A stretch of 61,070 nt of DNA, counting the filler. It is 7 parts of 7 records of this genome, joined end to end, with 100 filler letters (N's around TTAATTAATTAA, not from the genome) between each part and the next. Parts side by side here need not be neighbours in the genome. Positions count along the whole stretch, not along the records: positions 52,477 to 61,070 come from SRR31156797_29810; 6 more parts are not named here. The stretch is one strand, 5' to 3'. The translations under genes were made by a program, and so were the position numbers. A model generated the notes under the pieces. That model had not been told where the DNA came from, ran no database searches, and was given only the letters and a program-made list of their open reading frames with translations. The stretch's first letter is position 1; each line of letters starts with the position of its first letter. Below, piece by piece: positions 1 to 61,070 of this stretch.

Positions 1-1
1 G

Positions 2-1741
2 CTAGAAGTTAAGGAAGAGCAGCAGTTATCCTTCTTTTCTCCAATACCCGATGAGCAACACAACAAGAACACTGGAAGTTACTATACTCCTCAATTCATT
101 GCGAGGTTTTTTGTAAGATTTTTGGAATCAAATATTGCGAACATACATGAACAGAATTTAAATTTCTTAGAGCCAGCAGTTGGTTCAGGAATTTTTGTAC
201 GTACCTTTTTAGAAAGTCAAATTGAAAATTCAAAGAAAAGAAATATTGATAATAACATTTTTAATTGTATTACTGCTGTTGACCTCAATCAAACCGCATG
301 CAATGCTGCTAATCTATCGTTATCCTTACTTCACTTAGTTAACTATGACAAATTCCCTGATGAGGAAATAAAATTACACGTCGCTGATTCCTTGGATTTC
401 TTTGAGGGAAGCAATTTTGATAATACAATGGATATTGTAATCTCAAATCCACCGTATGTTAAATACAACAGCCTCAACAGTAGCCTAAGAAGTAAGCTTA
501 AAGCATTTTTAGGGGAATATGGTTTCGGAAGAACGGACTTATACATTGCTTTTCTAAAAATTGCAATTGAATCATTAAAAGAAGGTGGGTATGCTTGTTT
601 TGTATTACCCAATACCTTTCTCTCAACTGATAGTGCCAACGTAATTAGGAAAGAAATTTCAAAGACTTGTGATGTCAAGTGTATTGTAGACCTTTCCGAC
701 AACAAGCAACGTATCTTTGAAGATGCCGGGGTATACCCCATTTTGCTAATTTTTCAAAAAGCTAAAACTAATTCCAGCGCAATAATTGCAAAGATTCAGG
801 ATAAGACTGGTCATGCTCTCTACAGTGTGCTCAACAAGAATCTAGTGGAGAATGATAATTTTTCCATTTATGAAGTGGAGCAAGATTTATTTCAAGAAGA
901 TATTTGGTATTTACTTCCACCTACAGAACACGAGCTAAAACACCAGTTAGTGAAAAATCCAAGGATTGAGGATTTCTTTGATGTGAGAACTGGGTTTGCC
1001 TCGGGGGATGTAAACGCATTCATATTAAATAGTAAAAAAATTCCAAATGAAGAAAAATCAATCTATGTGCCTTATTTGAGCGATAGGGAGATGATGCCAT
1101 ATGTATCGCAAGAAATGGTGGAGAATTACTTTTTTTATCCATACCTTAACGGGCAAAAAATTACGGAAAAACAATTAAGGCAGGACTTCCCAAAAACCTA
1201 TAATCATATTAGAAAGTTTGAAATGACTTTAAGGGAAAGGAGTGAAGTTAAAAAAGGAAGACTTGAATGGTGGATGCCAAACAGGCCAAGAAGTCCTAAA
1301 TTTATGATGATTCCTAAAATCTTGACACCACATTTAGTCTTTACTCCTAAGTTCAACATTGATTTTAATGGTGAGTTTTCGATATCCCGCGCACCCTTTT
1401 TAGTCCCTAAACAAGATTATTTTGAAACTGAATTGTTTTTTTACTTCACAGGAATATTGAATTCAAATATTTGTTTCTGGTATTTACTTTCCCATGCGCC
1501 AAAATATCAAAAAGGATTCGCCATGTTAGAACCTACTTATCTAAAAAGCCTTCCTGTTCCTGACCCATTCACTAATGATAGGCACAAGAAGTTATTAGTT
1601 CAAAAGGTAATTTCATTGGTAAAAGACAGGATAGTTTCCAAAACAAATGATAGAATAATGATTGAAAAGGATATTGACAAAACTGTGGCTGATTTGTATG
1701 GTCTCTCATTGTCCCAGAAAAACTATTTAGATATTTTATAA
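2..1741 (+). CDS. N6-adenine DNA methyltransferase, Eco57I/TaqI-like (gamma class), with C-terminal target-recognition region; 5'-partial
   Basis: Frame is open from base 2 (LEVKEE...NTGSYYTPQFIARFF, motif X). Motif I FLEPAVGSGIF, motif IV ISNPPY, then DLY..F and FVLP. TaqI_C-like C-terminus (PKILTP...GILNS...LKSLPVP). Confidence 0.9.
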   Translation, partial: LEVKEEQQLSFFSPIPDEQHNKNTGSYYTPQFIARFFVRFLESNIANIHEQNLNFLEPAVGSGIFVRTFLESQIENSKKRNIDNNIFNCITAVDLNQTACNAANLSLSLLHLVNYDKFPDEEIKLHVADSLDFFEGSNFDNTMDIVISNPPYVKYNSLNSSLRSKLKAFLGEYGFGRTDLYIAFLKIAIESLKEGGYACFVLPNTFLSTDSANVIRKEISKTCDVKCIVDLSDNKQRIFEDAGVYPILLIFQKAKTNSSAIIAKIQDKTGHALYSVLNKNLVENDNFSIYEVEQDLFQEDIWYLLPPTEHELKHQLVKNPRIEDFFDVRTGFASGDVNAFILNSKKIPNEEKSIYVPYLSDREMMPYVSQEMVENYFFYPYLNGQKITEKQLRQDFPKTYNHIRKFEMTLRERSEVKKGRLEWWMPNRPRSPKFMMIPKILTPHLVFTPKFNIDFNGEFSISRAPFLVPKQDYFETELFFYFTGILNSNICFWYLLSHAPKYQKGFAMLEPTYLKSLPVPDPFTNDRHKKLLVQKVISLVKDRIVSKTNDRIMIEKDIDKTVADLYGLSLSQKNYLDIL

Positions 1742-2274
1742 TGGCAATCATTTTAGATAATAAGCAGTTTACAAGAAGGGGAGCTGAGATAAGAAGGTTG
1801 TTAAATCCATTATCTAAAGACAATAATTCAGTTTCGGTGAGAGTTGCAAGGCCTCAACATAGAGGTACAATAACTTTGGGGGCATTTGGTGGTCAATATG
1901 TAAATGGAACAGATTACAAAGATTGGTCATTCAAAACAAAAAGCACAGCATTTAATGCTTCATATTTTGAAGTTTGGAGTAGCGTGGAAAATAAATTTTC
2001 ATTAGAAAAGGCATATTTTAAGCTTATGAGCTATGAAGAAAGGTCAAATCAAGAGGTTTTGTCACTTCATATTGACCCAACTGAAAGTGATTTAAAATAT
2101 AAAACTGGGCCCCATGTTCATGTAAAAAGAACAACTATCAGGCAATTAGAAAAGGCACATATCTCACTTAATTTAAGTGACCTAAAGGAAGTTGTTAATT
2201 CATATGAAAAGTTTAACCAAGCCTATCGTAATGCTCTGACAATGATTAATGATGAAATAATTATGCAGCAATAA
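1741..2274 (+). CDS. Hypothetical protein (177 aa) with LHIDP...PHVH motif, translationally coupled to the methyltransferase
   Basis: ATG overlaps the TAA of the methyltransferase (TAATG at 1739-1743). Same AT-rich codon style. No family recognised. Confidence 0.75.
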   Translation: MAIILDNKQFTRRGAEIRRLLNPLSKDNNSVSVRVARPQHRGTITLGAFGGQYVNGTDYKDWSFKTKSTAFNASYFEVWSSVENKFSLEKAYFKLMSYEERSNQEVLSLHIDPTESDLKYKTGPHVHVKRTTIRQLEKAHISLNLSDLKEVVNSYEKFNQAYRNALTMINDEIIMQQ

Positions 2275-2359
2275 TTGTATTTCGTAATATTCCTTTAAGC
2301 TACACATAAGGGGGAGAAATGAACTAAATAAATCCCCTCTTACCCATGAGGTGCTATGC

Positions 2360-2470
2360 TTTAACGACCGGATATCTAAATCTGCTTATTCTCAATTTTG
2401 CGTATACCTGCTGTAAATAAGTTCCACCTGGTTCTCGACCAGTGCATCGTCTTTGGGTTTTCTTGCCTGT
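2360..2470 (-). pseudogene. Degenerate IS21-family transposase (IstA) fragment
   Basis: Minus strand reads ARKPKDDALVENQVELIYSR, then after a frameshift YAKLR. This resembles the KPxDKALVENxV..IY.R.YA.LR segment around the catalytic Glu of Bacteroidota IstA. Confidence 0.6.
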
Positions 2471-2768
2471 GCTTCATCTTTATCTATCTATGGCACTATT
2501 CTGATTTCTATTATTAGCTTTTTGACAAGTTGACTTGGAATGGAATTATAGATTTCTTCTCTTTTGTCCTTCTTGGAACAATTCATTACTTTTAATTACT
2601 GTTCAAAATAAAGTTTTCATAATTATATTCTATAAATTTATATCACAAAGGAACAGTAACAAAACTCGTTTCCTTTTCCTGATTTGTAAGCATCAGGCAT
2701 TGTGTGAAATATGAGTGTTGAGACTGAGAATAATACTCAATTATTGTTATTTTATTATTGGCAAGATC

Positions 2769-3683
2769 ATGGAGTATATATCCGTATATAATATTATTCT
2801 TGTTGGACCTCCGGGATCGGGAAAAACGATGCTGGCAAAACGTATCCCGACAGTCCTTCCACCTTTCTCATTAAAAGAGGCCTTGGAGACAACAAAGATC
2901 CATTCGGTTGCAGGAAAGATTGATAAGGAAACTTCGTTAATGACCAGCCGGCCTTTTCGAAGCCCCCATCATACCATTTCCGATGTTGCATTAGTTGGTG
3001 GTGGAAATTATCCACAACCAGGGGAAATTTCCCTTTCTCATAATGGTGTTTTATTTCTGGATGAACTTCCTGAGTTTAAACGACAGGTGCTTGAAGTTAT
3101 GCGCCAACCTCTGGAAGACCGGTACATCACCATATCACGAGCCAAATTTTCGGTTGAATATCCTGCAAGCTTTATGTTGGTAGCATCCATGAATCCATGT
3201 CCCTGTGGTTATTACAATCACCCTGGCAAAGATTGTGTTTGTGCCCCTGGTGTGGTTCAGAAATACCTTAATAAAATCTCCGGGCCTTTACTCGACAGAA
3301 TCGACATTCATCTTGAGGTTGTGCCTGTTCCGTTTAAAAAGCTGGCTGAAATGGAGTCTTCGGAAAACAGTGAGATAGTTCGCGAACGTGTGATGAAAGC
3401 GAGAAAAAAACAGGAAGAGCGTTTTGCCAACCACAAGGGAGTTTATGCCAATGCCCAAATGAGTTCGAAACTAATCCGTGAATACGTCGTATTGGATGAG
3501 GAGAGTAATGATTTGATTAAAAATGCAATGGACAGGTTAGGACTTTCAGCACGTGCCTACGACCGGATTCTAAAAGTCTCCCGAACGATTGCAGATCTGG
3601 AAGGCAAAGAAAATGTGGAAGCCGATCATTTATCGGAGGCAATACATTACCGAAGTTTGGATCGGGAGAACTGGGGTGGATAG
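2769..3683 (+). CDS. comM: ComM/YifB Mg-chelatase-like AAA+ ATPase, C-terminal half only (N-terminal region absent)
   Basis: [13 protein letters not shown] Walker [63 protein letters not shown]. Similarity begins abruptly at about 2790. Confidence 0.9.
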
Positions 3684-3699
3684 AGTTAACTTATTTGCT

Positions 3700-4159
3700 A
3701 TGACTGAAATGAAAAGTAACGAAATTAGCCTTGTTATGCCTGATGAAATAATTCTGAATAAAATTTATCTCATTAGAGAACAGAAGGTAATATCTGATAG
3801 TGATCTCGCTGAACTTTATGGTGTTGAAACCAAACGATTAAATGAACAGGTGAAGCGTAACACTTCTCGCTTTCCAAAAGATTTTGTGTTTCAGTTAAAC
3901 GGCCATGAGTATGAGAACTTCAAGTCGCAATTTGAGACTTCAAGTTGGGGAGGAAGACGAAAACCTCCTTTTGTTTTTACGGATCACGGGTATTAATGCT
4001 TTCGAGTATCTTAAATAGTGAAAGGGCAATTTAGGAAAATTCAAAATCAGGATAAAAATATTGAGTTGGTTTTCACTTACCGGTATGAGTTAAGGAATAA
4101 AAACAGCTGAGCCTGATAAAGGGCGACGGATTGGATATAAACAAAAAGGAGAAGCATAA
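3700..4159 (+). pseudogene. ORF6N-domain DNA-binding protein pseudogene
   Basis: KIYLIREQKV..DSDLAELYGVETKRLNEQVKRN..RFP.DF.FQL...WGGRRKPPFVFTDHG. After a frameshift near 3990 it continues LMLSSILNSERAI*. Later frames give QDKNIELVF and RRIGYK..* (stop 4157-4159). Confidence 0.8.
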
Positions 4160-4180
4160 ATAATTAACGAAATAACTAAC

Positions 4181-5650
4181 ATGAAAAACAAAAAGTATCC
4201 GGTAACAAGACGAGACTTTATTAAAGTTTCAGCAGCCACAACGGCTGCAGTTTCCACCTTGAGCTTGGGAGCCTGTAATACAGATAAGGTTCCTGCACCG
4301 ATGAAGCGACCGTTTGGCAAACTTGGATTTAACGTAACTACTTTGGGGCTGGGTGGACAGGCTTCTATTCAATGGACCCCGGAGGATGTTGATCCGGTAG
4401 CAATCATATTAAAAGCATTTGATTTGGGGATTAATTATTTCGACACCTCAAATTTGTACCACAAAAGCCAGCTCAATTTCAATGGAGCATTTAAAAAGCT
4501 GAACCTTATACCGGGAAAAGAAGGTTATGATGAACACCTTCGAGAATCGATTTGGTTAACCAGTAAAACCGGTATGCGCTGGGGAAAACCTGGTTGGCCG
4601 GAACGTGAAGGAGTTAATAACTGGAGTCAGGGAGAAAATGTTGAATGCGCCGTAGATGATGTAAAACGTTCGCTTACCCAAATGTTTGGAGACGGAAAGG
4701 GCTTTTATCCCGAAGGAGCTTATCTGGATATGGTGCTTTGTCATACTTTAAATAGCCCCGCTGAAGTAGACGTGCTTTATGAAGGATTGGAAACTCCTCT
4801 CGATCCGAAGGGGAATTTTGGAGCATTGGTAGCTTTACGCGATCTGCGCGACGGTACCAATCTTACCGGGATGAACCCAAAAAATGAAAAATTAATAAGG
4901 CACATCGGTTTTTCAGGACATGCGCATCCTCCTGCCATGATTGATATGATTCAAAGGGATGAATACGGTATTTTGGAAGGTATGTTAATTGCCATAAATG
5001 CAAACGATAAAACCAAAATGAATATGCAGCATAATGTTATTCCTATTGCTGAATCTAAGGGGATGGGGATAATTGGCATGAAAGTTTTTGCCGATGCAGC
5101 GATGTATCACAAAGAACCACGTTGGTCTCAAACGCCTGAAGATGTTTTTCGTAAAATTGGATCGGCCGAACTTCCCAGTAAACCGCTAATTGAATATTCG
5201 CTTACAACACCGGGGGTACACACCTTAATTATTGGAATTGGACATATCGATGATGATTCGATGAATTGTCAACTTGTGCAGAATTACTATGCTTCACAAA
5301 TTGCACCCGATGGGATGAGTCCGGAAGAACGTAAACGAATTGAAGAGCAGGCCAAAGTTGTACGTCCGGAAAGTAACTATTTTCAACGTATTGAGAAGTC
5401 CAGGCTGTCGGCCCCACGTAATACAAAGGTTGAAGAAGGTTTGGTTACCTGGCAAACGGCACTGGCCGACGAAGAACCAATCTCTCATTACGAAGTGATA
5501 GTAAACGGGAGGTTGGCAGGTAAAGTTGAGCATAAACCTCAAGTGTTAAAAAGCAAACCTTTTACATTTAAGCTGGAGGAATCTACTGCCGAGATTATTC
5601 TGGTTACTGTTGATAATGCGGGACAGCGGGCTGAGTCTGATCCGATTTAA
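4181..5650 (+). CDS. Tat-exported aldo/keto reductase-family protein with small C-terminal beta-rich (Fn3-like) domain
   Basis: TRRDFIK twin-arginine motif and LSLGAC lipobox. AKR motifs LGLGG, GINYFDTSNLY, IRHIGFSGH, GIIGMKVF. Confidence 0.8.
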   Translation: MKNKKYPVTRRDFIKVSAATTAAVSTLSLGACNTDKVPAPMKRPFGKLGFNVTTLGLGGQASIQWTPEDVDPVAIILKAFDLGINYFDTSNLYHKSQLNFNGAFKKLNLIPGKEGYDEHLRESIWLTSKTGMRWGKPGWPEREGVNNWSQGENVECAVDDVKRSLTQMFGDGKGFYPEGAYLDMVLCHTLNSPAEVDVLYEGLETPLDPKGNFGALVALRDLRDGTNLTGMNPKNEKLIRHIGFSGHAHPPAMIDMIQRDEYGILEGMLIAINANDKTKMNMQHNVIPIAESKGMGIIGMKVFADAAMYHKEPRWSQTPEDVFRKIGSAELPSKPLIEYSLTTPGVHTLIIGIGHIDDDSMNCQLVQNYYASQIAPDGMSPEERKRIEEQAKVVRPESNYFQRIEKSRLSAPRNTKVEEGLVTWQTALADEEPISHYEVIVNGRLAGKVEHKPQVLKSKPFTFKLEESTAEIILVTVDNAGQRAESDPI

Positions 5651-5734
5651 TTAAATTTTAATCTTTAATCTTAGGAATTATATGAACTAATTTATGTACT
5701 ATTGGTTCAATATTGAAAAACAAAAATTAACTAT

Positions 5735-6400
5735 ATGGTAGATAGAATCTCAGATCCAATCGGACGATTAATGGGACTTCGATATAAATCTCATCCCTGG
5801 CACGGTGTGCATATTGGAGATAAGGCCCCGGATGAATTAACGGCATTTATTGAAGTGGTTTCAACCGATACGGTTAAGTATGAGATAGATAAGGATAGTG
5901 GTTATCTTCGTGTTGACCGTCCGCAGAAATTTTCGAACGTTGTTCCGGCCTTGTATGGTTTTATTCCGCAAACCTTTTGTGGCGATAAAGTAGGTCAGTT
6001 TTGTAATGAAAAAACAGGTCGTAAAGATATAAAAGGCGATGGTGATCCGATTGATATTTGTGTATTGACCGAGAAAGACCTGGCGCATGGCGACTTGTTG
6101 GTAACAGCGCGTCCGATAGGAGGTTTTAGAATGATTGATGGAAACCAGGCAGATGATAAAATCATTGCTGTTTTAAATAATGATACGGTTTACGGACATT
6201 TTAAGGATGTTTCGGAAGTGCCGGAGATTGTAATCAGACGTTTGGAACACTATTTCCTGACTTATAAGGATATGCCGGGTGTTGATCTGAATACCGAAAT
6301 TACTGCCACTTACGGATTTGAAGAGGCACATAAAGTTATTCGTCTTTCGGTGGAAGATTACAATGAAAAGTTTGCAAACTTAGGAAAACTACTATCGTAG
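5735..6400 (+). CDS. ppa: Inorganic pyrophosphatase (family I)
   Basis: HPWH, KYEIDK..G.LRVDR, YGFIPQT, GDGDPIDI, D...ADDKIIAV. Confidence 0.93.
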   Translation: MVDRISDPIGRLMGLRYKSHPWHGVHIGDKAPDELTAFIEVVSTDTVKYEIDKDSGYLRVDRPQKFSNVVPALYGFIPQTFCGDKVGQFCNEKTGRKDIKGDGDPIDICVLTEKDLAHGDLLVTARPIGGFRMIDGNQADDKIIAVLNNDTVYGHFKDVSEVPEIVIRRLEHYFLTYKDMPGVDLNTEITATYGFEEAHKVIRLSVEDYNEKFANLGKLLS

Positions 6401-6417
6401 TTGAAGGCAAAACATTT

Positions 6418-6515
6418 AATCGCAGGATAGCAAAGCTTCTCGTAAAGCACACAAGATTGGCAACATACTTGTCAGTAATTGAGTGATTTCCGACATCTTT
6501 GCGCACCTTGCGGTT
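6418..6515. repeat. Imperfect inverted-repeat (REP-like) element between convergent genes
   Basis: AATCGCAGGATAGCAAAG (6418-6435) pairs imperfectly with CTTTGCGCACCTTGCGGTT (6497-6515). Confidence 0.45.
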
Positions 6516-6530
6516 CTTAAATTCGTGTTC

Positions 6531-8282
6531 CTAATAAATTCTCCCAACCGGATATCTTTCAAATGATTTTTCAGCCCATTCAGAATTATTATAGATGTAG
6601 GCTAGTTGTGCCCGATGGTTTTGAGCAAATTCGGGATCTGTTTTTCGTTTGTTTTCAAATTTCGTTCTGAATTCCGGGTGTTCATCTAAATACTTTAACG
6701 CATTTTCTTCATAACCATAAGAAGAGAAATATTCGCGGGCATCAAGAATCTGATCAAAGAAATTCCATTTAAAAAATGAATCTCTGGCTTTTGGTTCCAA
6801 CATTTCAAGCAGGTATTTGATTTTAGGTTGGCGCACCGGAATAATTAAATCACCTGCATAATAATTTATTTTCTGAACTTCGTTGCGTATACTTACCTCT
6901 TGGTGAAAATAATGGCCGTTAAATGGCTGTTTCGCATTTGAATATTCATCTATATAATAAACTTCAACTTCTATTGTAGTATCGTTTTGTAATCGTTCAA
7001 ATTTAATTTCATTCATTTTAAGCCGGTCTACAACCGATTTCCAGGCCTGTGGCAAAATATAGTATTCCGGCACCCTTATTTCTTCTGTTGGTTTATAAAT
7101 GGTAAAGAATTTAATGTTAGTGGTATACGGTTTACTTTTGTCGTATCCGAAACGTGGTAATCCGGTTACGGGACTAATTTGATCCAGATCAACTTCGTAT
7201 CCTTTAAATTCAAGCATTTCGAATTTGGTTGTATCCAATTCAAAATTAATTGGATGCGTTTTTGCTGCCATTGATTCTTTCGTTCCGGTTTTTCTGCTTT
7301 CAATAATTTCGGTGGAATGATTTGACGTAAACTTTGCCAATACCTCAATGAACTGATAACACGATTTTACACGATCGGAATAAGCTTTATATACATGGTT
7401 TTCGGTCATCATACCATAACAATTAAAAAGATTGGCATAACCCGAAGAGTAGCGGGGACTTTCCTGCGTCATTTTAATTCCCATCTTCGGATCGGGGTAC
7501 ATCCAGCTAACGTATGGTATCAGTTCGTACTCTCTTTTTTTCATATTGCTGTATAGTCCGGGTAATAATTCTTCCCTGATAAATTTCTCCTGGGTTGGAG
7601 GGAACATATCGGGCGAAGGTGCAATTAATGTAACATGGTACTGATGGTCTGAGCCGTTTGTGGTATGTGTGTCAAGAAAAACATCGGGATTCCATTTGGA
7701 AAAAATGCGGTTAAAATTTTTGGCATTTTCCGAGTCGCATTTTACAAAATCTCGATTTAGATCAAGGTTCCCGGCATTACCTCTAAAACCAGTTTCGTTC
7801 GGAGTGGTTTGTCCTGAACGATTGTATGCACTACGGTTTAATAAACCACCAATACTATATGCCGGAATGATAATAATAACTGTATTTTCAAGAACTGCTG
7901 CCAGCTTATTGTGATTTCTCAGAATATTATCGGCAAATTGAAGACTGGCATCTATCCCACAAGGTTCACCCGCATGAATACCATTGTTAATCAGTAAAAT
8001 TGATTTCCCTTGAGCTCTAATTTTTTCCGGATTAAATTCAGGTTCATCGTTAATTATAAAAGTGTGTAGCGGTTTTCCACTGTCAGTTAGGCCATTTTCA
8101 GTAAGAATTGCATTTTCGTAATGAGCATCAAGCTTTTCAAACATTTCAATAACCTCATAGTAGGTTGGGGTGTAGTTTTGCTCGTATTTCAGGTTCAGTA
8201 ACGGTTTTTGTGCAAAAGTCAGAATATTATACGATAAGAAAACAACAATCAATAACAAGCGATTCATAGTTTGTATTTTCAA
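6531..8282 (-). CDS. M14 family zinc carboxypeptidase, secreted
   Basis: Signal peptide; GIHAGE (HxxE), LDLNRDF, FLDTHT motifs. Confidence 0.88.
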   Translation of the reverse strand: MKIQTMNRLLLIVVFLSYNILTFAQKPLLNLKYEQNYTPTYYEVIEMFEKLDAHYENAILTENGLTDSGKPLHTFIINDEPEFNPEKIRAQGKSILLINNGIHAGEPCGIDASLQFADNILRNHNKLAAVLENTVIIIIPAYSIGGLLNRSAYNRSGQTTPNETGFRGNAGNLDLNRDFVKCDSENAKNFNRIFSKWNPDVFLDTHTTNGSDHQYHVTLIAPSPDMFPPTQEKFIREELLPGLYSNMKKREYELIPYVSWMYPDPKMGIKMTQESPRYSSGYANLFNCYGMMTENHVYKAYSDRVKSCYQFIEVLAKFTSNHSTEIIESRKTGTKESMAAKTHPINFELDTTKFEMLEFKGYEVDLDQISPVTGLPRFGYDKSKPYTTNIKFFTIYKPTEEIRVPEYYILPQAWKSVVDRLKMNEIKFERLQNDTTIEVEVYYIDEYSNAKQPFNGHYFHQEVSIRNEVQKINYYAGDLIIPVRQPKIKYLLEMLEPKARDSFFKWNFFDQILDAREYFSSYGYEENALKYLDEHPEFRTKFENKRKTDPEFAQNHRAQLAYIYNNSEWAEKSFERYPVGRIY

Positions 8283-8361
8283 TGTTAAACTTGTTTGTAT
8301 TTTTATTTGGAAGGAACAATGTTCCGGTTTAAAGTTAATAAACCGGAAATGGAACTGCCAA

Positions 8362-8862
8362 CTACCCTTTTCGTTCTAAATCCAGGTAAGAATATTTAAA
8401 GTCATTTTTTTTGTCATACAAATTTTCACGTGCTGTTTCATCCCATTCTGAATAATTTATTTCTGGAAAATAAATGTCTGCATCAAACGATTTGTGAACA
8501 AGTGTAAGGTAAAGTTTTCCGGCAATAGGGTAGAATTGTTTGTAAATCATGCCTCCGCCAATTACAAAGGCTTCTTCCTCGTTTTTTACTTTCTCAATAG
8601 CTTCTTCAATGGAGAAAACCGTTTCGCAACCCGGGAATACATCCTCTTGCTTATCGGTAATAACAATATGGCGTCGGTTTGGAAGTGGCCATTTGGGAAG
8701 CGAAAGTAAAGTGTTTCGACCCATAATTATGGTATGCCCACTGGTAATGGCTTTAAACCTTTTTAAGTCGTTGGGCAGGTGAAAAAGCAAATCGTTGTTT
8801 TTTCCAATCGCGAAATTTTCTGCAATGGCAACTATAATTGAAACATTCTTGTATATGCTCAT
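8362..8862 (-). CDS. folA: Dihydrofolate reductase
   Basis: IIVAIAENFAIGKNNDLL, DLKRFK, IIMGRNT, PLPNRR, VIGGGMIY, ADIYFP; downstream of thyA. Confidence 0.95.
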   Translation of the reverse strand: MSIYKNVSIIVAIAENFAIGKNNDLLFHLPNDLKRFKAITSGHTIIMGRNTLLSLPKWPLPNRRHIVITDKQEDVFPGCETVFSIEEAIEKVKNEEEAFVIGGGMIYKQFYPIAGKLYLTLVHKSFDADIYFPEINYSEWDETARENLYDKKNDFKYSYLDLERKG

Positions 8863-8888
8863 GGTCTTTTTAATTCTTACAGATTAAC

Positions 8889-9683
8889 TTAAACAGCTAC
8901 CGCTCCTTTTATGTGGGGATGTGCTCGGTAGTCAGTTAATTCAAAATCTTCAAATTTAAAATCAAATATACTTTTTACATCCGGATTAATTTTCATTGTT
9001 GGCAGCGCATAGGGGGTGCGTGTTAACTGCAGTTTTACTTGCTCAATGTGGTTCGAATAAATATGAACATCACCAAAAGTGTGCACAAAATCACCCGGTT
9101 GAAGACCCGTAGCCTGTGCCATCATCATGGTTAACAGGGCGTACGATGCAATGTTAAACGGAACACCTAAAAATACATCGGCACTACGTTGATACAACTG
9201 ACACGATAGTTTACCATCGGCCACATAAAACTGGAAAAGAATATGGCAGGGGGGCAGGTTCATTTTGTCTAATTCACCTACATTCCATGCACTAACCAGG
9301 TGACGGCGCGAATCCGGATTCTTTTTGATTGTATCCATTACCTGCGAAACCTGATCGATGTGGTTTCCATCAGGAGTTGGCCAACTGCGCCACTGGTAAC
9401 CATAGATGTGTCCAAGGTTTCCGTCATCGTCGGCCCATTCATTCCAGATACGTACTCCATGGTCTTGTAAATACTTTATATTGGTATCTCCTTTTAAAAA
9501 CCAAAGTAGCTCGTAAATGATTGATTTTAAGTGCAGTTTTTTTGTGGTAACCATTGGGAAACCAGCACTTAAATCAAAACGCATTTGGTGCCCAAAGCGG
9601 CTTATTGTACCAGTTCCTGTTCGGTCTTCCTTTACCGTTCCTTTTTCTAAAATAGTTTCCAACAAATCTAAATACTGCCTCAT
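8889..9683 (-). CDS. thyA: Thymidylate synthase
   Basis: [41 protein letters not shown]. Confidence 0.98.
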
Positions 9684-9739
9684 AACTTATATTATTTAAT
9701 CGTTGCCCGTCTCCAATTCGGGTAAAAACGATACGGGTG

Positions 9740-9747
9740 CAAAAATA
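9740..9747 (-). promoter_or_regulatory. Bacteroidota -7 promoter element (TAnnTTTG) upstream of thyA-folA
   Basis: Minus strand reads TATTTTTG about 57 nt upstream of the thyA start. Confidence 0.5.
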
Positions 9748-9884
9748 TGTTTTTGAGGATTGCCGTTTCAAAAAAGAGACAGATAAATATCCACAATTGT
9801 TTTAAGGTTGTTAACGAATTTGCCATTTGGTTTAATGCACAGCGATACCCTGACTTAGGGTGATGGTATTACTAAGCATTAAAT

Positions 9885-10694
9885 TTACTCTTCAGGATTT
9901 AACTCTGTTCCACATTTTTTACAAAATACAGCATCGTCGTCGTGTGAAGGATACAGGCAGCTGGGGCATACCTGGGTATTTTGTTTTAAGGTAGGGCTAA
10001 TGATCTCGGCAGTAACAATGCCGGTTGGAACCGCAATAATGGCATAACCCATAATCATAACTATGCTGGCCAGAAACTGACCGAATGGTGTTCCCGGACT
10101 AATATCACCATAGCCAACCGTTGTAAGCGTTACAATAGCCCAGTATATTCCGTGTGGTATGCTGTTAAAACCATGGTCTGGTCCTTCAATAAGATACATT
10201 ACCGTACCAACAATTATGACAAGAATTATAACAAAGAACAAGAAAACACTGATTTTTTCTCTACTGGCCCAAATGGCAACGGCCAGTGTTCGACCCGCCC
10301 TGGTGTAACGGGTCAGTTTCAGGATTCTAAAAATCCGTAATAGCCGTAGTATTCGAATTACAACCAAACTATGTGAGCCTATCAGTATCAACCCAAGGTA
10401 TGTAGGTAGTACCGAAAGCAAATCGATTATGCCATAAAAACTAAAGATATACCTGAATGGTTTTTGAACAATCGCTATTCGAAGGGTGTATTCGATACTA
10501 AAAATAATGGTTATGATCCATTCCATAATCTTTAGAACATTGTGGTAGCGGTTGTTTATTGATTCAACACTTTCGAGCATTACCAATAGAACACTGATCA
10601 TGATTACGATTAAGAGCAGAACATCAAAGCGTTTACCGGCAGGGGTATCGGCCTCAAATATAATCTCATAAATCCTTTGTTTGGTTTTGCCCAT
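9885..10694 (-). CDS. Ion transporter / voltage-gated K+ channel family protein with C-terminal Cys ribbon
   Basis: S4-like RILRLLRIFRILKL, selectivity filter TTVGYGD, C-terminal CPSC...CKKCG. Start chosen at MGKTKQR. Confidence 0.9.
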   Translation of the reverse strand: MGKTKQRIYEIIFEADTPAGKRFDVLLLIVIMISVLLVMLESVESINNRYHNVLKIMEWIITIIFSIEYTLRIAIVQKPFRYIFSFYGIIDLLSVLPTYLGLILIGSHSLVVIRILRLLRIFRILKLTRYTRAGRTLAVAIWASREKISVFLFFVIILVIIVGTVMYLIEGPDHGFNSIPHGIYWAIVTLTTVGYGDISPGTPFGQFLASIVMIMGYAIIAVPTGIVTAEIISPTLKQNTQVCPSCLYPSHDDDAVFCKKCGTELNPEE

Positions 10695-10753
10695 TTTGGA
10701 ATGATCTGAATGATAAATATACAATATTTAGAGTGATATAAACTTTGAGGCAC

Positions 10754-10779
10754 AAAAAAACCTTCTCCGGGGAGAAGGC
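10754..10779 (-). terminator. Rho-independent terminator after ald
   Basis: Minus strand CCTTCTCC-CC-GGAGAAGG followed by T7. Confidence 0.75.
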
Positions 10780-10806
10780 TTCATCAAATATCAAAATTGG
10801 TTTTTC

Positions 10807-11030
10807 TTATAGAACAGTCTCAACTTTTTTGTATGGTAAATTAAAGGCTTCAGCAACCCCTTCGTAAACCACTTTTCCATCAACAACATTTAATCCTTTA
10901 CGTAGTGGCTCATCGTCGATACAAGCTTGTTTCCATCCTTTTTCAGCAATTTGAATAGCATAAGGAAGTGTTGCATTGGTTAAAGCGATGGTTGAAGTGC
11001 GAGGTACTGCGCCAGGCATGTTGGCCACAC
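10807..11030 (-). CDS. ald: Alanine dehydrogenase, C-terminal fragment (5'-partial at contig end)
   Basis: [23 protein letters not shown]...LRKGLNV..GKV....VAEAF. Confidence 0.9.
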
Positions 11031-11130
11031 NNNNNNNNNNNNNNNNNNNNNNNNNNNNNNNNNNNNNNNNNNNNTTAATTAATTAANNNNNNNNNNNNNN
11101 NNNNNNNNNNNNNNNNNNNNNNNNNNNNNN
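11031..11130. other. Artificial contig spacer
   Basis: N44-TTAATTAATTAA-N44 (stops in all frames); gene style changes across it. Confidence 0.99.
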
Positions 11131-11131
11131 A

Positions 11132-12145
11132 AAATATTTCTTTGATGAAAAAGATATGGGGATCGAACATGCACTTTTACCTGAAAAAGGTTTAGTAGTT
11201 CCAGGTGATGTTATCATTGGAGCTGATTCACATACATGTACTCATGGAGCAATAGGCGCTTTTAGTACAGGTATGGGAAGTACAGATCTTGCTTTTGCTA
11301 TGGTAACTGGTGGAAACTGGTTTAAAGTACCTGAATCGATTAAAGTGGTATTTAGCGGAAAACCAAAAGAGTTTGTAACAGGAAAAGATCTTATCTTAGA
11401 GATCATTAGACTAATCGGTGTGGATGGGGCATTATATAGAACTTTAGAATTCACTGGTGATACAATCCAATATTTGAGTATGGATGATAGATTTGCACTT
11501 TGTAATATGGCTATTGAAGCTGGAGCAAAATCTGGAATCGTAGCATATGATGAGATCACTGAAGAATTTTTAGAGCAAAGAAAAGAGGCAAATGGAGCTT
11601 TAAGAAGTGAGCCTAAAATCCATTACTCTGATGAGGATGCAACATATTCACAAGTATTAGAGATAGATGTAGCTAGTTTAGAACCAGTGATCGCTTATCC
11701 ATTTTTACCAGAAAATGGACATACTATGAGTGAAGCTGTTGCTGATAATATTAAAGTAGACCAAGTATTTATTGGAAGCTGTACCAATGGAAGATTAAGT
11801 GACCTAGAAGCTGCTGCAAAATTACTTGATGGAAAAAAAGTGGCGCGTCATGTGAGAATGATAGTAACACCTGGAACTCAAAAGATATTAAGAGAAGCTA
11901 CAAAACTTGGATATATTGATACACTTGTTGATGCAGGTGCTGTAGTATCAAATCCAACATGTGGAGCATGCCTTGGTGGATATATGGGAATACTTGGCGA
12001 TGGTGAAGTTTGTATCTCCACAACTAATAGAAACTTCGTAGGAAGAATGGGAAGCCGTGATTCTAAAGTATACCTAAGTAACTCTGCTGTTGCAGCTGCA
12101 AGTGCAATCAGTGGATATATCACGGATCCTAATAGTATAAAATAA
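11132..12145 (+). CDS. leuC: 3-isopropylmalate dehydratase large subunit (short LeuC/HacA type); 5'-partial
   Basis: [49 protein letters not shown]. Frame is open to the contig edge. Confidence 0.92.
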
Positions 12146-12153
12146 TCTTATTA

Positions 12154-12181
12154 AACCTTACTTTTTTAGTAAGGTTCTTTT
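12154..12181 (+). terminator. Putative terminator hairpin after leuC
   Basis: AACCTTACT-TTTTT-AGTAAGGTT followed by CTTTT. Confidence 0.55.
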
Positions 12182-12325
12182 CAACATTACAATAGGCTTA
12201 AAGATATAATATAATTATAGCTTATAAGTAACATTAATATTATTCACAAAAATTTAAGTTGACTATTATTTTGTTTGTGATAACCTTTTCCCTAGCATTT
12301 AAATTTTATCACAAAGGAAATATTT

Positions 12326-13822
12326 ATGATTGAAAATAGAGACGTTCAAAAAGACTTAGAGCAATTAGACGCTATTTTAAAAGACAAAGGTATCTCAAGA
12401 AGAGATGCAATGAAAATGATGGGAGTTTCAAGTTTAGCAGCATTAGCTGTTGCAGCTCCAGATGCTGAAGCAGCAACTGTTGCAAAAGCTAGTGATGCAA
12501 AAGGAAAAATAGTGATCATCGGTGGTGGTCTTTCTGGTATGTCTACAGCAGCTAGATTAACAAATAATCTTTCTAATCCAGATATTACAGTTATTGAGCC
12601 AAACTCACTTTCTACAAGTTACCAACCAGGTCAAACTTTTGTTGGTTCTGGAATTTGGGATAAAAGCGAAGTTATGTACAACAGAGATGATTATGTTCCA
12701 TCAGGAACAAAACTTGTTGCAGAGTCAGTTGTAGAAGTTGATGCACCAAACAATACAGTAACAACTGATAAAGGAACTAAGATCAAGTATGACTTCTTAG
12801 TAGTAGCTGCTGGTCTTAAACTTGATTATGGAAGAATCAAAGGTTTAGAAGAAGCTGGTGAGGTTTATTCTTCAGGAGACAATACTAAACTTGTAAATGT
12901 TCTTAACTCTGTAGGAGCATCTTCAATCTATACAGCTGATGGTGCGGAAGCTACTTGGGCAAATATGCAAAAATTTGTTGCTGATGCAAAATCTGGTAAA
13001 AAAGTAAAAGGTGTATTTACACACCCTAACACACCAATCAAATGTGGTGGTGCGCCTAAGAAAATCATGTACCTTACAAACTCAAGATTAGAAGAAGCTG
13101 GAGCAAGAGCAAACGCTGATTTACATTTCTACCCAAATGGTGGAGCGATGTTTGGTATCAAAGATTATCACACTGCAATCGTTAAACAATTTGAAGCAAG
13201 AGATATGAAATGGTCTTATAAACATAACTTAACTGAAGTATCTAATGGTATGGCAGTATTTGATAAGCACTGGAAAGAAAAAGGTGCGTTTGATGAAGAT
13301 CTAGGTGAATATGAGATGGTTACAAAACATGAAAGAGTTGAAGTACCATTTGACTTCTTACATATTACTCCTCCAATGAAAGCTCCAGATGAGATTGGTA
13401 AATCTTCAGTTGGTTCTGGAAAAGGATTTATCCCTGTAACTAAAGAGACTTTACAACACGTTAAATTCCCTAATGTATTTGCACTAGGTGATATCGCTGC
13501 TGTTCCAATGGGAAAAACTGGTGGATCTGCTAGAAAGCAATACGCTGTATTAACTGACAACCTTATCTCTGTAATGGAAAGTGGTTCAATCCCAGCATCA
13601 AATAAAAAATATGATGGATATACTGTTTGTCCACTTATTACAAGTATTGGAACAATTATGCTTGCTGAATTTAACTGGGAATCTAAGAAATTAGGATCTG
13701 GTAAAAATGCTGCGATCACTTCATTACTTGACCCAACTCAAGAAAGATATATTTGGTGGTTATTAAAACTTTATTTATTAAAACCAATGACTCAATATGG
13801 AATGTTAGCAGGAAAAGCGTAA
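12326..13822 (+). CDS. sqr: Sulfide:quinone oxidoreductase-family FAD flavoprotein with Tat signal
   Basis: SRRDAMK twin-Arg motif, IIGGGLSG Rossmann motif, YQPG, PIKCGGAPKK, VFALGD, YDGYTVCP, LAEF. Confidence 0.8.
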   Translation: MIENRDVQKDLEQLDAILKDKGISRRDAMKMMGVSSLAALAVAAPDAEAATVAKASDAKGKIVIIGGGLSGMSTAARLTNNLSNPDITVIEPNSLSTSYQPGQTFVGSGIWDKSEVMYNRDDYVPSGTKLVAESVVEVDAPNNTVTTDKGTKIKYDFLVVAAGLKLDYGRIKGLEEAGEVYSSGDNTKLVNVLNSVGASSIYTADGAEATWANMQKFVADAKSGKKVKGVFTHPNTPIKCGGAPKKIMYLTNSRLEEAGARANADLHFYPNGGAMFGIKDYHTAIVKQFEARDMKWSYKHNLTEVSNGMAVFDKHWKEKGAFDEDLGEYEMVTKHERVEVPFDFLHITPPMKAPDEIGKSSVGSGKGFIPVTKETLQHVKFPNVFALGDIAAVPMGKTGGSARKQYAVLTDNLISVMESGSIPASNKKYDGYTVCPLITSIGTIMLAEFNWESKKLGSGKNAAITSLLDPTQERYIWWLLKLYLLKPMTQYGMLAGKA

Positions 13823-13850
13823 TCTTTTCTTTACAAAATTTGAGTTATTT

Positions 13851-13881
13851 AAAGGCTTCTCTTTCAGAGAAGCCTTTTTTT
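13851..13881 (+). terminator. Rho-independent terminator after sqr
   Basis: AAAGGCTTCTCT-TTC-AGAGAAGCCTTT followed by a T tract. Confidence 0.85.
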
Positions 13882-13936
13882 ATTTTAGCTTTTTTTTGAT
13901 ACTATAACGGATAAACATAAAGGAATAGACTATAGT

Positions 13937-14179
13937 ATGAAAAAAGAACTTTTAATTTTTGTTGGATTATTTTTATTTTTGGCTATTGGAATGCATTTTA
14001 AACAATGGACTTCTCATCCTATTGAACATTTGATGAGCTTACCTCATGGAGGGGCTTTTGGAATCCCTGGGATCATCCATCCATTTGTATTTACAATACT
14101 TGTTTATCTTATTATTAGATTGCCTTTTTTAATTAAAAAGCTTTTAACAAAAGATAAGATGAAAATTGATTGTGATTAA
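13937..14179 (+). CDS. Small hypothetical membrane protein (2 TM, His-containing loop)
   Basis: AAGGA upstream; two hydrophobic segments. Confidence 0.65.
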   Translation: MKKELLIFVGLFLFLAIGMHFKQWTSHPIEHLMSLPHGGAFGIPGIIHPFVFTILVYLIIRLPFLIKKLLTKDKMKIDCD

Positions 14180-14775
14180 GACTCCACAATCAATTTCTTG
14201 ACCCTCTCTACTTCATTTTGTAAATTTTTTAGATCTTTAGAATTATCTATAATAAAACTTCCAAGTAGTTTTTTCTGCTCAATATCCATCTGATTCTCTA
14301 TTTTTACAATCGCTTCATCATAAGAACACTTATCGCGATCAATTAACCTTTGGACTTGAATATCTTTTGGAGTATAAACCACAATTGATCTTTTTATATC
14401 GTAGTTTCCTTTTTCAAAAAAAAGTGGTATATCGATAAGGTATGGCTTATTTTGAAGCTCAAATACCTTTGCTTTTTCTATGATCTTTTGTTTGATAAGT
14501 GGATGAACAAAAGCTTCAAGCTTCTCTTTTTGCTTCTTATTATTAAAAATAAGGCTCCCCAGTTTTTTTCGATCTACCCTATTGTCTTTAATATACTCTT
14601 GCCCAAATAAAGAAGCGATAGAGTCTACCTCTTCATCCAAAACTTCATGAGCTACTTTATCCGCATCGATTATTAAAAACCCATGAAGCATAAAAAGAGA
14701 TGCTACAGTACTTTTGCCTGTAGCTATCCCTCCTGTTAAAACAATAGCATTTTTAAAATGATTATCGTTTGGCAA
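14176..14775 (-). CDS. coaE: Dephospho-CoA kinase
   Basis: LTGGIATGKSTV, IIDADKVAH, DRKKLG, LEAFVHP, DIPLFFE. Confidence 0.95.
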   Translation of the reverse strand: MPNDNHFKNAIVLTGGIATGKSTVASLFMLHGFLIIDADKVAHEVLDEEVDSIASLFGQEYIKDNRVDRKKLGSLIFNNKKQKEKLEAFVHPLIKQKIIEKAKVFELQNKPYLIDIPLFFEKGNYDIKRSIVVYTPKDIQVQRLIDRDKCSYDEAIVKIENQMDIEQKKLLGSFIIDNSKDLKNLQNEVERVKKLIVES

Positions 14776-15310
14776 TACCAGTTATCGCTTTTGTGATATA
14801 TGTAGGGTGAATAAAGCTTGCATTTTGAAGCTCTGTATTGTAATAATTACACTCAGTTAATAGATCAGATACCTGAAGTACAATCTCCGCTTGTGGATGA
14901 TATTTTTTAGAAGCAAAGATCAAAGTATTGTGTCCAAAACTATATGGCATACAGATCCAAAAGTTTTTTCCAACTATCTCAAGCTCTTTTTTAGATACCT
15001 CTACATCTTTATAGATAAATGATGCTTTTGTACAAAATATCCCTTTAGATGGTTCAAGAATTCTTTCAATATTTGCCATCTCTAATTCACTTGGAGCATC
15101 AAGATTATAAAGGATAATATCAAAAACCCCTTCTAAATTTACACTGTCACTGTAAGTAACATCTTTACACTCATGTTTAGAAAGTTCGCTTTTAAAATCC
15201 TCACTCACTTCACCAACAACTAAAACTTTTTTTATATCTTTATGTGAACACATAGGAACATGTACCATCATCTCATCATATGCAAAGTTCTTATTTTCGC
15301 AGTTTGCCAT
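14762..15310 (-). CDS. Short spermidine-synthase-like (SpeE-like) protein
   Basis: YDEMMVHVPMCSH, KKVLVVG, FASKKYHP, YYNTELQNASF; overlaps the coaE start. Confidence 0.65.
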   Translation of the reverse strand: MANCENKNFAYDEMMVHVPMCSHKDIKKVLVVGEVSEDFKSELSKHECKDVTYSDSVNLEGVFDIILYNLDAPSELEMANIERILEPSKGIFCTKASFIYKDVEVSKKELEIVGKNFWICMPYSFGHNTLIFASKKYHPQAEIVLQVSDLLTECNYYNTELQNASFIHPTYITKAITGIAKR

Positions 15311-15434
15311 ATATATTTCTCCAATATTTAAACTAAACTCAAAAGAGCCTTTTTAGCCCTTTAATTAAATTTTAGGTATAATACCCAAAATTTTTTAAAC
15401 TCAAATTACTTAAATTAACTGAAGGAAATTGCTT

Positions 15435-15638
15435 ATGAATATTTATGACAAGATTAGAAGTTTTTGTAGATCATTTAGAATCGCACTTGGTGTTATCGTT
15501 CTTCTTATTGGATTTTTACTAGGAGATGGTGGTTTAAACCTTGGATGGTGGTATCTTGGACTTCTTCCACTGATCGCTGGACTTGTTGACTTTTGCCCAA
15601 CGTGTATCATCTCAAAAAAATGTACAACAAAAAGCTAA
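15435..15638 (+). CDS. DUF2892/YgaP-like small membrane protein
   Basis: RIALG...GLLPLIAGLVDFCP pattern; RBS AAGGA at about 15422. Confidence 0.75.
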   Translation: MNIYDKIRSFCRSFRIALGVIVLLIGFLLGDGGLNLGWWYLGLLPLIAGLVDFCPTCIISKKCTTKS

Positions 15639-15644
15639 GTAATA

Positions 15645-16640
15645 ATGGCAACAATTTCATATAAAGATGCTGGCGTAGATATAGACGCTGGAAATAGCTT
15701 CGTAGAAAATATCAAACCCCATGTAAAATCTACTATGATCCCAGGAGTGCTTGGAGGAATTGGTTCATTTGCAGGAGCATTTGAGCTTCCAACTGGATAT
15801 AAAGAACCTGTGGTCTTAGCAGGAACTGATGGAGTAGGAACAAAACTAAAACTAGCAATCGATTCGAAAAAGTTTGATACTGTAGGGATCGATCTAGTAG
15901 CAATGTGTTCAAATGATCTTATCTGTAACTTTGGAGAACCTTTATTTTTCCTAGACTACTACGCAACTGCTAAGCTTGAAGTAGCTGAAGCTAGTGATGT
16001 AGTAAAAGGGATCGCTGAGGGGTGCATTAGAAGTGAATGTGCCTTGATTGGTGGAGAGACTGCTGAGATGCCAGGGATGTACAAAGAGGGTGACTTTGAT
16101 CTTGCAGGATTTTGTGTAGGGATCGCTGAGAAGTCTGAGCTTAACCGAGTTGAAAAAGTAAAAGCAGAAGATGTACTTATCGCCCTTCCAAGTTCTGGAG
16201 TCCACTCCAATGGATTTAGCTTGGTGCGAAAGCTTCTTTTAGAAAAACTTGGGATGAAGTTTGAAGATGAGTTCAATGGAAAACCACTTATCGATACACT
16301 TTTAGAGCCTACAAGAATCTATGTAAAAGAGTTCAAAGCCAATAAAAACAAGATAAATGCACTGGCTCATATCACGGGTGGTGGTATCGTAGAAAACCTT
16401 CCACGTGTACTTCCAGATAACTTAAAAGCAGTAGTACAAAAAGATAAGATCCAAGTTTTACCTATATTTGAACTTATGTCTCAGCATGTAGAAGAGGCTG
16501 AGATGTATAGAGCTTTTAATATGGGTGTAGGGATGATCTTTGTAGTTGATCCTGCTAATGTGGATGATGTGCTGGCAAATACCGATGGGTATGTTATTGG
16601 TACTCTGAAAGAGGGTGAAAAAGGGTGTGATATAGTATAA
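15645..16640 (+). CDS. purM: Phosphoribosylformylglycinamidine cyclo-ligase (AIR synthetase)
   Basis: YKDAGVDID, TDGVGTKL, GGETAEMP, SSGVHSNGFSL, HITGGG, FNMGVG. Confidence 0.97.
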   Translation: MATISYKDAGVDIDAGNSFVENIKPHVKSTMIPGVLGGIGSFAGAFELPTGYKEPVVLAGTDGVGTKLKLAIDSKKFDTVGIDLVAMCSNDLICNFGEPLFFLDYYATAKLEVAEASDVVKGIAEGCIRSECALIGGETAEMPGMYKEGDFDLAGFCVGIAEKSELNRVEKVKAEDVLIALPSSGVHSNGFSLVRKLLLEKLGMKFEDEFNGKPLIDTLLEPTRIYVKEFKANKNKINALAHITGGGIVENLPRVLPDNLKAVVQKDKIQVLPIFELMSQHVEEAEMYRAFNMGVGMIFVVDPANVDDVLANTDGYVIGTLKEGEKGCDIV

Positions 16641-16677
16641 AACCTATTTTGGTTTTTTACTATATATCTTTATAATA

Positions 16678-16875
16678 CTAAGAATTATTATTAAAATATT
16701 CTTTAGTCTCTAACATTACATCTAAATTTGGATGCCCTTTTGGAAACAGCTCTTCCATTATCTCTATCCCTTTGTCTATAAACTCTTTTGCTTTTGCTTT
16801 CTCTTTATTTATAAAATAGAGTTGGGAAATATTTGCATAGCTTATGGCTGTATTTGGGTGTTTCTCTCCTAGGAT
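16678..16875 (-). CDS. Tetratricopeptide-repeat protein (kinesin-light-chain-like TPR), C-terminal fragment; not in ORF track
   Basis: My translation: ILGEKHPNTAISYANISQLY...ELFPKGHPNL...FNNNS*. The LGxxHPxTA repeat is typical of TPR_10/TPR_12. Confidence 0.75.
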   Translation of the reverse strand: MLGEKHPNTAISYANISQLYFINKEKAKAKEFIDKGIEIMEELFPKGHPNLDVMLETKEYFNNNS

Positions 16876-16876
16876 C

Positions 16877-16976
16877 NNNNNNNNNNNNNNNNNNNNNNNN
16901 NNNNNNNNNNNNNNNNNNNNTTAATTAATTAANNNNNNNNNNNNNNNNNNNNNNNNNNNNNNNNNNNNNNNNNNNN
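16877..16976. other. Artificial contig spacer
   Basis: N44-TTAATTAATTAA-N44. Confidence 0.99.
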
Positions 16977-16977
16977 T

Positions 16978-19806
16978 ATAAGATTCATTTTGTATACAAT
17001 GTTTGCTTTTAGCCCATTCTGTTTAGGGGCTCAAACAGTTGTAGAAAATGATATTGATACTATACAACCTTCTTCTGAAGACCAACTGGTGCAAGTTGCA
17101 TTTCGTAAAGTTCAACAAAGCGAACTAATGGGAAGTGTTTCAGTAATCAACTACGAAGAACTTACAAAGAAAAACTATAATACTTATAGTTTGGATAATT
17201 TGCAGGGGTACATTGGAGGTTGGAACGGTAGTTCAATGTGGGGGATGGACGATTATCTGGTACTTGTAGATGGTATTCCTCGCGAAGCTAATAATGTTTT
17301 ACCAACTGAAATTGAACAAATAAGCTTTTTAAAAGGAGCTTCAGCAGTGGTGCTTTATGGAAGCCGTGCTGCTAAAGGGGTGGTTTATGTTACTACTAAA
17401 AGAGGAAAAGTGCAACCATTAGAAGTAAAAGTACGTGCCAATACCGGATACCATACAATTAAAAGTTATCCCGAGTATCTTGGATCGGCGGAATATATGA
17501 CACTTTATAACGAAGCACTCGGAAACGATGGTTTAACAGCTCTTTACAGTGAATCGGATATTTACAATTATGCATCTGGCAGCAATCCTTACCGGTATCC
17601 CGATGTTAATTTCTATTCATCAGAATATTTAAAGAATGCGTACAACCGTACAGATGTTAGTGCAGAAATAACAGGTGGTAACGAACGTGCTCGTTATTAT
17701 ACCAATATCGGTTACTATAATCAGGGCGATTTGTTTAAGTTTGGAGAAGCCCAAAACAATAATGTTAACCGTTTAAATATTCGTGGAAATATTGACTTGA
17801 ACCTGAATGATGCAATAAGCGCATATATTAATACGAATGTAACTTTTTATAATTCGAGAAGCGCTAATGCCACCGATGGGAATTATTGGTCAGCTTCGGC
17901 GTCTTTTAGACCAAATAGGGTTGCACCATTGGTTCCGCTAAGTTATATCGATGAGAACGATTTGGAGTCCTGGAATTTAATTAACGAAAGTAATAACATT
18001 ATAGATGGCATATATTTTCTTGGAGGAACACAGGTTGATCAAACCAATGTTTTTGCCGATTATTATACGGGCGGCTATAACAAATGGACCAGTCGGCAAT
18101 TTCAATTTGATACCGGCCTGGATTTTGACTTAGACGGTTTTATAAAAGGTCTTTCTTTTCATACAATGTTTGCGGTTGACTATGCTACATCATATTCGAC
18201 CTCATATAATAATACCTATGCAGTATACGATCCGGAATGGTACAATTACAACGGAAGCGATGTTATTGCAGGTCTTACCAAGTACAATAATGATGAAAAA
18301 TCGGGTGTGCAGAACATCAGCGGGAGTACAAGCAATCAAACCATTGCATTCTCCGGATATTTCAGTTATGAAAATAAGATTAACGAGGAACATGAGCTGT
18401 CTGCAATGCTAGTAGCTACAGGTTATCAGCAAACTGAATCTGAAGTGTACCAAAGAACCAATAATACCAACTTGGGACTACAGGTGGGATACAACTTTAA
18501 AAAGAAGTATTATGCCGACTTTGGTGTAGCAGTACTTCACTCTGCCAAGTTGGCTGAAGGTCGCCGTAAAGGTTACTCTCCGTCAGTAACATTAGGTTGG
18601 AAATTAAGTAAAGAGGAGTTTCTTGCCAATTCATCTGTTATTGATGACCTAACTTTAAGTGTTTCAGGAAGTATATTAAATACCGATTTGGATATTGATG
18701 AGTATTACATGTATGAAGCAAATTACACACAAGCCAGTGGCTCGTGGTGGGGATGGTATGATGGCGCTTCAGAGCGATCAACCAATTCATTAAGAGGTGA
18801 AAATGAAGATTTGACATTTGTAAAAAGGAAGGAACTGTCTGCTAACTTAAGAACTTCATTGTGGGATCGGTTACTTACCATTAATTCTTCTTTCTTTATC
18901 AATACAATGGAAGGTTTGGTGATTGAACCAACCACAACTTTCCCCAGTTATTTTTATACGTACTATCCTGATGCTTCGTTTATTCCATACGTTAATTATA
19001 ACAATGATAAACGGGTTGGTTTTGATTTTGCCGTTAACCTGAACAAACAGTTAGGTGAGGTAGATTTCTCTTTAGGAGTAACTGGCACTTATTATAAAAC
19101 AGAAGCTACCCAGCGCGATGAAAATTATGAATACGATTACCAAAACCGTCAGGGTAAAGCAATAGATGGTATTTGGGGATTGGAATGTTTGGGAATGTTT
19201 CAAGATCAAGATGAAATTGATGGTTCACCGGAACAGAAATTTGGTGGTACTACAAAACCAGGTGATTTAAAATACGCTGACCAGAATGATGATGGCGTTA
19301 TTGATGAGAAAGATAAGGTGTTTCTTGGTAAAGGAGGGTGGAATGGTGCACCTTTTACACTGGGAGTAAACCTGACAGCGAAGTGGAAAGGATTAACATT
19401 TTTTGCCCTGGGAACCGGAAGTTTTGGAGCATATTCAGTAAAAAACAGCACATATTATTGGGTATATGGCGACAGGAAATACTCGGCAGCAGTACGCGAC
19501 AGGTGGACTGAAGAAACCAAAGCAACTGCAACTTATCCTCGACTGACAACTCAAAGTGGTGATAATAATTTCCAGAATTCTGATTTCTGGCTGTATAAAA
19601 CAAATCGTTTTAATCTTGCTAAGGTGCAGATCTCATACGATTTTCCGAAAAGATGGTTTCAGGACACTTTCTTCGGAGATGTTTCAACCTATGTTAGTGG
19701 ATCAAACCTTTTGACCATTTCAAAAGAACGTGAAATTTTAGAGATGAATGTTAGTAGTTCTCCTCAAACCCGGTTCTTTAATATTGGTTTAAAGGCCATG
19801 TTTTAA
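16978..19806 (+). CDS. susC: SusC/RagA-family TonB-dependent transporter; first codons probably missing
   Basis: LVLVDGIPR, IEQISFLKGASAVVLYGSRAAKGVVYVTTKRG plug motif, PGDLKYADQNDDG, YPRLT, terminal F. Confidence 0.93.
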   Translation: MRFILYTMFAFSPFCLGAQTVVENDIDTIQPSSEDQLVQVAFRKVQQSELMGSVSVINYEELTKKNYNTYSLDNLQGYIGGWNGSSMWGMDDYLVLVDGIPREANNVLPTEIEQISFLKGASAVVLYGSRAAKGVVYVTTKRGKVQPLEVKVRANTGYHTIKSYPEYLGSAEYMTLYNEALGNDGLTALYSESDIYNYASGSNPYRYPDVNFYSSEYLKNAYNRTDVSAEITGGNERARYYTNIGYYNQGDLFKFGEAQNNNVNRLNIRGNIDLNLNDAISAYINTNVTFYNSRSANATDGNYWSASASFRPNRVAPLVPLSYIDENDLESWNLINESNNIIDGIYFLGGTQVDQTNVFADYYTGGYNKWTSRQFQFDTGLDFDLDGFIKGLSFHTMFAVDYATSYSTSYNNTYAVYDPEWYNYNGSDVIAGLTKYNNDEKSGVQNISGSTSNQTIAFSGYFSYENKINEEHELSAMLVATGYQQTESEVYQRTNNTNLGLQVGYNFKKKYYADFGVAVLHSAKLAEGRRKGYSPSVTLGWKLSKEEFLANSSVIDDLTLSVSGSILNTDLDIDEYYMYEANYTQASGSWWGWYDGASERSTNSLRGENEDLTFVKRKELSANLRTSLWDRLLTINSSFFINTMEGLVIEPTTTFPSYFYTYYPDASFIPYVNYNNDKRVGFDFAVNLNKQLGEVDFSLGVTGTYYKTEATQRDENYEYDYQNRQGKAIDGIWGLECLGMFQDQDEIDGSPEQKFGGTTKPGDLKYADQNDDGVIDEKDKVFLGKGGWNGAPFTLGVNLTAKWKGLTFFALGTGSFGAYSVKNSTYYWVYGDRKYSAAVRDRWTEETKATATYPRLTTQSGDNNFQNSDFWLYKTNRFNLAKVQISYDFPKRWFQDTFFGDVSTYVSGSNLLTISKEREILEMNVSSSPQTRFFNIGLKAMF

Positions 19807-19835
19807 TTAACAAGTAACAAATTAAGATTTAGGAT

Positions 19836-21614
19836 ATGAAAAATATAATAAAACTTTTGGTTCTTGTACTATTGTTTACAGCCTGTGAGGATTTATTCGA
19901 ACCGGCTCTCGAAAACAATCGTGACCTCGATGCCATGTATAATGAACCTACCTATGCGCAAGGTATTTTAGCAAATGCATATATTCTTCTTCCGTATTCC
20001 TCCTCGCCTAAAAGCGATGTGGCTACCGATGATGCAGTAAGCAATGACAATAGTAACGATTACCTGGCGATGGCCACCGGTGCCTGGACCTCGAGTACTA
20101 ATCCAGTGTCTCAGTGGCAGGGACGTAGAAATGCAATTCAGTATTTGAATATATTTTTACAAAATGCCGATGAAGTAGTATGGAGTAACGATGAACTGGT
20201 TCGAACAATGTACAACGATCGTTTAAAAGGTGAAGCTTACGGATTGAGAGCTGTTCAAATGTATTACCTTTTATTGGCTCATGGAGGTTATTCCGAAAGC
20301 GGTCAGTTATTAGGAGTACCGGTTTTAACCGAACCCGAAACAGCTTCTTCAGATTTTGACGTTTCTCGAAATACCTTGCAAGAGTGTGTTGACCAGATTC
20401 TTGACGACTGTGAGAAAGCGATTGATCTTTTACCACTTGACTATGGTGATATCTCAGATAGTGAAATTCCTTCAAAATACCAGTCCATGGGTGTTACAAG
20501 TGCAGGTGATTATAACCGTGCTAATGGCGACCATTTGCGTGGACGTATTACCGGTCGTATTGTAGAGGCAGTACGTGCTCAGGTTACTTTGCTGGCAGCA
20601 AGCCCGGCATATAATTCGAATTCTGGTGTAACATGGGAAGAGGCTGCTAATTTTGCTGCCGATGTTCTCGACCGGATTTCCGGAGTAAATGGTATGGCTG
20701 AAGATGGTGGTACCTGGTATACCAATACGAGCGAAATCTCAGGATTGGCATCGGGAGAGGTTCCTCCTGAAATTATTTGGAGAAGCAATGTTGGTGAAAG
20801 TAACGATTTGGAAGAAGATAATTTCCCTCCTTCGTTATATGGTAACGGGCTTGTTAATCCTTCTCAAAATTTGGTAGATGCTTTTCCAACGTTAAATGGT
20901 TATCCAATTGATCTGGAGGAAAGCAATTACGATCCTGCCAATCCTTACGAGAATCGTGATCCACGTTTGTCGAAATACATTGTTGTAAACGGAAGTGTTC
21001 AAGGACCAAACGACGATGAAATTATTACCGGTACTTATGGAACAAATAACGATGCAATTAATGCGGAAAGTGGCCTATCTACTCGAACAGGATATTATTT
21101 GCGTAAATTGCTAAGAAAAGATTGTAATCCTGATCCTCAGTACGATACAGAGCAAAGGCATTATACTGCACGAATTCGTTATACCGAGGTATTTCTGGCT
21201 TATGCTGAAGCAGCCAACGAAGCTTGGGGACCAACAGGAACCGGATCAAACTCATACTCCGCTTACGATATAATTAAAGCAATTCGGGAAAGAGCAGGCA
21301 TTGGTTCTGAGAATAACGATGCTTACCTGGAGTCAGTTAAAGCCGATCAGGATAAAATGAGAGAATTGATCAGAAATGAAAGAAGACTGGAACTTTGTTT
21401 CGAAAACCATCGTTTCTGGGATTTGCGCCGCTGGAAAGTATCAAATTTGAATGAAACAGCCTCAGGAATGCAAATCGATAAAAATAATGGGACTTTAGAT
21501 TATTCGTCGATTGATGTAGAGTCCAGAAATTATAAAGATTATATGTACTACGGTCCTATACCATACGACGAAGTGCAGAAATGGAGTAACCTGGAGCAAA
21601 ACGCCGGTTGGTAA
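19836..21614 (+). CDS. susD: SusD/RagB-family lipoprotein
   Basis: Lipobox FTAC; RDPRL, TGYYLRK, RYTEVFLAYAEA, IRNERRLELCFENHRFWDLRRW, QNAGW. Confidence 0.95.
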   Translation: MKNIIKLLVLVLLFTACEDLFEPALENNRDLDAMYNEPTYAQGILANAYILLPYSSSPKSDVATDDAVSNDNSNDYLAMATGAWTSSTNPVSQWQGRRNAIQYLNIFLQNADEVVWSNDELVRTMYNDRLKGEAYGLRAVQMYYLLLAHGGYSESGQLLGVPVLTEPETASSDFDVSRNTLQECVDQILDDCEKAIDLLPLDYGDISDSEIPSKYQSMGVTSAGDYNRANGDHLRGRITGRIVEAVRAQVTLLAASPAYNSNSGVTWEEAANFAADVLDRISGVNGMAEDGGTWYTNTSEISGLASGEVPPEIIWRSNVGESNDLEEDNFPPSLYGNGLVNPSQNLVDAFPTLNGYPIDLEESNYDPANPYENRDPRLSKYIVVNGSVQGPNDDEIITGTYGTNNDAINAESGLSTRTGYYLRKLLRKDCNPDPQYDTEQRHYTARIRYTEVFLAYAEAANEAWGPTGTGSNSYSAYDIIKAIRERAGIGSENNDAYLESVKADQDKMRELIRNERRLELCFENHRFWDLRRWKVSNLNETASGMQIDKNNGTLDYSSIDVESRNYKDYMYYGPIPYDEVQKWSNLEQNAGW

Positions 21615-21647
21615 TCTCCTGAAGTACAAACGATAAAAATTGAAAAA

Positions 21648-22682
21648 ATGAAACAATTTAAATTTTTAACGATATTATCTGCCGGACTGATTTCATTAAT
21701 GATAATGTCTTGTGAAAACCAGGATATTGAATTTCCTGATTACGATTATAGTACAGTCTATTTTGCATACCAATATCCAATAAGAACACTGGTGCTTGGA
21801 GAGACGACTGTTGATAATACACTCGATAATGAGCATAAGTGCTCGATATTTGCAACAATGGGTGGGGTTTATGAAAATACTCAACGTATTGATATTGATA
21901 TAGAAGTGGATGGAACGCTTTGTAATAATTTATATTTCGATGAAGGTTTGACAACTCCGGTTGAGGTGATGCCATCAAACTATTATTCTTTAGCGACAAA
22001 TCAAATAACTTTAGACGGAACATTGTCGGATGGAGTTGAGGTACAATTATCTGATGCTTTCTTTGCCGATTCTGCTGCATTAATCAATACCTATGTAATC
22101 CCGTTACGTATGACTAGTGTTTCAAATGCTGATTCTATATTATCAGGCCAGGCGAAGTATGATGGTGCTGTTAGTGCTAATGAATCAGATTGGGATGTTC
22201 TTCCAAAAAATTATGTCTTGTATTGTGTGAAATATGTTAATCCGTGGCATGCCAACTATTTGCGTCGTGGAAAAGATGTAATAACAGAGAATGGTGCTAG
22301 CACAACAGTTGTTAGGCATGAAGAATACGTGGAATATGATGAGGTTGTTAGTATGACAACAGTATCATTAAAATCTGTTGAGTTTCCGGTTGATGTAGTT
22401 AATACTAGTGGAACAAACGAAACTTGTACATTGTTGCTTACTTTTAATGATAACGATGAATGTACTATTTCTACAGAAACTACTGGTTATTCGGCTTCGG
22501 GCAGCGGAACTTTTGTTTCAGAAGGTGAAAAAAATAGTTGGGGGAATAAGGATCGAAGTGCGATTTATATTGACTATACCATTGAAATGGAAGGTAAATC
22601 ATATGCTACTAAAGATACTCTGGTTGTACGTGACCGAGGCATTACAATGGAGACTTTTACTCCAACTTATAACGATAACTAA
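21648..22682 (+). CDS. PUL surface lipoprotein (DUF1735/DUF5627-like)
   Basis: Lipobox IMSC; VYFAYQYPIRTL, YVIPLRM, YVNPWHANYLRRG; lies between susD and GH10. Confidence 0.75.
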   Translation: MKQFKFLTILSAGLISLMIMSCENQDIEFPDYDYSTVYFAYQYPIRTLVLGETTVDNTLDNEHKCSIFATMGGVYENTQRIDIDIEVDGTLCNNLYFDEGLTTPVEVMPSNYYSLATNQITLDGTLSDGVEVQLSDAFFADSAALINTYVIPLRMTSVSNADSILSGQAKYDGAVSANESDWDVLPKNYVLYCVKYVNPWHANYLRRGKDVITENGASTTVVRHEEYVEYDEVVSMTTVSLKSVEFPVDVVNTSGTNETCTLLLTFNDNDECTISTETTGYSASGSGTFVSEGEKNSWGNKDRSAIYIDYTIEMEGKSYATKDTLVVRDRGITMETFTPTYNDN

Positions 22683-22699
22683 TCCAAAAAATCTAGATT

Positions 22700-24865
22700 A
22701 TGAAATATATTAAGAAATTTTGGGTGGGAGCTCTTGCTTTAGTGGCATTGGTATCCTGCAAAGATTATATAACACCGGAATATACTGTGGAGAAACCTGC
22801 CAGTATTGCTGCCTTAGAATATCTGGATGATTACGATGTTTTGAAAAACTATGTTGATCGCGATGCCAACCCGGATTTTATACTTGGGGCTGGTGTATCG
22901 CTAAGTGGTTTTAATGAACAAGGATTGATTTATAGTCATGCCGTTTCGAATTTTGATGAAATAACGGCCGGTTGGGCAATGAAGCATGCAGCAGTTGTTC
23001 AAGACGATGGTAGTCTTGACCTGTCGAAAGTTGAAAAATTTGTCGCTGCTGCCCAGGAGGGGGGAGTTAGCGTATATGGGCATACATTAACGTGGCATTC
23101 CAATCAAAATGCCGATTACCTGTATTCCACAATCGCGCCAACCATTATTCCGGCAGTTGGTGGCCCCGCATGGGAATCGATTGGTTCAGCCGATTTTGAT
23201 ACCGACGATGCTTCGAACTACGAATACAACAGCAATGCTCAAGTTAGTTTTACAGCTGATGGCGAAGGCGCTGATGGAACAGGAAGGGCAATAAAAATAA
23301 CCAATGCCGAAGTTCAGGAAAATGACTGGAACACCCAGTTCTTTTTATCGCTCGATGAAACATTGGTTGAAGGAGAATCTTACCGAATTTCGGTGGATGT
23401 GAAAGCCGATGATGCAGTTACATTTGGCACACAGGCACATGTGGTACCTTATCAGTACAAACACTGGAAGTTTTTTGGCTCGATTAATGCCACAACCGAG
23501 TGGAGTAATTTTGCTGCAGAAATTGTATGTGATGCAAGTGTTGCAGGAACAGGAGCCTTGGCTTTAAACCTGGGTAAAAATGCCACAACATATTACCTCG
23601 ATAATTTGACTATCGAATGGTTGAATCCGGATGGTGGCGGTGGCCCAACCTGGGATGTAGCCTCAGAAAATGACTTTGAAACTGATGATGCTTCAAATTA
23701 TGAATTTAGCAGTAATGCAACGGGTAGTTTTTCTGCCGACGGTGAAGGTGCTGAAGGTAATGGTAGAGCACTAATCGTAAATAATGCAGAGGTGCGAGCA
23801 GACGATTGGAGATCACAATTCTTTTTTACTTTTCCAACACCAACGGAAGTTGGGCAAAAGTTTATTTTAAGCATGGATGTGAAAGCTGATGAAGCTTGTT
23901 CTTTTTCAACTCAGGCACATACAACTCCCGGGGCGTACAAACACTGGAGCTTTTTCGGCTCAATAAGTGCAACAACCGAGTGGTCTAATTTTATTAAAGA
24001 GATAGAAATATCTGATAAAACATCCGAATGTACTGCTATTGCTTTTAACCTTGGTAATACTGCAACCAACTATTATTTCGATAATATCAAGCTAACGTGG
24101 TATAATGAAGATGGAGGTGGAGAACAAATTATTGAAATGACCGCAGAAGAGAAAAAGGATACCATACAAAGTGAATTGGAAAGATGGATTTCGGGAATGA
24201 TGGAAGTTACAAAAGACTACGTTAAAGCTTGGGATGTTGTTAATGAGCCAATGGATGACGGTAGCCCTTACGAATTAAAAACAGGAGTTGGTACAGAAGA
24301 GGATTCAGATCATTTCTACTGGCAGGACTATTTAGGTAAAGATTATGCTGTTGAAGCTTTTAACCTGGCCAGAACCTATGGAAATTCTGATGATATACTC
24401 TTTATAAACGATTACAATTTAGAATATAATATCGACAAATGTAAAGGGCTTATTCAGTATGTTGAATATATTGAAAGCAAAGGTGTAGTTGTTGATGGTA
24501 TTGGTACTCAGATGCATGTTAGTATTAATTCTGATAAGGATAAAATTGCTGAGATGTTTACCCTTCTAGCAGCAACCGGTAAAATAATTAAGATATCGGA
24601 ACTGGATATAGGTTTGGGTGGTGTTAAAACTGCCGATGCTACAGATGAACAGTATGTTGCACAGGAAGAGATGTATAATTATATTGTAAACAAGTACTTC
24701 GAGCTTATTCCTGAAAGTCAGCGATACGGAATTACCATTTGGAGTCCTACAGATAGCCCTGAAAGTTCGAGTTGGAGAGCTGGAGAGCCTATCGGTCTTT
24801 GGACAGAATCTTATTATCGGAAAAGGGCATATGCTGGTGTTGCAGATGCACTTTCTGAGAACTAG
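22700..24865 (+). CDS. Endo-1,4-beta-xylanase GH10 lipoprotein interrupted by two CBM4-like modules (Xyn10C type)
   Basis: Lipobox LVSC; GHTLTWHS, two tandem modules, WDVVNEP (acid/base), DGIGTQMH, ISELDI (nucleophile). Confidence 0.92.
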   Translation: MKYIKKFWVGALALVALVSCKDYITPEYTVEKPASIAALEYLDDYDVLKNYVDRDANPDFILGAGVSLSGFNEQGLIYSHAVSNFDEITAGWAMKHAAVVQDDGSLDLSKVEKFVAAAQEGGVSVYGHTLTWHSNQNADYLYSTIAPTIIPAVGGPAWESIGSADFDTDDASNYEYNSNAQVSFTADGEGADGTGRAIKITNAEVQENDWNTQFFLSLDETLVEGESYRISVDVKADDAVTFGTQAHVVPYQYKHWKFFGSINATTEWSNFAAEIVCDASVAGTGALALNLGKNATTYYLDNLTIEWLNPDGGGGPTWDVASENDFETDDASNYEFSSNATGSFSADGEGAEGNGRALIVNNAEVRADDWRSQFFFTFPTPTEVGQKFILSMDVKADEACSFSTQAHTTPGAYKHWSFFGSISATTEWSNFIKEIEISDKTSECTAIAFNLGNTATNYYFDNIKLTWYNEDGGGEQIIEMTAEEKKDTIQSELERWISGMMEVTKDYVKAWDVVNEPMDDGSPYELKTGVGTEEDSDHFYWQDYLGKDYAVEAFNLARTYGNSDDILFINDYNLEYNIDKCKGLIQYVEYIESKGVVVDGIGTQMHVSINSDKDKIAEMFTLLAATGKIIKISELDIGLGGVKTADATDEQYVAQEEMYNYIVNKYFELIPESQRYGITIWSPTDSPESSSWRAGEPIGLWTESYYRKRAYAGVADALSEN
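23159..24120 (+). repeat. Intragenic tandem duplication (two modules of about 160 aa) within the GH10 gene
   Basis: DFDTDDASNYEY/DFETDDASNYEF, ADGEGA, DVKADD/DVKADE, YKHWKFFGSI/YKHWSFFGSI, TTEWSNF all occur twice. Confidence 0.85.
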
Positions 24866-24888
24866 TTTAATCGTTCATAATAGTAAAT

Positions 24889-24924
24889 AACAGAGAGGTA
24901 TTTTATGATCTCTCTGTTTTTTTT
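24889..24924 (+). terminator. Rho-independent terminator after GH10
   Basis: AACAGAGAGGT...ATCTCTCTGTT followed by a T tract. Confidence 0.75.
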
Positions 24925-24960
24925 CATTTTTAATATAAGGGAGTAAGAAATAATTGTAGA

Positions 24961-26368
24961 ATGAAGAAATATTTTATTTGGGGGTGTGGAATCTTATTCA
25001 TGTTCCTTATAGCTTGCAGTGAAGAACAGGAAGTATTGGATATTACCGATTCACTCTCATTTGATGAAGATACTTTAGAAGATGAGGAATTGCTTAAAGA
25101 GGGAGGAACGGTTTATTTAAAGGTTAAGTGGGAAAATGTAAAATGGAATATTACTGCCGGGGATGTAATAAAAGGGCAGTCCTTTATTTCAAATATCTCT
25201 CCTGATCATGGTGGTTATGTGAATGGAGAATCCGGTACAACAACTGTTGTTTTGGTATACAGTTTTAATACGAATGCTAATATAAACCGTCAGCAACTCA
25301 TTTTAAACTCGGAGAATAATGAGCTTAGCGATACGCTTATTTTAACCCAGGCATCTAATCCGGTTCAAAAAATGAATGTTACGTTAAAACCAGATATGAC
25401 GTACCAAACCATTGCTGGTTTTGGAGGATGTAATAGTGTTTTTAGGGGATCGGCAAATTATCCCAATGCAACCGATATACAAAAGGCTTTTGGTACAGGA
25501 GATGGGGAACTTGGTCTTTCTATATTCAGGGTAAGTATTCCTACAGATGACTCGAGATGGGCAGCAGTTGCTAAAGTAGCCGGTTATGCGCACCAGCTGG
25601 ATGCAAAAGTTTTTGCAACTCCGTGGGATGCTCCGGAAGAGCTGCGGGATTCGGAGAATGAAGAAGAACGGGTCCTTCTCCCATCAAAATATGGTGATTA
25701 TGTCAATCATCTCAACAGCTTTGATACCTATATGAGTAACAATGGCGTTGACCTATATGCAATATCTGTTCAAAACGAACCTGATATCGGAGACTGGACT
25801 CAGTGGACTCCCGAAGAGGTTTATGATTTTATGAAAAATTATGCAAATGATATCAATCATAGTAGGGTAATAACTCCTGAGTCATTTAATTTTAATCGGA
25901 AATATTACAATGACTTGTTAGCCGATGAAGAAACCCGGGCTAATTTTGAAATTGTAGGTGGCCATATTTATGGAAATGGATTGGGAGAAATTCCAGCCGC
26001 TGAACAGTATGGGAAAGAGATTTGGATGACTGAATATTTATTAAATGAATATACCGGTGATTTTGAAAACTCTGATACGCCCTGGGCCGATATCCCGGAT
26101 GATGAGGTTTGGGAACAAAGTATTGACATGCTTATTTCTGTACATGAAGCCATGATGTCGAATTGGAATGCGTACATTTGGTGGTATCTAAAACGATATT
26201 ACTCTTTTATTGGTGATGGTTTAGAAGGTTCTGTAGATGGTGAAGTTCTTAAGAGAGGATATGCATTCTCTCATTTCTCAAAGTTTATCCGACCAGGATA
26301 TGTAAGAATTGGGACACAGGTTGAGGATGCTTCAACAGGACTACTGATCAGTGCCTACAAAGGAGAGA
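24961..26368 (+). CDS. GH30 glycoside hydrolase lipoprotein (xylanase-like) with N-terminal Ig/BACON-like region; 3'-partial
   Basis: Lipobox LIAC; YQTIAGFGG, LGLSIFRV, FATPW, ISVQNEPD, GHIYG, IWMTE, NAYIWWY, FSKFIRPG. Confidence 0.87.
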
Positions 26369-26468
26369 NNNNNNNNNNNNNNNNNNNNNNNNNNNNNNNN
26401 NNNNNNNNNNNNTTAATTAATTAANNNNNNNNNNNNNNNNNNNNNNNNNNNNNNNNNNNNNNNNNNNN
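26369..26468. other. Artificial contig spacer
   Basis: N44-TTAATTAATTAA-N44. Confidence 0.99.
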
Positions 26469-26472
26469 AAAG

Positions 26473-26964
26473 ATGAAAACTAGATTATTTATTTTAACCA
26501 TTTGTGTAGCACTTTTAAGCCTGGGTGCCAATGCAAAACTAAGAGACGGAAAAGCCCTTACCGGCAATTCTCTTACCGAGTTTGGAAAATATACCATTGT
26601 AAAATCTGATGCCCCTATGGTGTTGGAAGATAAAGTGGTTGATACATACGATTTAATGTATGAAAATACCAATCAAACTGTTCGAATTGGTGTTTTATGC
26701 GAAAAAGATTGTACAAGTTTTGTGGTTCGTTCCGACGAGTTTGAAACAGAATATACGTGTAATAAAGGTGTGTTTGGTGTTAAAAAAATTGAAAAGAGAT
26801 TTCAAACATTACCGCAGGAAAGCAATAACGAGAAACTGAATAAAGTAAGTTATTACGCACAAAGGGTAATTTGTCAGAATAAGAAAAGTGAAGACGAATT
26901 GCTGGGATTAATAGCATGTTATTTCCCAAATCTTGTAAACGACGAATATCAGGCATCGTTCTGA
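26473..26964 (+). CDS. Hypothetical secreted protein (163 aa)
   Basis: Classical signal peptide ending ANA; no family recognised. Confidence 0.75.
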   Translation: MKTRLFILTICVALLSLGANAKLRDGKALTGNSLTEFGKYTIVKSDAPMVLEDKVVDTYDLMYENTNQTVRIGVLCEKDCTSFVVRSDEFETEYTCNKGVFGVKKIEKRFQTLPQESNNEKLNKVSYYAQRVICQNKKSEDELLGLIACYFPNLVNDEYQASF

Positions 26965-27006
26965 AAAATATACAGCGCAATTTTTTCATAGAAATATGAA
27001 AAGATC

Positions 27007-27036
27007 AAGCCCCTGTCAGAGGATGGGGGCTTTTTT
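27007..27036 (+). terminator. Rho-independent terminator (first of three consecutive hairpins)
   Basis: AAGCCCCTGTC-AGAG-GATGGGGGCTT followed by a T tract. Confidence 0.7.
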
Positions 27037-27291
27037 ATTCGAAAAATTAAAGAGGTAAAAAGCTTTCGCGGTGTGAGGAACCGCGGATTTTGAATTTCAA
27101 TTCTAAACCCTGTGCCAGAAGGTGCAGGGTTTTTCAATGAACGGCAGCTTTTTTACTGTCAAACGGTATTTATTGTCTGTAAATCACCAATTTATTTTTC
27201 CTTTCAAACAACAATTCAGAGATTATAGTTTTATTAAAATCCTTTATGTTTCTATATTTAAGGAAAACTAAAGTCAGATGAATCAATAATA

Positions 27292-28317
27292 ATGGAAAAA
27301 TACCTCAGTAAACGATTTTTTACACATTTTTTGTTTTGGCTGTTTTATGTTCTTTTTTTCGGTCTTATTTATGGGAAATACGGAAACGATTATAAATGGT
27401 ATTTTATTGAATCGCTGTGTATGTTGCCTTTTATTATGCTCGCAACGTATTCTATAATTTATGGAATTTTACCCTATTATCTGAAAAAACGAAAACTGTT
27501 GAAAACCGTCGTATTGGTAGCAACCATCCTTTTTATTGCCACATTGGGCGAACGTATTTTTCTTCGGTTACTAAACTCGTTACCGTTAACATTCGATACT
27601 CTTTTTGGAATTACTTTTTTGTATCTTTTGTTGGAAACCAATTTTATGGTTGCCATAGCTTTTGCTGTTAAAGTGCTAAAAAAATGGATTGAGCAGCAAA
27701 AAGAAAAACATGAAATGGAGAAGAAAAATTTGGAAACAGAACTCAATTTATTAAAGGCACAGTTGCATCCGCATTTTTTATTTAATACTATGAATAATTT
27801 ATATGCTTTGTCTATTGAAAAATCTTCGGAGACATCGGAAGGGATTGCAAAAATATCGGCATTGCTAAGGTCAGTTTTGTACGAATGTAACGAACCGGAG
27901 ATTGAGCTAAACAAAGAAATAAGTCTGATAAAAGATTTTATCGATTTGGAAAAAATGAGGTATAGTAACCGGTTAAATCTGGAATTTAATGTTTCAGGAA
28001 CAATTGAAAATAAAAAAGTTCCGCCAATGCTGCTATTTACTTTTGTTGAAAACTGTTTTAAACATGGAAGCCGCAACGATCCTGAAAATCCAATAATAAA
28101 AATTAACCTGACCGGTTCAAATAAAAGTATAATTTTTGAAGCCGAAAACAGCATTCCAAAGTCGATAAAAAAGGAAAATAAAGCGGAAGGTGGAATCGGA
28201 CTTCAAAATGTAAAAAAAAGACTCAGTTTAATTTATGGCGACAGGTTCGACTTAAAAATAAAGAAAGAAAAATGTACTTTTAAGGTTAGGTTAGTAATTA
28301 TTTGTCAGGATGAATAA
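27292..28317 (+). CDS. LytS/YehU-type membrane sensor histidine kinase 1
   Basis: About four TM segments; LKAQLHPHFLFNTMNNLY H-box, FVENCFKHG N-box, GGIGLQNV G-box. Confidence 0.93.
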   Translation: MEKYLSKRFFTHFLFWLFYVLFFGLIYGKYGNDYKWYFIESLCMLPFIMLATYSIIYGILPYYLKKRKLLKTVVLVATILFIATLGERIFLRLLNSLPLTFDTLFGITFLYLLLETNFMVAIAFAVKVLKKWIEQQKEKHEMEKKNLETELNLLKAQLHPHFLFNTMNNLYALSIEKSSETSEGIAKISALLRSVLYECNEPEIELNKEISLIKDFIDLEKMRYSNRLNLEFNVSGTIENKKVPPMLLFTFVENCFKHGSRNDPENPIIKINLTGSNKSIIFEAENSIPKSIKKENKAEGGIGLQNVKKRLSLIYGDRFDLKIKKEKCTFKVRLVIICQDE

Positions 28318-29404
28318 ACTAATTTTTGAAAATAGTTTTAAATACCGGTTCTCAAGGCATATAATTTTTTTTCTGATAATGGTATTTGCCTTTACCGCCA
28401 TTTTATTTGTTCAAAATGGTGAAGGAAGTTTTATTCAAACCTTTTGGGTAACGTTTTTGAATGCACTTTTCTTTTTTGGATACGCATATATTACCATCTT
28501 TCTTTTAATTCCGGAATATCTTTTAAAAAGAAATATTCTTTGGTTTATTTTACTGTTTTTTATTATTGGAATTGGACTTTCTGCTTTAAAACTGGTTGTT
28601 TCCGATTTTATCTTTTATTCCACTATTTCTCCCGAAAATATTGAACATTCGGGAATAATGAACCTGCGGTTTATTGTAGTGAATACAAAAGACATGACCT
28701 TTATTGTGGCCCTTTATTGTATCGGTAAATATTTGAAAGATTATTTGTACGCCGAACGCATTCGTAAAAAACTGGAAGTTCAAAATAAAGATGCCCAGGG
28801 GAAATTACTTCAATCGCAATTCGATCCTCATTTTTTGTTTAATACCATTAATAATTTATATGCACTTTCATTGTTAAATCCGCTAAAAACAAAAAATGTT
28901 GTGTCGCGAATAAAAATTGTACTGCATTATATTATTGAAGAAAGCCAAAAAAACCTGGTTGAACTTCAGGATGAAATATCGCTGGTCGAAAACTATATTC
29001 AGTTGGAACAGCTGCGCTACGGAAAACGATTAAAAGTTGAATTCAGTAAAACGGGCGAAAACAGATTTGTAAAGATTCCGCCAATGGTTTTGTTTTTTTT
29101 GGTAGAAAACAGTTTTAAGCACGGAAGTAGCCTCGACGCAGGAACCCCCTGGATCTCAATTCATGCAAGTGTAGTGCCAGGAAAAATTTTCTTTTCTGTT
29201 GAAAACAGTAAGCCAAAAACTATAATCGAAGAAGATATTAAAGAAAGCAGCGGACATGGTTTAAAGAATTTAAAAAGACGATTAGATATGATGTATTCAA
29301 AAAACGGATACAAATTGAAAATAGAAAATAAAAAAACTTCGTTTAACGTAAAATTGGAATTAAAAGAAGCTGAGGTTGAAATTGGCAGGAAGAAATATCG
29401 ATAA
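28310..29404 (+). CDS. LytS/YehU-type membrane sensor histidine kinase 2
   Basis: SQFDPHFLFNTINNLY, LVENSFKHG, GHGLKNL; overlaps the end of kinase 1. Confidence 0.92.
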   Translation: MNKLIFENSFKYRFSRHIIFFLIMVFAFTAILFVQNGEGSFIQTFWVTFLNALFFFGYAYITIFLLIPEYLLKRNILWFILLFFIIGIGLSALKLVVSDFIFYSTISPENIEHSGIMNLRFIVVNTKDMTFIVALYCIGKYLKDYLYAERIRKKLEVQNKDAQGKLLQSQFDPHFLFNTINNLYALSLLNPLKTKNVVSRIKIVLHYIIEESQKNLVELQDEISLVENYIQLEQLRYGKRLKVEFSKTGENRFVKIPPMVLFFLVENSFKHGSSLDAGTPWISIHASVVPGKIFFSVENSKPKTIIEEDIKESSGHGLKNLKRRLDMMYSKNGYKLKIENKKTSFNVKLELKEAEVEIGRKKYR

Positions 29405-30413
29405 ACTGGAAATGAAATTGCATGCCGTTTTTTGGCTGCTTTGGGTAATTTCGTTTACCATAATTCAAAGTTTGGGTTATGAAATGGAACAATATTTTGT
29501 TTGGTTAATGTATTACCTTATTACGTTGCCTGTTTTTATAGTACATACTTATTTAATTGCTTATTTCTTATTACCTCGTTTTTTCTTTAAAAAACAATAC
29601 ATTTTATTCTTAATTGGATTTTTTGCATGCCTGGTTTTATTCTCAGTTCTTGAACTGATAGTGAGCAATGAGCTGGTTTTTAAAATATTCGATCCTTCCA
29701 AATCGTTTGCTTCCGGGTATTTAAATTTTCAGAATATAATAATTAGTGGAATCGGAAACCACTACATAATTCTGGTTTTTTTGGCTATCAAAGTTGGTAG
29801 AATCTGGTATCTCGAAAAAAACAGAAGAGACGAATTGTTGCAATCTACAATGGAAACCGAGCTTGAGATATACCGATACCAGCTGCAACCAAAATTAATT
29901 TTGTCGCTTATGGAGGAATTGGAAAAAATATCCAATACAAAAAGCGATCGATCGCCGGAAATGATTATAAAAATTTCGAATTTTTTAAATCGTTTTTTAT
30001 TTGAAGGCCGTGAAGAACTAATTCCTCTTCAATTGGAAATAAAATTAATAGAAGAATTTTTAGAAGTTCATAAACTGGCTGTTGGAGAACGTTTTGAGAG
30101 TAATTTTATAGTAAGCGGACAATTAAAATCGTATTTGGTTCCGCCATTTATTTTACTGCCATTTTTAAATGAAGCAATAAAACTGGTCTATGAATGTAAC
30201 GATTCGTACGAAAGTACCGTCCTTATAAAAGGGGAAAAAAAGTATCTCCTGTTTTCTTTTTCTTTTTGGAGCGAAAATGAATTCAGGCTTAACGACAATG
30301 ACAATGTAGAAATTACGAAAAGGAGACTAAATTACAGTTTCCCGGGAAAATTCAGACTTGTTGAAAATATCGATGCAAATTTTAGAGAATTTAGCATCGA
30401 GATGTTTCAATAA
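29376..30413 (+). CDS. Degenerate LytS-type kinase paralog 3 (pseudokinase; alternative start 29412)
   Basis: Same layout as kinases 1 and 2, but the H-box reads YQLQPKLILSL, the N-box reads FLNEAIKL and the G-box is absent. Confidence 0.8.
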   Translation: MKLAGRNIDKLEMKLHAVFWLLWVISFTIIQSLGYEMEQYFVWLMYYLITLPVFIVHTYLIAYFLLPRFFFKKQYILFLIGFFACLVLFSVLELIVSNELVFKIFDPSKSFASGYLNFQNIIISGIGNHYIILVFLAIKVGRIWYLEKNRRDELLQSTMETELEIYRYQLQPKLILSLMEELEKISNTKSDRSPEMIIKISNFLNRFLFEGREELIPLQLEIKLIEEFLEVHKLAVGERFESNFIVSGQLKSYLVPPFILLPFLNEAIKLVYECNDSYESTVLIKGEKKYLLFSFSFWSENEFRLNDNDNVEITKRRLNYSFPGKFRLVENIDANFREFSIEMFQ

Positions 30414-30484
30414 AGTTGTAATTAATAGAATAAGAAAACGACAAATGAAGAAGCTATAGTATTTTTAAGCTAACCCAAAGTGCC

Positions 30485-31216
30485 ATGAAAACAAAATGTC
30501 TCATTATCGACGATGAGCCTCTCGCACGTGATTTAATGCGAAGCCACATCGAAAAACTGGAAAATTTTGAAATTGTAGATGAATGCGGCGATGCCATGAA
30601 AGCCTTACATTCTCTTCAAAATAACGAAATCGATTTAATGTTTATGGATATTCAAATGCCCCAAATTACTGGCATTGAATTTCTTAAAACGTTAAAAAAT
30701 GCTCCTAAAGTAATTATAACTACAGCTTATCGCGAATATGCGCTCGAAGGTTTCGAGCTCGATGTGGTGGATTACTTATTAAAACCAATTACGTTTGAAA
30801 GGTTCTTGAAATCGGTGAATAAGTTTTATCAGATTTCGCAGGAAGAACAGCCGGTTGCAATGCAAACAGGGGCAACCATTCAAAACGACGAGGTTTTTAT
30901 TTATGTGAAAGAAAATAAAAAGGTAATTAAAGTTCATTTAAACGAAATTAACTACATCGAAGGATTAAGTGAATATGTTCAGATTTACACCGATAAACGA
31001 AAAATAATCACAAAAACCAGTATGACCAATATGGAAGAAAAACTTCCGGATAATGGATTTATGCGAATTCATAAATCGTTTATTATTTCTTTATCGAAAA
31101 TTGAAGCGTTTACATCGAGTAGTATTGAAGTGGCTGGAAAAGAGCTGCCTATCGGACGAAGTTATAAAAATTCGGTACTGGAAGCGCTGCATTGCCAGGG
31201 AAGTGTAACCATTTGA
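30485..31216 (+). CDS. LytTR-family response regulator
   Basis: IIDDEPLA, FMDIQMP, TTAY, DYLLKP; C-terminal FMRIHKSFII and LPIGRSYK. Confidence 0.96.
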   Translation: MKTKCLIIDDEPLARDLMRSHIEKLENFEIVDECGDAMKALHSLQNNEIDLMFMDIQMPQITGIEFLKTLKNAPKVIITTAYREYALEGFELDVVDYLLKPITFERFLKSVNKFYQISQEEQPVAMQTGATIQNDEVFIYVKENKKVIKVHLNEINYIEGLSEYVQIYTDKRKIITKTSMTNMEEKLPDNGFMRIHKSFIISLSKIEAFTSSSIEVAGKELPIGRSYKNSVLEALHCQGSVTI

Positions 31217-31219
31217 AAA

Positions 31220-31780
31220 TTATTTTTTAAGTTCCTCAAATAACCTCCAAAGTTTTAAAATGCCCTTTTCCGAAGATAGTGTTTTTACAGGGGAGAGCTT
31301 TAGGTATGTTTTTCTGATGTGATTAACGATGTTGCGAATATGCATTTCCTGAATTTTGCAATTGTATATTTGAAGTGCAATTACCGTTTTTAATGTAATT
31401 GCTTTTACCCGAATTGTATAAGGCGAATGTTTTGCCGGATGAATGTGGATAAAGCGAATGTTGTTCATTCCCTTTTTTATCAGCCATTCAGATTTGTCGC
31501 TGAGTGTTATTTTTTTGTATGCCGCCGGTTTCAGCCAATTTTCAAAAGTGTACAAATCGGTGCTGTTTTTGTTCCTGAAATATGTTATACTTTCTTCAAT
31601 TATTTCGTTTACTGTTAATTTGCCAATATAAAAATCGAGCAAATTATCGCCCATACATAAAAGCTCAGCTTCTGTATCTTTCCATTTCTCTCTTTTCCAT
31701 TTTTCTATTTTCGATAGTAGAAAACCAAAATGATGTTTATACGGATTAAATGTTATGGGTTTTGGAATTTCCGGTTGCAT
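31220..31780 (-). CDS. Hypothetical protein (186 aa)
   Basis: Clean ORF; motifs FNPYKHH, GDNLLDFYIG, LSDKSEW, FIHIHPAK. No function recognised. Confidence 0.7.
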   Translation of the reverse strand: MQPEIPKPITFNPYKHHFGFLLSKIEKWKREKWKDTEAELLCMGDNLLDFYIGKLTVNEIIEESITYFRNKNSTDLYTFENWLKPAAYKKITLSDKSEWLIKKGMNNIRFIHIHPAKHSPYTIRVKAITLKTVIALQIYNCKIQEMHIRNIVNHIRKTYLKLSPVKTLSSEKGILKLWRLFEELKK

Positions 31781-31829
31781 TTGCCTTCGAATTAAAACAT
31801 TTGAATAAATTTACCATAAAACCGTAAAT

Positions 31830-32639
31830 ATGGCTCTTTTACCAATACATAAATTTTTTGTTTTTAATGAAAAAGTTCAGCCAAATCATTTATTTGTTCC
31901 TTCCGAAAATGAGGGAGGAATTTATGAAGTATTGCGCGTGGTAGATGGAGTTCCATTATTTTTGGAAGACCATTTAACCCGATTTTATAATTCGGCGAAA
32001 ATAGCTGGTAAAACCATTCGGTTTTCAACAAACCAGTTGGAAGTTTTTCTAAACAGGTTAATTCGAAAAAATAAAGTTCTTAACGGGAACATGCTAATAT
32101 CATGCAAAATAAACCTGAAAGTTTTTTTTATTCCACATTCGTATCCGACTTTTGAGATGTATAAAAACGGAGTAGTTTGTGGTGTTTTAAAAGCCGAACG
32201 TGAAAATCCAAATGCAAAGGTTTTTCAAACATCGGTGCGGCAAAAGGCCAATAAATTAATTTCAGAAAAAGATTTTTATGAAGTGCTGTTAATCGATAAA
32301 AATAACCTGGTTACCGAAGGGAGCAGAAGTAATGTTTTTTTTATTCGCGATAATAAAATTTACACTCCTCCGGGCAAAGAAGTACTTTTAGGAATTACCC
32401 GGCAAAGGACAATTGAATTGGCAGAAGAATCAGGTTTTACTGTTTGCGAGGATGAAATTCAACTGGATAGTTTATCCACTTTTCAGGCAGCTTTTGTAAC
32501 CGGTACTTCCCCTAAAATACTTCCAATAAAAAAGGTAGAAAAGGTAGCGTTTAATCCTCGAAATGAAATACTACAGGTTCTTATTAATAAATTTAACGAT
32601 TTAATTGAAGAGTATATCTCAGAACGACAAGGAAGATAA
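31830..32639 (+). CDS. PLP-dependent aminotransferase class IV (IlvE/PabC/Dat family)
   Basis: IYEVLRV, EDHLTRF, TEGSRSNVFF, LLGITRQ, FVTGT. Confidence 0.88.
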   Translation: MALLPIHKFFVFNEKVQPNHLFVPSENEGGIYEVLRVVDGVPLFLEDHLTRFYNSAKIAGKTIRFSTNQLEVFLNRLIRKNKVLNGNMLISCKINLKVFFIPHSYPTFEMYKNGVVCGVLKAERENPNAKVFQTSVRQKANKLISEKDFYEVLLIDKNNLVTEGSRSNVFFIRDNKIYTPPGKEVLLGITRQRTIELAEESGFTVCEDEIQLDSLSTFQAAFVTGTSPKILPIKKVEKVAFNPRNEILQVLINKFNDLIEEYISERQGR

Positions 32640-32642
32640 GTA

Positions 32643-32677
32643 GGGATTCCATCTCTTTAAATTAAGATGGAATCTTT
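32643..32677. terminator. Hairpin between convergent genes (probable bidirectional terminator)
   Basis: GATTCCATCT...AGATGGAATC. Confidence 0.6.
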
Positions 32678-32695
32678 ATGTTTAAATAAAATTGA

Positions 32696-33856
32696 TTATA
32701 ATCTGTCTTTCAGAATTTTTTCAACCTGATTAAAATCAATATCCGATTTTTCTCCCAGTTTCATGTTTCGTTCTTTCATGCGTTGGGTAATTTTTCCAAT
32801 GGTTTCTTCCGGAACATTATATTCGGGCAGGGTAGTTGGCACACCCAGCGATTCGAAAAAGGCAATGGTTTTTTCAATGGCTTTATTAATTCGTTCATCG
32901 GCTGTTCCGGTATTAATTCCCCAAATGCGTTTTCCGTATTGAAGTATTTTGTCTTTTTTGTTTTCCCTTTTAATGTTCATTATTCCGGGTAAAACAATAG
33001 CAAGTGTTCGTCCATGATCTATGCCATGGAGGGCCGTTAATTCATGTCCAATCATGTGTGTAGCCCAGTCTTGCGGAACACCGGTTGCAATTAATCCGTT
33101 CAAAGCCATAGTTGCGCTCCACATAAAATTTGCAGCAGCATTGTAATCTTTTCGATTGGCCAGAACTTTCGGCCCTTCTTCAATCAGTGTAGTTAAAATA
33201 CTTTCGGCAAACCGATCCTGAATTGGCGAATTAACCGGAAAAGTAAGGTATTGTTCCAGAACGTGAATAAATGCATCGACTACACCATTTGCTACCTGTT
33301 TATCGGGGAGAGTAAATACGCATTCGGGATCGAGAACAGAGAACCGGGGCATAACTTTTGGAGAACCAAATGCCATTTTTTCTTTGGTTTCGGCCTTGGT
33401 AATTACCGAATTGCCATTCATTTCAGAACCGGTGGCGGGAAGCGTTAAAACCGCTCCAATTGGCAACGCTTCTTTTACTTCGATTGTATAACGTTGCGAT
33501 AAAAAATCCCAGGGATCGTTTCCTTTGTATAACGCCCCGGCTGCAATAAATTTGGTTGCATCTAAAACCGATCCTCCACCAACAGAAAGTAAAAAATCAA
33601 TGTTTTCTTTTTTTACTACTTCAATTGCTTTCATGCAGGTTTCGTAATGTGGATTAGCTTCAATTCCTCCAAATTCAAAAAGTTGAATGTCTTTTAACGC
33701 ACTTTTTATCTGGTTGTAAACTCCCGTTTTTTTGATGCTTCCTCCTCCATACGTCATTAAAATTCTGGCATCTTTAGGAATTTCATTTGCTACATTTGGA
33801 ATTGTTCCTTTTCCAAAAATTATCTTTACCGGATTCTTGTATTCAAAATTATACAT
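32696..33856 (-). CDS. Iron-containing alcohol dehydrogenase (YqhD / butanol dehydrogenase-like)
   Basis: YGGGSIK, VGGGSVLD, TLPATGSEMN, DAFIHVLEQY, THMIGHELTALHGIDHG. Confidence 0.92.
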   Translation of the reverse strand: MYNFEYKNPVKIIFGKGTIPNVANEIPKDARILMTYGGGSIKKTGVYNQIKSALKDIQLFEFGGIEANPHYETCMKAIEVVKKENIDFLLSVGGGSVLDATKFIAAGALYKGNDPWDFLSQRYTIEVKEALPIGAVLTLPATGSEMNGNSVITKAETKEKMAFGSPKVMPRFSVLDPECVFTLPDKQVANGVVDAFIHVLEQYLTFPVNSPIQDRFAESILTTLIEEGPKVLANRKDYNAAANFMWSATMALNGLIATGVPQDWATHMIGHELTALHGIDHGRTLAIVLPGIMNIKRENKKDKILQYGKRIWGINTGTADERINKAIEKTIAFFESLGVPTTLPEYNVPEETIGKITQRMKERNMKLGEKSDIDFNQVEKILKDRL

Positions 33857-33937
33857 GATATTTAAATGATTTGGTTTCTATTCTTATTTTGAAGTAAACG
33901 TAAAAAAAATAATATTTGAACATTAAAAGTATTTTAA

Positions 33938-34531
33938 ATGCGAAAAAAATCAAAAAATAATATTCAAGAAAATCCAGATTTTGTTCGTCTGATTCCGGAA
34001 TATAGCGATGAGGAAATTCTGAATATATTAAAAAAGAGAAAACATTATCAGCCCGAAGCAGTAGACCTGGCAATAAAAGAGGCTGTTAAAAGAGAATTAA
34101 TTCATTCCGAACAAGATCTGTTTTCTAAAGAGTTTCAGGAAAACCCGTTAAAAAAATCACTGTTTCCGGAAATCGAAAATGAAAAAAGCAGAAAAAAAAT
34201 TATAAAAAGTATTGCTCGCGGCTTATTAATATCTGGAGTTATTCCAACCATTTTTGGATTTCTCAAGATAAATGAGGGAAATATTCTTGAAGGGGGAATT
34301 TTAATTCTCGGTGGATTTCTTTGGATAATCCTGGCGACTCAACTTATAAGAGAAGTTAGTAAAACAGTTATTAATTCTTTTTACTTTTTATTTTTTGTTG
34401 CCGCAATTTTTTCTGTTAAACTTTTATTGACTAAACCCGATTTAATTTTTATGGATGTGTTTATTCTGGTAGTAATTTTCTGCCTTCTATTTTACGGTTT
34501 GACTTATATTCATCGGCTTAGTTTTAAGTAA
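33938..34531 (+). CDS. Hypothetical membrane protein (soluble N-terminus, about 4 TM)
   Basis: ORF with a hydrophobic C-terminal half. Confidence 0.7.
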   Translation: MRKKSKNNIQENPDFVRLIPEYSDEEILNILKKRKHYQPEAVDLAIKEAVKRELIHSEQDLFSKEFQENPLKKSLFPEIENEKSRKKIIKSIARGLLISGVIPTIFGFLKINEGNILEGGILILGGFLWIILATQLIREVSKTVINSFYFLFFVAAIFSVKLLLTKPDLIFMDVFILVVIFCLLFYGLTYIHRLSFK

Positions 34532-34593
34532 ATTGTGGAGTTGTAAAATAAATGAAATCTTTAATTCGTCTATTAAATACATCAGTTTATCGA

Positions 34594-34693
34594 NNNNNNN
34601 NNNNNNNNNNNNNNNNNNNNNNNNNNNNNNNNNNNNNTTAATTAATTAANNNNNNNNNNNNNNNNNNNNNNNNNNNNNNNNNNNNNNNNNNNN
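34594..34693. other. Artificial contig spacer
   Basis: N44-TTAATTAATTAA-N44. Confidence 0.99.
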
Positions 34694-35422
34694 GAGCTGC
34701 TGGATCTGCCTGCTCAGGTTGCCGTGGGTGAGTTCCGCGCCCTTGGAAAGCCCGGTGGTGCCGCCGGTGTACTGGAGCATGGCCGTGTCGCTGAACGCGA
34801 GTTTGGGCTGCCTGGCAAGGGGGCCGGCCTGTTTGATGAGATGCTTCCAGGAATGGAGACGGTCTGCATTGGTGACCTTGGCCGCAAGCTTCTGTTTCTT
34901 TGCCACCAGGGGAAAGAGGAGGTTCTTGGGAAAGGGCAGGTAGTCGCCGATGGAGGTGTAGATGATATGCCGGATGGCGGTCTCTTTCCTCAGGGCCACC
35001 ATCCGGTCCGCCAGCAGATCCAGGGTGACGAGGAGGACCGCGTTGGAATCGTTGAACTGGTGGCGCAGTTCCGTGTCCGAATAGAGGGGATTGTTCATCA
35101 CGGCCACGGCGCCGATCTTGAGCGTTCCATAGTAGGCGACCACGCAGGGGATCACGTTGGGCAGGAGAATGGCCACCCGGTCTCCCTTTTTGATGCCCAG
35201 GGTCAGGAGGGTTGCGGCAAAGGCGTCCACCATGGCGCTTAAGTTTTTGTAGCTGAGGTCATACCCCATGAACGAGAGGGCCATGGCGTCGGGCCGCTCC
35301 TCGGCGCTGTGCTCGAGAAATTCGGGCAGGGTTCGGTTGTCATAGTTTACCTTTTCCGGAACGCCGGTGTCGTAGTGGGCCAGCCACGGCTTTAGCGAGT
35401 AGGGATCGATATCGGTCTTCAT
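34694..35422 (-). CDS. Long-chain fatty acid-CoA ligase (FadD-like); 3'-partial
   Basis: GDRVAILLPN, NPLY, AMP-binding LQYTGGTTGLSKG; RBS AGGAGG. Confidence 0.9.
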
Positions 35423-35776
35423 CTTCAGCCTCCTTTGTCTTCGCGATTATCGTCAAGTATTCCTGTGCTGTTGAAAACATGGCCTTGGGATTTAAGCTAA
35501 CTAAACTGTCCGGTGGATCTTGATGCCGCCGGTAATCTAACTGATCGAAATGAATGAATAATTGATTGGGGCCCCTTGCTTGTGGCAGGTCTGCCTGCCG
35601 CCAGCTAAATCAGAAAAGTGAACCCGATGAAATGGATCATACCTTGATCCTCCCTTATAATCAACAGATATCCCCGGATACGTTCGCAATTTCAGGACCG
35701 GCTCCCATGGGATGGTTCTTCAGGGAAAGCGCCTGACCCAACGACGTCCTCTTTTCCTGGTTGCAACGCCACCCAC

Positions 35777-35798
35777 CGTTACATAACGTTATGTAACG
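35777..35798. promoter_or_regulatory. Perfect 22-bp palindrome, probable transcription-factor site
   Basis: CGTTACATAAC|GTTATGTAACG in the divergent intergenic region. Confidence 0.6.
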
Positions 35799-35889
35799 CC
35801 ATCCCTCCCGAAAGAAGTCAATTTGATGCCTGCTTCATACTCCCTGTTATTACGGCCTGTTAGAAAATATCGGGTTCAATCCAAAGGGC

Positions 35890-35905
35890 TGGCCTGTCCT
35901 TTGCT
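35890..35905 (+). promoter_or_regulatory. Sigma54 (-24/-12) promoter for the porin gene
   Basis: TGGCCTGTCCTTTGCT has exact GG-N10-GC spacing, about 80 nt upstream of the porin ATG. Confidence 0.6.
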
Positions 35906-35986
35906 ATGGCTTGTTTCCCAGGATGAACCTCAGTTAAAGGGACTGATGTTTGTATGGTTATCTACAAAGCTGAAGGAGAGAAAAAG

Positions 35987-37444
35987 ATGAAAAAATGTGA
36001 AAGAGCGACACTGCGACCGTTGATCCGCATATCGGCCATCGCCATGCTGCTGGCCGCCATCGTGGCGATCAGTCCGTTGAGCGCGACAGCCATGACCTTT
36101 GACGCCGGCGAGATGGGAAAGATGAAGGTGAGCGGGGCCATCAAGGCAAGCTTTGGCGCGACCCAATACCTTGATTTCGTCGATAACAACACCAAGGGCG
36201 ATGATTCGGATTTCGATGGGACAAGGGAGCTGAGCCTTAAGCTTGACTGGATCGTGAACAGTCGCCTGAAAGGCGTTGCAAGCTTTCAGATTGGAGAAGG
36301 GTCCACGGGCGGTTATTTCGGCTCCACCGATGCCGCTGTGGGGGGAGAGGAGGACGGGGATCTCGTCTTTGAGCTTGATAAGCTCTATATCGATTTTACG
36401 ACCGATGGCGGCCTGAACTTCAAAATCGGTTCCCAGGGCTTTTGCCTCAATGAGATCGGCTACGGCTCCAACCTGTTCTATGAAACCCCGGCCGGTATCA
36501 CCCTGGCGGCGCCCCTGTCCCATATGGCATCCCTGGAGGCCGGCTGGTTCAGGATGGCGGATCTCATGGATGACTCTGAGCACAACACCGACGACCAGGC
36601 GGATTTCCTGTTTGCCAAACTGCCCCTCACGACGGGCGTTGTCAAGCTGACCCCATGGGCGGCCTATGCCAACATCCAGGAAGATGTGATCGACACCTCT
36701 GATCCGGGGAATTTCTGGAGCTACGCCTATTTTGACTATCCCGCGTTCCTCACCGGAGCCAACAGCGCCGTGGGCAATGCCAACCCCACGGATGACGTAA
36801 CCGCATACTACCTGGGCGCCAGCATCGAGTTATCCCCTAACGACAGCCTTTCCATCACGGCCAGCGCAACCTATGGAGACATGGACTGGGAAACGGCCAA
36901 TGTGGATGCCAGCATCGCGGGTTTTTTCACCGATCTTGTGGTTGACTACAAGATGGGGTTCATGACCCCTGAGTTCTTTGCATTTTACGGGAACGGCCCG
37001 GATGAGAATGATGATGACTTTGACATGATGCCGGTCCTTATCGGCGGTCCCACCTACACCACCTCCTACTTCGGCGGCTCCCGGTTTAACGACAACATGT
37101 TCGATTCCTATGATGCCTGCTATGCAACATCCATGTGGGCGGTGGGATTCAAGCTCAAAGAGATTGCAACAGGCGATAAGCTCACCCATGAGTTCCAGAT
37201 CATGTACGCTGAGGGGACTGCCGACGACGCCCTGTTCCAGTCCCCGGACGATATCCTCATGAACGAAGATGAGAGCCTTGTGGAGGTTAACTTCAATTCC
37301 GAATACCAGGTGATGAAGCACCTGGTGGTTGCAACGGAACTGGGGTATATCGCCTTTGACGAAGACAGCGATTACAACGAGGCCGTCAACGGCGATGTGG
37401 AAGATCTCTGGAAGATCGCTTGTGCCATCGAGCTGAGCTTCTGA
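35987..37444 (+). CDS. Outer-membrane porin (Desulfobacterota homotrimeric type), very acidic
   Basis: RBS GAAGGAG, signal peptide, LKGVASFQIG and LYIDF beta-strands, terminal ELSF. Confidence 0.75.
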   Translation: MKKCERATLRPLIRISAIAMLLAAIVAISPLSATAMTFDAGEMGKMKVSGAIKASFGATQYLDFVDNNTKGDDSDFDGTRELSLKLDWIVNSRLKGVASFQIGEGSTGGYFGSTDAAVGGEEDGDLVFELDKLYIDFTTDGGLNFKIGSQGFCLNEIGYGSNLFYETPAGITLAAPLSHMASLEAGWFRMADLMDDSEHNTDDQADFLFAKLPLTTGVVKLTPWAAYANIQEDVIDTSDPGNFWSYAYFDYPAFLTGANSAVGNANPTDDVTAYYLGASIELSPNDSLSITASATYGDMDWETANVDASIAGFFTDLVVDYKMGFMTPEFFAFYGNGPDENDDDFDMMPVLIGGPTYTTSYFGGSRFNDNMFDSYDACYATSMWAVGFKLKEIATGDKLTHEFQIMYAEGTADDALFQSPDDILMNEDESLVEVNFNSEYQVMKHLVVATELGYIAFDEDSDYNEAVNGDVEDLWKIACAIELSF

Positions 37445-37596
37445 CCCGGCTTGACCCGCGGCAGTCTCCCCGGTATAGTAATTTTACGACATTTCACAGG
37501 CTGCCGTAAGCCGGGTTTCATGGAATCGTGTCAGCCGGAGCCCCCCTCCGGCTGACATATTTGCAAAAACAGATGGCCGACAACCGGGATACCGCC

Positions 37597-40137
37597 ATGG
37601 AGAAAAAAAGACCCCTCTATTTTTGGGTGCTCAAGCGGCACCGCCTCTGGCAAGCGTCCATACTGGTGCTGATCCTATTGAGCATCTCCCTGCAGATTCT
37701 TCCTTTAGAGCTGCAGAAACGCATTGTCAATATTGCCATCACGTCCGGAGATGTCGGGCTTCTTATCCGCTACTCCCTTGGGTTCCTGGTCTCATTCATC
37801 GGTTTTGGCATCCTTAAATTCATCATCAACATGATGCAGGCGCAACTGGGGCAGACGATTTTGTTCGAGATTCGCAGGGAACTCTACGGCCACCTCTTGC
37901 AGCTGCCCCTGCATTTTTTCCGGGACCATCCCCCGGGAACGGTGATCAACGCCCTGTCCGGAGAGCTTTCAAGCGTGGGGCATTTCATCGGCACGGCATT
38001 GACGGTTCCCGTTACCCTGGGGCTGACACTGGTGGGCTTTGGCGCCTATATGGTGTACCTGAACCCTTTGCTTGCGGCCGTAAGCCTTTCCATTTACCCT
38101 GTGGAACTCTTTTTAATCCCCTGGCTCCAGAAGCGTTACAATGTTCATAACCGCCGCCGGATCAACACCCAGCGCAGGATGAGCGACAAAATAGACGAAT
38201 CCGTGTCCGGCATTGTGGAGATCCAGGGCAATGCCCTGTTTCCCCATGAGCAGAAGCGCTTTGAATCGTTTGCCGCCTCCCTGGTGGCGACCATGAAGCA
38301 GCTTTTTGCCATCAAGTACGGCATCAAAATGATCAACAACCTGTTTCAAAACTTTGGACCGTTTCTCCTCTTCATCCTGGGGGGCTTTCTGACCATCCAG
38401 GGCGAATTTTCCCTGGGGTCCCTCATCGCCTGCCTCTCGGCCTACGGAAAGGTGTATGATCCCTGGAAGGAGATGATCGAGTTTTACCAGGCCCACCAGG
38501 ATGCCGTGGTGCGCTATAACCGTGTGATGGAGACCTTCAGCCTTCAGCCTGATTTTTTGATCGCCCCCGGGGACCGCGGCATCGTCACCCTCAAGGGAGA
38601 GATCAAGGTGCGGCATCTCAGCTACGCCACCCCCAACGACGTCGAACTGCTCCATGACATCTCGTTCGACCTTCAACCCGGGGAGCACATGGCCATCGTG
38701 GGATTCTCCGGCAGCGGCAAGAGCACCCTTGCCATGATCCTGGGCCAGCTTTATGCCTACCGGAAGGGAGAGCTCCTGTTTGACGGCCACCACCTGAACC
38801 GGCTCACCAAAAAGGATATCAGCTGCAACATGGGCTATGTCCCCCAGCATCCATACCTTTTCGACACCAGCGTGGGGGAGAATATCATGCTGGAAACAGG
38901 GGCGGATGGTCCCTCCGGCCCGCCGGGAGAAGCCCTCCTTGAAGCCGTGGGGTTGACGGACGACATTCTCCGTTTTGCCCTTGAGAACAGGCTGAAGCCC
39001 TCCCGGGAAAAGCAGCTGGGGGAACGGATCATTCAATTCAGATGGACCCTCAGGCGCTCCCTTGATTCTGAGCTCTACGATAGGATCGAGCTCTTTGATG
39101 CCACCCGGTTTCTCAACCATACCGACCTCTATGAGAACCTGGTGTTCAGCGACCGGCTGGGCAAGGACCTGGCCCGGGAGACAATTGCCGAAAACAGGGC
39201 GTTTCGCAGTTTCCTCGACACTTTTGGCCTGGATGACGCCCTTGTCCGGCTGGGCTGCCAGATTGCCCGCCAATCGGCATTTTTGCTGAAAAATCTTGCG
39301 GACGACCCCTCGTTCTTCAAGGCCACCCCCATTGCCATCAATGAGATGGCCCACTATGAAACCGTTGTGGAACGCTATCCGGACGGAGACCCCGGGGCCA
39401 TGCGCCCACGGGACAAGACCCTTTTTCTCTCCCTGGCCCTGACCTACGTGCCGGCCAGGCACAAGGTCGCGGCCGTGCCGGGGCGGATGCGGGAAACCAT
39501 CGTGTCATTTCGCAAGGCGTTCCTGGATCGCTTCATCCAGATCGATTTTGATCAATGTACCCGTTCCATGGACGCCCTCCGGGCCGGCAAGCCCATGGAC
39601 AAGGATCCCCTCACCTTTGGAAATGGAACCGATGCCGTGTTTTGTCCCGGGGAGTACCTTCCATCCAAGTCCGTGCTGGAAAACCTGCTGTTCGGATGCG
39701 TAAAAACAGAATACGCCTCCACCTATCCCCGGATCCGGGCCGCCGTGATCAAGGTATTGAAGAGCGAGCCCGGGATGTATGCCGAACTGATCGGTACCGG
39801 GCTTGATTTCAGGGTGGGCAGCAAAGGAGAGCGGCTCTCCGGGGGGCAGAAGCAGAAACTCGCTCTTGCCAGGGCCTTTGGAAAACAACCGCCGATTCTC
39901 ATCCTTGACGAGGCAACCGCAAGCCTTGACAATGTCTCCCAGAAAAAGGTGCAGGACTATATCACGGATCACCTCAAGGGGCGCTGTACGGTGATTTCGG
40001 TCATTCACAGAACCGATCTGCTCCCCTTTTATGATAAAATTATTGTGCTGAAGGAAGGAAAGTTGGTAGAGATGGGGAAATACCGGGATCTGATGGAAAA
40101 GAAGGAATCCTTTTATGAGCTTGTGCAGGGCAGGTGA
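37597..40137 (+). CDS. ABC exporter (TMD-NBD fusion) with a large insertion inside the nucleotide-binding domain; alternative start 37573
   Basis: Six-TM ABC membrane domain; Walker A GFSGSGKS (38701), Q-loop VPQHP, signature LSGGQKQK only at about 39835, Walker B ILDEAT, H-loop IHR. Confidence 0.88.
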   Translation: MEKKRPLYFWVLKRHRLWQASILVLILLSISLQILPLELQKRIVNIAITSGDVGLLIRYSLGFLVSFIGFGILKFIINMMQAQLGQTILFEIRRELYGHLLQLPLHFFRDHPPGTVINALSGELSSVGHFIGTALTVPVTLGLTLVGFGAYMVYLNPLLAAVSLSIYPVELFLIPWLQKRYNVHNRRRINTQRRMSDKIDESVSGIVEIQGNALFPHEQKRFESFAASLVATMKQLFAIKYGIKMINNLFQNFGPFLLFILGGFLTIQGEFSLGSLIACLSAYGKVYDPWKEMIEFYQAHQDAVVRYNRVMETFSLQPDFLIAPGDRGIVTLKGEIKVRHLSYATPNDVELLHDISFDLQPGEHMAIVGFSGSGKSTLAMILGQLYAYRKGELLFDGHHLNRLTKKDISCNMGYVPQHPYLFDTSVGENIMLETGADGPSGPPGEALLEAVGLTDDILRFALENRLKPSREKQLGERIIQFRWTLRRSLDSELYDRIELFDATRFLNHTDLYENLVFSDRLGKDLARETIAENRAFRSFLDTFGLDDALVRLGCQIARQSAFLLKNLADDPSFFKATPIAINEMAHYETVVERYPDGDPGAMRPRDKTLFLSLALTYVPARHKVAAVPGRMRETIVSFRKAFLDRFIQIDFDQCTRSMDALRAGKPMDKDPLTFGNGTDAVFCPGEYLPSKSVLENLLFGCVKTEYASTYPRIRAAVIKVLKSEPGMYAELIGTGLDFRVGSKGERLSGGQKQKLALARAFGKQPPILILDEATASLDNVSQKKVQDYITDHLKGRCTVISVIHRTDLLPFYDKIIVLKEGKLVEMGKYRDLMEKKESFYELVQGR

Positions 40138-40141
40138 CACC

Positions 40142-40612
40142 ATGGACAGTCAACACCAGGAAAGCGTTATTGAACAGAACCTGAACATACTCAGGGGCGT
40201 ACCGGCATTCAGTCATCTGGAGTATGACATCCTCAGCCTGTTTGCCCTGGTGGCTGACCGGAAAAAGTATTCCCGGGATGAGATCATCTTTGCCAAGGGC
40301 GATCTTCTCAACACGGCGTTTATCATCATCCGGGGAGAGGTGGAGCTGTTTATCGGGCCCCGGGACCGGAGAAACAGCCTGGAGCGCCTGGGCCCGGGCA
40401 ATTTTTTCGGCTACATGGCGCTCCTGGCGGAAATACGGTCCAACCTGGGCGCCTGCGCCCTTTCCCATTGCGAGCTTTTGACCTTGGACAGGAAGAATTT
40501 CCGCAGGGTGATGATCCGTCACCCGGAAAGCTGCATCACCATCGTGGAAAAGCTGATCCAGGCCCGCATGCAGCGCATGGACAGCCACATGAAGATTCTG
40601 CTTGAATCCTGA
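40142..40612 (+). CDS. Stand-alone cyclic-nucleotide-binding domain protein
   Basis: LRGVPAFSHL, IIFAKGD, FIIIRGEV, LGPGNFFGYMALL...RS; no HTH; starts 4 nt after the ABC stop. Confidence 0.85.
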   Translation: MDSQHQESVIEQNLNILRGVPAFSHLEYDILSLFALVADRKKYSRDEIIFAKGDLLNTAFIIIRGEVELFIGPRDRRNSLERLGPGNFFGYMALLAEIRSNLGACALSHCELLTLDRKNFRRVMIRHPESCITIVEKLIQARMQRMDSHMKILLES

Positions 40613-40631
40613 GCCTGCCGGAAGACCGGGG

Positions 40632-41444
40632 TTATGCGTTAGGATGGGGCGTATTCAATACGCCTGTCCGGGCGAGGGTGGTAAAGGTTGCCACCTCGAT
40701 CTTACGTTGGGATACGATCTGCCGGAGAAGCATCTCAAGAAAAAGAAAGGCGGCGTCGTTCATTCGCATATGATGGAGCATGATGCCGCACACTCCGCTC
40801 TCCATGCCCTGGCGCAACTCGTTGAACAGGGCCTGCCATCCGGGATCGAAGGATGGCTCCTTCCGGGTGTGGAGATCCACATGAATGGAGATCTCCCTCA
40901 GTCCGGAAGGCGGCCCGGGCGCGTTGCCTGTGCTCCGGGAGATGCCTTCAAACCCGAGGCTGACCAGGGCGGCCATGGTTTCCCGGGTGCACCGGTTCCA
41001 GGGCGGGGTGAAGAAGGGCGCGAACCGGTGGTTCAAAACAGCCTCCAGCCGCTGTTGTCCTTTGGCAAGATCATTCCGGATATCACTGACGGGCCGGCCC
41101 GGGCCGAACTCCTGCTTCTTCCCCTTGATTTCGTGGTTCACATGCCGCCACCCGTGCTGGTGCCAGCAAAAGAGATCGCCCCCCCTGTGGGCAAAGGGCG
41201 CCAGGGCCTCCCACCGTTGACGGGTCAGCCAGGTGGGCACCACGGCCAGGCAGAGGGGAAGCCGGTATTGTAGGAACAGTTCCATCATCCTGGTAAAATT
41301 GCGGCCCGGCACCCCGATATCATCGGCCCTGAAAAAAAACAGGACTTTGTTTCGTTTTTCCATGCCCCGGGCCAGGGTGTGCCCAAGGCGCTCCTGAATT
41401 GCTGCGGACCTTGCGCCCTTGAAATCATCGTAGATCGCGTTCAT
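40632..41444 (-). CDS. Polysaccharide deacetylase (NodB/CE4-like) family protein
   Basis: FFRADD, LAVVP, HQHGWRH, FTPPWNR, GIMLHH. Confidence 0.8.
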   Translation of the reverse strand: MNAIYDDFKGARSAAIQERLGHTLARGMEKRNKVLFFFRADDIGVPGRNFTRMMELFLQYRLPLCLAVVPTWLTRQRWEALAPFAHRGGDLFCWHQHGWRHVNHEIKGKKQEFGPGRPVSDIRNDLAKGQQRLEAVLNHRFAPFFTPPWNRCTRETMAALVSLGFEGISRSTGNAPGPPSGLREISIHVDLHTRKEPSFDPGWQALFNELRQGMESGVCGIMLHHMRMNDAAFLFLEMLLRQIVSQRKIEVATFTTLARTGVLNTPHPNA

Positions 41445-42172
41445 GGTCTTCCATTCTCCTCTATCCAGTTACGGACCGCCCTGGCCCCCCCCAGGTCCAG
41501 GCGTTGGCGGATCTGTTTTTTTTCTTTCGCTAGGCGCTCCCGGATGATTCCGGCCAGGATTTTCGGTACCAGGCTTTCTTCTTCCAGCAGGGAGATGTCC
41601 GCAAAATCCGCTAAAGAAGCGGCCCGCAGGCGCTGTTCCCGGTTCTGGTCAAAGGGCCAAACCAGGGACGGCACCCCGGCTGCCACAAGGTTCATGCAGG
41701 TGTTATAGCCGGCCATGCTGATGGAAAGATCCGCGGCCGACAGGAGGGAGATGAAATCGTTCCAGAAGGGTGCCACACTTACCCCTTCCCCAGCCAGGGC
41801 ATACACCCGTTCGGTCTCCTTCTTGTCCATGTAGGGCCCTGTGAGAACCATCATCCTCACCCTGTTCCGGTCCGGGAGCAGGCCGTGGGCACGGATCGCG
41901 GCCCGGAGCAAGGGCGCTCCCACCGTTCCGCCCCCTGCGCTGACCACCACAAGGGATTGGTCCGGCGCAATCCCCAGGTCCGGCCTCACCCGGGCCACGG
42001 TTGCGGGATCCGGCAATGGGGTGACAAAACCGGTATACGCCATGGGCACCCGAATGTCATCCATCCTTGAAAAGCTGGTGTCCAGCCGGATCAGCCGGGG
42101 ATCGGAATGGATCAGCAGGGCGTCAAACCATTGGTTCAGGGTGTCCACCACCCGGGTTTCATAGGCGCCGGC
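41441..42172 (-). CDS. GT-B glycosyltransferase (GT28 C-terminal-like); 5'-partial
   Basis: LIHSDP, YTGFV, VVSAGGG, TGP, ISMAGYNT, EQRLRA; ATGA overlap with the deacetylase. Confidence 0.82.
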   Translation of the reverse strand, partial: AGAYETRVVDTLNQWFDALLIHSDPRLIRLDTSFSRMDDIRVPMAYTGFVTPLPDPATVARVRPDLGIAPDQSLVVVSAGGGTVGAPLLRAAIRAHGLLPDRNRVRMMVLTGPYMDKKETERVYALAGEGVSVAPFWNDFISLLSAADLSISMAGYNTCMNLVAAGVPSLVWPFDQNREQRLRAASLADFADISLLEEESLVPKILAGIIRERLAKEKKQIRQRLDLGGARAVRNWIEENGRP

Positions 42173-42272
42173 NNNNNNNNNNNNNNNNNNNNNNNNNNNN
42201 NNNNNNNNNNNNNNNNTTAATTAATTAANNNNNNNNNNNNNNNNNNNNNNNNNNNNNNNNNNNNNNNNNNNN
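42173..42272. other. Artificial contig spacer
   Basis: N44-TTAATTAATTAA-N44. Confidence 0.99.
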
Positions 42273-42553
42273 CTTTTTTGGATCGTGCCGGCTTCGCCGG
42301 GAACCTTCGGGATTGTTAAAGTTATTCATTACTTCAGATTGGTAAAATTTATTGTTCCCTGTACCCTAGTGCATCTGAGAGTTCTATAAAAGATTAGTGA
42401 CACAAAAAACAACACGATCATCCTCCGTAGGCGGCATGTCCCATCCACGCTATCCTGAAAACAATTGAAATAATACAGCTATTGAAAAAATCTGAGTTCA
42501 AAGTTGCAATTAACAGGATCACTACAGAGCCGAAATTTCAATAGTACAAACTC

Positions 42554-43339
42554 TCATTTGAGTTTCTTATTCATGATATTCGCAAATCTACCATTGCTGA
42601 TAGGATGATGACTAATGACCTCCCCATCATAAATAATACAAAAAGTGCCGAAAGCACATGGTGAATTCTGAACAGCTTCTGAATCTTCCAGATCGATCAA
42701 CGTAGCATCCAGCCCGAATTCCTCTTTTGCAGACTCGATGATGGCATTCACATTCTTTTCAGTATACGGACACTGGGCCGAGCGCATGATATAGAGCCCA
42801 TCTTTGAAGTTCTCAAGACCTTTTTCCATATCCCTGAACTCAGGATCTGATGAATTCTCATTGAATTTCAGAACCAATAACTCAAAATCAGGCTTTTCCT
42901 TATCAACTACTGTGAAGCCTTTCTTCATGAAAATATCTTTTTTCACCATGAAAGAGCCTTTTCTCGTGACAACAGCAACCCCGTGCATGCCCTCATTTTT
43001 CGCTTCTTTGATGCATTCGTCTATCATCAGGGAAGCATATCCTTTGCCTTTGAACTCTTTTTTGAATCCTACAAAGATGCAATGGATGAACATGTAGCCT
43101 TCGCCGTTCACCGGCCTGTGGGCATATTTGCCGGGGATGTACTCAAGCATGCCCTGATATCCACCTTTTTCTGAGATGAGCGCTTTTATCCTGAGTCCTT
43201 TTGGATAATACTCTTTGAACCAGTCTATTTTTTTCCTCAGTTCAAGGTGCTTCTTTATATCTTTGTAGCCACAGACGCCGTATTCGGAAATGTTTCCCGG
43301 GGTCAGGTCAATTATTTCAATACTTTTAGCATTGGTCAT
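42554..43339 (-). CDS. GNAT acetyltransferase with C-terminal YoaP domain
   Basis: EYIPG, FIHCIFV, KGKGYAS acetyl-CoA motif; QCPY and AVQNSPCAF..F...YDGE. Confidence 0.82.
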   Translation of the reverse strand: MTNAKSIEIIDLTPGNISEYGVCGYKDIKKHLELRKKIDWFKEYYPKGLRIKALISEKGGYQGMLEYIPGKYAHRPVNGEGYMFIHCIFVGFKKEFKGKGYASLMIDECIKEAKNEGMHGVAVVTRKGSFMVKKDIFMKKGFTVVDKEKPDFELLVLKFNENSSDPEFRDMEKGLENFKDGLYIMRSAQCPYTEKNVNAIIESAKEEFGLDATLIDLEDSEAVQNSPCAFGTFCIIYDGEVISHHPISNGRFANIMNKKLK

Positions 43340-43379
43340 CGAATCCTCCTACTTTTACAATCCTGTCCTTTGAATGAGC

Positions 43380-43793
43380 CTACTTGTCGGACGATTTGGC
43401 ACAGCTATAGCAGTATCCCTTGTGGACACAGATCGTACCCCCACATTTGGGGCAAGTCCATCTTGACCGTTCATTTTCCAGAAATTCCGTCATACCAGAC
43501 TTTTCGATATTTTGCAGATTTTCGATCATACTCATGTTATATCTGGTCCGGTACCTTTTATCCAGTTGTTTCAGTCTTTTACATGGAAAATCCTTACATT
43601 CAAAACAAAACTGAGAGTTTCCATCCTGAAAAGTCTCGCATTTCTTTATTTTGCACTGAGCCCGGCTAATAGACTTTTTATCATCAGGTCCCCTGCAACC
43701 GGGACATTTGTTTCTTTCCCGTAGATATGCTATGCAAACACTGCAGTTCATTCCACAGGGAGCAATTGGTAGGATTGCATCAGGAGCCTCCAT
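43380..43793 (-). CDS. Cys-rich DUF3795-like protein
   Basis: APCGMNCSVC, CPGC, CKIKKC, FCFECKDFPC, CPKCGG..C....CYSC. Confidence 0.8.
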   Translation of the reverse strand: MEAPDAILPIAPCGMNCSVCIAYLRERNKCPGCRGPDDKKSISRAQCKIKKCETFQDGNSQFCFECKDFPCKRLKQLDKRYRTRYNMSMIENLQNIEKSGMTEFLENERSRWTCPKCGGTICVHKGYCYSCAKSSDK

Positions 43794-43944
43794 AGATAGT
43801 AATATAATTCTTATTTTTCAAAACTGTTCCTGTAAATTCATGCTTATCAGAAGATTTTCTAAATCAATTATATATCCTATCAACTATTAAATAAAAGCAG
43901 GGAGTGCAAATTCCCGCATTACAAATAGAACAGGGGAATCACAA

Positions 43945-45312
43945 TTGGGTAAGATACGTTCTGTCAATCCTGCAACCGGAGAACTGAATGGAGAATTCGA
44001 TCTCCACTCTCAGCAAGTAGTGGACCAGAAGATAACAAGTTCAAGAAGGGCATTCGATGAATGGAAAATGGAAGACATTGTCGAGAGGACATTTTCTATC
44101 GAGTGTGTTGCTGAGGTTATCAGGGGAAAAAGAGAGGAACTTGCAGAAACGATAACAAAGGAAATGGGTAAACCTATCAAGGAATCTCTTGCAGAGGTTG
44201 ATAAGTGTGCCTGGGCCTGTGACTATTTTGCAGAGCAGGCAGATACATTCCTTGCAGCCGAATTCGTTGAAACAGACGCAGAAACATCTGGTTTTGTCTA
44301 CGAACCTGTCGGAACGGTCCTCAGCATCATGCCATGGAACTTCCCTCTCTGGCAGGCACTCAGGTTCGGCATACCTGCTCTGGCGGGTGGAAATGTAGTA
44401 CTGTTGAAACATGCAAGTAGTGTGCCCATGTGTGCCCTTGAGATTGAGAAATTATTTACTGAAGCCGGAGTACCGGAAGGTGTCTATCAGACACTTCTTG
44501 TTGATGGTCCAACAGCCTCCTCACTGATCTCAAGGAATGAGATCAATGCCGTAACATTCACAGGAAGTCAGCCAGCCGGAGAAAAGGTAGCAGAGGCTGC
44601 AGGAAGGAACATCAAGAAGTTCGTTCTGGAACTTGGTGGAAGTGATCCGTTTATAGTTCTGGAGGATGCATATGTTGAAAGAACAGCTAAAGCAGCAGTA
44701 TCAGCGCGTTTCCAGAACTGTGGACAAAGCTGTATTGCAGCCAAACGTTTACTAGTTGATGAAAGTATTGCAGAGGATTTCACAGACATTTTCCTGGATA
44801 CTGTCCGTGAGCTCAGAGTCGGAGACCCCATGGAGTTAGATACCGATATAGGCCCACTTTCAAGCGAAGGACAGAGAAACATAGTGAAACAACAAGTTGA
44901 TCAGACCCTGAAAATGGGAGCAAACGTGTTGCTGGAAGGCGGACCCCAGGAAGGAGACGGATTTTTCTACATGCCAACGGTACTTAATGACATAGCAAAG
45001 GATGCACCGGTTGTCAGGGAAGAGGTGTTCGGACCCGTAGCACCCATAATAACATTTAGCAGCGATGAAGAGGCCATTGAGATCGCAAATGACACGGAAT
45101 ATGGCCTGGGAGCCTGCATATGGAGCAAAGACACCCAGAGAGCCATGAAAATGACAAGACACATTGAAGCCGGTGTAATTGCCGTAAACAACATGGTGGC
45201 TTCCGATCCCAGACTTCCCTTTGGCGGAATGAAGAAAAGTGGTGTTGGAAGAGAACTATATCGCACAGGTATGCTCGAATTTATGACGGTAAAATCAATG
45301 AAGGTGTATTGA
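43945..45312 (+). CDS. NAD(P)-dependent succinate-semialdehyde dehydrogenase family
   Basis: IMPWNFP, LKHAS, TFTGS, LELGGSDP, QNCGQSC, EEVFGP, PFGGMKKSGVGRE; TTG start after GGGG RBS. Confidence 0.88.
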   Translation: MGKIRSVNPATGELNGEFDLHSQQVVDQKITSSRRAFDEWKMEDIVERTFSIECVAEVIRGKREELAETITKEMGKPIKESLAEVDKCAWACDYFAEQADTFLAAEFVETDAETSGFVYEPVGTVLSIMPWNFPLWQALRFGIPALAGGNVVLLKHASSVPMCALEIEKLFTEAGVPEGVYQTLLVDGPTASSLISRNEINAVTFTGSQPAGEKVAEAAGRNIKKFVLELGGSDPFIVLEDAYVERTAKAAVSARFQNCGQSCIAAKRLLVDESIAEDFTDIFLDTVRELRVGDPMELDTDIGPLSSEGQRNIVKQQVDQTLKMGANVLLEGGPQEGDGFFYMPTVLNDIAKDAPVVREEVFGPVAPIITFSSDEEAIEIANDTEYGLGACIWSKDTQRAMKMTRHIEAGVIAVNNMVASDPRLPFGGMKKSGVGRELYRTGMLEFMTVKSMKVY

Positions 45313-45315
45313 AAA

Positions 45316-46953
45316 ATGAAGGCCAGCGACCTCTTTGTGAAATGTCTTGAGAATGAAGGTGTTGAATACATATTCGGTGTACCGGGTGAGGAAACTATAG
45401 ACCTTACCGAATCACTCCGGAATTCAAAAATAGAGTTTATCGCAACAAGGCATGAGCAGAGTGCTGCTTTCATGGCAGACATGTATGGTAGGCTCACTCA
45501 CAGACCTGGGGTCTGTCTTGCAACACTTGGTCCCGGAGCAACGAACCTTATAACGGGTGTCGCCGACGCACAACTTGACAGGGCACCTCTTGTAGCCATT
45601 ACAGGCCAGTCTGCCCTTGAGAAGACACACAAGGAATCACACCAGTATATCGATATCGTCACAGCATTCAAACAGTTCACCACATGGAATTCCAAGGTTA
45701 CAAGGGCTGATTTCATTCCTGAGATCGTCCACAAAGCATTCGATATCGCAGCGGACCGCCCCGGAGCCACACACATAGAGCTCCCCGAGGACGTTGCCAA
45801 AGAGGAAACAGAAAAGGAACCTATAAGCAGGAAGGTCTACCCTCATATCAGTATCCATGATGAGAAAGAACTCAGAAAGGCTGCTGAAATGATAAAAGAA
45901 AGCTGCATGCCGATAATACTTGCAGGTAATGGTATCTTCAGAGAGGAGGCAGCTATTGAGCTCAGGAAACTGGTCCAGTTCACAGGACTTCCTGTTGTAA
46001 CAACATTCATGGGAAAAGGTGCCATACCTGCTGATGATGAACACTATCTCGGTTCAATGGGTATCAAGGACCGCGATCACATCATGTGTGGTTTTGAGAT
46101 GGCTGACCTTGTGATATGCATAGGGTTCGATTACGTTGAGTATACACCTAAATTCTGGAACCCTGATAAGTCTAAGAAGATAATACACCTCCACACCGAT
46201 CACCCTGAGATAGATGAGAACTATGTACCGGACATAATGCTTATCGGTAGCATCAGGCAGGCACTCTTCAGCCTGAGACAACAGTGTGGGTTCACAAGGG
46301 AGATGCCTGAAAGATTCATGAAGGTCCGCTCAAGAATGAGAACAGAGATAGAGGACTATGCGGAGGATGCTTCGTTCCCGATAAAACCTCAGAGGATACT
46401 GAGTGATGTAAGAGCTGCACTCGGAAGGAACGACATACTGATAAGCGACGTAGGTGCACACAAATTGTGGATTGGTCGCCTTTTTCCTGCATATGAATCA
46501 AACACTGTTTTCATTTCCAACGGGCTCGCAACTATGGGATTCGCACTTCCTGGAGCAATTGCCGCAAACCTGATCAAACCTGAGAGAAAGATTGTGGCAA
46601 TAGCAGGAGATGGTGGTTTCCTCATGAACCTCCAGGACCTTGAGACTGCTGTGAGACTTGGGTGCAACTTCGTTGTGGTGATCTTCAACGATTCAAAGTA
46701 CGGACTCATCGAATGGCACGAGAGAAAAGCCTTCAACGAGACAATTGGAATCGATTTCACCAACCCTGATTTTGTCATGCTTGCAAAGAGCTTCGGTGCA
46801 AAAGGTTTGAAAATTGAGAGGGCGGAAGAATTTAAACCAAAACTTGATGAAGCACTTAGTGCAGGCGGTGTCTGGCTGCTGGATGTGCCGGTGGATTATT
46901 CAGAGAACATCAAACTTACTGAGAAGCTGAAGAACAGTTTTTGTGATCAATGA
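45316..46953 (+). CDS. ThDP-dependent acetolactate-synthase-like enzyme, probable 2-oxoglutarate decarboxylase
   Basis: FGVPGEE, RHEQSAAFMAD, TLGPGATN, DVGAHK, SNGLATMG, GDGGFLMN; 3 nt after SSADH; no ilvH/ilvN adjacent. Confidence 0.8.
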   Translation: MKASDLFVKCLENEGVEYIFGVPGEETIDLTESLRNSKIEFIATRHEQSAAFMADMYGRLTHRPGVCLATLGPGATNLITGVADAQLDRAPLVAITGQSALEKTHKESHQYIDIVTAFKQFTTWNSKVTRADFIPEIVHKAFDIAADRPGATHIELPEDVAKEETEKEPISRKVYPHISIHDEKELRKAAEMIKESCMPIILAGNGIFREEAAIELRKLVQFTGLPVVTTFMGKGAIPADDEHYLGSMGIKDRDHIMCGFEMADLVICIGFDYVEYTPKFWNPDKSKKIIHLHTDHPEIDENYVPDIMLIGSIRQALFSLRQQCGFTREMPERFMKVRSRMRTEIEDYAEDASFPIKPQRILSDVRAALGRNDILISDVGAHKLWIGRLFPAYESNTVFISNGLATMGFALPGAIAANLIKPERKIVAIAGDGGFLMNLQDLETAVRLGCNFVVVIFNDSKYGLIEWHERKAFNETIGIDFTNPDFVMLAKSFGAKGLKIERAEEFKPKLDEALSAGGVWLLDVPVDYSENIKLTEKLKNSFCDQ

Positions 46954-47102
46954 CAATTGAATTGCGTGTGGGATGTGCAGGGATGCATGTCCTACCGAAG
47001 CAACCATTGAAGGGGATATCTTATAGGGTAGAGACTTAAATCTGCCTTAAATATGGTAACTGCTACGAAATGTGTCCTAATGATGCAGTGGAAATGCTGT
47101 AA
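46940..47102 (+). pseudogene. Degenerate 2[4Fe-4S] ferredoxin
   Basis: FVINDN*IACGMCRDACPTEA then, after a frameshift, YRVET*ICLKYGNCYEMCPNDAVEML*. Two broken CxxCxxCxxxCP motifs. Confidence 0.75.
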
Positions 47103-47241
47103 TATGATTAAAAAACAGAGCTGCCCCATTTAAAACCCTGATAATCAGATACATTTATAAAAAATACACTTCATCTATCTTATAGGGAAGTCGTTGTCAC
47201 AATATAATTTAGATGATACACGATTTTCGGGGTGTTCAACA

Positions 47242-48171
47242 ATGAAGAAAAATTTTTTAATTATGTTAATCGTTATTATGGCTTTGTTCGCAGCTGGATG
47301 TACGGAAGAATCAGACATGCAGGAAGAAACAGATTCACAAATGGAAAAGGAAAAAATTGTGATAGGTTCAAAGCTTTTCCAGGAATCCTATATTCTTGCT
47401 CACATGACTGCACTTGTACTTGAAGATGCAGAATATGAAACTGAAGTGAAACAGGGATTAGGTGGCACTTTTGTCAATTACGAGGCTCTCAAGGCAGGCC
47501 AAATACACACATATGCCGAATACACAGGTACCGCCTATAGCCAGATACTCGGCTTTGAACAGCTTAATGACTGGGACAGGCAGGTTGTTTACAACATGAC
47601 CGAAGAAGGTCTCATGGAGCAGGATAGTGTGATGGTAGCCAGTAACCTTGGTTTTGAAGATGCATACGCCATTGCAGTACGTGAAGATTGGGCTGCTGAG
47701 AACAATATTGTGAAAATTAGCGACCTTGAACCCCATGCCGCAGAGATGAGTATCGGTACTGACCCTGAATTTGCCACACGAGAAGATGGTCTGCCTCGTA
47801 TCAAGGATGTCTATGGTTTTGAATTCATGGACTATAAACAAGCAGTAGCTACTGTTATGTATGAAGCTATAAAGAATGATGAGGTAGGTGCGATCTCCGC
47901 TTACACTACAGACACCAGGAACGAAGTCTTTGAGCTCAGAGTACTTGAAGACGATAAGAATGCACTTCCACCTTACGATGCAATCCTGATAGTCACAGAG
48001 GAATTCGCAGAGAAGAATCCCGAAGCCATTGCTGCAATGGAGAAACTTGACGGTGCAATTAGCACTGATGCCATGAGGCAGCTTAACTATCAGTTTGATA
48101 TCGAGCAGAAGGAACCAAGGGACATTGCATATCAGTTCCTTGTTGATGAAGGAATTATTGAGGGAGAATAA
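47242..48171 (+). CDS. Glycine betaine/choline-type ABC transporter substrate-binding lipoprotein (OpuC/OsmF-like)
   Basis: Lipobox AAGC; GSKLFQESYIL, YAEYTGT, LGFEDAYA, EFATREDG, LEDDKNALPPY. Confidence 0.9.
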   Translation: MKKNFLIMLIVIMALFAAGCTEESDMQEETDSQMEKEKIVIGSKLFQESYILAHMTALVLEDAEYETEVKQGLGGTFVNYEALKAGQIHTYAEYTGTAYSQILGFEQLNDWDRQVVYNMTEEGLMEQDSVMVASNLGFEDAYAIAVREDWAAENNIVKISDLEPHAAEMSIGTDPEFATREDGLPRIKDVYGFEFMDYKQAVATVMYEAIKNDEVGAISAYTTDTRNEVFELRVLEDDKNALPPYDAILIVTEEFAEKNPEAIAAMEKLDGAISTDAMRQLNYQFDIEQKEPRDIAYQFLVDEGIIEGE

Positions 48172-48215
48172 TATCGATCCCTCACTTTTTTGAATTAACC
48201 AATTAGGATGCAAGT

Positions 48216-49343
48216 ATGCAAACAGAAAGACTGTTTGACAGTATTGATTCTATTGATCTGAAAGGGATAACAAAGAAGTACGGGACTGGATTTGCAGTAA
48301 AGGATCTGGATCTGAAAATAAAAGGTGGAGAACTTCTTATCCTTATAGGACCCAGTGGTTCAGGAAAGACCACCACGCTCCGGATGATTAACCGTATGAT
48401 AGAGCAGGACGAAGGAACTGTTGCCATTAACGGAATCGATACAAAGGATGCTGATCTTGTGCGGCTTCGCCGCAATGTTGGTTATGTGATACAGAATATA
48501 GGTCTGTTCCCTCACATGACCATTGCTGAAAACATAGGTCTTGTTCCCAAACTGGAAGGGTGGGATAAAAATAGAATAGAAGAGCGTGTGAAAACGCTGC
48601 TTGACTTTGTATCTCTCCCACCTGATATGTTCATGAACCGCTATCCAAAACAGCTTAGCGGTGGCCAGCAGCAGCGAGTAGGACTTGCCAGGGCTATGGC
48701 AATGGACCCACCCCTGTTCTTAATGGATGAACCTTTTGGAGCACTTGATCCAATTCTACGTAAACAATTGCAAAAAGAGTTTCTTAAAATAAAAAATGAG
48801 ATAAACCGTACAATCGTGTTTGTAACCCATGATATCGAAGAAGCACTCATACTCGGGGACAGGATTGCCATAATGGACCAGGGAGAACTCGTACAGGTTG
48901 GCCCGCCTGAGGAACTCATATTCAACCCTGCCAGCGAACTCGTTGCAGATATTGTAGATAATCAGCGTAAATTCAAGCACATGGATACCCTCAAAGTCAA
49001 AGACCTTATGTCACCTTTTGAGGAAAAATATATCTTTGAAGCAAAAAAGGATGCTTGTGATGCAGTCGATGAAATGACACATAAAGACCTCGAAACGGCT
49101 TTCGTGTTCGATGGAAACGAACTTCTCGGCCAGGTAAGCATGGTTGACCTCATGAAATGCAAAGATAAATTTCAGAAACTTAGCAATGTTGCAAGGCCCA
49201 TTAAAATCTTCCAGCTAGCGGATTCTGTAGCATTTGCATTGTCTGAAATGAAAAAAAGTGGAGAATATATTGCAATCGTTATGAACTCAGATCACCCAGC
49301 AGGTATTCTGGTATCTGATGAGGTCTTGCTGAAACTTATTTGA
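48216..49343 (+). CDS. Osmoprotectant ABC transporter ATP-binding subunit with C-terminal CBS-like pair
   Basis: GPSGSGKTT, GYVIQNIGLFPH, LSGGQQQR, LMDEPFGALD, FVTHD. Confidence 0.93.
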   Translation: MQTERLFDSIDSIDLKGITKKYGTGFAVKDLDLKIKGGELLILIGPSGSGKTTTLRMINRMIEQDEGTVAINGIDTKDADLVRLRRNVGYVIQNIGLFPHMTIAENIGLVPKLEGWDKNRIEERVKTLLDFVSLPPDMFMNRYPKQLSGGQQQRVGLARAMAMDPPLFLMDEPFGALDPILRKQLQKEFLKIKNEINRTIVFVTHDIEEALILGDRIAIMDQGELVQVGPPEELIFNPASELVADIVDNQRKFKHMDTLKVKDLMSPFEEKYIFEAKKDACDAVDEMTHKDLETAFVFDGNELLGQVSMVDLMKCKDKFQKLSNVARPIKIFQLADSVAFALSEMKKSGEYIAIVMNSDHPAGILVSDEVLLKLI

Positions 49344-49357
49344 TAAAGGAGAAAGCA

Positions 49358-49999
49358 ATGTTATCAATACAGGTCATAGCAGACGTTTGGGACAGGAACC
49401 TGATGACAATGCGAACAATCGAACATTTACATATGTTCAGTATAGCACTGGTCCTGTCGATAATAATTGGGGTTTCTGTTGGTATTTTCATCTATATGAG
49501 ACCAAAGACTGCAAATCCTGTACTGAATTTCCTGAACATCGTTGAAACCATTCCAGACCTTGCGCTGATCGTACTCCTTTTGCCAATACTGAAACTCGGT
49601 GCCGGACCCACAATTGCAGCCTGTGTGCTCTATTCCATACTTCCGATTGCAAGAAACACCTACACCGGACTGAAGAATGTGGACGACCAATACACATATG
49701 TTGCACAGGCAATCGGGCTTTCCCCCAAAGAAGCGTTGCTAAAAGTAAGGATCCCCATGTCATTACCCCTTATTGCAGGAGGGATCAGAATTGCACTCGT
49801 ATTCTGTATGGGCGTTGTGACCCTGGGAGGAATTGTTGCAGCAGGAGGACTTGGCACAGTACTGCAGAACGGTATTCAGCTATACCAGAAAGATGCTATT
49901 CTCGTTGCAGGATTATGGACTGGAATGCTTGCAGTTTTATTGGATGGTTTTGCAGGAATTATTGAGAAGAAGCTCCATGAGAGGTACGGAACATGGTAG
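49358..49999 (+). CDS. Osmoprotectant ABC transporter permease 1
   Basis: ETIPDLAL, LPIARNT, AIGLS, IAGGIR, AGGLG; RBS AAGGAG. Confidence 0.9.
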   Translation: MLSIQVIADVWDRNLMTMRTIEHLHMFSIALVLSIIIGVSVGIFIYMRPKTANPVLNFLNIVETIPDLALIVLLLPILKLGAGPTIAACVLYSILPIARNTYTGLKNVDDQYTYVAQAIGLSPKEALLKVRIPMSLPLIAGGIRIALVFCMGVVTLGGIVAAGGLGTVLQNGIQLYQKDAILVAGLWTGMLAVLLDGFAGIIEKKLHERYGTW

Positions 50000-50598
50000 T
50001 CCTTGAAACGGTGCTTGATGCTACCTGGGAACACATAGTCCTTGTCTATACCACGCTTTTTGTGAGTATAGGTGTATCCATACCACTTGCCTTTGCAGCA
50101 CTATACAGTAAGAAACTGGAATTTGTCGTAATGAAGTTTGCAAACCTTGTTCAGGCGGTTCCGAGTTTTGCTGTTGTGGCCATAATGGTTCCATTCCTGG
50201 GAATTGGTTTCACCCCTGCACTGGTTGCAATTATGCTGCGTGCTCTGCTTCCAATAATTAAGAACACTTACATTGGACTGAGCAACGTCGACCCTGCATT
50301 GATAGATTACGCAGAAGGCGTAGGTTTGAGCCAGTGGCAGATCAACAGATATATCAGACTACCGAACGCATATCCGGCAATGTTCGCAGGGATCAAGTTC
50401 GCAGGGATACTTGCCAACAGCATTGCGGTCCTGACTGCTTTTATCGGAAGTGGAGGACTTGGGGAGATTATATTCCAGGGACTTATAGGTTACAATACAA
50501 GCACCCTTCTGGCAGGTGCTATACCTGCTATCATGCTTGCAATACTTATAGACATCTCATTCACGATGCTTGAAAAAAGGGTCACTCCCGTTACGTGA
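49993..50598 (+). CDS. Osmoprotectant ABC transporter permease 2
   Basis: QAVPSFA, LPIIKNT, GVGLS, FAGIK, GSGGLG. Confidence 0.9.
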   Translation: MVVLETVLDATWEHIVLVYTTLFVSIGVSIPLAFAALYSKKLEFVVMKFANLVQAVPSFAVVAIMVPFLGIGFTPALVAIMLRALLPIIKNTYIGLSNVDPALIDYAEGVGLSQWQINRYIRLPNAYPAMFAGIKFAGILANSIAVLTAFIGSGGLGEIIFQGLIGYNTSTLLAGAIPAIMLAILIDISFTMLEKRVTPVT

Positions 50599-50620
50599 AG
50601 GAAGGAATTTGAGAGGAACA

Positions 50621-50929
50621 TCATATATCGAAATGCTGCATTACACTGTAATGTTCCATTTCTATGGTCGACTCATCGATGAGTTTAAAGTATTCAAGGC
50701 ACAGGGGTAGTTTTAGAGCCTCTTCTGTTGCCCTGATGGCAGAATCCATATCTTTCCAGTGAAGCATGTCCATCCAGCTACCATCATCTTTTTTCAACAG
50801 CTCACGGTCAATAAAGCCATCAAGTGAACCAAGCTCTTTCATCATGATATTGGATGCTGCAAGTAATTCATCCTCACTTACTCCGCCTATGACCCTGGAA
50901 TGTACAATCTCAACCACGATCTCTGACAT
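50621..50929 (-). CDS. Small hypothetical protein (ABM-like dimeric alpha/beta barrel)
   Basis: GFIDRELLK...WMDMLHW pattern; RBS GGAGA. Confidence 0.6.
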   Translation of the reverse strand: MSEIVVEIVHSRVIGGVSEDELLAASNIMMKELGSLDGFIDRELLKKDDGSWMDMLHWKDMDSAIRATEEALKLPLCLEYFKLIDESTIEMEHYSVMQHFDI

Positions 50930-50998
50930 TCTATCTCCTGGACATCCTATGCACCAATGATTTAATGCTTTATTGCATAAGTCAGGAAAGACATAGAA

Positions 50999-51793
50999 AT
51001 GAGCCTCAAGGACGAACTTAAAGGGATCATCCCGGAAGATGAACTGGCAAAGTTACCCAACCGTTTCGATATCATTGGGGATATCGCTGTTGTCTCGATT
51101 CCTGATGAACTGAAAGGATATAGTGAGGAGGTAGTTCGTGCTGTCATGGGAATGATGCAGAACATCAGGACCGTGATGAACAAGGTATCTAAACTCGAAG
51201 GAAACAGGCGGGTTGCGGACTTTGAGATACTTGCCGGTAGCAGTACTGAGACTATCCACAGGGAATTCGGTTTCTCTTACAGGATAGACCTGAAGCAGTC
51301 CTTTTTCAATGGCAGGCTCTCCTATGAAAGGAAAAGGGTTGCATCCCTTATAAAAGCCGGAGAGAACGTTCTTGTCCCGTTCAGCGGTGTGGGTCCTTTT
51401 GCCATACCTGCTTCAGAAGCCGGTGCAAAGGTCGTTGCAGTGGAAATGAACGGAGACGCCTGCAAGTCCTTTACAGAGAACTGCAAACTCAATAAAGTTC
51501 AGGATAATGTTCAGGTGATCAATGCCGATGCCAACAGCATACCCAATATACTCAATATGGAATTTGACAGGGCAATTATTCCTACACCCTATGGCATGGA
51601 CCATTTCCTTGAGAGCATTTCCTCACTTGTAAGAACAGGAGGACATGTTCATTTCTATACCTTCAAACCCAGAGAGGACATTCCTGGACTGATTGCCAGA
51701 TATGAGGAGATGGGATTTGAGGCTCTATTCCACAGAAGATGTGGAAATGTGGCACCAGGGATAAGCAGGTGGGTTTTTGATCTGAAGAAGTGA
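50999..51793 (+). CDS. Trm5/TYW2 (Met-10+-like) SAM-dependent tRNA methyltransferase family
   Basis: FDIIGDIAV, TIHREFG, FFNGRLSYER, PFSGVGPFAI, AVEMN, ENCKLN, HFY. Confidence 0.85.
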   Translation: MSLKDELKGIIPEDELAKLPNRFDIIGDIAVVSIPDELKGYSEEVVRAVMGMMQNIRTVMNKVSKLEGNRRVADFEILAGSSTETIHREFGFSYRIDLKQSFFNGRLSYERKRVASLIKAGENVLVPFSGVGPFAIPASEAGAKVVAVEMNGDACKSFTENCKLNKVQDNVQVINADANSIPNILNMEFDRAIIPTPYGMDHFLESISSLVRTGGHVHFYTFKPREDIPGLIARYEEMGFEALFHRRCGNVAPGISRWVFDLKK

Positions 51794-51839
51794 TTAGTTC
51801 AAAACAATAGAACTGGCTGTTATGCAAGCACCAGATCAA

Positions 51840-52376
51840 CTACTTCACAACTTCATACTGTACCAGCAGGAAATTTTCCTTAAGCACTTCATGGTGTAAC
51901 AACTTGAGGGTTTGTCCTGACCTTTTTACTTTAGCAAAGAGATTCTCACCCTTCTCTCCTACTATGGCAGGGGCTACGATAAGATCAATTTTATCGATCA
52001 GGCCTGCATCCAGCACAATGTCACAAAGAGTGCTTCCACTATCCATTACAATCCTTTTGAAATCGTACCGATCAGCACAGATCTCCAGTGCTTTTTTATA
52101 ATCGACATGCTCTTCTCCGGCAACAACATATTCATAATTCCTTTCCCGAAGATAGTTAATATAGGACAAAGATGTTCTTTCAGAGACCAGCATTATTATG
52201 TCCCTGCAGTATTCTGACCTTCTTAAGACATGCAGTAATCCCTCAAGAAGTCCAGAAGTGTCAACGATTATCCAGTAAGGATTGCAAAACGGATTCTCAT
52301 TACCGGACTTAACAGGAGGTTTGCTGAAGTCCGAATACTCTTCAGGAGGTACGTCCCCTATGAACATCTCAATTCC
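51840..52376 (-). CDS. RibD C-terminal / dihydrofolate-reductase-fold protein; 5'-partial
   Basis: IIVDTSG, VVAGEEHVD, MDSGSTL, AGLIDKIDLIVAPAIVG. Confidence 0.75.
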   Translation of the reverse strand, partial: GIEMFIGDVPPEEYSDFSKPPVKSGNENPFCNPYWIIVDTSGLLEGLLHVLRRSEYCRDIIMLVSERTSLSYINYLRERNYEYVVAGEEHVDYKKALEICADRYDFKRIVMDSGSTLCDIVLDAGLIDKIDLIVAPAIVGEKGENLFAKVKRSGQTLKLLHHEVLKENFLLVQYEVVK

Positions 52377-52476
52377 NNNNNNNNNNNNNNNNNNNNNNNN
52401 NNNNNNNNNNNNNNNNNNNNTTAATTAATTAANNNNNNNNNNNNNNNNNNNNNNNNNNNNNNNNNNNNNNNNNNNN
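52377..52476. other. Artificial contig spacer
   Basis: N44-TTAATTAATTAA-N44. Confidence 0.99.
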
Positions 52477-54115
52477 CCCAGAGGGGGCTGTTCTCGGACA
52501 GATAGGAGTAGAGGATGAGGCAGCCCCTTTCCCGGGCTTTGGCGGACATCCTCTCCAGTATCTTCACCCCCGATGAGTCGATATCGGAGATCCTCTTCAG
52601 ATCCAGGATGATGGAACGGGCGCCGCTCTCTATGAGTCGGTCCATCCGCTCAGACAGTTCGTCAGCCGTGCCGAAGAAAAGGGAGCCCTCCAGCTCGGCC
52701 AGGAATATCTCATCCCCCCTGGAAGTCAGGATCTCCATATCACGGGCGGGCCGCTGGGTCTTGGATCGTATACCCGCCCCCGTATGGATCCTGCGCAGCA
52801 TGGAGACCTTGCTCTTCCGGTAGACATAGAGGAAGAAGGAGATGGCCATGCCCGCCAGAACGGCGGAGATCAGGTTGCTGAGCAGGGTGATGGAGATCAC
52901 CATCAGGACGATGGTCAGGTTCCCCAGCAGGGCCGTGTTCAGCCCTGTCTTCCGGCTCCAGATCCGGCGGCAGAGATCGATCAGCCAGGTATCGAACATA
53001 TTCACGGCGATGATCATGACCAGCCCGGCGATCACCGACAGGGGGATGAAACGGATCAGGGGACGGAGGACCGTAGCGATGACCAGAACGAAAAGGGTGC
53101 ACAGCAGAGCGGACGCCCGGCTCCGCCCTCCGCTCAATACATTGGTCATGCTGCGGGTGGAAGAGCCTCCCCCCACCAGGCCGCCGGCGAAGACGGTCAA
53201 AAGATTCCCCACCCCCTGCACAATGAGCTCCCGGTTGGCGTCCACCGACTCATAGGTGATGTTCTGGATGGCCAGGGAGCTCAACAGGGTATCGGTGGAC
53301 GAGAGGATGGCGATGCTGAAAGCGGTCACCAGGATCCCCGTAAGGGAGGCGGCGAGCAGGCCGCTGCGGAAGATCTCGGGATTGCTCGTCAGATAGAAGA
53401 TATTGCGGTAGCTCAGCTCGATCGAACCCAGAGTCGCCCCCGGATCGGAACTCAGGCCGAAACGGATCAGCAGATGATGGATGACGCATCCGGCCAGGAT
53501 CACCGGGACATGAACGGGGACCCTGCGGATCAGCCTCCTCAGGATGAGGAAGAGCAGGACCGTCAGCAAGGAGAGGGACAGGGCGTAGGGATTCAGCTCG
53601 TCCAGAGCCCGGAAGAATCCCCCGCTCCTCTTCTCGACGCCGATGATGTTCCAGGCCTGGCTTTTCAGGAGGAGAAGGACCTTGCTGTTGATCACGCCTA
53701 CGATCACCGGATAGGAGATGTACTTAATGATATCCCCCAGGCGGAAGAGCCCCAGCAGGGTCTGAATCAGGCCGGCTGCCAGAAGAAGGATGAAGAGCAG
53801 GCTCAGGGCCTGGTTCGCAGGGACGGCCGGGTCAAGGGAAAGGAGCTGTCCCAGAAAGGCGGCCACCGCCAGAGCGACCCCCGCCCGGGGACCGGATATC
53901 AGCCCCGTCGTCCGTGAGAAGAGGGCGGAGAATCCGCCCAGAACGATGGAACAGATCCAGCCCGAGAGTATGCCCATGCTGATGAAGGCGGGTCCCAGAG
54001 GGGCGAAGGCGACCATGCCGAACACGATATTCCCCGGCAGGGAGATCACCGCCGTAGACAGAGCGGCGAACAGTTCCTTTCCGAATTCCGGAGCGTTCCC
54101 GGGGACTCTGGTCAC
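52477..54115 (-). CDS. SulP/SLC26 anion transporter with STAS domain; 3'-partial
   Basis: ISGP, LGLFRLGDIIKYISYPV, DANRELIVQGVGN, IPLSVIAG; STAS LEGSLFFGTA...LDLKRISDIDSSG. Confidence 0.92.
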
Positions 54116-54122
54116 AAACGGC

Positions 54123-56228
54123 TCACTTCCTGGTCAGCTTGGTTACGCCGTTCCAGTCAGCGGGGACCGAGTCCGGATACTTCCTGAAGAAGCTGCAGCG
54201 TTTGATGAAGAGTTTGACAGCCTCATCGTCTGGACCGAAGTTTTTCTTCAGATGAAGAAAGTAGCGCAGTGAGTTGGTCCAGTCCCGCTTCAGGTAGAGC
54301 CCCAGGGCCTTTTCATAGATCTGAACATACTCCTCACGCCTGCCGCCGGGCCTGTTTTCGGCCTCGGAAATCAGCTCGTAGATCCGGGTTCCCTCGTTCT
54401 TGCCCTTCACCGCCACGATGTCCAGAAAGCGGCAGTAGAACTGGTCCTTCACCTCTCTCCAGGTATCCTCGTCGATGATGATCTTCGTGCCGTAGAGCTT
54501 GTTGATCCCCTCGATGCGGGAGGCCAGATTGACGTGGTCTCCGATGGCGCTGTAGTTGATCCGGTCCGAAGAGCCCACGTTGCCGACGACCACCCGGCCC
54601 GTGCCAATGCCGATGCGGGTTTCCATCACCGGCTTGTTGTAGCTCTGCCACTGATCGTTCAGACTGCTCAGCCTCTCCTGGCAGCGGAGGGCGGTATGGC
54701 AGGCCCGGGCGCTGGCGTCCTCCAGCCTGACGGGAGCCCCCCAGAAGGCCATGATGGAGTCGCCGATGTATTTGTCGATAGTCCCCGCCTCCTCCATGAT
54801 GATTCGCGACAGCTCGTCGAAGTACTCGGACAGGTGCTGCATCAGGAAGTCGGAGGAGAGGTTCTCGCTTATGGTGGTGAATCCCTTGATATCCGTGAAG
54901 AAAAGGGTCAGCTTCTTGGGAACGCCTCCCACCTCCACCTCCTCGCCGTTGTCGATCAGCTGGCGCACCAGATCGGCGGGGACGTATTTCCGGAAGGCCT
55001 TGAGCCCCTGGACCGCATTGAACAGGGAGACGCTCATATTGTTTATCTCCACGATGGAGGAGCTCACCTTGTCGGAGATGTCCAGATCGAAGTTCTGAAG
55101 CTTCTCATTCTGCCCGGCCAGCTCTTCAAGGGGAGCCGTTATCCTGCCGGAGATGTAGAAGATCACCACGATGGACAGGAGGAAGATGCAGACGATGGCC
55201 AGGGCGATCATCAGGATGACCCGGTACACGCCCTCCAGGATATCCCGTTCGGAAATGACCGAGATGATCTTCCAGTCCACGCCGAGGTCCTCGGAGATAT
55301 CCGAAACCCTGAAGAAGTAATTCTGCCGGCCGTACTTGAAGTTGAACTCCCGCAGCCCCTCGCTCTTATAGCGCAGAAAGGCGGAGATGACATGCACGTC
55401 ATCCAGGCCGTCCAGCTTCTTGATCCTTTTGACGGTGCTGCTTTTGCCGCCCTCGTCGACCACGGTCTCCTCCACGAGGATCTCTTCGAAATTCTGGGAG
55501 GCGATGATCTGCTCCTTATCGTCGACGATATAGAGCCGGCTGTTTTCGCTGATGGTCTGCTCCTTCAGAAAGGAGGAGAGCTTCTCCACGGGGATGTTCA
55601 CGCAGACCACGGCGCCCTTGTCCCCCGATTCGGTCAATACCGGATAGGCGCAGCCGATAACGGGCTTCTGGCTTGTGGTGGCCACATAGGCCTCGGTCCA
55701 GTAGTAGCGCTCCATAATCCCCGTGTTCTTGTACCAGACCCGGGAGCGGGGATCGAAGGTGGGGATCTTCTCCTTCCTGTCCACAATCTCGAAATTCTCA
55801 TCCCGCTGGATCCGGAACTCCTCGGGGGGCGTTTTGTCCCGGTTTATCAGCCTGGTCTCCAGAACCGGAGTGCGCCGGACCTGCACGTAGTTGCCCACCC
55901 GGTCGGCGATGAAGTAGCTCTCCAGCTGCTCGGTCATCAGAATGGGATTCCACATAAAATCCCAGAGCTTTTCATGATCCTCCACAAGCCCGTCGTAGCG
56001 GATCAGGGGCTCGGCCAGACGGGTGAAGGAGGAAGGGATGCCCAGAAAGGAGTTTGTCCTCTCTTTGACCTTTCCCACCACCTCGCTGGAGATCTTCTCC
56101 GAGAGCCCGAACACGATCTTCGTCGTCTGCATATAGAAGATGACCGTGACCAGTACGCCGGAGATCATCATCAGGGAGACGAAGATCTGCAGAAGCCTGA
56201 TCCTGAAGGTCTGATTTCGTTTAAACAT
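54123..56228 (-). CDS. Membrane-bound class III adenylate cyclase (TM - Cache-like sensor - TM - HAMP - cyclase - helical tail)
   Basis: RSRVWY and WTEAY Cache-like motifs; ITAPLEEL HAMP; catalytic FTDIKGFT, DKYIGD, RIGI, YSAIGDHVNLASRIE. Confidence 0.92.
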   Translation of the reverse strand: MFKRNQTFRIRLLQIFVSLMMISGVLVTVIFYMQTTKIVFGLSEKISSEVVGKVKERTNSFLGIPSSFTRLAEPLIRYDGLVEDHEKLWDFMWNPILMTEQLESYFIADRVGNYVQVRRTPVLETRLINRDKTPPEEFRIQRDENFEIVDRKEKIPTFDPRSRVWYKNTGIMERYYWTEAYVATTSQKPVIGCAYPVLTESGDKGAVVCVNIPVEKLSSFLKEQTISENSRLYIVDDKEQIIASQNFEEILVEETVVDEGGKSSTVKRIKKLDGLDDVHVISAFLRYKSEGLREFNFKYGRQNYFFRVSDISEDLGVDWKIISVISERDILEGVYRVILMIALAIVCIFLLSIVVIFYISGRITAPLEELAGQNEKLQNFDLDISDKVSSSIVEINNMSVSLFNAVQGLKAFRKYVPADLVRQLIDNGEEVEVGGVPKKLTLFFTDIKGFTTISENLSSDFLMQHLSEYFDELSRIIMEEAGTIDKYIGDSIMAFWGAPVRLEDASARACHTALRCQERLSSLNDQWQSYNKPVMETRIGIGTGRVVVGNVGSSDRINYSAIGDHVNLASRIEGINKLYGTKIIIDEDTWREVKDQFYCRFLDIVAVKGKNEGTRIYELISEAENRPGGRREEYVQIYEKALGLYLKRDWTNSLRYFLHLKKNFGPDDEAVKLFIKRCSFFRKYPDSVPADWNGVTKLTRK

Positions 56229-59200
56229 CCAGATACCCCACCCAGTTCTTTTCGGTCAGTTCGGGACTGTTCCTGGCCACCGTAAGCTTCCTGCCGAGTA
56301 GCTCAACCGAGCGTTCCCGCCCCTTCAGCCTCTTTCTCAGATAGTCCACGTATTTCTGCGCCCCGTCCCAGTCCTTTCTCCTGTAGAGGCCGAAGGCCGT
56401 TTCGTAGATCTTGATAAAGGTCAGCCTGCTCTCCGACAGCTGGTCCCGGCGGGAGGCGCAGAGCTCGTAGATCTTCATCTTCTTGTTGCCGCCGGGCAGC
56501 CGGATGATGTCCAGCAGACGGCAGACCGCCTCGTCCCCCAAGGCCTTTTTCACATCCGAGCTGATGATGACCTTCGTCCCGTAACGGGGATTCAGGGAAC
56601 TCAGATACTGGCTCACCGGCAGGGTGCGTCCCAGTATGATGTTCTCCTTCACCAGCTGCTGTTTCTGATTCAGGATCAGGACCTCCTCGGCATGGATGCC
56701 TATCCCGCCGCCCTTCCGCAGAGGGGAATCGCTCTGACCGGGACGGGAGCCGTTTCCCTCCCTGAGGCTGTTCACGTCCTCCAGGCGGCTCTGAAAGAGA
56801 AGGGCTGCGGCGCCGGCATGCGCCACCGGACCGTCCAGGGAATTCCGGGAGTTCCAGGAGACCTGGAGGTTCCCTCCCCTGTAACGCAGCAGCTGACCGT
56901 TCTCCTCGGCGATGATCTCATGCATCAGGCCGCTCTGGAGAACGAAGTCCTTCACCCCCGTCTCCACATTGCCGACCGACGCGATATCGTAGAGCGGGGC
57001 GTCCAGGCTGAGAACGCTGTAGTAGGAGACCCGCTTCATATCCGAAAGGATCTGATCCCCCACCCTGTCCAGGCGCTTGAAGGAGTTCATGGTCCGCTCG
57101 TCGATTCCCTTGCGTTCGACGACCTCATCCCGCCTGCCCGCACTGACAAGGAAGAGTAAGCCCAGAACCAGGGTGAAGACACCGAAGATACCGATACCGC
57201 CGGAAGTGCTGTTCCCGGCAAAGGCGATGATGGCTCCCAGAACCATGGGGCCCATGATATGGCCGAAACGTTCCAGAAAGGTGTAGACCGCGATCATGGG
57301 ACCGTATCCGTACTGCTCCGCGGATCTCGTCTTGGTGATCTGCGTCACGATGGGCGCGCTGATGAGGCCGTTGGCGACGCCGATGGTCAGAAGGCCGATC
57401 ACCGCCAGAATGGGATAGGCCGAGTCCAAAAACAGCCCCTGATAACCGATCAGCATCATCCCCAGGCCGCCGAATACGGCGCTCAGGAAGAGGACCGACC
57501 GGGTGTTGCCGCTCCTGTCCGCCCGTTTGGAGGCGATCTTGGTCACCAGCATGGAGATCAGGAAGAAGAGCATGAGGAAGCGCCCGATCTCCTCCTGAGA
57601 GTAGCGGAGGGAGGCCAGAAGCAGGGGTACGGCGAAGTTGACGACCCCTGTGATGCCCATCTTGGCGGGGATGCCCGTCAGAAAGAGGACCTTCAGGAAG
57701 CTGCCGTCCCGGAACACCTTGGGAATGTTCTTCAGCTCCAGCTTCTTGCCCGTAGCCTTGCCGGAGGCGTCGGCCTTGACCGAGGGAACCAGAAGCAGCA
57801 GATAGACGAAACCCGTTATGCTGATCAGGGAGGAGAGCAGAAAGAGCCTGCGGAAGCCCATGAACACATACAGGAGGGCACCGATGCCGGTACCGCCGAT
57901 GAGCGCGCTGTTCCGGGCGATCACCTTGATCGCCGCCCCCTGGGTTCTCTTCTCCCTGGGGGTAACCGAAAGCACATAGGACTGGAATCCGATCAGGAAA
58001 CAGCCCTGGCCGAGACCGCTCATGGCCCGCCCTGCGGTCAGCAGGAGGATGGAGTGGGAAGACGCGACGATGATGCAACCGGCCACCTCCGCCAGGAATC
58101 CCAGAGCCATCACATGCTTTATCCGCCCCCCGGCGGCGATGTTTCCAGCGGGGATCAGGGAGAACGCGAAGAAGAGGTAGTAGATGGTAAAGGGCACCGA
58201 GGAAACCAGACCGCTGTTCAGCTCCCTGACCAACAGGGGCAGGAAGGGCACGGCCATGGAGGATACGAAGACCACGAGGAAATAGGCCGCCTTGATCAGC
58301 TCCAGGGAGACGGCCGGGTCGATCCGCTCGGGCAGCTCGCTGCCGCCTCTGCGGTTCAGAGACTCAGCGTAGGCCAGGCCGACGTTGAGGAAGATCATGG
58401 CGATCAGACTCGCGCCCACAAGAAGGGCCAGGAAGTTGATGATGCTGTCCAGGACGGCGTTGCGGACCTCCGTTTTGGGTACGCTGACCACCACCATCAG
58501 ATTCTCCAGGGCTCCGCTCCCGGCGGCCCCCGCCCTCTCCAGGGGGATGTAGTTGATGATCAGCCGCAGGTTATCGGGAGAGAAGATCTTCCCGATCATG
58601 CTCTCGTTGGAGTCATAGCGGATCTCCTGGGCGGCGGGGGCCTGCACATCCGTGCCCACCACCCGGTTGATGGAGACCGATTCCACAAAGGCGTAGCGCT
58701 CCTTGAAGTTGGCCAGGATATCGTTGATATGGGACAGGTCGTCAAACTCTATCCCCAGCTCCCTGACCGGAATCAGGCGCTCCGAGAGCAGGTTTCCGAT
58801 GGCCTCGGTCTTACCCCTCACTCCCGTTTCGTAGATATCGATGGTGACGAAGGTGACATAGCCCCCCAGCAGGATGAACAGGATCAGATAGAGGGATTTG
58901 ACGAAGATGTTGCGCTTGCGCCTGGACGCCACCGTACTGTTCTTCAACCGGGAGGTCGCTATGTAAAAGAAGATCGTCAGGAGTCCCGAGAAGATCATGA
59001 GGGCGATGTAGACCGAGCGGTAGGAAGAGGTTATAAAGGCGGACGAGCGCTCCTGGTTCAGGTAGATCACAAGCTCCCCCGCCCGGCTGCCGTCCTCCAG
59101 CAGGATATCCCGGGTCAGGCGGAAGATGTTCCCCGACTCATGGATCCGGACGCCCTCCCCGCCGGAGACCTCTATCTTCGAAGGATTCTCGTCCAGATCG

Positions 59201-59514
59201 GCGGGCGGGCTGTAGTCGCCGCTCACGTAGACAGACTTGTCCTGGGCGTCAAGGATCTCCAGGCTCAGCACATCCTCATTGGATTCGGAAACGATGGAGG
59301 CCAGATTGTCGTAGCCGCTGTACATGGTGATGGGAAATCCAGCATCCAGAAAGGGGGTGATCACATCCAGAACCGTATCGCTCTGGAGGATGCTGGTCTC
59401 CAGCCGGAAACGGATATAGGTACGCCGGGTCTCCCCCTGGCCGACCACGACCAGAAGCAGGAGCGTGGAACAGAGAATGACGGCGATAGGCAGTTTCTTG
59501 ATAAGGTTTTTCAT
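56221..59514 (-). CDS. Multidomain membrane protein: two extracytoplasmic domains + MFS transporter + degenerate class III cyclase-like domain
   Basis: TM-flanked soluble loops in aa ~25-360; about 12 TM MFS region with GRAMSGLGQG and ADRSG; C-terminal ~270 aa colinear with the neighbouring cyclase (YGTKVIIS, CRLLDII, IYEL, YETAFGLY..KDW, NWVG). Confidence 0.82.
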   Translation of the reverse strand: MKNLIKKLPIAVILCSTLLLLVVVGQGETRRTYIRFRLETSILQSDTVLDVITPFLDAGFPITMYSGYDNLASIVSESNEDVLSLEILDAQDKSVYVSGDYSPPADLDENPSKIEVSGGEGVRIHESGNIFRLTRDILLEDGSRAGELVIYLNQERSSAFITSSYRSVYIALMIFSGLLTIFFYIATSRLKNSTVASRRKRNIFVKSLYLILFILLGGYVTFVTIDIYETGVRGKTEAIGNLLSERLIPVRELGIEFDDLSHINDILANFKERYAFVESVSINRVVGTDVQAPAAQEIRYDSNESMIGKIFSPDNLRLIINYIPLERAGAAGSGALENLMVVVSVPKTEVRNAVLDSIINFLALLVGASLIAMIFLNVGLAYAESLNRRGGSELPERIDPAVSLELIKAAYFLVVFVSSMAVPFLPLLVRELNSGLVSSVPFTIYYLFFAFSLIPAGNIAAGGRIKHVMALGFLAEVAGCIIVASSHSILLLTAGRAMSGLGQGCFLIGFQSYVLSVTPREKRTQGAAIKVIARNSALIGGTGIGALLYVFMGFRRLFLLSSLISITGFVYLLLLVPSVKADASGKATGKKLELKNIPKVFRDGSFLKVLFLTGIPAKMGITGVVNFAVPLLLASLRYSQEEIGRFLMLFFLISMLVTKIASKRADRSGNTRSVLFLSAVFGGLGMMLIGYQGLFLDSAYPILAVIGLLTIGVANGLISAPIVTQITKTRSAEQYGYGPMIAVYTFLERFGHIMGPMVLGAIIAFAGNSTSGGIGIFGVFTLVLGLLFLVSAGRRDEVVERKGIDERTMNSFKRLDRVGDQILSDMKRVSYYSVLSLDAPLYDIASVGNVETGVKDFVLQSGLMHEIIAEENGQLLRYRGGNLQVSWNSRNSLDGPVAHAGAAALLFQSRLEDVNSLREGNGSRPGQSDSPLRKGGGIGIHAEEVLILNQKQQLVKENIILGRTLPVSQYLSSLNPRYGTKVIISSDVKKALGDEAVCRLLDIIRLPGGNKKMKIYELCASRRDQLSESRLTFIKIYETAFGLYRRKDWDGAQKYVDYLRKRLKGRERSVELLGRKLTVARNSPELTEKNWVGYLDV

Positions 59515-60704
59515 TCTCCCGTCCTCTCCACAGTCTCGCCGAAGTTCTTCAAGACCTCTCCCTCATAGCCGTAGATAAATCTTGCGTTCTCAAAGAGCTG
59601 AAAGGGAAAGGTGAAGCCTATCCTCTTGGCGGTCCGGAAGTTGATGGCTATATCAGGCGGCGTGACGATCCCCACCGGCAGCTCGCCGGGGAGGATGTTC
59701 CCCTTCAGGATCTCAATGGCGTACTGGGTAGCCAGCTCCGCCACCGAAGCCCTGTTGATTCCTATGGCCATCAGGGGACTCTCCAGGCCGGATCCTACCG
59801 TATCGGGGACCGAGGAGATCACGGGAATCTGCCTGGTGCTCTCGGACAGGGTCTCCAGTTCGGTAAAGATATTGGTGCTGGAGGTGAGCCAGAACACCGA
59901 GTGGTTCATCCCCGGGTCGCTGCCCTGGAAGTAGCTGAAAGCCTCTCCCAGCTTCTCCCGGATGGTATCCTTGATATCCTCCCCCTCCAGGGTGGGGATA
60001 GCGCATTTGTACACCCCGATGTCCATATCCAGAGATTCCAGATACTCCACGAAGGGATCGACCTCGGCGTCCACCACCTTGGTATGGTCCGGATCGTAGA
60101 GGATGGCGATGCTCTTCAGATCGGGCACGGCCTTGAACAGCCACTCCGTGTTGATCTTCATGGGAACGTTAACCGAGGTAAAGGCGATGTTAGTACCGCT
60201 TCCCGATTTGTAGTCGCCGACCTGACCGTTCAGAACGGGATCCTTGTTGACGCAGGTGACCACGGGGATCTCCTCCCCCTGGAAGTGGTTATGGGCATGG
60301 GCCGTGGATTCGGAGCCCATGGCGATCAGGATATCCGCATCGATCATCCTGGTGAACTCAAACACATCCCGAGCCAGGTCCTCCCTCTTGTTGCAGTTAT
60401 AGGTATAGACCTCGATATCGGGGATGTGTCTGCCCATCACCTTCAGAAAGGTGTTGAAAGCGGTGATATAGCTGGACGACTTCTTGGCAATCAGCACGAC
60501 CACGGTATAATCGAATTCGGCGACGTCCCTCCGCCAGTAACGGCGCCCCGGAATCCCCTGGTCATAGCTATCGTAATCCCAGAACTCCTCATTTCCGTCT
60601 GTGAACTTCAGCCAGGAAAGGTCCGTCGGCTCCGCCGAGAAAACAAACAAAGGGTTGAGTATAAAAACCAGGAAAAGGATCCTGAAAACAAGCCTGAAAC
60701 GCAT
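59511..60704 (-). CDS. Periplasmic solute-binding protein (ABC_sub_bind-like, type I fold)
   Basis: Signal peptide; ILIAMGS, IPVV...DPV..G, NIAFTS, VPDLKSIAILYD, IPVIS, ILKG..PGELPV, INFRTAKRIG; RBS AAGGGG; ATGA overlap with the next gene. Confidence 0.85.
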   Translation of the reverse strand: MRFRLVFRILFLVFILNPLFVFSAEPTDLSWLKFTDGNEEFWDYDSYDQGIPGRRYWRRDVAEFDYTVVVLIAKKSSSYITAFNTFLKVMGRHIPDIEVYTYNCNKREDLARDVFEFTRMIDADILIAMGSESTAHAHNHFQGEEIPVVTCVNKDPVLNGQVGDYKSGSGTNIAFTSVNVPMKINTEWLFKAVPDLKSIAILYDPDHTKVVDAEVDPFVEYLESLDMDIGVYKCAIPTLEGEDIKDTIREKLGEAFSYFQGSDPGMNHSVFWLTSSTNIFTELETLSESTRQIPVISSVPDTVGSGLESPLMAIGINRASVAELATQYAIEILKGNILPGELPVGIVTPPDIAINFRTAKRIGFTFPFQLFENARFIYGYEGEVLKNFGETVERTGE

Positions 60705-60990
60705 CGTATGCCCCTTATGAGTATCCAACTTTTTGTCTTTATTGTAATTATTATATCACAGCAATTCCATTATTTATCGACACGAAAGCCCATTCCCTTG
60801 AATACCAGGGCCATTGCCTGAACGCCCGGGCGCTCGGACCTCCGGGAGCAAAATACGCGGAATACCCGTTGCCGGCCCTTGAGCAAAATATGAGTTAAAT
60901 CCTATGATACATGGCATTAGTCATCACTAAGCCATCACCGGAATATAACAAAATCAATATCGTACTTGATAGAATACAGGAAAGGGAACA

Positions 60991-61070
60991 ATGAGAAACT
61001 ATCTGACGGCTCAGGAAGTCTCGAAAGAGCTCGTTTCAGTGGGAGTAAAGAAAGCGAACAGGCCCCTGGG
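60991..61070 (+). CDS. Probable formate/nitrite transporter (FNT) N-terminus; 3'-partial
   Basis: RBS AGGAAAGGG; MRNYLTAQEVSKELVSVGVKKANRPL resembles FNT N-termini. Only 26 codons are visible. Confidence 0.45.
   Translation, partial: MRNYLTAQEVSKELVSVGVKKANRPL

Follow-up and report, generated by a model that had tools for sequence, protein, structure and literature searches.

Several bacterial sensors are stimulated by solute-binding proteins (SBPs), among them LuxP-LuxQ, TorT-TorS, NspS-MbaA and MBP-Tar. In these systems it is the ligand-bound SBP that contacts the receptor's periplasmic domain, and the SBP gene adjoins the signalling gene, as it does at the locus described here. MFS-type nutrient sensors, namely E. 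coli UhpC, which works with UhpB, and yeast Snf3 and Rgt2, are transporter-fold receptors controlling a separate signalling enzyme. They differ from our system in that an SBP, an added periplasmic sensor module and a cyclase-like tail are all missing. Asymmetric dimers are known among class III cyclases, such as mammalian C1/C2 and soluble guanylate cyclase alpha/beta, in which the two halves complement each other into one active site.

TRAP, TTT and TAXI-GltS systems resemble our locus in that an SBP and a secondary (not ABC) carrier, a putative one here, are encoded alongside each other. The parts are different: the membrane partner is of the MFS (PF07690) here and DctQM, TctAB or GltS there, while the SBP belongs to PF04392 and not to the DctP, TctC or TAXI type. 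Membership in TRAP or TTT was rejected, as Pfam found only MFS_1 and ABC_sub_bind and neither DctQ/DctM nor TctA/TctB.

In mycobacteria, according to the available part of the 2021 review PMC8050422, the GlnH/GlnX/PknG system has an SBP that lacks an ABC partner, a transducer with four TM helices and two domains in the periplasm, and PknG, a Ser/Thr kinase of the cytosol. In its model our sensor module resembles GlnX by architecture, with four TM segments and two periplasmic domains, and an SBP is predicted to dock on it; GlnX signals to a cytosolic enzyme, whereas here such signalling is proposed. Furthermore, the periplasmic domains are PDC/Cache-like here and four-helix bundles (4HB) in GlnX, and our transducer continues into a complete MFS body, with an adenylate cyclase as its presumed output in the window. 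The same part of PMC8050422 gives four classes of SBP-stimulated receptors, namely chemoreceptors, sensor kinases, proteins of the GGDEF/EAL type and a single system with a Ser/Thr kinase; that portion of the text names no adenylate cyclase among them, and the term MFS is absent from the review's text. Our literature searches found no published description of a system of an SBP and a sensor-MFS protein.

The window is the whole stretch of 61,070 nucleotides that was analysed. It consists of seven contigs joined by six identical N44-TTAATTAATTAA-N44 linkers (N/stop-codon). The cluster has a contig to itself, of 58% GC, and the contig left of 52377 has a GC of 0.44 as compared with 0.58. Genes left of 52377 lie on another contig and are not neighbours of the cluster. 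Position 52477 is not the end of a gene but that of the contig, where the SulP frame runs into the N linker and is interrupted inside STAS after 546 codons.

The cluster comprises four genes, all on the minus strand. The stop of the SBP gene and the fusion gene overlap by 4 bp, ATGA (GGAGAATGAAAAAC), the fusion gene and the cyclase gene overlap by 8 bp (ATGTTTAA), and a gap of 7 bp (GCCGTTT) separates the cyclase gene from the GTG start of the SulP gene at 54115. The tight coupling given in the preliminary description was therefore confirmed by ORF coordinates and junction sequences. Pfam also bore out its statement on what is absent: ABC ATPases and permeases, histidine kinases and DNA-binding regulators have no domain match in 52477-61070. 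The domain calls for the four proteins held as well, including that of a cyclase-like tail, presumably catalytically dead, on the MFS protein. The coordinates are collected in Table 1.

Table 1. Positions of the features of the gene cluster and its borders, counted along the window.
Feature	Position	Strand	Basis or remark
Contig-joining linker, artificial (N44, TTAATTAATTAA, N44)	52377..52476	.	sequence; physical end of the cluster's contig
SulP/SLC26 anion transporter with start of STAS	52478..54115	-	Pfam
701-aa membrane adenylate cyclase	54123..56228	-	Pfam Guanylate_cyc and dCache_1
1097-aa fusion: sensor module, MFS body, pseudo-cyclase tail	56221..59514	-	
C-terminal helical extension, residues ~1028-1097	56224..56433	-	alignment and model
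Degenerate class III cyclase-homology domain (pseudo-cyclase), residues ~830-1022	56449..57027	-	BLASTP to neighbouring cyclase
12-TM MFS body, residues ~410-790	57145..58287	-	Pfam MFS_1 and Foldseek
Sensor module, residues 1-400	58315..59514	-	AlphaFold2 model and Foldseek
Periplasmic SBP, PF04392 family	59511..60704	-	Pfam ABC_sub_bind
Non-coding region upstream of the operon	60705..60990	.	precedes divergent plus-strand gene

We read the operon tentatively as a binding-protein-dependent 'transceptor' wired to cAMP, and we would place this five-step relay, taken as a whole, a little short of an even chance. The SBP carries an N-terminal signal peptide and matches Pfam ABC_sub_bind (PF04392) with 52.9 bits against a cut-off of 25.9. 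Its nearest solved structures are 6hni, 3lft and 3lkv. Assignment as TrpX (NCBIfam NF041285 equivalog) was rejected, the score being 47.2 bits against a cut-off of 390.

About 10 close homologues of the whole fusion were found among 5.8 billion proteins searched, and in the sources examined the family is annotated only by the generic name 'MFS transporter'. The AlphaFold2 model of the sensor module, made with a 60-sequence alignment (pLDDT 91.0, pTM 0.87), predicts TM1, a stalk helix, a PDC-like domain (~58-153) and TM2, followed by TM3, a second stalk helix, a second PDC-like domain (~253-346) and TM4. Foldseek matched it to extracellular sensor domains of WalK, KinD, PctA and the rpHK1S type. 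With TM-PDC-TM present twice, the module is probably a single-chain mimic of a dimeric sensor. The sensor-module family is not tiny, as 192 protein clusters (50% identity) match at E<=0.001. Thirty of the 150 listed sensor-module proteins were scanned; two have an N-terminal PF12974 SBP in the same chain and one a C-terminal PF04392 SBP.

Next to the sensor-MFS gene, in 9 of the 11 related loci (L001-L009), an SBP homologue lies directly upstream on the same strand. The other two are a locus with 347 bp of upstream sequence, without an SBP (L010), and a contig starting inside the MFS gene (L011). The SBP of the window is 36-44% identical to those of L001-L009, which come from Spirochaetaceae, SAR324, Deltaproteobacteria, Oceanospirillaceae (3), Thiomargarita, Cyclobacteriaceae and a MAG. 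In the immediate neighbourhoods of the pair no ABC permease or ATPase was found in L001-L005 or L007-L009, and L006 has ABC ATPase genes on the opposite strand only. The unit conserved across phyla is the pair of SBP and sensor-MFS, not the four-gene operon.

A dCache cyclase adjoins the pair in the window, L001, L002 and L008. The gene-neighbourhood search showed that the gene order of the window is kept in L001, which has no SulP beside the cyclase, and that L002 and L008 have the same gene set in a different order. Because the genes of the cluster recur together in other genomes, the arrangement exceeds chance. Loci of a spirochaete-like clade and of SAR324 show the coupling to a cyclase again, the latter with a cNMP-binding domain on SulP; in 7/11 related loci no cyclase lies beside the pair, so that this coupling is lineage-specific. 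Several cyclase-free loci have a Ser/Thr kinase or type VI secretion genes instead. Ser/Thr kinases adjoin the pair in L003-L005 and L010, which is a further likeness to GlnH/GlnX/PknG.

Sensor residues 1-400 and SBP residues 24-397, modelled as a complex, scored 0.63, as compared with 0.00 for the best of three controls; the mark used was reached by 51/78 solved complexes and 2/108 mismatched pairs, and 7 of 44 blindly drawn pairs of neighbouring genes also passed. The chains were folded without our own alignments. The runs agreed in at least 87% of contacts, with partner pLDDT of at least 86. In the predicted interface the invariant sensor residue R246 faces the invariant SBP residue E372. 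Conserved sensor residues are enriched in it (7/23 vs 36/400, p = 0.0023; with the 60-sequence alignment 3/23 vs 12/400, p = 0.026), and the SBP side showed no such enrichment (11/28 vs 109/374, p = 0.16).

In step 1 of the relay the secreted SBP would thus capture a periplasmic solute and dock on the sensor module, probably at two pseudo-symmetric stalk-loop regions (residues 54-66 and 246-266). The preliminary description had proposed that a solute bound by the SBP is sensed or moved by the MFS fusion, that the fusion modulates the cyclase and that the cyclic nucleotide regulates SulP. The step from SBP to sensor came out strengthened; this predicted link is well supported by the adjacency in 9/11 loci, the SBP fusions and a complex model that passes its controls. 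As a whole the relay is partly supported, its links from tail to cyclase and from cAMP to SulP being inferred.

The MFS body matches MFS_1 (PF07690) over residues 410-756 (113.7 bits vs 33.4), and Foldseek placed it near VMAT2, NorA, YajR and MdfA with target TM-scores of 0.59-0.83. Assignment of the fusion to the UhpC/OPA family (TIGR00881) was rejected (28.4 bits vs a cut-off of 407.75). Nowhere in the fusion is conservation higher than in the MFS body, where E476, K530, R534, N535, E748, R749 and H752 are among the invariant residues. Such polar and charged residues in MFS helices would also fit a plain transporter. The SBP and sensor-MFS could then be a secondary transporter that depends on its binding protein, comparable to TRAP/TTT but built on the MFS, with the 4-TM module as a docking platform only, and with cyclase and SulP co-transcribed but functionally separate or regulating expression. 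The pair stands without any signalling gene in L006, L009 and L011, as this explanation would have it. The accessible portions of our sources describe solved PF04392 proteins as binding amino acids for import, and the part of PMC12344293 available to us reports that further classes of secondary transporter with an SBP continue to be discovered. Against uptake alone speak a sensor module fused to HisKA and HATPase_c, that is to a histidine kinase (P0077), an FHA domain inserted in the MFS body of one relative (P0095), and the Ser/Thr kinases or, in four loci, cyclases beside the pair. A dead cyclase domain on a transporter is also hard to explain without a link to the cyclase. We therefore regard plain uptake as unlikely.

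The neighbouring cyclase has a periplasmic dCache domain between two TMs (55221-56129), a linker, the catalytic domain (54393-54914) and a helical tail, and it matches Guanylate_cyc (PF00211) with 73 bits vs 21.9 and dCache_1 with 47.6 bits. CyaB of Pseudomonas aeruginosa is nearest to its catalytic domain and is its best solved relative (3r5g, E=7.5e-37). Aligned to 3r5g, the cyclase keeps six of six canonical residues, with Ser at the Thr/Asp substrate position; we take these to be two metal Asp, the substrate Lys, the Asp/Thr/Ser position and the transition-state Asn and Arg. All six are present in 4/4 cyclases aligned (that of the window and three orthologues), within the motifs FFTD, KYIGD, NYSAIG and VNLASR. 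The closest cyclase homologues are 49-95% identical, and their contigs are equal in size to those of the fusion homologues (6436, 40939, 56208, 15678, 17766 and 5722). The equal sizes suggest that cyclase and fusion are co-located on the contigs of 40939, 56208 and others. With a dCache sensor of its own, the cyclase could operate independently.

BLASTP aligned the fusion tail to the neighbouring cyclase (E=2e-26, 28% identity), and the C-terminal extension, helical in the model, aligns with cyclase residues ~630-695. Pfam gave no PF00211 match in the tail at E<=0.01, and the sole PDB sequence matches were two cyclases with E=0.082 and 0.62. The second metal Asp, Lys, Ser/Thr, Asn and Arg, five of the six catalytic residues, are replaced in 8/8 family members, and the first metal Asp is retained in 6/8. 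Judged by sequence, the tail is catalytically dead.

In step 2 docking, possibly with hand-over of the solute to the MFS, would shift the conformation of the MFS body and the attached tail. In step 3 the tail, as a dead paralogue of the cyclase's catalytic domain, would pair with that domain. The idea of pairing a degenerate with a competent partner follows the C1/C2-type dimers; here the tail is without residues of both half-sites and sits on a transporter. Since residues of both half-sites are lost, pairing should silence the cyclase and not complete it: a heterodimer of tail and cyclase without a complete active site would hold the cyclase off, and release would let it make active homodimers, with its own dCache as a second input. 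Paralogy and adjacency are what suggest that the MFS fusion modulates the cyclase. The tail is not the sole link between them, because SAR324 forms keep the association with the cyclase and have no tail.

The SulP protein matches Sulfate_transp with 136 bits and STAS with 42.1 bits. Assignment as the bicarbonate transporter BicA (NF050096 equivalog) was rejected with 159.3 bits vs 880, and as DauA with an equivalog score of 142 vs 614. It shares the transporter core and STAS with BicA, DauA and SulP-STAS-cNMP_binding proteins, and the cNMP domain is found in relatives. PF00027 (cNMP-binding) is present in nearly all of the best 40 homologues. The two closest relatives are P0159, the closest (55% identity, 561 aa), which lacks the cNMP domain, and P0160, which has it. 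The cyclase gene of L002 and that of L008 are each preceded by one for a SulP-STAS-cNMP_binding protein of 741 aa. The idea that SulP ends in a cNMP domain thus applies to these loci and most homologues, while the copy in the window ends before that point. No experimental study of a cNMP-fused SulP was found in our literature searches.

Judging from these relatives, in step 4 cAMP would tune SulP-STAS anion flux through a C-terminal cNMP-binding domain. Cyclases of the class IIIb-like (Ser/Thr type) are often bicarbonate-responsive, and SulP includes bicarbonate carriers. Because the present cyclase is class IIIb-like, one may speculate that in step 5 the transported anion feeds back on it.

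The flow might also be reversed, with the dCache cyclase as sole sensor and cAMP/ATP read by the MFS tail and the SulP cNMP domain, so that the cyclase regulates two transporters and the SBP merely feeds the MFS. Degenerate GGDEF/EAL domains are nucleotide receptors in other second-messenger systems, and by analogy the tail could be one. The cyclase's own periplasmic dCache and the SulP-cNMP relatives, which point to cAMP-regulated transport in the gene set, agree with this order of events. The tail has lost its nucleotide contacts (Lys -> Arg, and the Ser/Thr, Asn and Arg positions), the tail-less SAR324 forms keep the gene set, and we know of no class III cyclase domain that acts as a cAMP receptor. 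We hold such a reversed flow to be improbable. That the cluster is an artefact of chance adjacency, mis-assembly or spurious frames on a GC-rich contig of a mixed bin has next to no probability and is, in our view, already refuted by the conserved loci: GC of the joined contigs from 0.33 to 0.58 suggests a mixed or fragmented assembly and the GC-rich stretch has long antisense ORFs, but all four proteins have strong family matches and homologues elsewhere that range from near-identical to distant, gene order or gene set recurs in L001, L002 and L008, and the linker lies outside the genes save for the cut in SulP.

Returning to the transceptor, the PF04392 SBP and PDC-sensor-MFS pair may be an undescribed binding-protein-dependent MFS transceptor, a carrier that needs its SBP and also a portable signal input, and the operon would be the first binding-protein-controlled adenylate cyclase, with cAMP gating SulP. 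This wider claim we consider possible but rather doubtful. Under it the output would vary by lineage: in some it would be a class III cyclase reached through the dead tail, in others Ser/Thr kinases encoded within type VI secretion clusters, or else a histidine kinase in the same chain. If true, cAMP would join the outputs controllable by binding proteins, the few binding-protein-dependent secondary carriers on record would gain an MFS-based member, and the pseudo-cyclase domain would be supplied with a function. In Oceanospirillaceae the pair lies beside Ser/Thr kinases within type VI secretion clusters, which suggests that solutes could switch on type VI secretion by a new route.

The non-coding region upstream of the operon had no Rfam match, and promoter-like sites in it were not commoner than in shuffles. 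The SBP may start at the ATG at 60704, giving 397 aa, or at an upstream TTG at 60728, giving 405 aa. The divergent plus-strand gene starts at 60991, and 26 of its codons lie inside the window.

The window is split into seven contigs by six identical linkers (44 N, TTAATTAATTAA, 44 N). The linkers are artificial; gene neighbourhood across any of them is meaningless. With GC contents between 0.33 and 0.58, the contigs point to a fragmented, possibly mixed assembly. The cluster of four genes, encoding a PF04392 binding protein (SBP), a 1097-residue fusion of a sensor module, an MFS body and a cyclase-homology tail, a dCache cyclase and a SulP-STAS protein, lies entirely on the last contig and has no physical link to the sequence left of 52377. 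The tight packing reported in the preliminary description agreed with the junction sequences: an ATGA overlap, an 8-bp ATGTTTAA overlap and a 7-bp gap. The SulP frame enters the linker after 546 codons, within STAS, so the limit at 52477 is a contig end and not the edge of the window.

Features of the window and of the related loci (L001-L011, from other genomes)
Feature	Position	Strand	Remarks
Linkers	11031-11130, 16877-16976, 26369-26468, 34594-34693, 42173-42272, 52377-52476		artificial
Last contig	52477-61070		GC 0.58
SBP gene	59511-60704	minus	ATG start; 60728 with upstream TTG
Fusion gene	56221-59514	minus	
Cyclase gene	54123-56228	minus	
SulP gene	54115 down to contig end 52478	minus	incomplete
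Antisense ORFs	57259-59568, 54534-56285, 52784-53917	plus	769, 583 and 377 aa
Divergent gene	60991-61068	plus	26 codons inside window
Neighbouring contig	42273-52376		GC 0.44
L001, Spirochaetaceae MAG			SBP, fusion with tail, dCache cyclase as in window; no SulP
L001, cNMP-binding protein	14488-15045		stand-alone, 186 aa
L002 (SAR324 cluster), L008 (Deltaproteobacteria MAG)			SulP-STAS-cNMP_binding (741 aa), dCache cyclase, SBP, sensor-MFS (902 aa, no tail)
Sensor-MFS with charged insertion	A1 columns about 411-470; L002 12077-14782, L008 10033-12738		window protein without it
L003 (Oceanospirillaceae), L004 (Litoribrevibacter), L005 (Litoribacillus)	1835-20041, 1757-17055, 4403-17021		type VI-associated; TssK, TssL, TssM, short Ser/Thr kinase, SBP, sensor-MFS, 420-aa protein
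L007, uncultured Cyclobacteriaceae	3872-8825		type VI-associated; SBP, sensor-MFS, then VgrG
L010, uncultured Methylomarinum			sensor-MFS, then 743-aa Ser/Thr kinase
L006 (MAG), L009 (Thiomargarita), L011 (uncultured Pseudomonadota)			no adjacent signalling gene

We found no Rfam match on the cluster or across the whole window, and the tRNA scan detected none. Promoter-like sites were at chance level (3 versus 3.1 in shuffled sequences), and terminator-like sites were not above it (9 versus 6.2). Three very long ORFs run antisense to the cluster genes. Their translations abound in Asp, Gly, Gln, His and Arg and resemble shadow frames, common in GC-rich coding DNA, rather than genes. The start of a divergent gene lies 286 bp upstream of the operon. 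The contig preceding the cluster encodes an aldehyde dehydrogenase, a TPP enzyme, an OpuA-type glycine-betaine ABC system, a TRM5/TYW2-type methyltransferase and a RibD_C protein. Enzymes of TYW2 type typically occur in archaea and eukaryotes, so this contig and the cluster may come from different organisms.

We compared the cluster with 11 loci obtained from one scan of species-representative genomes. For this purpose, the four window proteins were searched against all ORFs of the loci with local phmmer, and Pfam was run on 112 of the 121 predicted neighbours (49 and 63), the other nine being peripheral ORFs of L004-L006 and L008-L009. In L001-L009 the sensor-MFS gene is immediately preceded by a gene for an SBP homologue, which shares 36-44% identity with the window SBP. 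No SBP was present in the 347 bp upstream of sensor-MFS in L010, and L011 begins inside the MFS gene. The arrangement is found elsewhere: the order recurs in the spirochaete locus L001 without SulP, and the same set occurs in L002 and L008. The four-gene cluster is a real, conserved gene set. When the window was counted as a twelfth locus, a cyclase was adjacent in 4/12, SulP in 3/12, a Ser/Thr kinase in 4/12 and type VI secretion genes in 4/12. The more general finding is an uncharacterised input pair, SBP and sensor-MFS, with interchangeable outputs.

The closest homologues of the cyclase were 49-95% identical to it, and those of SulP 52-55%. These homologues were found on contigs of the same sizes as the contigs of fusion homologues (6436, 40939, 56208, 15678, 17766, 5722). 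The equal sizes by themselves suggest, but do not prove, that the gene set was kept together throughout a spirochaete-like clade.

Residues 1-400 of the fusion, the sensor module, were modelled with AlphaFold2 and the 60-sequence alignment (pLDDT 91.0, pTM 0.87). The modelled order is TM1, long stalk helix, alpha/beta domain, TM2, TM3, long stalk helix, alpha/beta domain and TM4. Foldseek matched the module to extracellular PDC/Cache-type sensor domains, namely those of the WalK model (E=2.5e-7) and, more weakly, of KinD, PctA, rpHK1S-Z16, CusS and others (about 1e-3 to 1e-2, low TM-scores). BLASTP of one half against the other detected no repeat (E=7.8); in the model, the likeness of the two halves is only structural. 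The Atlas look-up gave leads of sCache type only (36% and 15% of cluster members). The model of the full-length fusion was less confident (pLDDT 72.6), and its MFS part resembles DHA1-type carriers.

Full-length relatives of the fusion are rare. There were 12 matches in 5.8 billion proteins; 10 were true, six with the tail and four shorter. At E≤0.001 the sensor module alone matched 192 clusters, of which 105 remained at E≤1e-10 (1.84 billion representatives); most of these proteins are 780-840 aa long. We scanned with Pfam 30 of the 150 listed proteins, 23 chosen for odd length and seven typical. MFS_1 was present in 27 of the 30. Among the 30 proteins scanned, P0045 and P0060 begin with a PF12974 binding-protein domain and P0101 has a C-terminal PF04392 domain; in P0077 (616 aa) HisKA and HATPase_c follow the sensor module in place of the MFS body. 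The module is therefore a sensor able to drive a histidine kinase, and fusion to its binding protein also occurs. P0095 has an FHA domain within the MFS body, and P0029 (1576 aa) has a dCache domain after it. We rejected P0029 as an MFS-cyclase fusion, as its similarity to the window cyclase was not significant (E=0.15) and it had no Pfam cyclase domain.

Further, we modelled the complex of sensor residues 1-400 with SBP residues 24-397, both chains folded without custom alignments. The complex scored 0.63, and the best of three controls 0.00. Among solved complexes 51 of 78 attain this mark, and among mismatched pairs 2 of 108; 7 of 44 blindly drawn neighbouring gene pairs pass too. Three runs agreed in at least 87% of contacts, with partner pLDDT of at least 86. 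The predicted interface places the stalk tips and following loops (sensor 54-66, 246-266) against the C-terminal lobe of the SBP (327-391). R246, one of only two invariant columns in the 60-sequence alignment, is predicted to contact SBP E372, which is invariant in 10 SBPs. The sensor side of the interface was enriched in conserved residues in alignment A1 (7/23 versus 36/400, p=0.0023) and in the 60-sequence alignment A2 (3/23 versus 12/400, p=0.026); no enrichment was observed on the SBP side (11/28 versus 109/374, p=0.16).

Pfam and NCBIfam profile searches and the cyclase alignment upheld the domain assignments of the preliminary description. The SBP belongs to PF04392 (Pfam) and falls far under the TrpX equivalog cut-off (NCBIfam). 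The three solved PF04392 proteins have L-Trp, L-Tyr and L-Phe as ligands (PMC10443332). Solved structures are only remote relatives of the window SBP (E=4.6e-12 to 1.2e-8). SulP combines Sulfate_transp and STAS (Pfam) and scores far under the BicA and DauA equivalog cut-offs (NCBIfam). Its two closest relatives are P0160 (745 aa), with a cNMP domain, and P0159 (561 aa), without one; most of the next approximately 35 relatives have this domain.

The cyclase has the domains dCache_1 and Guanylate_cyc (Pfam), and its nearest solved relative is CyaB of Pseudomonas aeruginosa (3r5g, E=7.5e-37). Ser or Thr occupies the substrate position, as is the pattern in class IIIb. The N-terminal half of the cyclase is similar to the sensor part of the phosphodiesterase GepA, but membership was ruled out (98.5 bits versus a cut-off of 1200); only the sensor type is shared. 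The C-terminal 240 residues of the fusion match this cyclase along its catalytic domain and its C-terminal helical extension (28% identity, E=2e-26). Pfam on the fusion matched only MFS_1 (residues 410-756) and did not call the tail a cyclase; the only matches of the tail to PDB sequences were two cyclases (E=0.082 and 0.62). We aligned four cyclases with eight tails and compared the residues to which work on class III cyclases assigns catalytic roles. FFTD, KYIGD, NY(S/T)xIG and xNLASR are kept in the cyclases. In all eight tails the second metal Asp, the Ser/Thr, the Asn and the Arg are lost and the Lys has become Arg or Thr; the first Asp is retained in six. Because the tail is homologous to the cyclase and these five residues are replaced in 8/8 tails, it was correctly named a pseudocyclase.

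The preliminary description proposed a relay from the SBP through the MFS fusion and the cyclase to a cyclic nucleotide and SulP, for which the support is partial. The first step, in which the SBP would dock on the sensor module, is well supported by adjacency across phyla, by the fusions and by the complex model. Class III cyclase dimers are head-to-tail; since the tail has lost the five residues named above, a heterodimer of tail and cyclase domain would have no complete active site on either side. The simplest reading is that the tail keeps the cyclase inactive until the sensor-MFS part changes state. In the SAR324 loci the cyclase is kept without the tail, so another link must exist there, or the cyclase's own dCache senses separately. 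The sensor-MFS proteins of these loci, L002 and L008, and some gammaproteobacterial forms carry approximately 60 extra residues, many of them charged, after TM4 of the sensor module and before the MFS body; this insertion might stand in for the missing tail as the cyclase contact. Action of cAMP on SulP through the cNMP domain is supported for the relatives that bear this domain and may also apply to the window SulP, cut within STAS. All steps after docking are inferred. In the spirochaete locus L001, where SulP is absent, the gene for a stand-alone cNMP-binding protein lies 5 kb downstream of that for the cyclase; this protein could receive the cAMP instead. By analogy with CyaB-type cyclases and BicA-type carriers, which suggest a bicarbonate link, one may speculate on a bicarbonate loop between the SulP carrier and the class IIIb cyclase.

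A review of binding-protein-stimulated receptors distinguishes four classes (PMC8050422). Its single Ser/Thr kinase case is GlnH/GlnX/PknG, in which a four-TM protein of GlnX type, with two periplasmic four-helix bundles, joins the SBP to the kinase (PMC8050422). This is the nearest analogue in architecture of the SBP and sensor-MFS pair. In the consulted parts of the review, adenylate cyclase is not named as an SBP-stimulated receptor, and the term MFS is absent from its text (PMC8050422). Our searches of open-access papers and preprints turned up no account of an SBP-MFS sensor or an MFS-cyclase fusion, no study of a SulP-cNMP protein, and nothing on the sensor-MFS family or the four-gene operon. 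The system varies on known kinds, namely SBP-stimulated receptors, transceptors and class III cyclases, and there is a fair chance that the SBP and sensor-MFS pair represents a binding-protein-dependent MFS transceptor of a new class.

The SBP and sensor-MFS pair of three Oceanospirillaceae genomes lies inside a type VI secretion cluster, directly 3' of a Ser/Thr kinase of 265-291 aa; the protein of approximately 420 aa that comes next had no Pfam match. PAAR, DUF6931 and VgrG are encoded on the opposite strand. Through the pair, solute sensing may feed into type VI secretion.

Follow-up and report, generated by a model that had tools for sequence, protein, structure and literature searches.

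A degenerate cyclase homology domain fused to an MFS transporter beside an intact class III adenylate cyclase

Gene order and domain architecture of the locus

The locus lies in a window of 61,070 nucleotides, filler included, which is the whole stretch of DNA analysed. Genes 1 to 4 encode a substrate-binding protein (SBP), an MFS protein with a C-terminal pseudo-cyclase homology domain (pCHD), a class III adenylate cyclase, and a SulP-family permease (Table 1). The stop of gene 1 overlaps the start of the MFS gene by 4 nt, the MFS stop overlaps the start of gene 3 by 8 nt, and gene 4 begins 7 nt beyond the cyclase stop. At the N-terminus, the SBP carries a stretch resembling a signal peptide. 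GC3 of the contig is high (0.83).

Table 1. Genes and protein regions at the locus, with coordinates in the window.
Feature	Position	Strand	Description and basis
Gene 1	59511..60728	-	Secreted SBP, 405 aa; PF04392 ABC_sub_bind, E 4.3e-14
Gene 2	56221..59514	-	MFS–pseudo-cyclase fusion, 1097 aa
Gene 2, aa 1-400	58315..59514	-	N-terminal extension; hydropathy scan, no Pfam family match
Gene 2, aa 410-756	57247..58287	-	MFS_1 core (PF07690); Pfam E 1.2e-32, 113.7 bits vs cut-off 33.4
Gene 2, aa 801-825	57040..57114	-	Helical linker joining final MFS helix and cyclase-fold strand 1; AF2 helix, fragment residues 2-19
Gene 2, aa 826-1020	56455..57039	-	pCHD, β4-β5 arm included; homology, alignment, AF2 fold
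Gene 2, aa 1021-1097	56224..56454	-	Three-helix tail ending W-x-G; alignment and AF2 (pLDDT 94-98)
Gene 3	54123..56228	-	Intact dCache-HAMP-class III adenylate cyclase, 701 aa, with the helical tail type of gene 2
Gene 3, aa 439-612	54393..54914	-	Catalytic domain; Pfam PF00211 E 3e-20
Gene 4	52477..54115	-	SulP-family permease with STAS domain; incomplete, contig ends at 52477

Gene 2 combines an N-terminal region of four transmembrane helices and two loops with a 12-TM MFS core, a linker helix, the pCHD, and a helical tail. The four extra hydrophobic helices of the N-terminal extension lie at residues 8-26, 168-186, 207-225, and 358-376 (hydropathy scan), and the two loops of ~130-140 aa between them are probably periplasmic. 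This region (aa 1-400) is kept in all relatives. As a lead only, its features resemble sCache_3-type clusters in the Atlas. The MFS core is the best-conserved portion of the protein, with identities of 0.96, 0.76, 0.65, and 0.67 to relatives, and the linker is weakly conserved (1/20 positions). Most confidently modeled by AF2 is the helical tail, which is conserved at 13 of 77 positions and common to the active dCache/CHASE2-HAMP cyclase subfamily; Pfam gave no match to it, and the PDB structural matches do not extend over it.

Homology, fold, and catalytic residues of the pCHD

The initial annotation had placed a catalytically degenerate cyclase domain, fused to an MFS transporter and adjacent to an intact paralog, at 56221-57040 (-). 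These coordinates are exact, as they cover aa 826-1097 and the stop codon of the ORF 56221-59514. Both the fusion and the degeneracy are borne out by the MFS_1 match, by the presence of all quoted motifs, and by BLASTP of the C-terminal 292-aa pieces of genes 2 and 3, which are 28% identical across 243 aligned residues (E 5e-30); the gene 2 piece, with pCHD and tail, spans residues 806-1097. This similarity is far above chance. A phmmer search with the pCHD against 1.84 billion representatives yielded 2606 matches at E ≤ 1e-3, and a Pfam scan of 12 of these matches found PF00211 in 10 and MFS fusions in two. After the fusion proteins, the nearest sequence relatives are dCache/CHASE2-HAMP cyclases that carry the tail. 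Like the pCHD, these cyclases (P0006, P0010, and others) contain the YGT, R-x-x-D, IYEL, and W-x-G motifs; unlike the pCHD, they have every catalytic residue and are recognized by PF00211. In the whole gene 2 protein, Pfam detected no PF00211 match at E ≤ 0.1, and the isolated pCHDs of the window and of the pCHD locus L006 fall below the PF00211 gathering threshold, with no Pfam match even at E ≤ 10. MFS_1 is likewise the sole Pfam match in the fusion proteins P0005 and P0007.

The AF2 model of the pCHD, computed from a 68-row alignment in which 64 rows are active cyclases, reached a pLDDT of 89 and a pTM of 0.88. Foldseek matched it to 4yut (E 4.5e-13), and the fold matches also include PDB 8sl4, 4ni2, and 3uvj, which represent pseudo-heterodimeric class III cyclases. 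Comparison with CyaB (3r5g) by VIA gave a Z of 22.1 and an rmsd of 2.8. Since 190 of 195 CyaB residues are aligned, the arm has not been deleted. As the initial annotation had supposed, the pCHD is a class III cyclase fold, with a β-α-β-β-α-β core and the β4-β5 arm.

Gene 3 is the intact paralog that had been described: it keeps all six canonical residues (D446, K486, D490, S560, N567, and R571) in near-invariant columns, within the motifs FFTDIKGF at 443, DKYIGD at 485, and YSAIGDHVNLASR at 559. The gene 2 motifs are LSLDAPLYDI at 835, LRYRGG at 876, and NIILGRTLPVSQY at 958. In the 68-row MAFFT alignment, K486 corresponds to R877, D490 to G881, S560 to I959, N567 to P966, and R571 to Y970, which together with P1007 are the replaced catalytic residues of the pCHD. 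The claim that the first metal Asp is kept holds in substance, its column being acidic in seven of eight family members (D in six, E in one, G in one); its position has to be corrected, as D446 aligns with D843 (LY-D-I) and not with D838 (LSL-D). The losses that had been read from the window recur across the family. The substrate Lys is present in none of the eight members (Arg in seven, Thr in one), nor is the second metal Asp (G, P, or Q instead), the transition-state Asn (P, L, V, G, or S), or the transition-state Arg (Y, F, V, or S). Moreover, the phosphate-loop Lys (VKGK loop) is Pro in 8/8, and the substitutes at lost catalytic positions are not alike between the two pCHD subclades. The retained scaffold and tail motifs are confirmed as YGTKVII at 978, IYEL at 1015, and NWVG at 1090. 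With the cyclase catalytic set lost in all eight members, the pCHD is predicted from sequence to be non-catalytic.

Conservation of the domain and of its gene neighborhood

The tree unites the five pCHDs sampled in it as a single clade (SH-aLRT 99). By BLASTP, the pCHDs of the window and L006 share 31% identity over 159 aa (E 3e-23), and no alignment was obtained between their N-terminal halves. Every one of the eight family members retains an uninterrupted reading frame up to its C-terminal residues, as well as the terminal W-x-G. At least seven of the eight agree at 41 of the 292 positions of pCHD and tail, and at 7 of 105 positions of the N-terminal half. Residues that line the former pocket differ from member to member of the family, and the pocket half is the least conserved part of the domain. 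A strain contig (run X4) differs at 281 sites over 54172-61070, with no indel within genes 2 or 3; a tool-chosen set of 40 of the 384 variant sites places 22 synonymous and 3 non-synonymous changes in gene 2, of which 4 and 0, respectively, fall in the pCHD.

At the same time, the tree path between pCHDs amounts to ~6.3 changes per site vs 0.92 for the neighbor's domain (~7x faster), and pCHD branches measure 2.2-3.3 changes per site compared with a median of 0.76, a rate compatible with relaxed constraint. P0158, a close relative of 784 aa (52% identity), stops directly after the MFS core, which points either to a dispensable pCHD in this protein or to an incomplete record. Neutral decay in homologs, which the initial annotation had named among the outcomes that would speak against it, is opposed by the intact frames and the synonymous strain variants. 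The pCHD evolves fast, yet these substitution patterns indicate that purifying selection keeps it and that it is not decaying.

The order SBP, MFS-pCHD, cyclase is identical in a Spirochaetaceae MAG, where adjacent genes overlap or stand apart by no more than 10 nt and the proteins are 44-50% identical, and the two neighboring cyclases form a clade (support 99). The SulP permease lies outside this conserved unit; at L006, a CDGSH protein gene follows the cyclase in its place. A cyclase neighbor is present at 2/2 loci with the pCHD and at 0/35 loci without it, where the MFS gene is essentially whole, as counted within the available flanking DNA. As gene context covers two independent pCHD members, this co-occurrence counts as one evolutionary event. 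At 33 of 34 genome loci, the gene next to the MFS relative encodes an SBP homolog, and the pair is found next to GAF-PAS-GGDEF-EAL proteins in 12 of 37 related loci and next to hybrid histidine kinases in five of 37, as well as at L002. Judged by these neighborhoods, the SBP-MFS pair looks like a sensor input in other loci.

A putative link between transporter state and cyclase activity

The reading we favor, with chances evenly balanced, is that the pCHD acts as a non-catalytic adaptor or decoy linking the SBP-MFS sensor to the co-transcribed dCache-HAMP adenylate cyclase by direct contact. Ligand-loaded SBP would dock onto the MFS protein at its periplasmic loops, the transporter core would shift its conformation, and the linker helix would then displace pCHD and tail, so that the pCHD would engage or release the catalytic domain or the tail of the cyclase. 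Engagement would be expected to turn cAMP synthesis off. In class III cyclases, one subunit contributes the metal Asp pair and the other Lys, Asn, and Arg, and by this rule neither combination of pCHD and neighbor gives a full site. Because the pCHD lacks both half-sites, a canonical head-to-tail pair with the cyclase domain would have no complete active site; therefore, pairing could only silence the cyclase and not build a C1/C2-like enzyme, which qualifies the regulatory heterodimer that the initial annotation had proposed. Besides the fast evolution of the pCHD and the short P0158 record, two further points weigh against the adaptor reading. A dCache-HAMP cyclase should be a tethered homodimer, in which case an outside pCHD would face competition from the tethered partner. 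Moreover, the canonical dimer interface is built in part by the N-terminal half, the one with only seven conserved positions. More speculatively, the pCHD may be an “anti-cyclase”, borne by a binding-protein-dependent MFS transceptor, which forms an inactive heterodimer with its cognate cyclase and places cAMP under the control of transporter state; more broadly, SBP and N-extended MFS protein may be an unrecognized sensory input module for cAMP outputs in Spirochaetota and for c-di-GMP and phosphorelay outputs in Alphaproteobacteria. We regard this proposal as a whole as possible but doubtful.

Alternatively, the pCHD may do no more than self-associate or, as a cytoplasmic cap, dimerize or stabilize the MFS protein without direct cyclase contact, the operon link reflecting common regulation or a common ligand. 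Two elements of CHD-CHD dimers persist in the pCHD, namely the arm and the C-terminal half of the fold; the conserved pCHD positions are nearly all core residues of active cyclases, with no prominent pCHD-specific surface patch among them; and a second input is not needed by a cyclase that carries its own dCache sensor. However, ~35 relatives lack any C-terminal domain, which makes the pCHD unnecessary for MFS integrity, and the pCHD is found only alongside a cyclase (2/2 loci vs 0/35). We therefore view self-association or capping as possible but doubtful.

The initial annotation had also offered a nucleotide-sensing gate of the MFS transporter, that is, an allosteric sensor of ATP, cAMP, or GTP with feedback from the cAMP of the neighbor. 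The acidic first metal position and the Arg at the substrate-Lys position (7/8 each) would suit such a role, and mammalian cyclases bind forskolin in their degenerate site. However, the second Asp, the Asn, the Arg, and the phosphate-loop Lys are missing in 8/8 with different substitutes in the two subclades, formation of a class III site takes two subunits, and the pocket half is the least conserved one (pocket lining variable among the eight members). As the pocket is not conserved, this proposal is weakened, and we judge it improbable. That the pCHD is a functionless vestige of a formerly active transporter-cyclase fusion drifting to loss would agree with its very long branches (2.2-3.3 vs 0.76), its escape from Pfam, the P0158 record without it, and a GC3 (0.83) that makes long open frames cheap in the contig, but is very improbable given intact frames in 8/8 across a divergence that must have saturated synonymous sites (MFS identity 65%), the 41 conserved positions, the confident AF2 model, and the 4/4 synonymous pCHD strain variants shown.

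The adaptor reading has several points of reference. In mammalian adenylyl cyclase C1/C2 and soluble guanylate cyclase α/β, a degenerate CHD is likewise paired with a competent one of the same fold with a dimerization arm. There, the domains are complementary, the metal Asp pair coming from one and Lys/Asn/Arg from the other, and one active site survives. In contrast, the pCHD lacks both residue sets, so that no active site is possible with it, and the two domains reside on separate proteins, one of them MFS-fused. Degenerate GGDEF/EAL domains serve as receptors or adaptors in c-di-GMP signaling and often keep nucleotide binding. The pCHD resembles them as a second-messenger enzyme domain recycled into a non-catalytic regulatory module, but belongs to another fold family and another messenger, and nucleotide binding looks unlikely for it.

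Transporter-type sensors such as UhpC/UhpB, yeast Snf3/Rgt2, and the CrbS family use a secondary-transporter fold as, or coupled to, the signal input, with a cytoplasmic extension that communicates with the signaling enzyme. In the CrbS family, a histidine kinase is joined in one protein to an SLC5 symporter domain (PMC5715377). The gene neighborhoods described here similarly couple a transporter fold genetically to a signaling enzyme, but the putative output is a class III adenylate cyclase, the coupler is a dead copy of its catalytic domain, and a dedicated periplasmic binding protein belongs to the unit.

Non-catalytic nucleotidyl-cyclase-like domains occur in AdvA of Acinetobacter baumannii and in PA4961, and AdvA is a precedent for a non-catalytic CHD as an interaction domain that serves protein–protein contacts (bioRxiv 10.64898/2026.04.03.716176). 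AdvA is, like the MFS-pCHD fusion, a bacterial membrane protein with a cytoplasmic CHD-like domain devoid of catalytic residues and an extra C-terminal helical element; it differs in that it has no dimerization arm, cannot be recognized as cyclase-related by sequence, and plays a cell-division role with ZipA (bioRxiv 10.64898/2026.04.03.716176). The pCHD keeps the arm, is paralogous to its neighbor, and has a cyclase alongside. Assignment of the pCHD as an AdvA-type domain was ruled out by arm and clear cyclase similarity, the extra C-terminal helices being the only feature in common.

A search of the main texts of Creative Commons PMC papers and bioRxiv turned up no report of an MFS fused to a cyclase domain or of an MFS that depends on a binding protein. 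As the pCHD is invisible to Pfam, such dead-cyclase fusions would be missed by routine pipelines. Bacterial class III cyclases are usually viewed as self-contained homodimers under their own N-terminal sensors. A dead paralog kept by selection on another membrane protein of the same operon would add in-trans regulation of a cyclase by a pseudo-enzyme, a principle familiar for kinases and GGDEF/EAL domains and, to our knowledge, undescribed for bacterial adenylate cyclases. Beyond the pCHD, the widespread pair of SBP and N-extended MFS protein, annotated as “ABC substrate-binding protein” and “MFS transporter”, resembles a sensor module.

Gene order at the MFS-pCHD locus

Six linkers divide the window into seven separate contigs, which are likely to come from different organisms, given their contrasts in GC3 and gene content. 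GC3 of the genes is 0.77-0.84 on the contig carrying the locus and 0.31-0.50 on the other contigs, but 0.71-0.74 on contig 34694-42172. SusC/SusD/GH10 genes lie on one of the other contigs and a TYW2/TRM5-type gene on another. Since the contigs are separate, genes beyond 52477 are uninformative on the locus, and ORFs spanning a linker are artefacts, e.g. the first 19 codons of '52421..54115'.

The locus comprises four genes head to tail (see table): a binding protein, an MFS transporter fused to a non-catalytic cyclase-homology domain (pCHD, aa 806-1097 including the tail), a cyclase with a catalytic domain (CHD; the neighbour), and a SulP/STAS permease. Genes 1 and 2 overlap by 4 nt, genes 2 and 3 by 8 nt, and the SulP/STAS start lies 7 nt past the cyclase stop. 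Scanning the locus for promoters and terminators returned signals no more than chance. Each of the four genes is partly spanned by contigs of the RNA-library run X6, for instance over 56388-56813, a coverage that is no measure of transcription. The C-terminal ~290 aa of gene 2 match no family in Pfam or NCBIfam.

Features of the window and of the MFS-pCHD locus
Feature	Position	Strand	Description
Six linkers	11031-11130, 16877-16976, 26369-26468, 34594-34693, 42173-42272, 52377-52476		N44-TTAATTAATTAA-N44
Contig of the locus	52477-61070
Gene 1	59511-60728	-	secreted PF04392 binding protein, 405 aa
Gene 2	56221-59514	-	MFS-pCHD, 1097 aa
Gene 2, N-terminal extension	aa 1-400 (58315-59514)	-	four extra hydrophobic helices around two loops, ~130-140 aa each (aa 27-167 and 226-357)
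Gene 2, MFS_1 core	aa 410-756	-	Pfam E 1.2e-32
Gene 2, tail	56224-56454	-	~75 aa, three helices, W-x-G end
Gene 3	54123-56228	-	dCache-HAMP-Guanylate_cyc, 701 aa
Gene 3, tail	54126-54353	-	~75 aa, three helices, W-x-G end
Gene 3, short-match stretch	54729-54786	-	~45 nt matched by contigs of all four runs
Gene 4	52477-54115	-	SulP/STAS permease, cut by contig end

A Spirochaetaceae MAG (locus L006) repeats this order: its binding-protein gene is followed after 10 nt by MFS-pCHD (1062 aa), and this after 1 nt by a dCache cyclase (704 aa). Identity to the respective window proteins is 44%, 46%, and 50%. There, the cyclase is followed by a CDGSH protein, and SulP is absent from the operon. In the window, Lys486 and Ser560 of the neighbour match the pattern of bicarbonate-responsive class IIIb cyclases, and the SulP family includes bicarbonate transporters. 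Within the neighbour gene, many unrelated contigs match just the ~45-nt stretch coding for T-I-D-K-Y-I-G-D-x-I-M-A-F-W-G, a motif of the active cyclase, and then diverge; most likely, these are cyclase genes of other organisms rather than a rearrangement.

Cyclase fold and lost catalytic residues

Alignment to the neighbour (28% identity over 243 aa between the last 292 aa of both proteins, E 5e-30) and mapping of the catalytic residues confirm the degenerate cyclase domain beside an intact paralog that the initial annotation had placed at 56221..57040, a range equal to aa 826-1097 plus stop. All motifs listed for it are present. In the 68-row alignment, D446, K486, D490, S560, N567, and R571 of the neighbour correspond to D843, R877, G881, I959, P966, and Y970 of pCHD. 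The first metal Asp had been described as kept, which agrees with an acidic residue at this position in seven of the eight known fusion proteins; the residue originally assigned, D838, is probably five positions off, with D843, located within a conserved x-D-I motif, facing D446. In the family alignment, the second metal Asp, the Asn, and the Arg are each absent from all eight, the substrate Lys position holds Arg in seven and Thr in one, and the VKGK-loop Lys position is Pro throughout (8/8).

An exhaustive phmmer search of 1.84 billion representatives with pCHD gave 2606 matches at E<=1e-3. Pfam scanning of 12 among the 150 matches listed found PF00211 in 10 and only MFS_1 in P0005 and P0007, the best two of the long matches. 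Another transporter-cyclase fusion among the matches is P0136 (1154 aa), which carries dCache and a sodium:dicarboxylate symporter domain (PF00375) along with a Guanylate_cyc domain that is intact.

The class III cyclase fold, proposed earlier as a check, is adopted in the AF2 model and matched by Foldseek and VIA-align. From the single sequence, pLDDT was 40; with the 68-row alignment it reached 89 (pTM 0.88). As 64 of these rows are active cyclases, the model leans on them, and homology itself rests on sequence. The top Foldseek matches in the PDB are all class III cyclases (e.g. OaPAC 4yut, E 4.5e-13), and VIA-align superimposes 190 of the 195 residues of CyaB (3r5g) on model residues 20-219 (Z 22.1, rmsd 2.8 Å). 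Hence nothing of the domain is missing, the β4-β5 arm included. Sequence search of the PDB gave 2w01 (E 0.085) as the sole match. The most confidently predicted part of the model is the set of three helices at residues 220-292. This W-x-G tail is common to pCHD and the aligned dCache/CHASE2-HAMP cyclases, has no Pfam family, and is without counterpart in the Foldseek and VIA match lists. For a complex of pCHD (292 aa) and CHD plus tail of the neighbour (aa 412-701), prediction yielded ipSAE of 0.00 and 0.00 in a run that left the supplied alignments unused, had no controls, and counts neither way on binding.

A rare fusion and its relatives

The family was gathered from a 5.8-billion-protein set, the 1.84-billion representative set, and a genome scan. 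Its eight full-length fusion proteins comprise, besides the window protein, P0003 (94% identical to it), P0005 and P0155 (about 65%), and P0156, P0157, P0007, and the L006 protein (46-48%). P0158 (784 aa, 52% identical) stops directly after the MFS core; its record may be truncated, or the spirochaete clade may include a natural form without the domain. The genome-contig scan returned nothing with a single-protein query and recovered L006 and relatives with an alignment query, and the metagenome scan found relatives without pCHD only. With the window protein as query, an MFS relative occurs in 1/38 genomes of the order and in 3/401 sampled genomes of the phylum of the L006 MAG, among which pCHD is confined to this MAG. 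The fusion is rare. The MAG itself has 16 PF00211 matches in 4.9 Mb; thus, cyclase paralogs are abundant in the fusion-carrying lineage.

Relatives of ~800 aa without pCHD were found at 33 other genome loci (mostly Alphaproteobacteria, one Thiotrichaceae), at three metagenome loci, and in one further spirochaete genome. The binding-protein gene adjoins the MFS gene in 33 of 34 genome loci, L006 counted, and no cyclase lies next to pCHD-less relatives in the flanks examined. Companions in these 37 pCHD-less loci are a D-Ala-D-Ala-ligase-like ATP-grasp gene (24 loci), a GAF-PAS-GGDEF-EAL gene (12), and a hybrid histidine kinase (5); at locus L002, a GAF-PAS kinase and a receiver protein lie beside the pair. 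The PF04392 binding protein together with an MFS protein carrying a ~400-aa N-terminal extension (four helices, two probably periplasmic loops) looks like an undescribed sensor or transporter module.

pCHD evolves fast. Its identity between the window and P0003, P0005, P0007, and L006 is 0.90, 0.51, 0.27, and 0.22, with 0.96, 0.76, 0.65, and 0.67 for the MFS core. A quick IQ-TREE run on 70 domains groups its five pCHDs into a single clade (SH-aLRT 99), with branches of 2.2-3.3 changes per site versus a median of 0.76. The path from window to L006 is about 6.3 for pCHD; between the two neighbour cyclases, themselves a clade (support 99), it is 0.92. Relative to the active cyclases, the pCHD clade attaches at the midpoint root via very long branches, a position that speaks neither for nor against an origin by duplication of the neighbour. 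By direct comparison, the window and L006 pCHDs share 31% identity over 159 aa (E 3e-23), and L006 pCHD matches its own neighbour cyclase at E 7e-19.

The reading frame reaches the conserved terminal W-x-G in all eight members, and 41 of the 292 positions of pCHD are kept in at least seven, among them 20/90 in the C-terminal half of the fold and 13/77 in the tail, but just 7/105 in the N-terminal half. The 8949-nt contig of a related strain (run X4) shows 281 differences across 54172-61070 and has no indels other than two between genes and an insertion of 3 nt in the signal region of gene 1. Among 40 displayed of 384 variant sites, a small tool-selected sample, gene 2 shows 22 synonymous and 3 non-synonymous changes, and the four within pCHD are all synonymous. 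These comparisons together indicate that purifying selection on pCHD is weaker but real.

Predicted role of pCHD

The class III cyclase active site spans the dimer interface, one subunit giving the Asp pair and its partner the Lys, Asp/Thr/Ser, Asn, and Arg. As pCHD has lost residues from each set, no complete site would form in a canonical pCHD:CHD pair, and pairing could only silence the cyclase. This logic differs from that of C1/C2 or sGC, which the earlier wording of a regulatory pseudo-enzyme suggests. Complementary pseudo-heterodimeric cyclases are close to the present pair, though pCHD and the neighbour do not supply the complementary half-sites of such enzymes. Degenerate GGDEF/EAL domains serve as adaptors and are among the closest known things to pCHD. 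So is, for MFS-pCHD and judging by the accessible part of its description, the transporter-fused or -coupled sensor CrbS (PMC5715377). The non-catalytic CHD-like domain of AdvA, also close to pCHD, is without the arm and unrelated in sequence according to the available portion of the preprint (bioRxiv 10.64898/2026.04.03.716176), so pCHD belongs to another family. The sections available of an actinobacterial cyclase survey (PMC2447327) hold no passage on inactive domains. Neither an MFS-cyclase-domain fusion nor a binding-protein-dependent MFS turned up in searches of the main text of open-licence papers and preprints.

We give an even chance to pCHD and its tail being an adaptor or decoy that puts the binding-protein/MFS unit in control of the co-transcribed cyclase. 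The strict co-occurrence of pCHD and cyclase, the tight operon in two lineages, the retention of the arm-bearing half together with a tail common to the partner, and the fact that the pCHD-less module is repeatedly associated with other enzymes of second-messenger and phosphorelay signalling all argue for it. However, the cyclase is itself expected to be a tethered homodimer, conservation is poor in the N-terminal half that bears the interface, and the gene context comes from two members only. Self-association or structural capping by pCHD, without contact to the cyclase, is a possible but rather unlikely alternative. Nucleotide sensing, put forward initially as a means of gating the MFS, is weakened and improbable: the replacement residues differ between two pCHD subclades, and the former pocket is thus not conserved as a pocket among the eight members. 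A drifting remnant, to which the fast evolution might point, is very improbable given the signs of purifying selection.

MFS-pCHD is a real, rare domain architecture missed by Pfam. Its predicted regulatory role is plausible; as an adaptor or decoy, pCHD with its tail would be the part through which the binding-protein/MFS unit acts on the cyclase.
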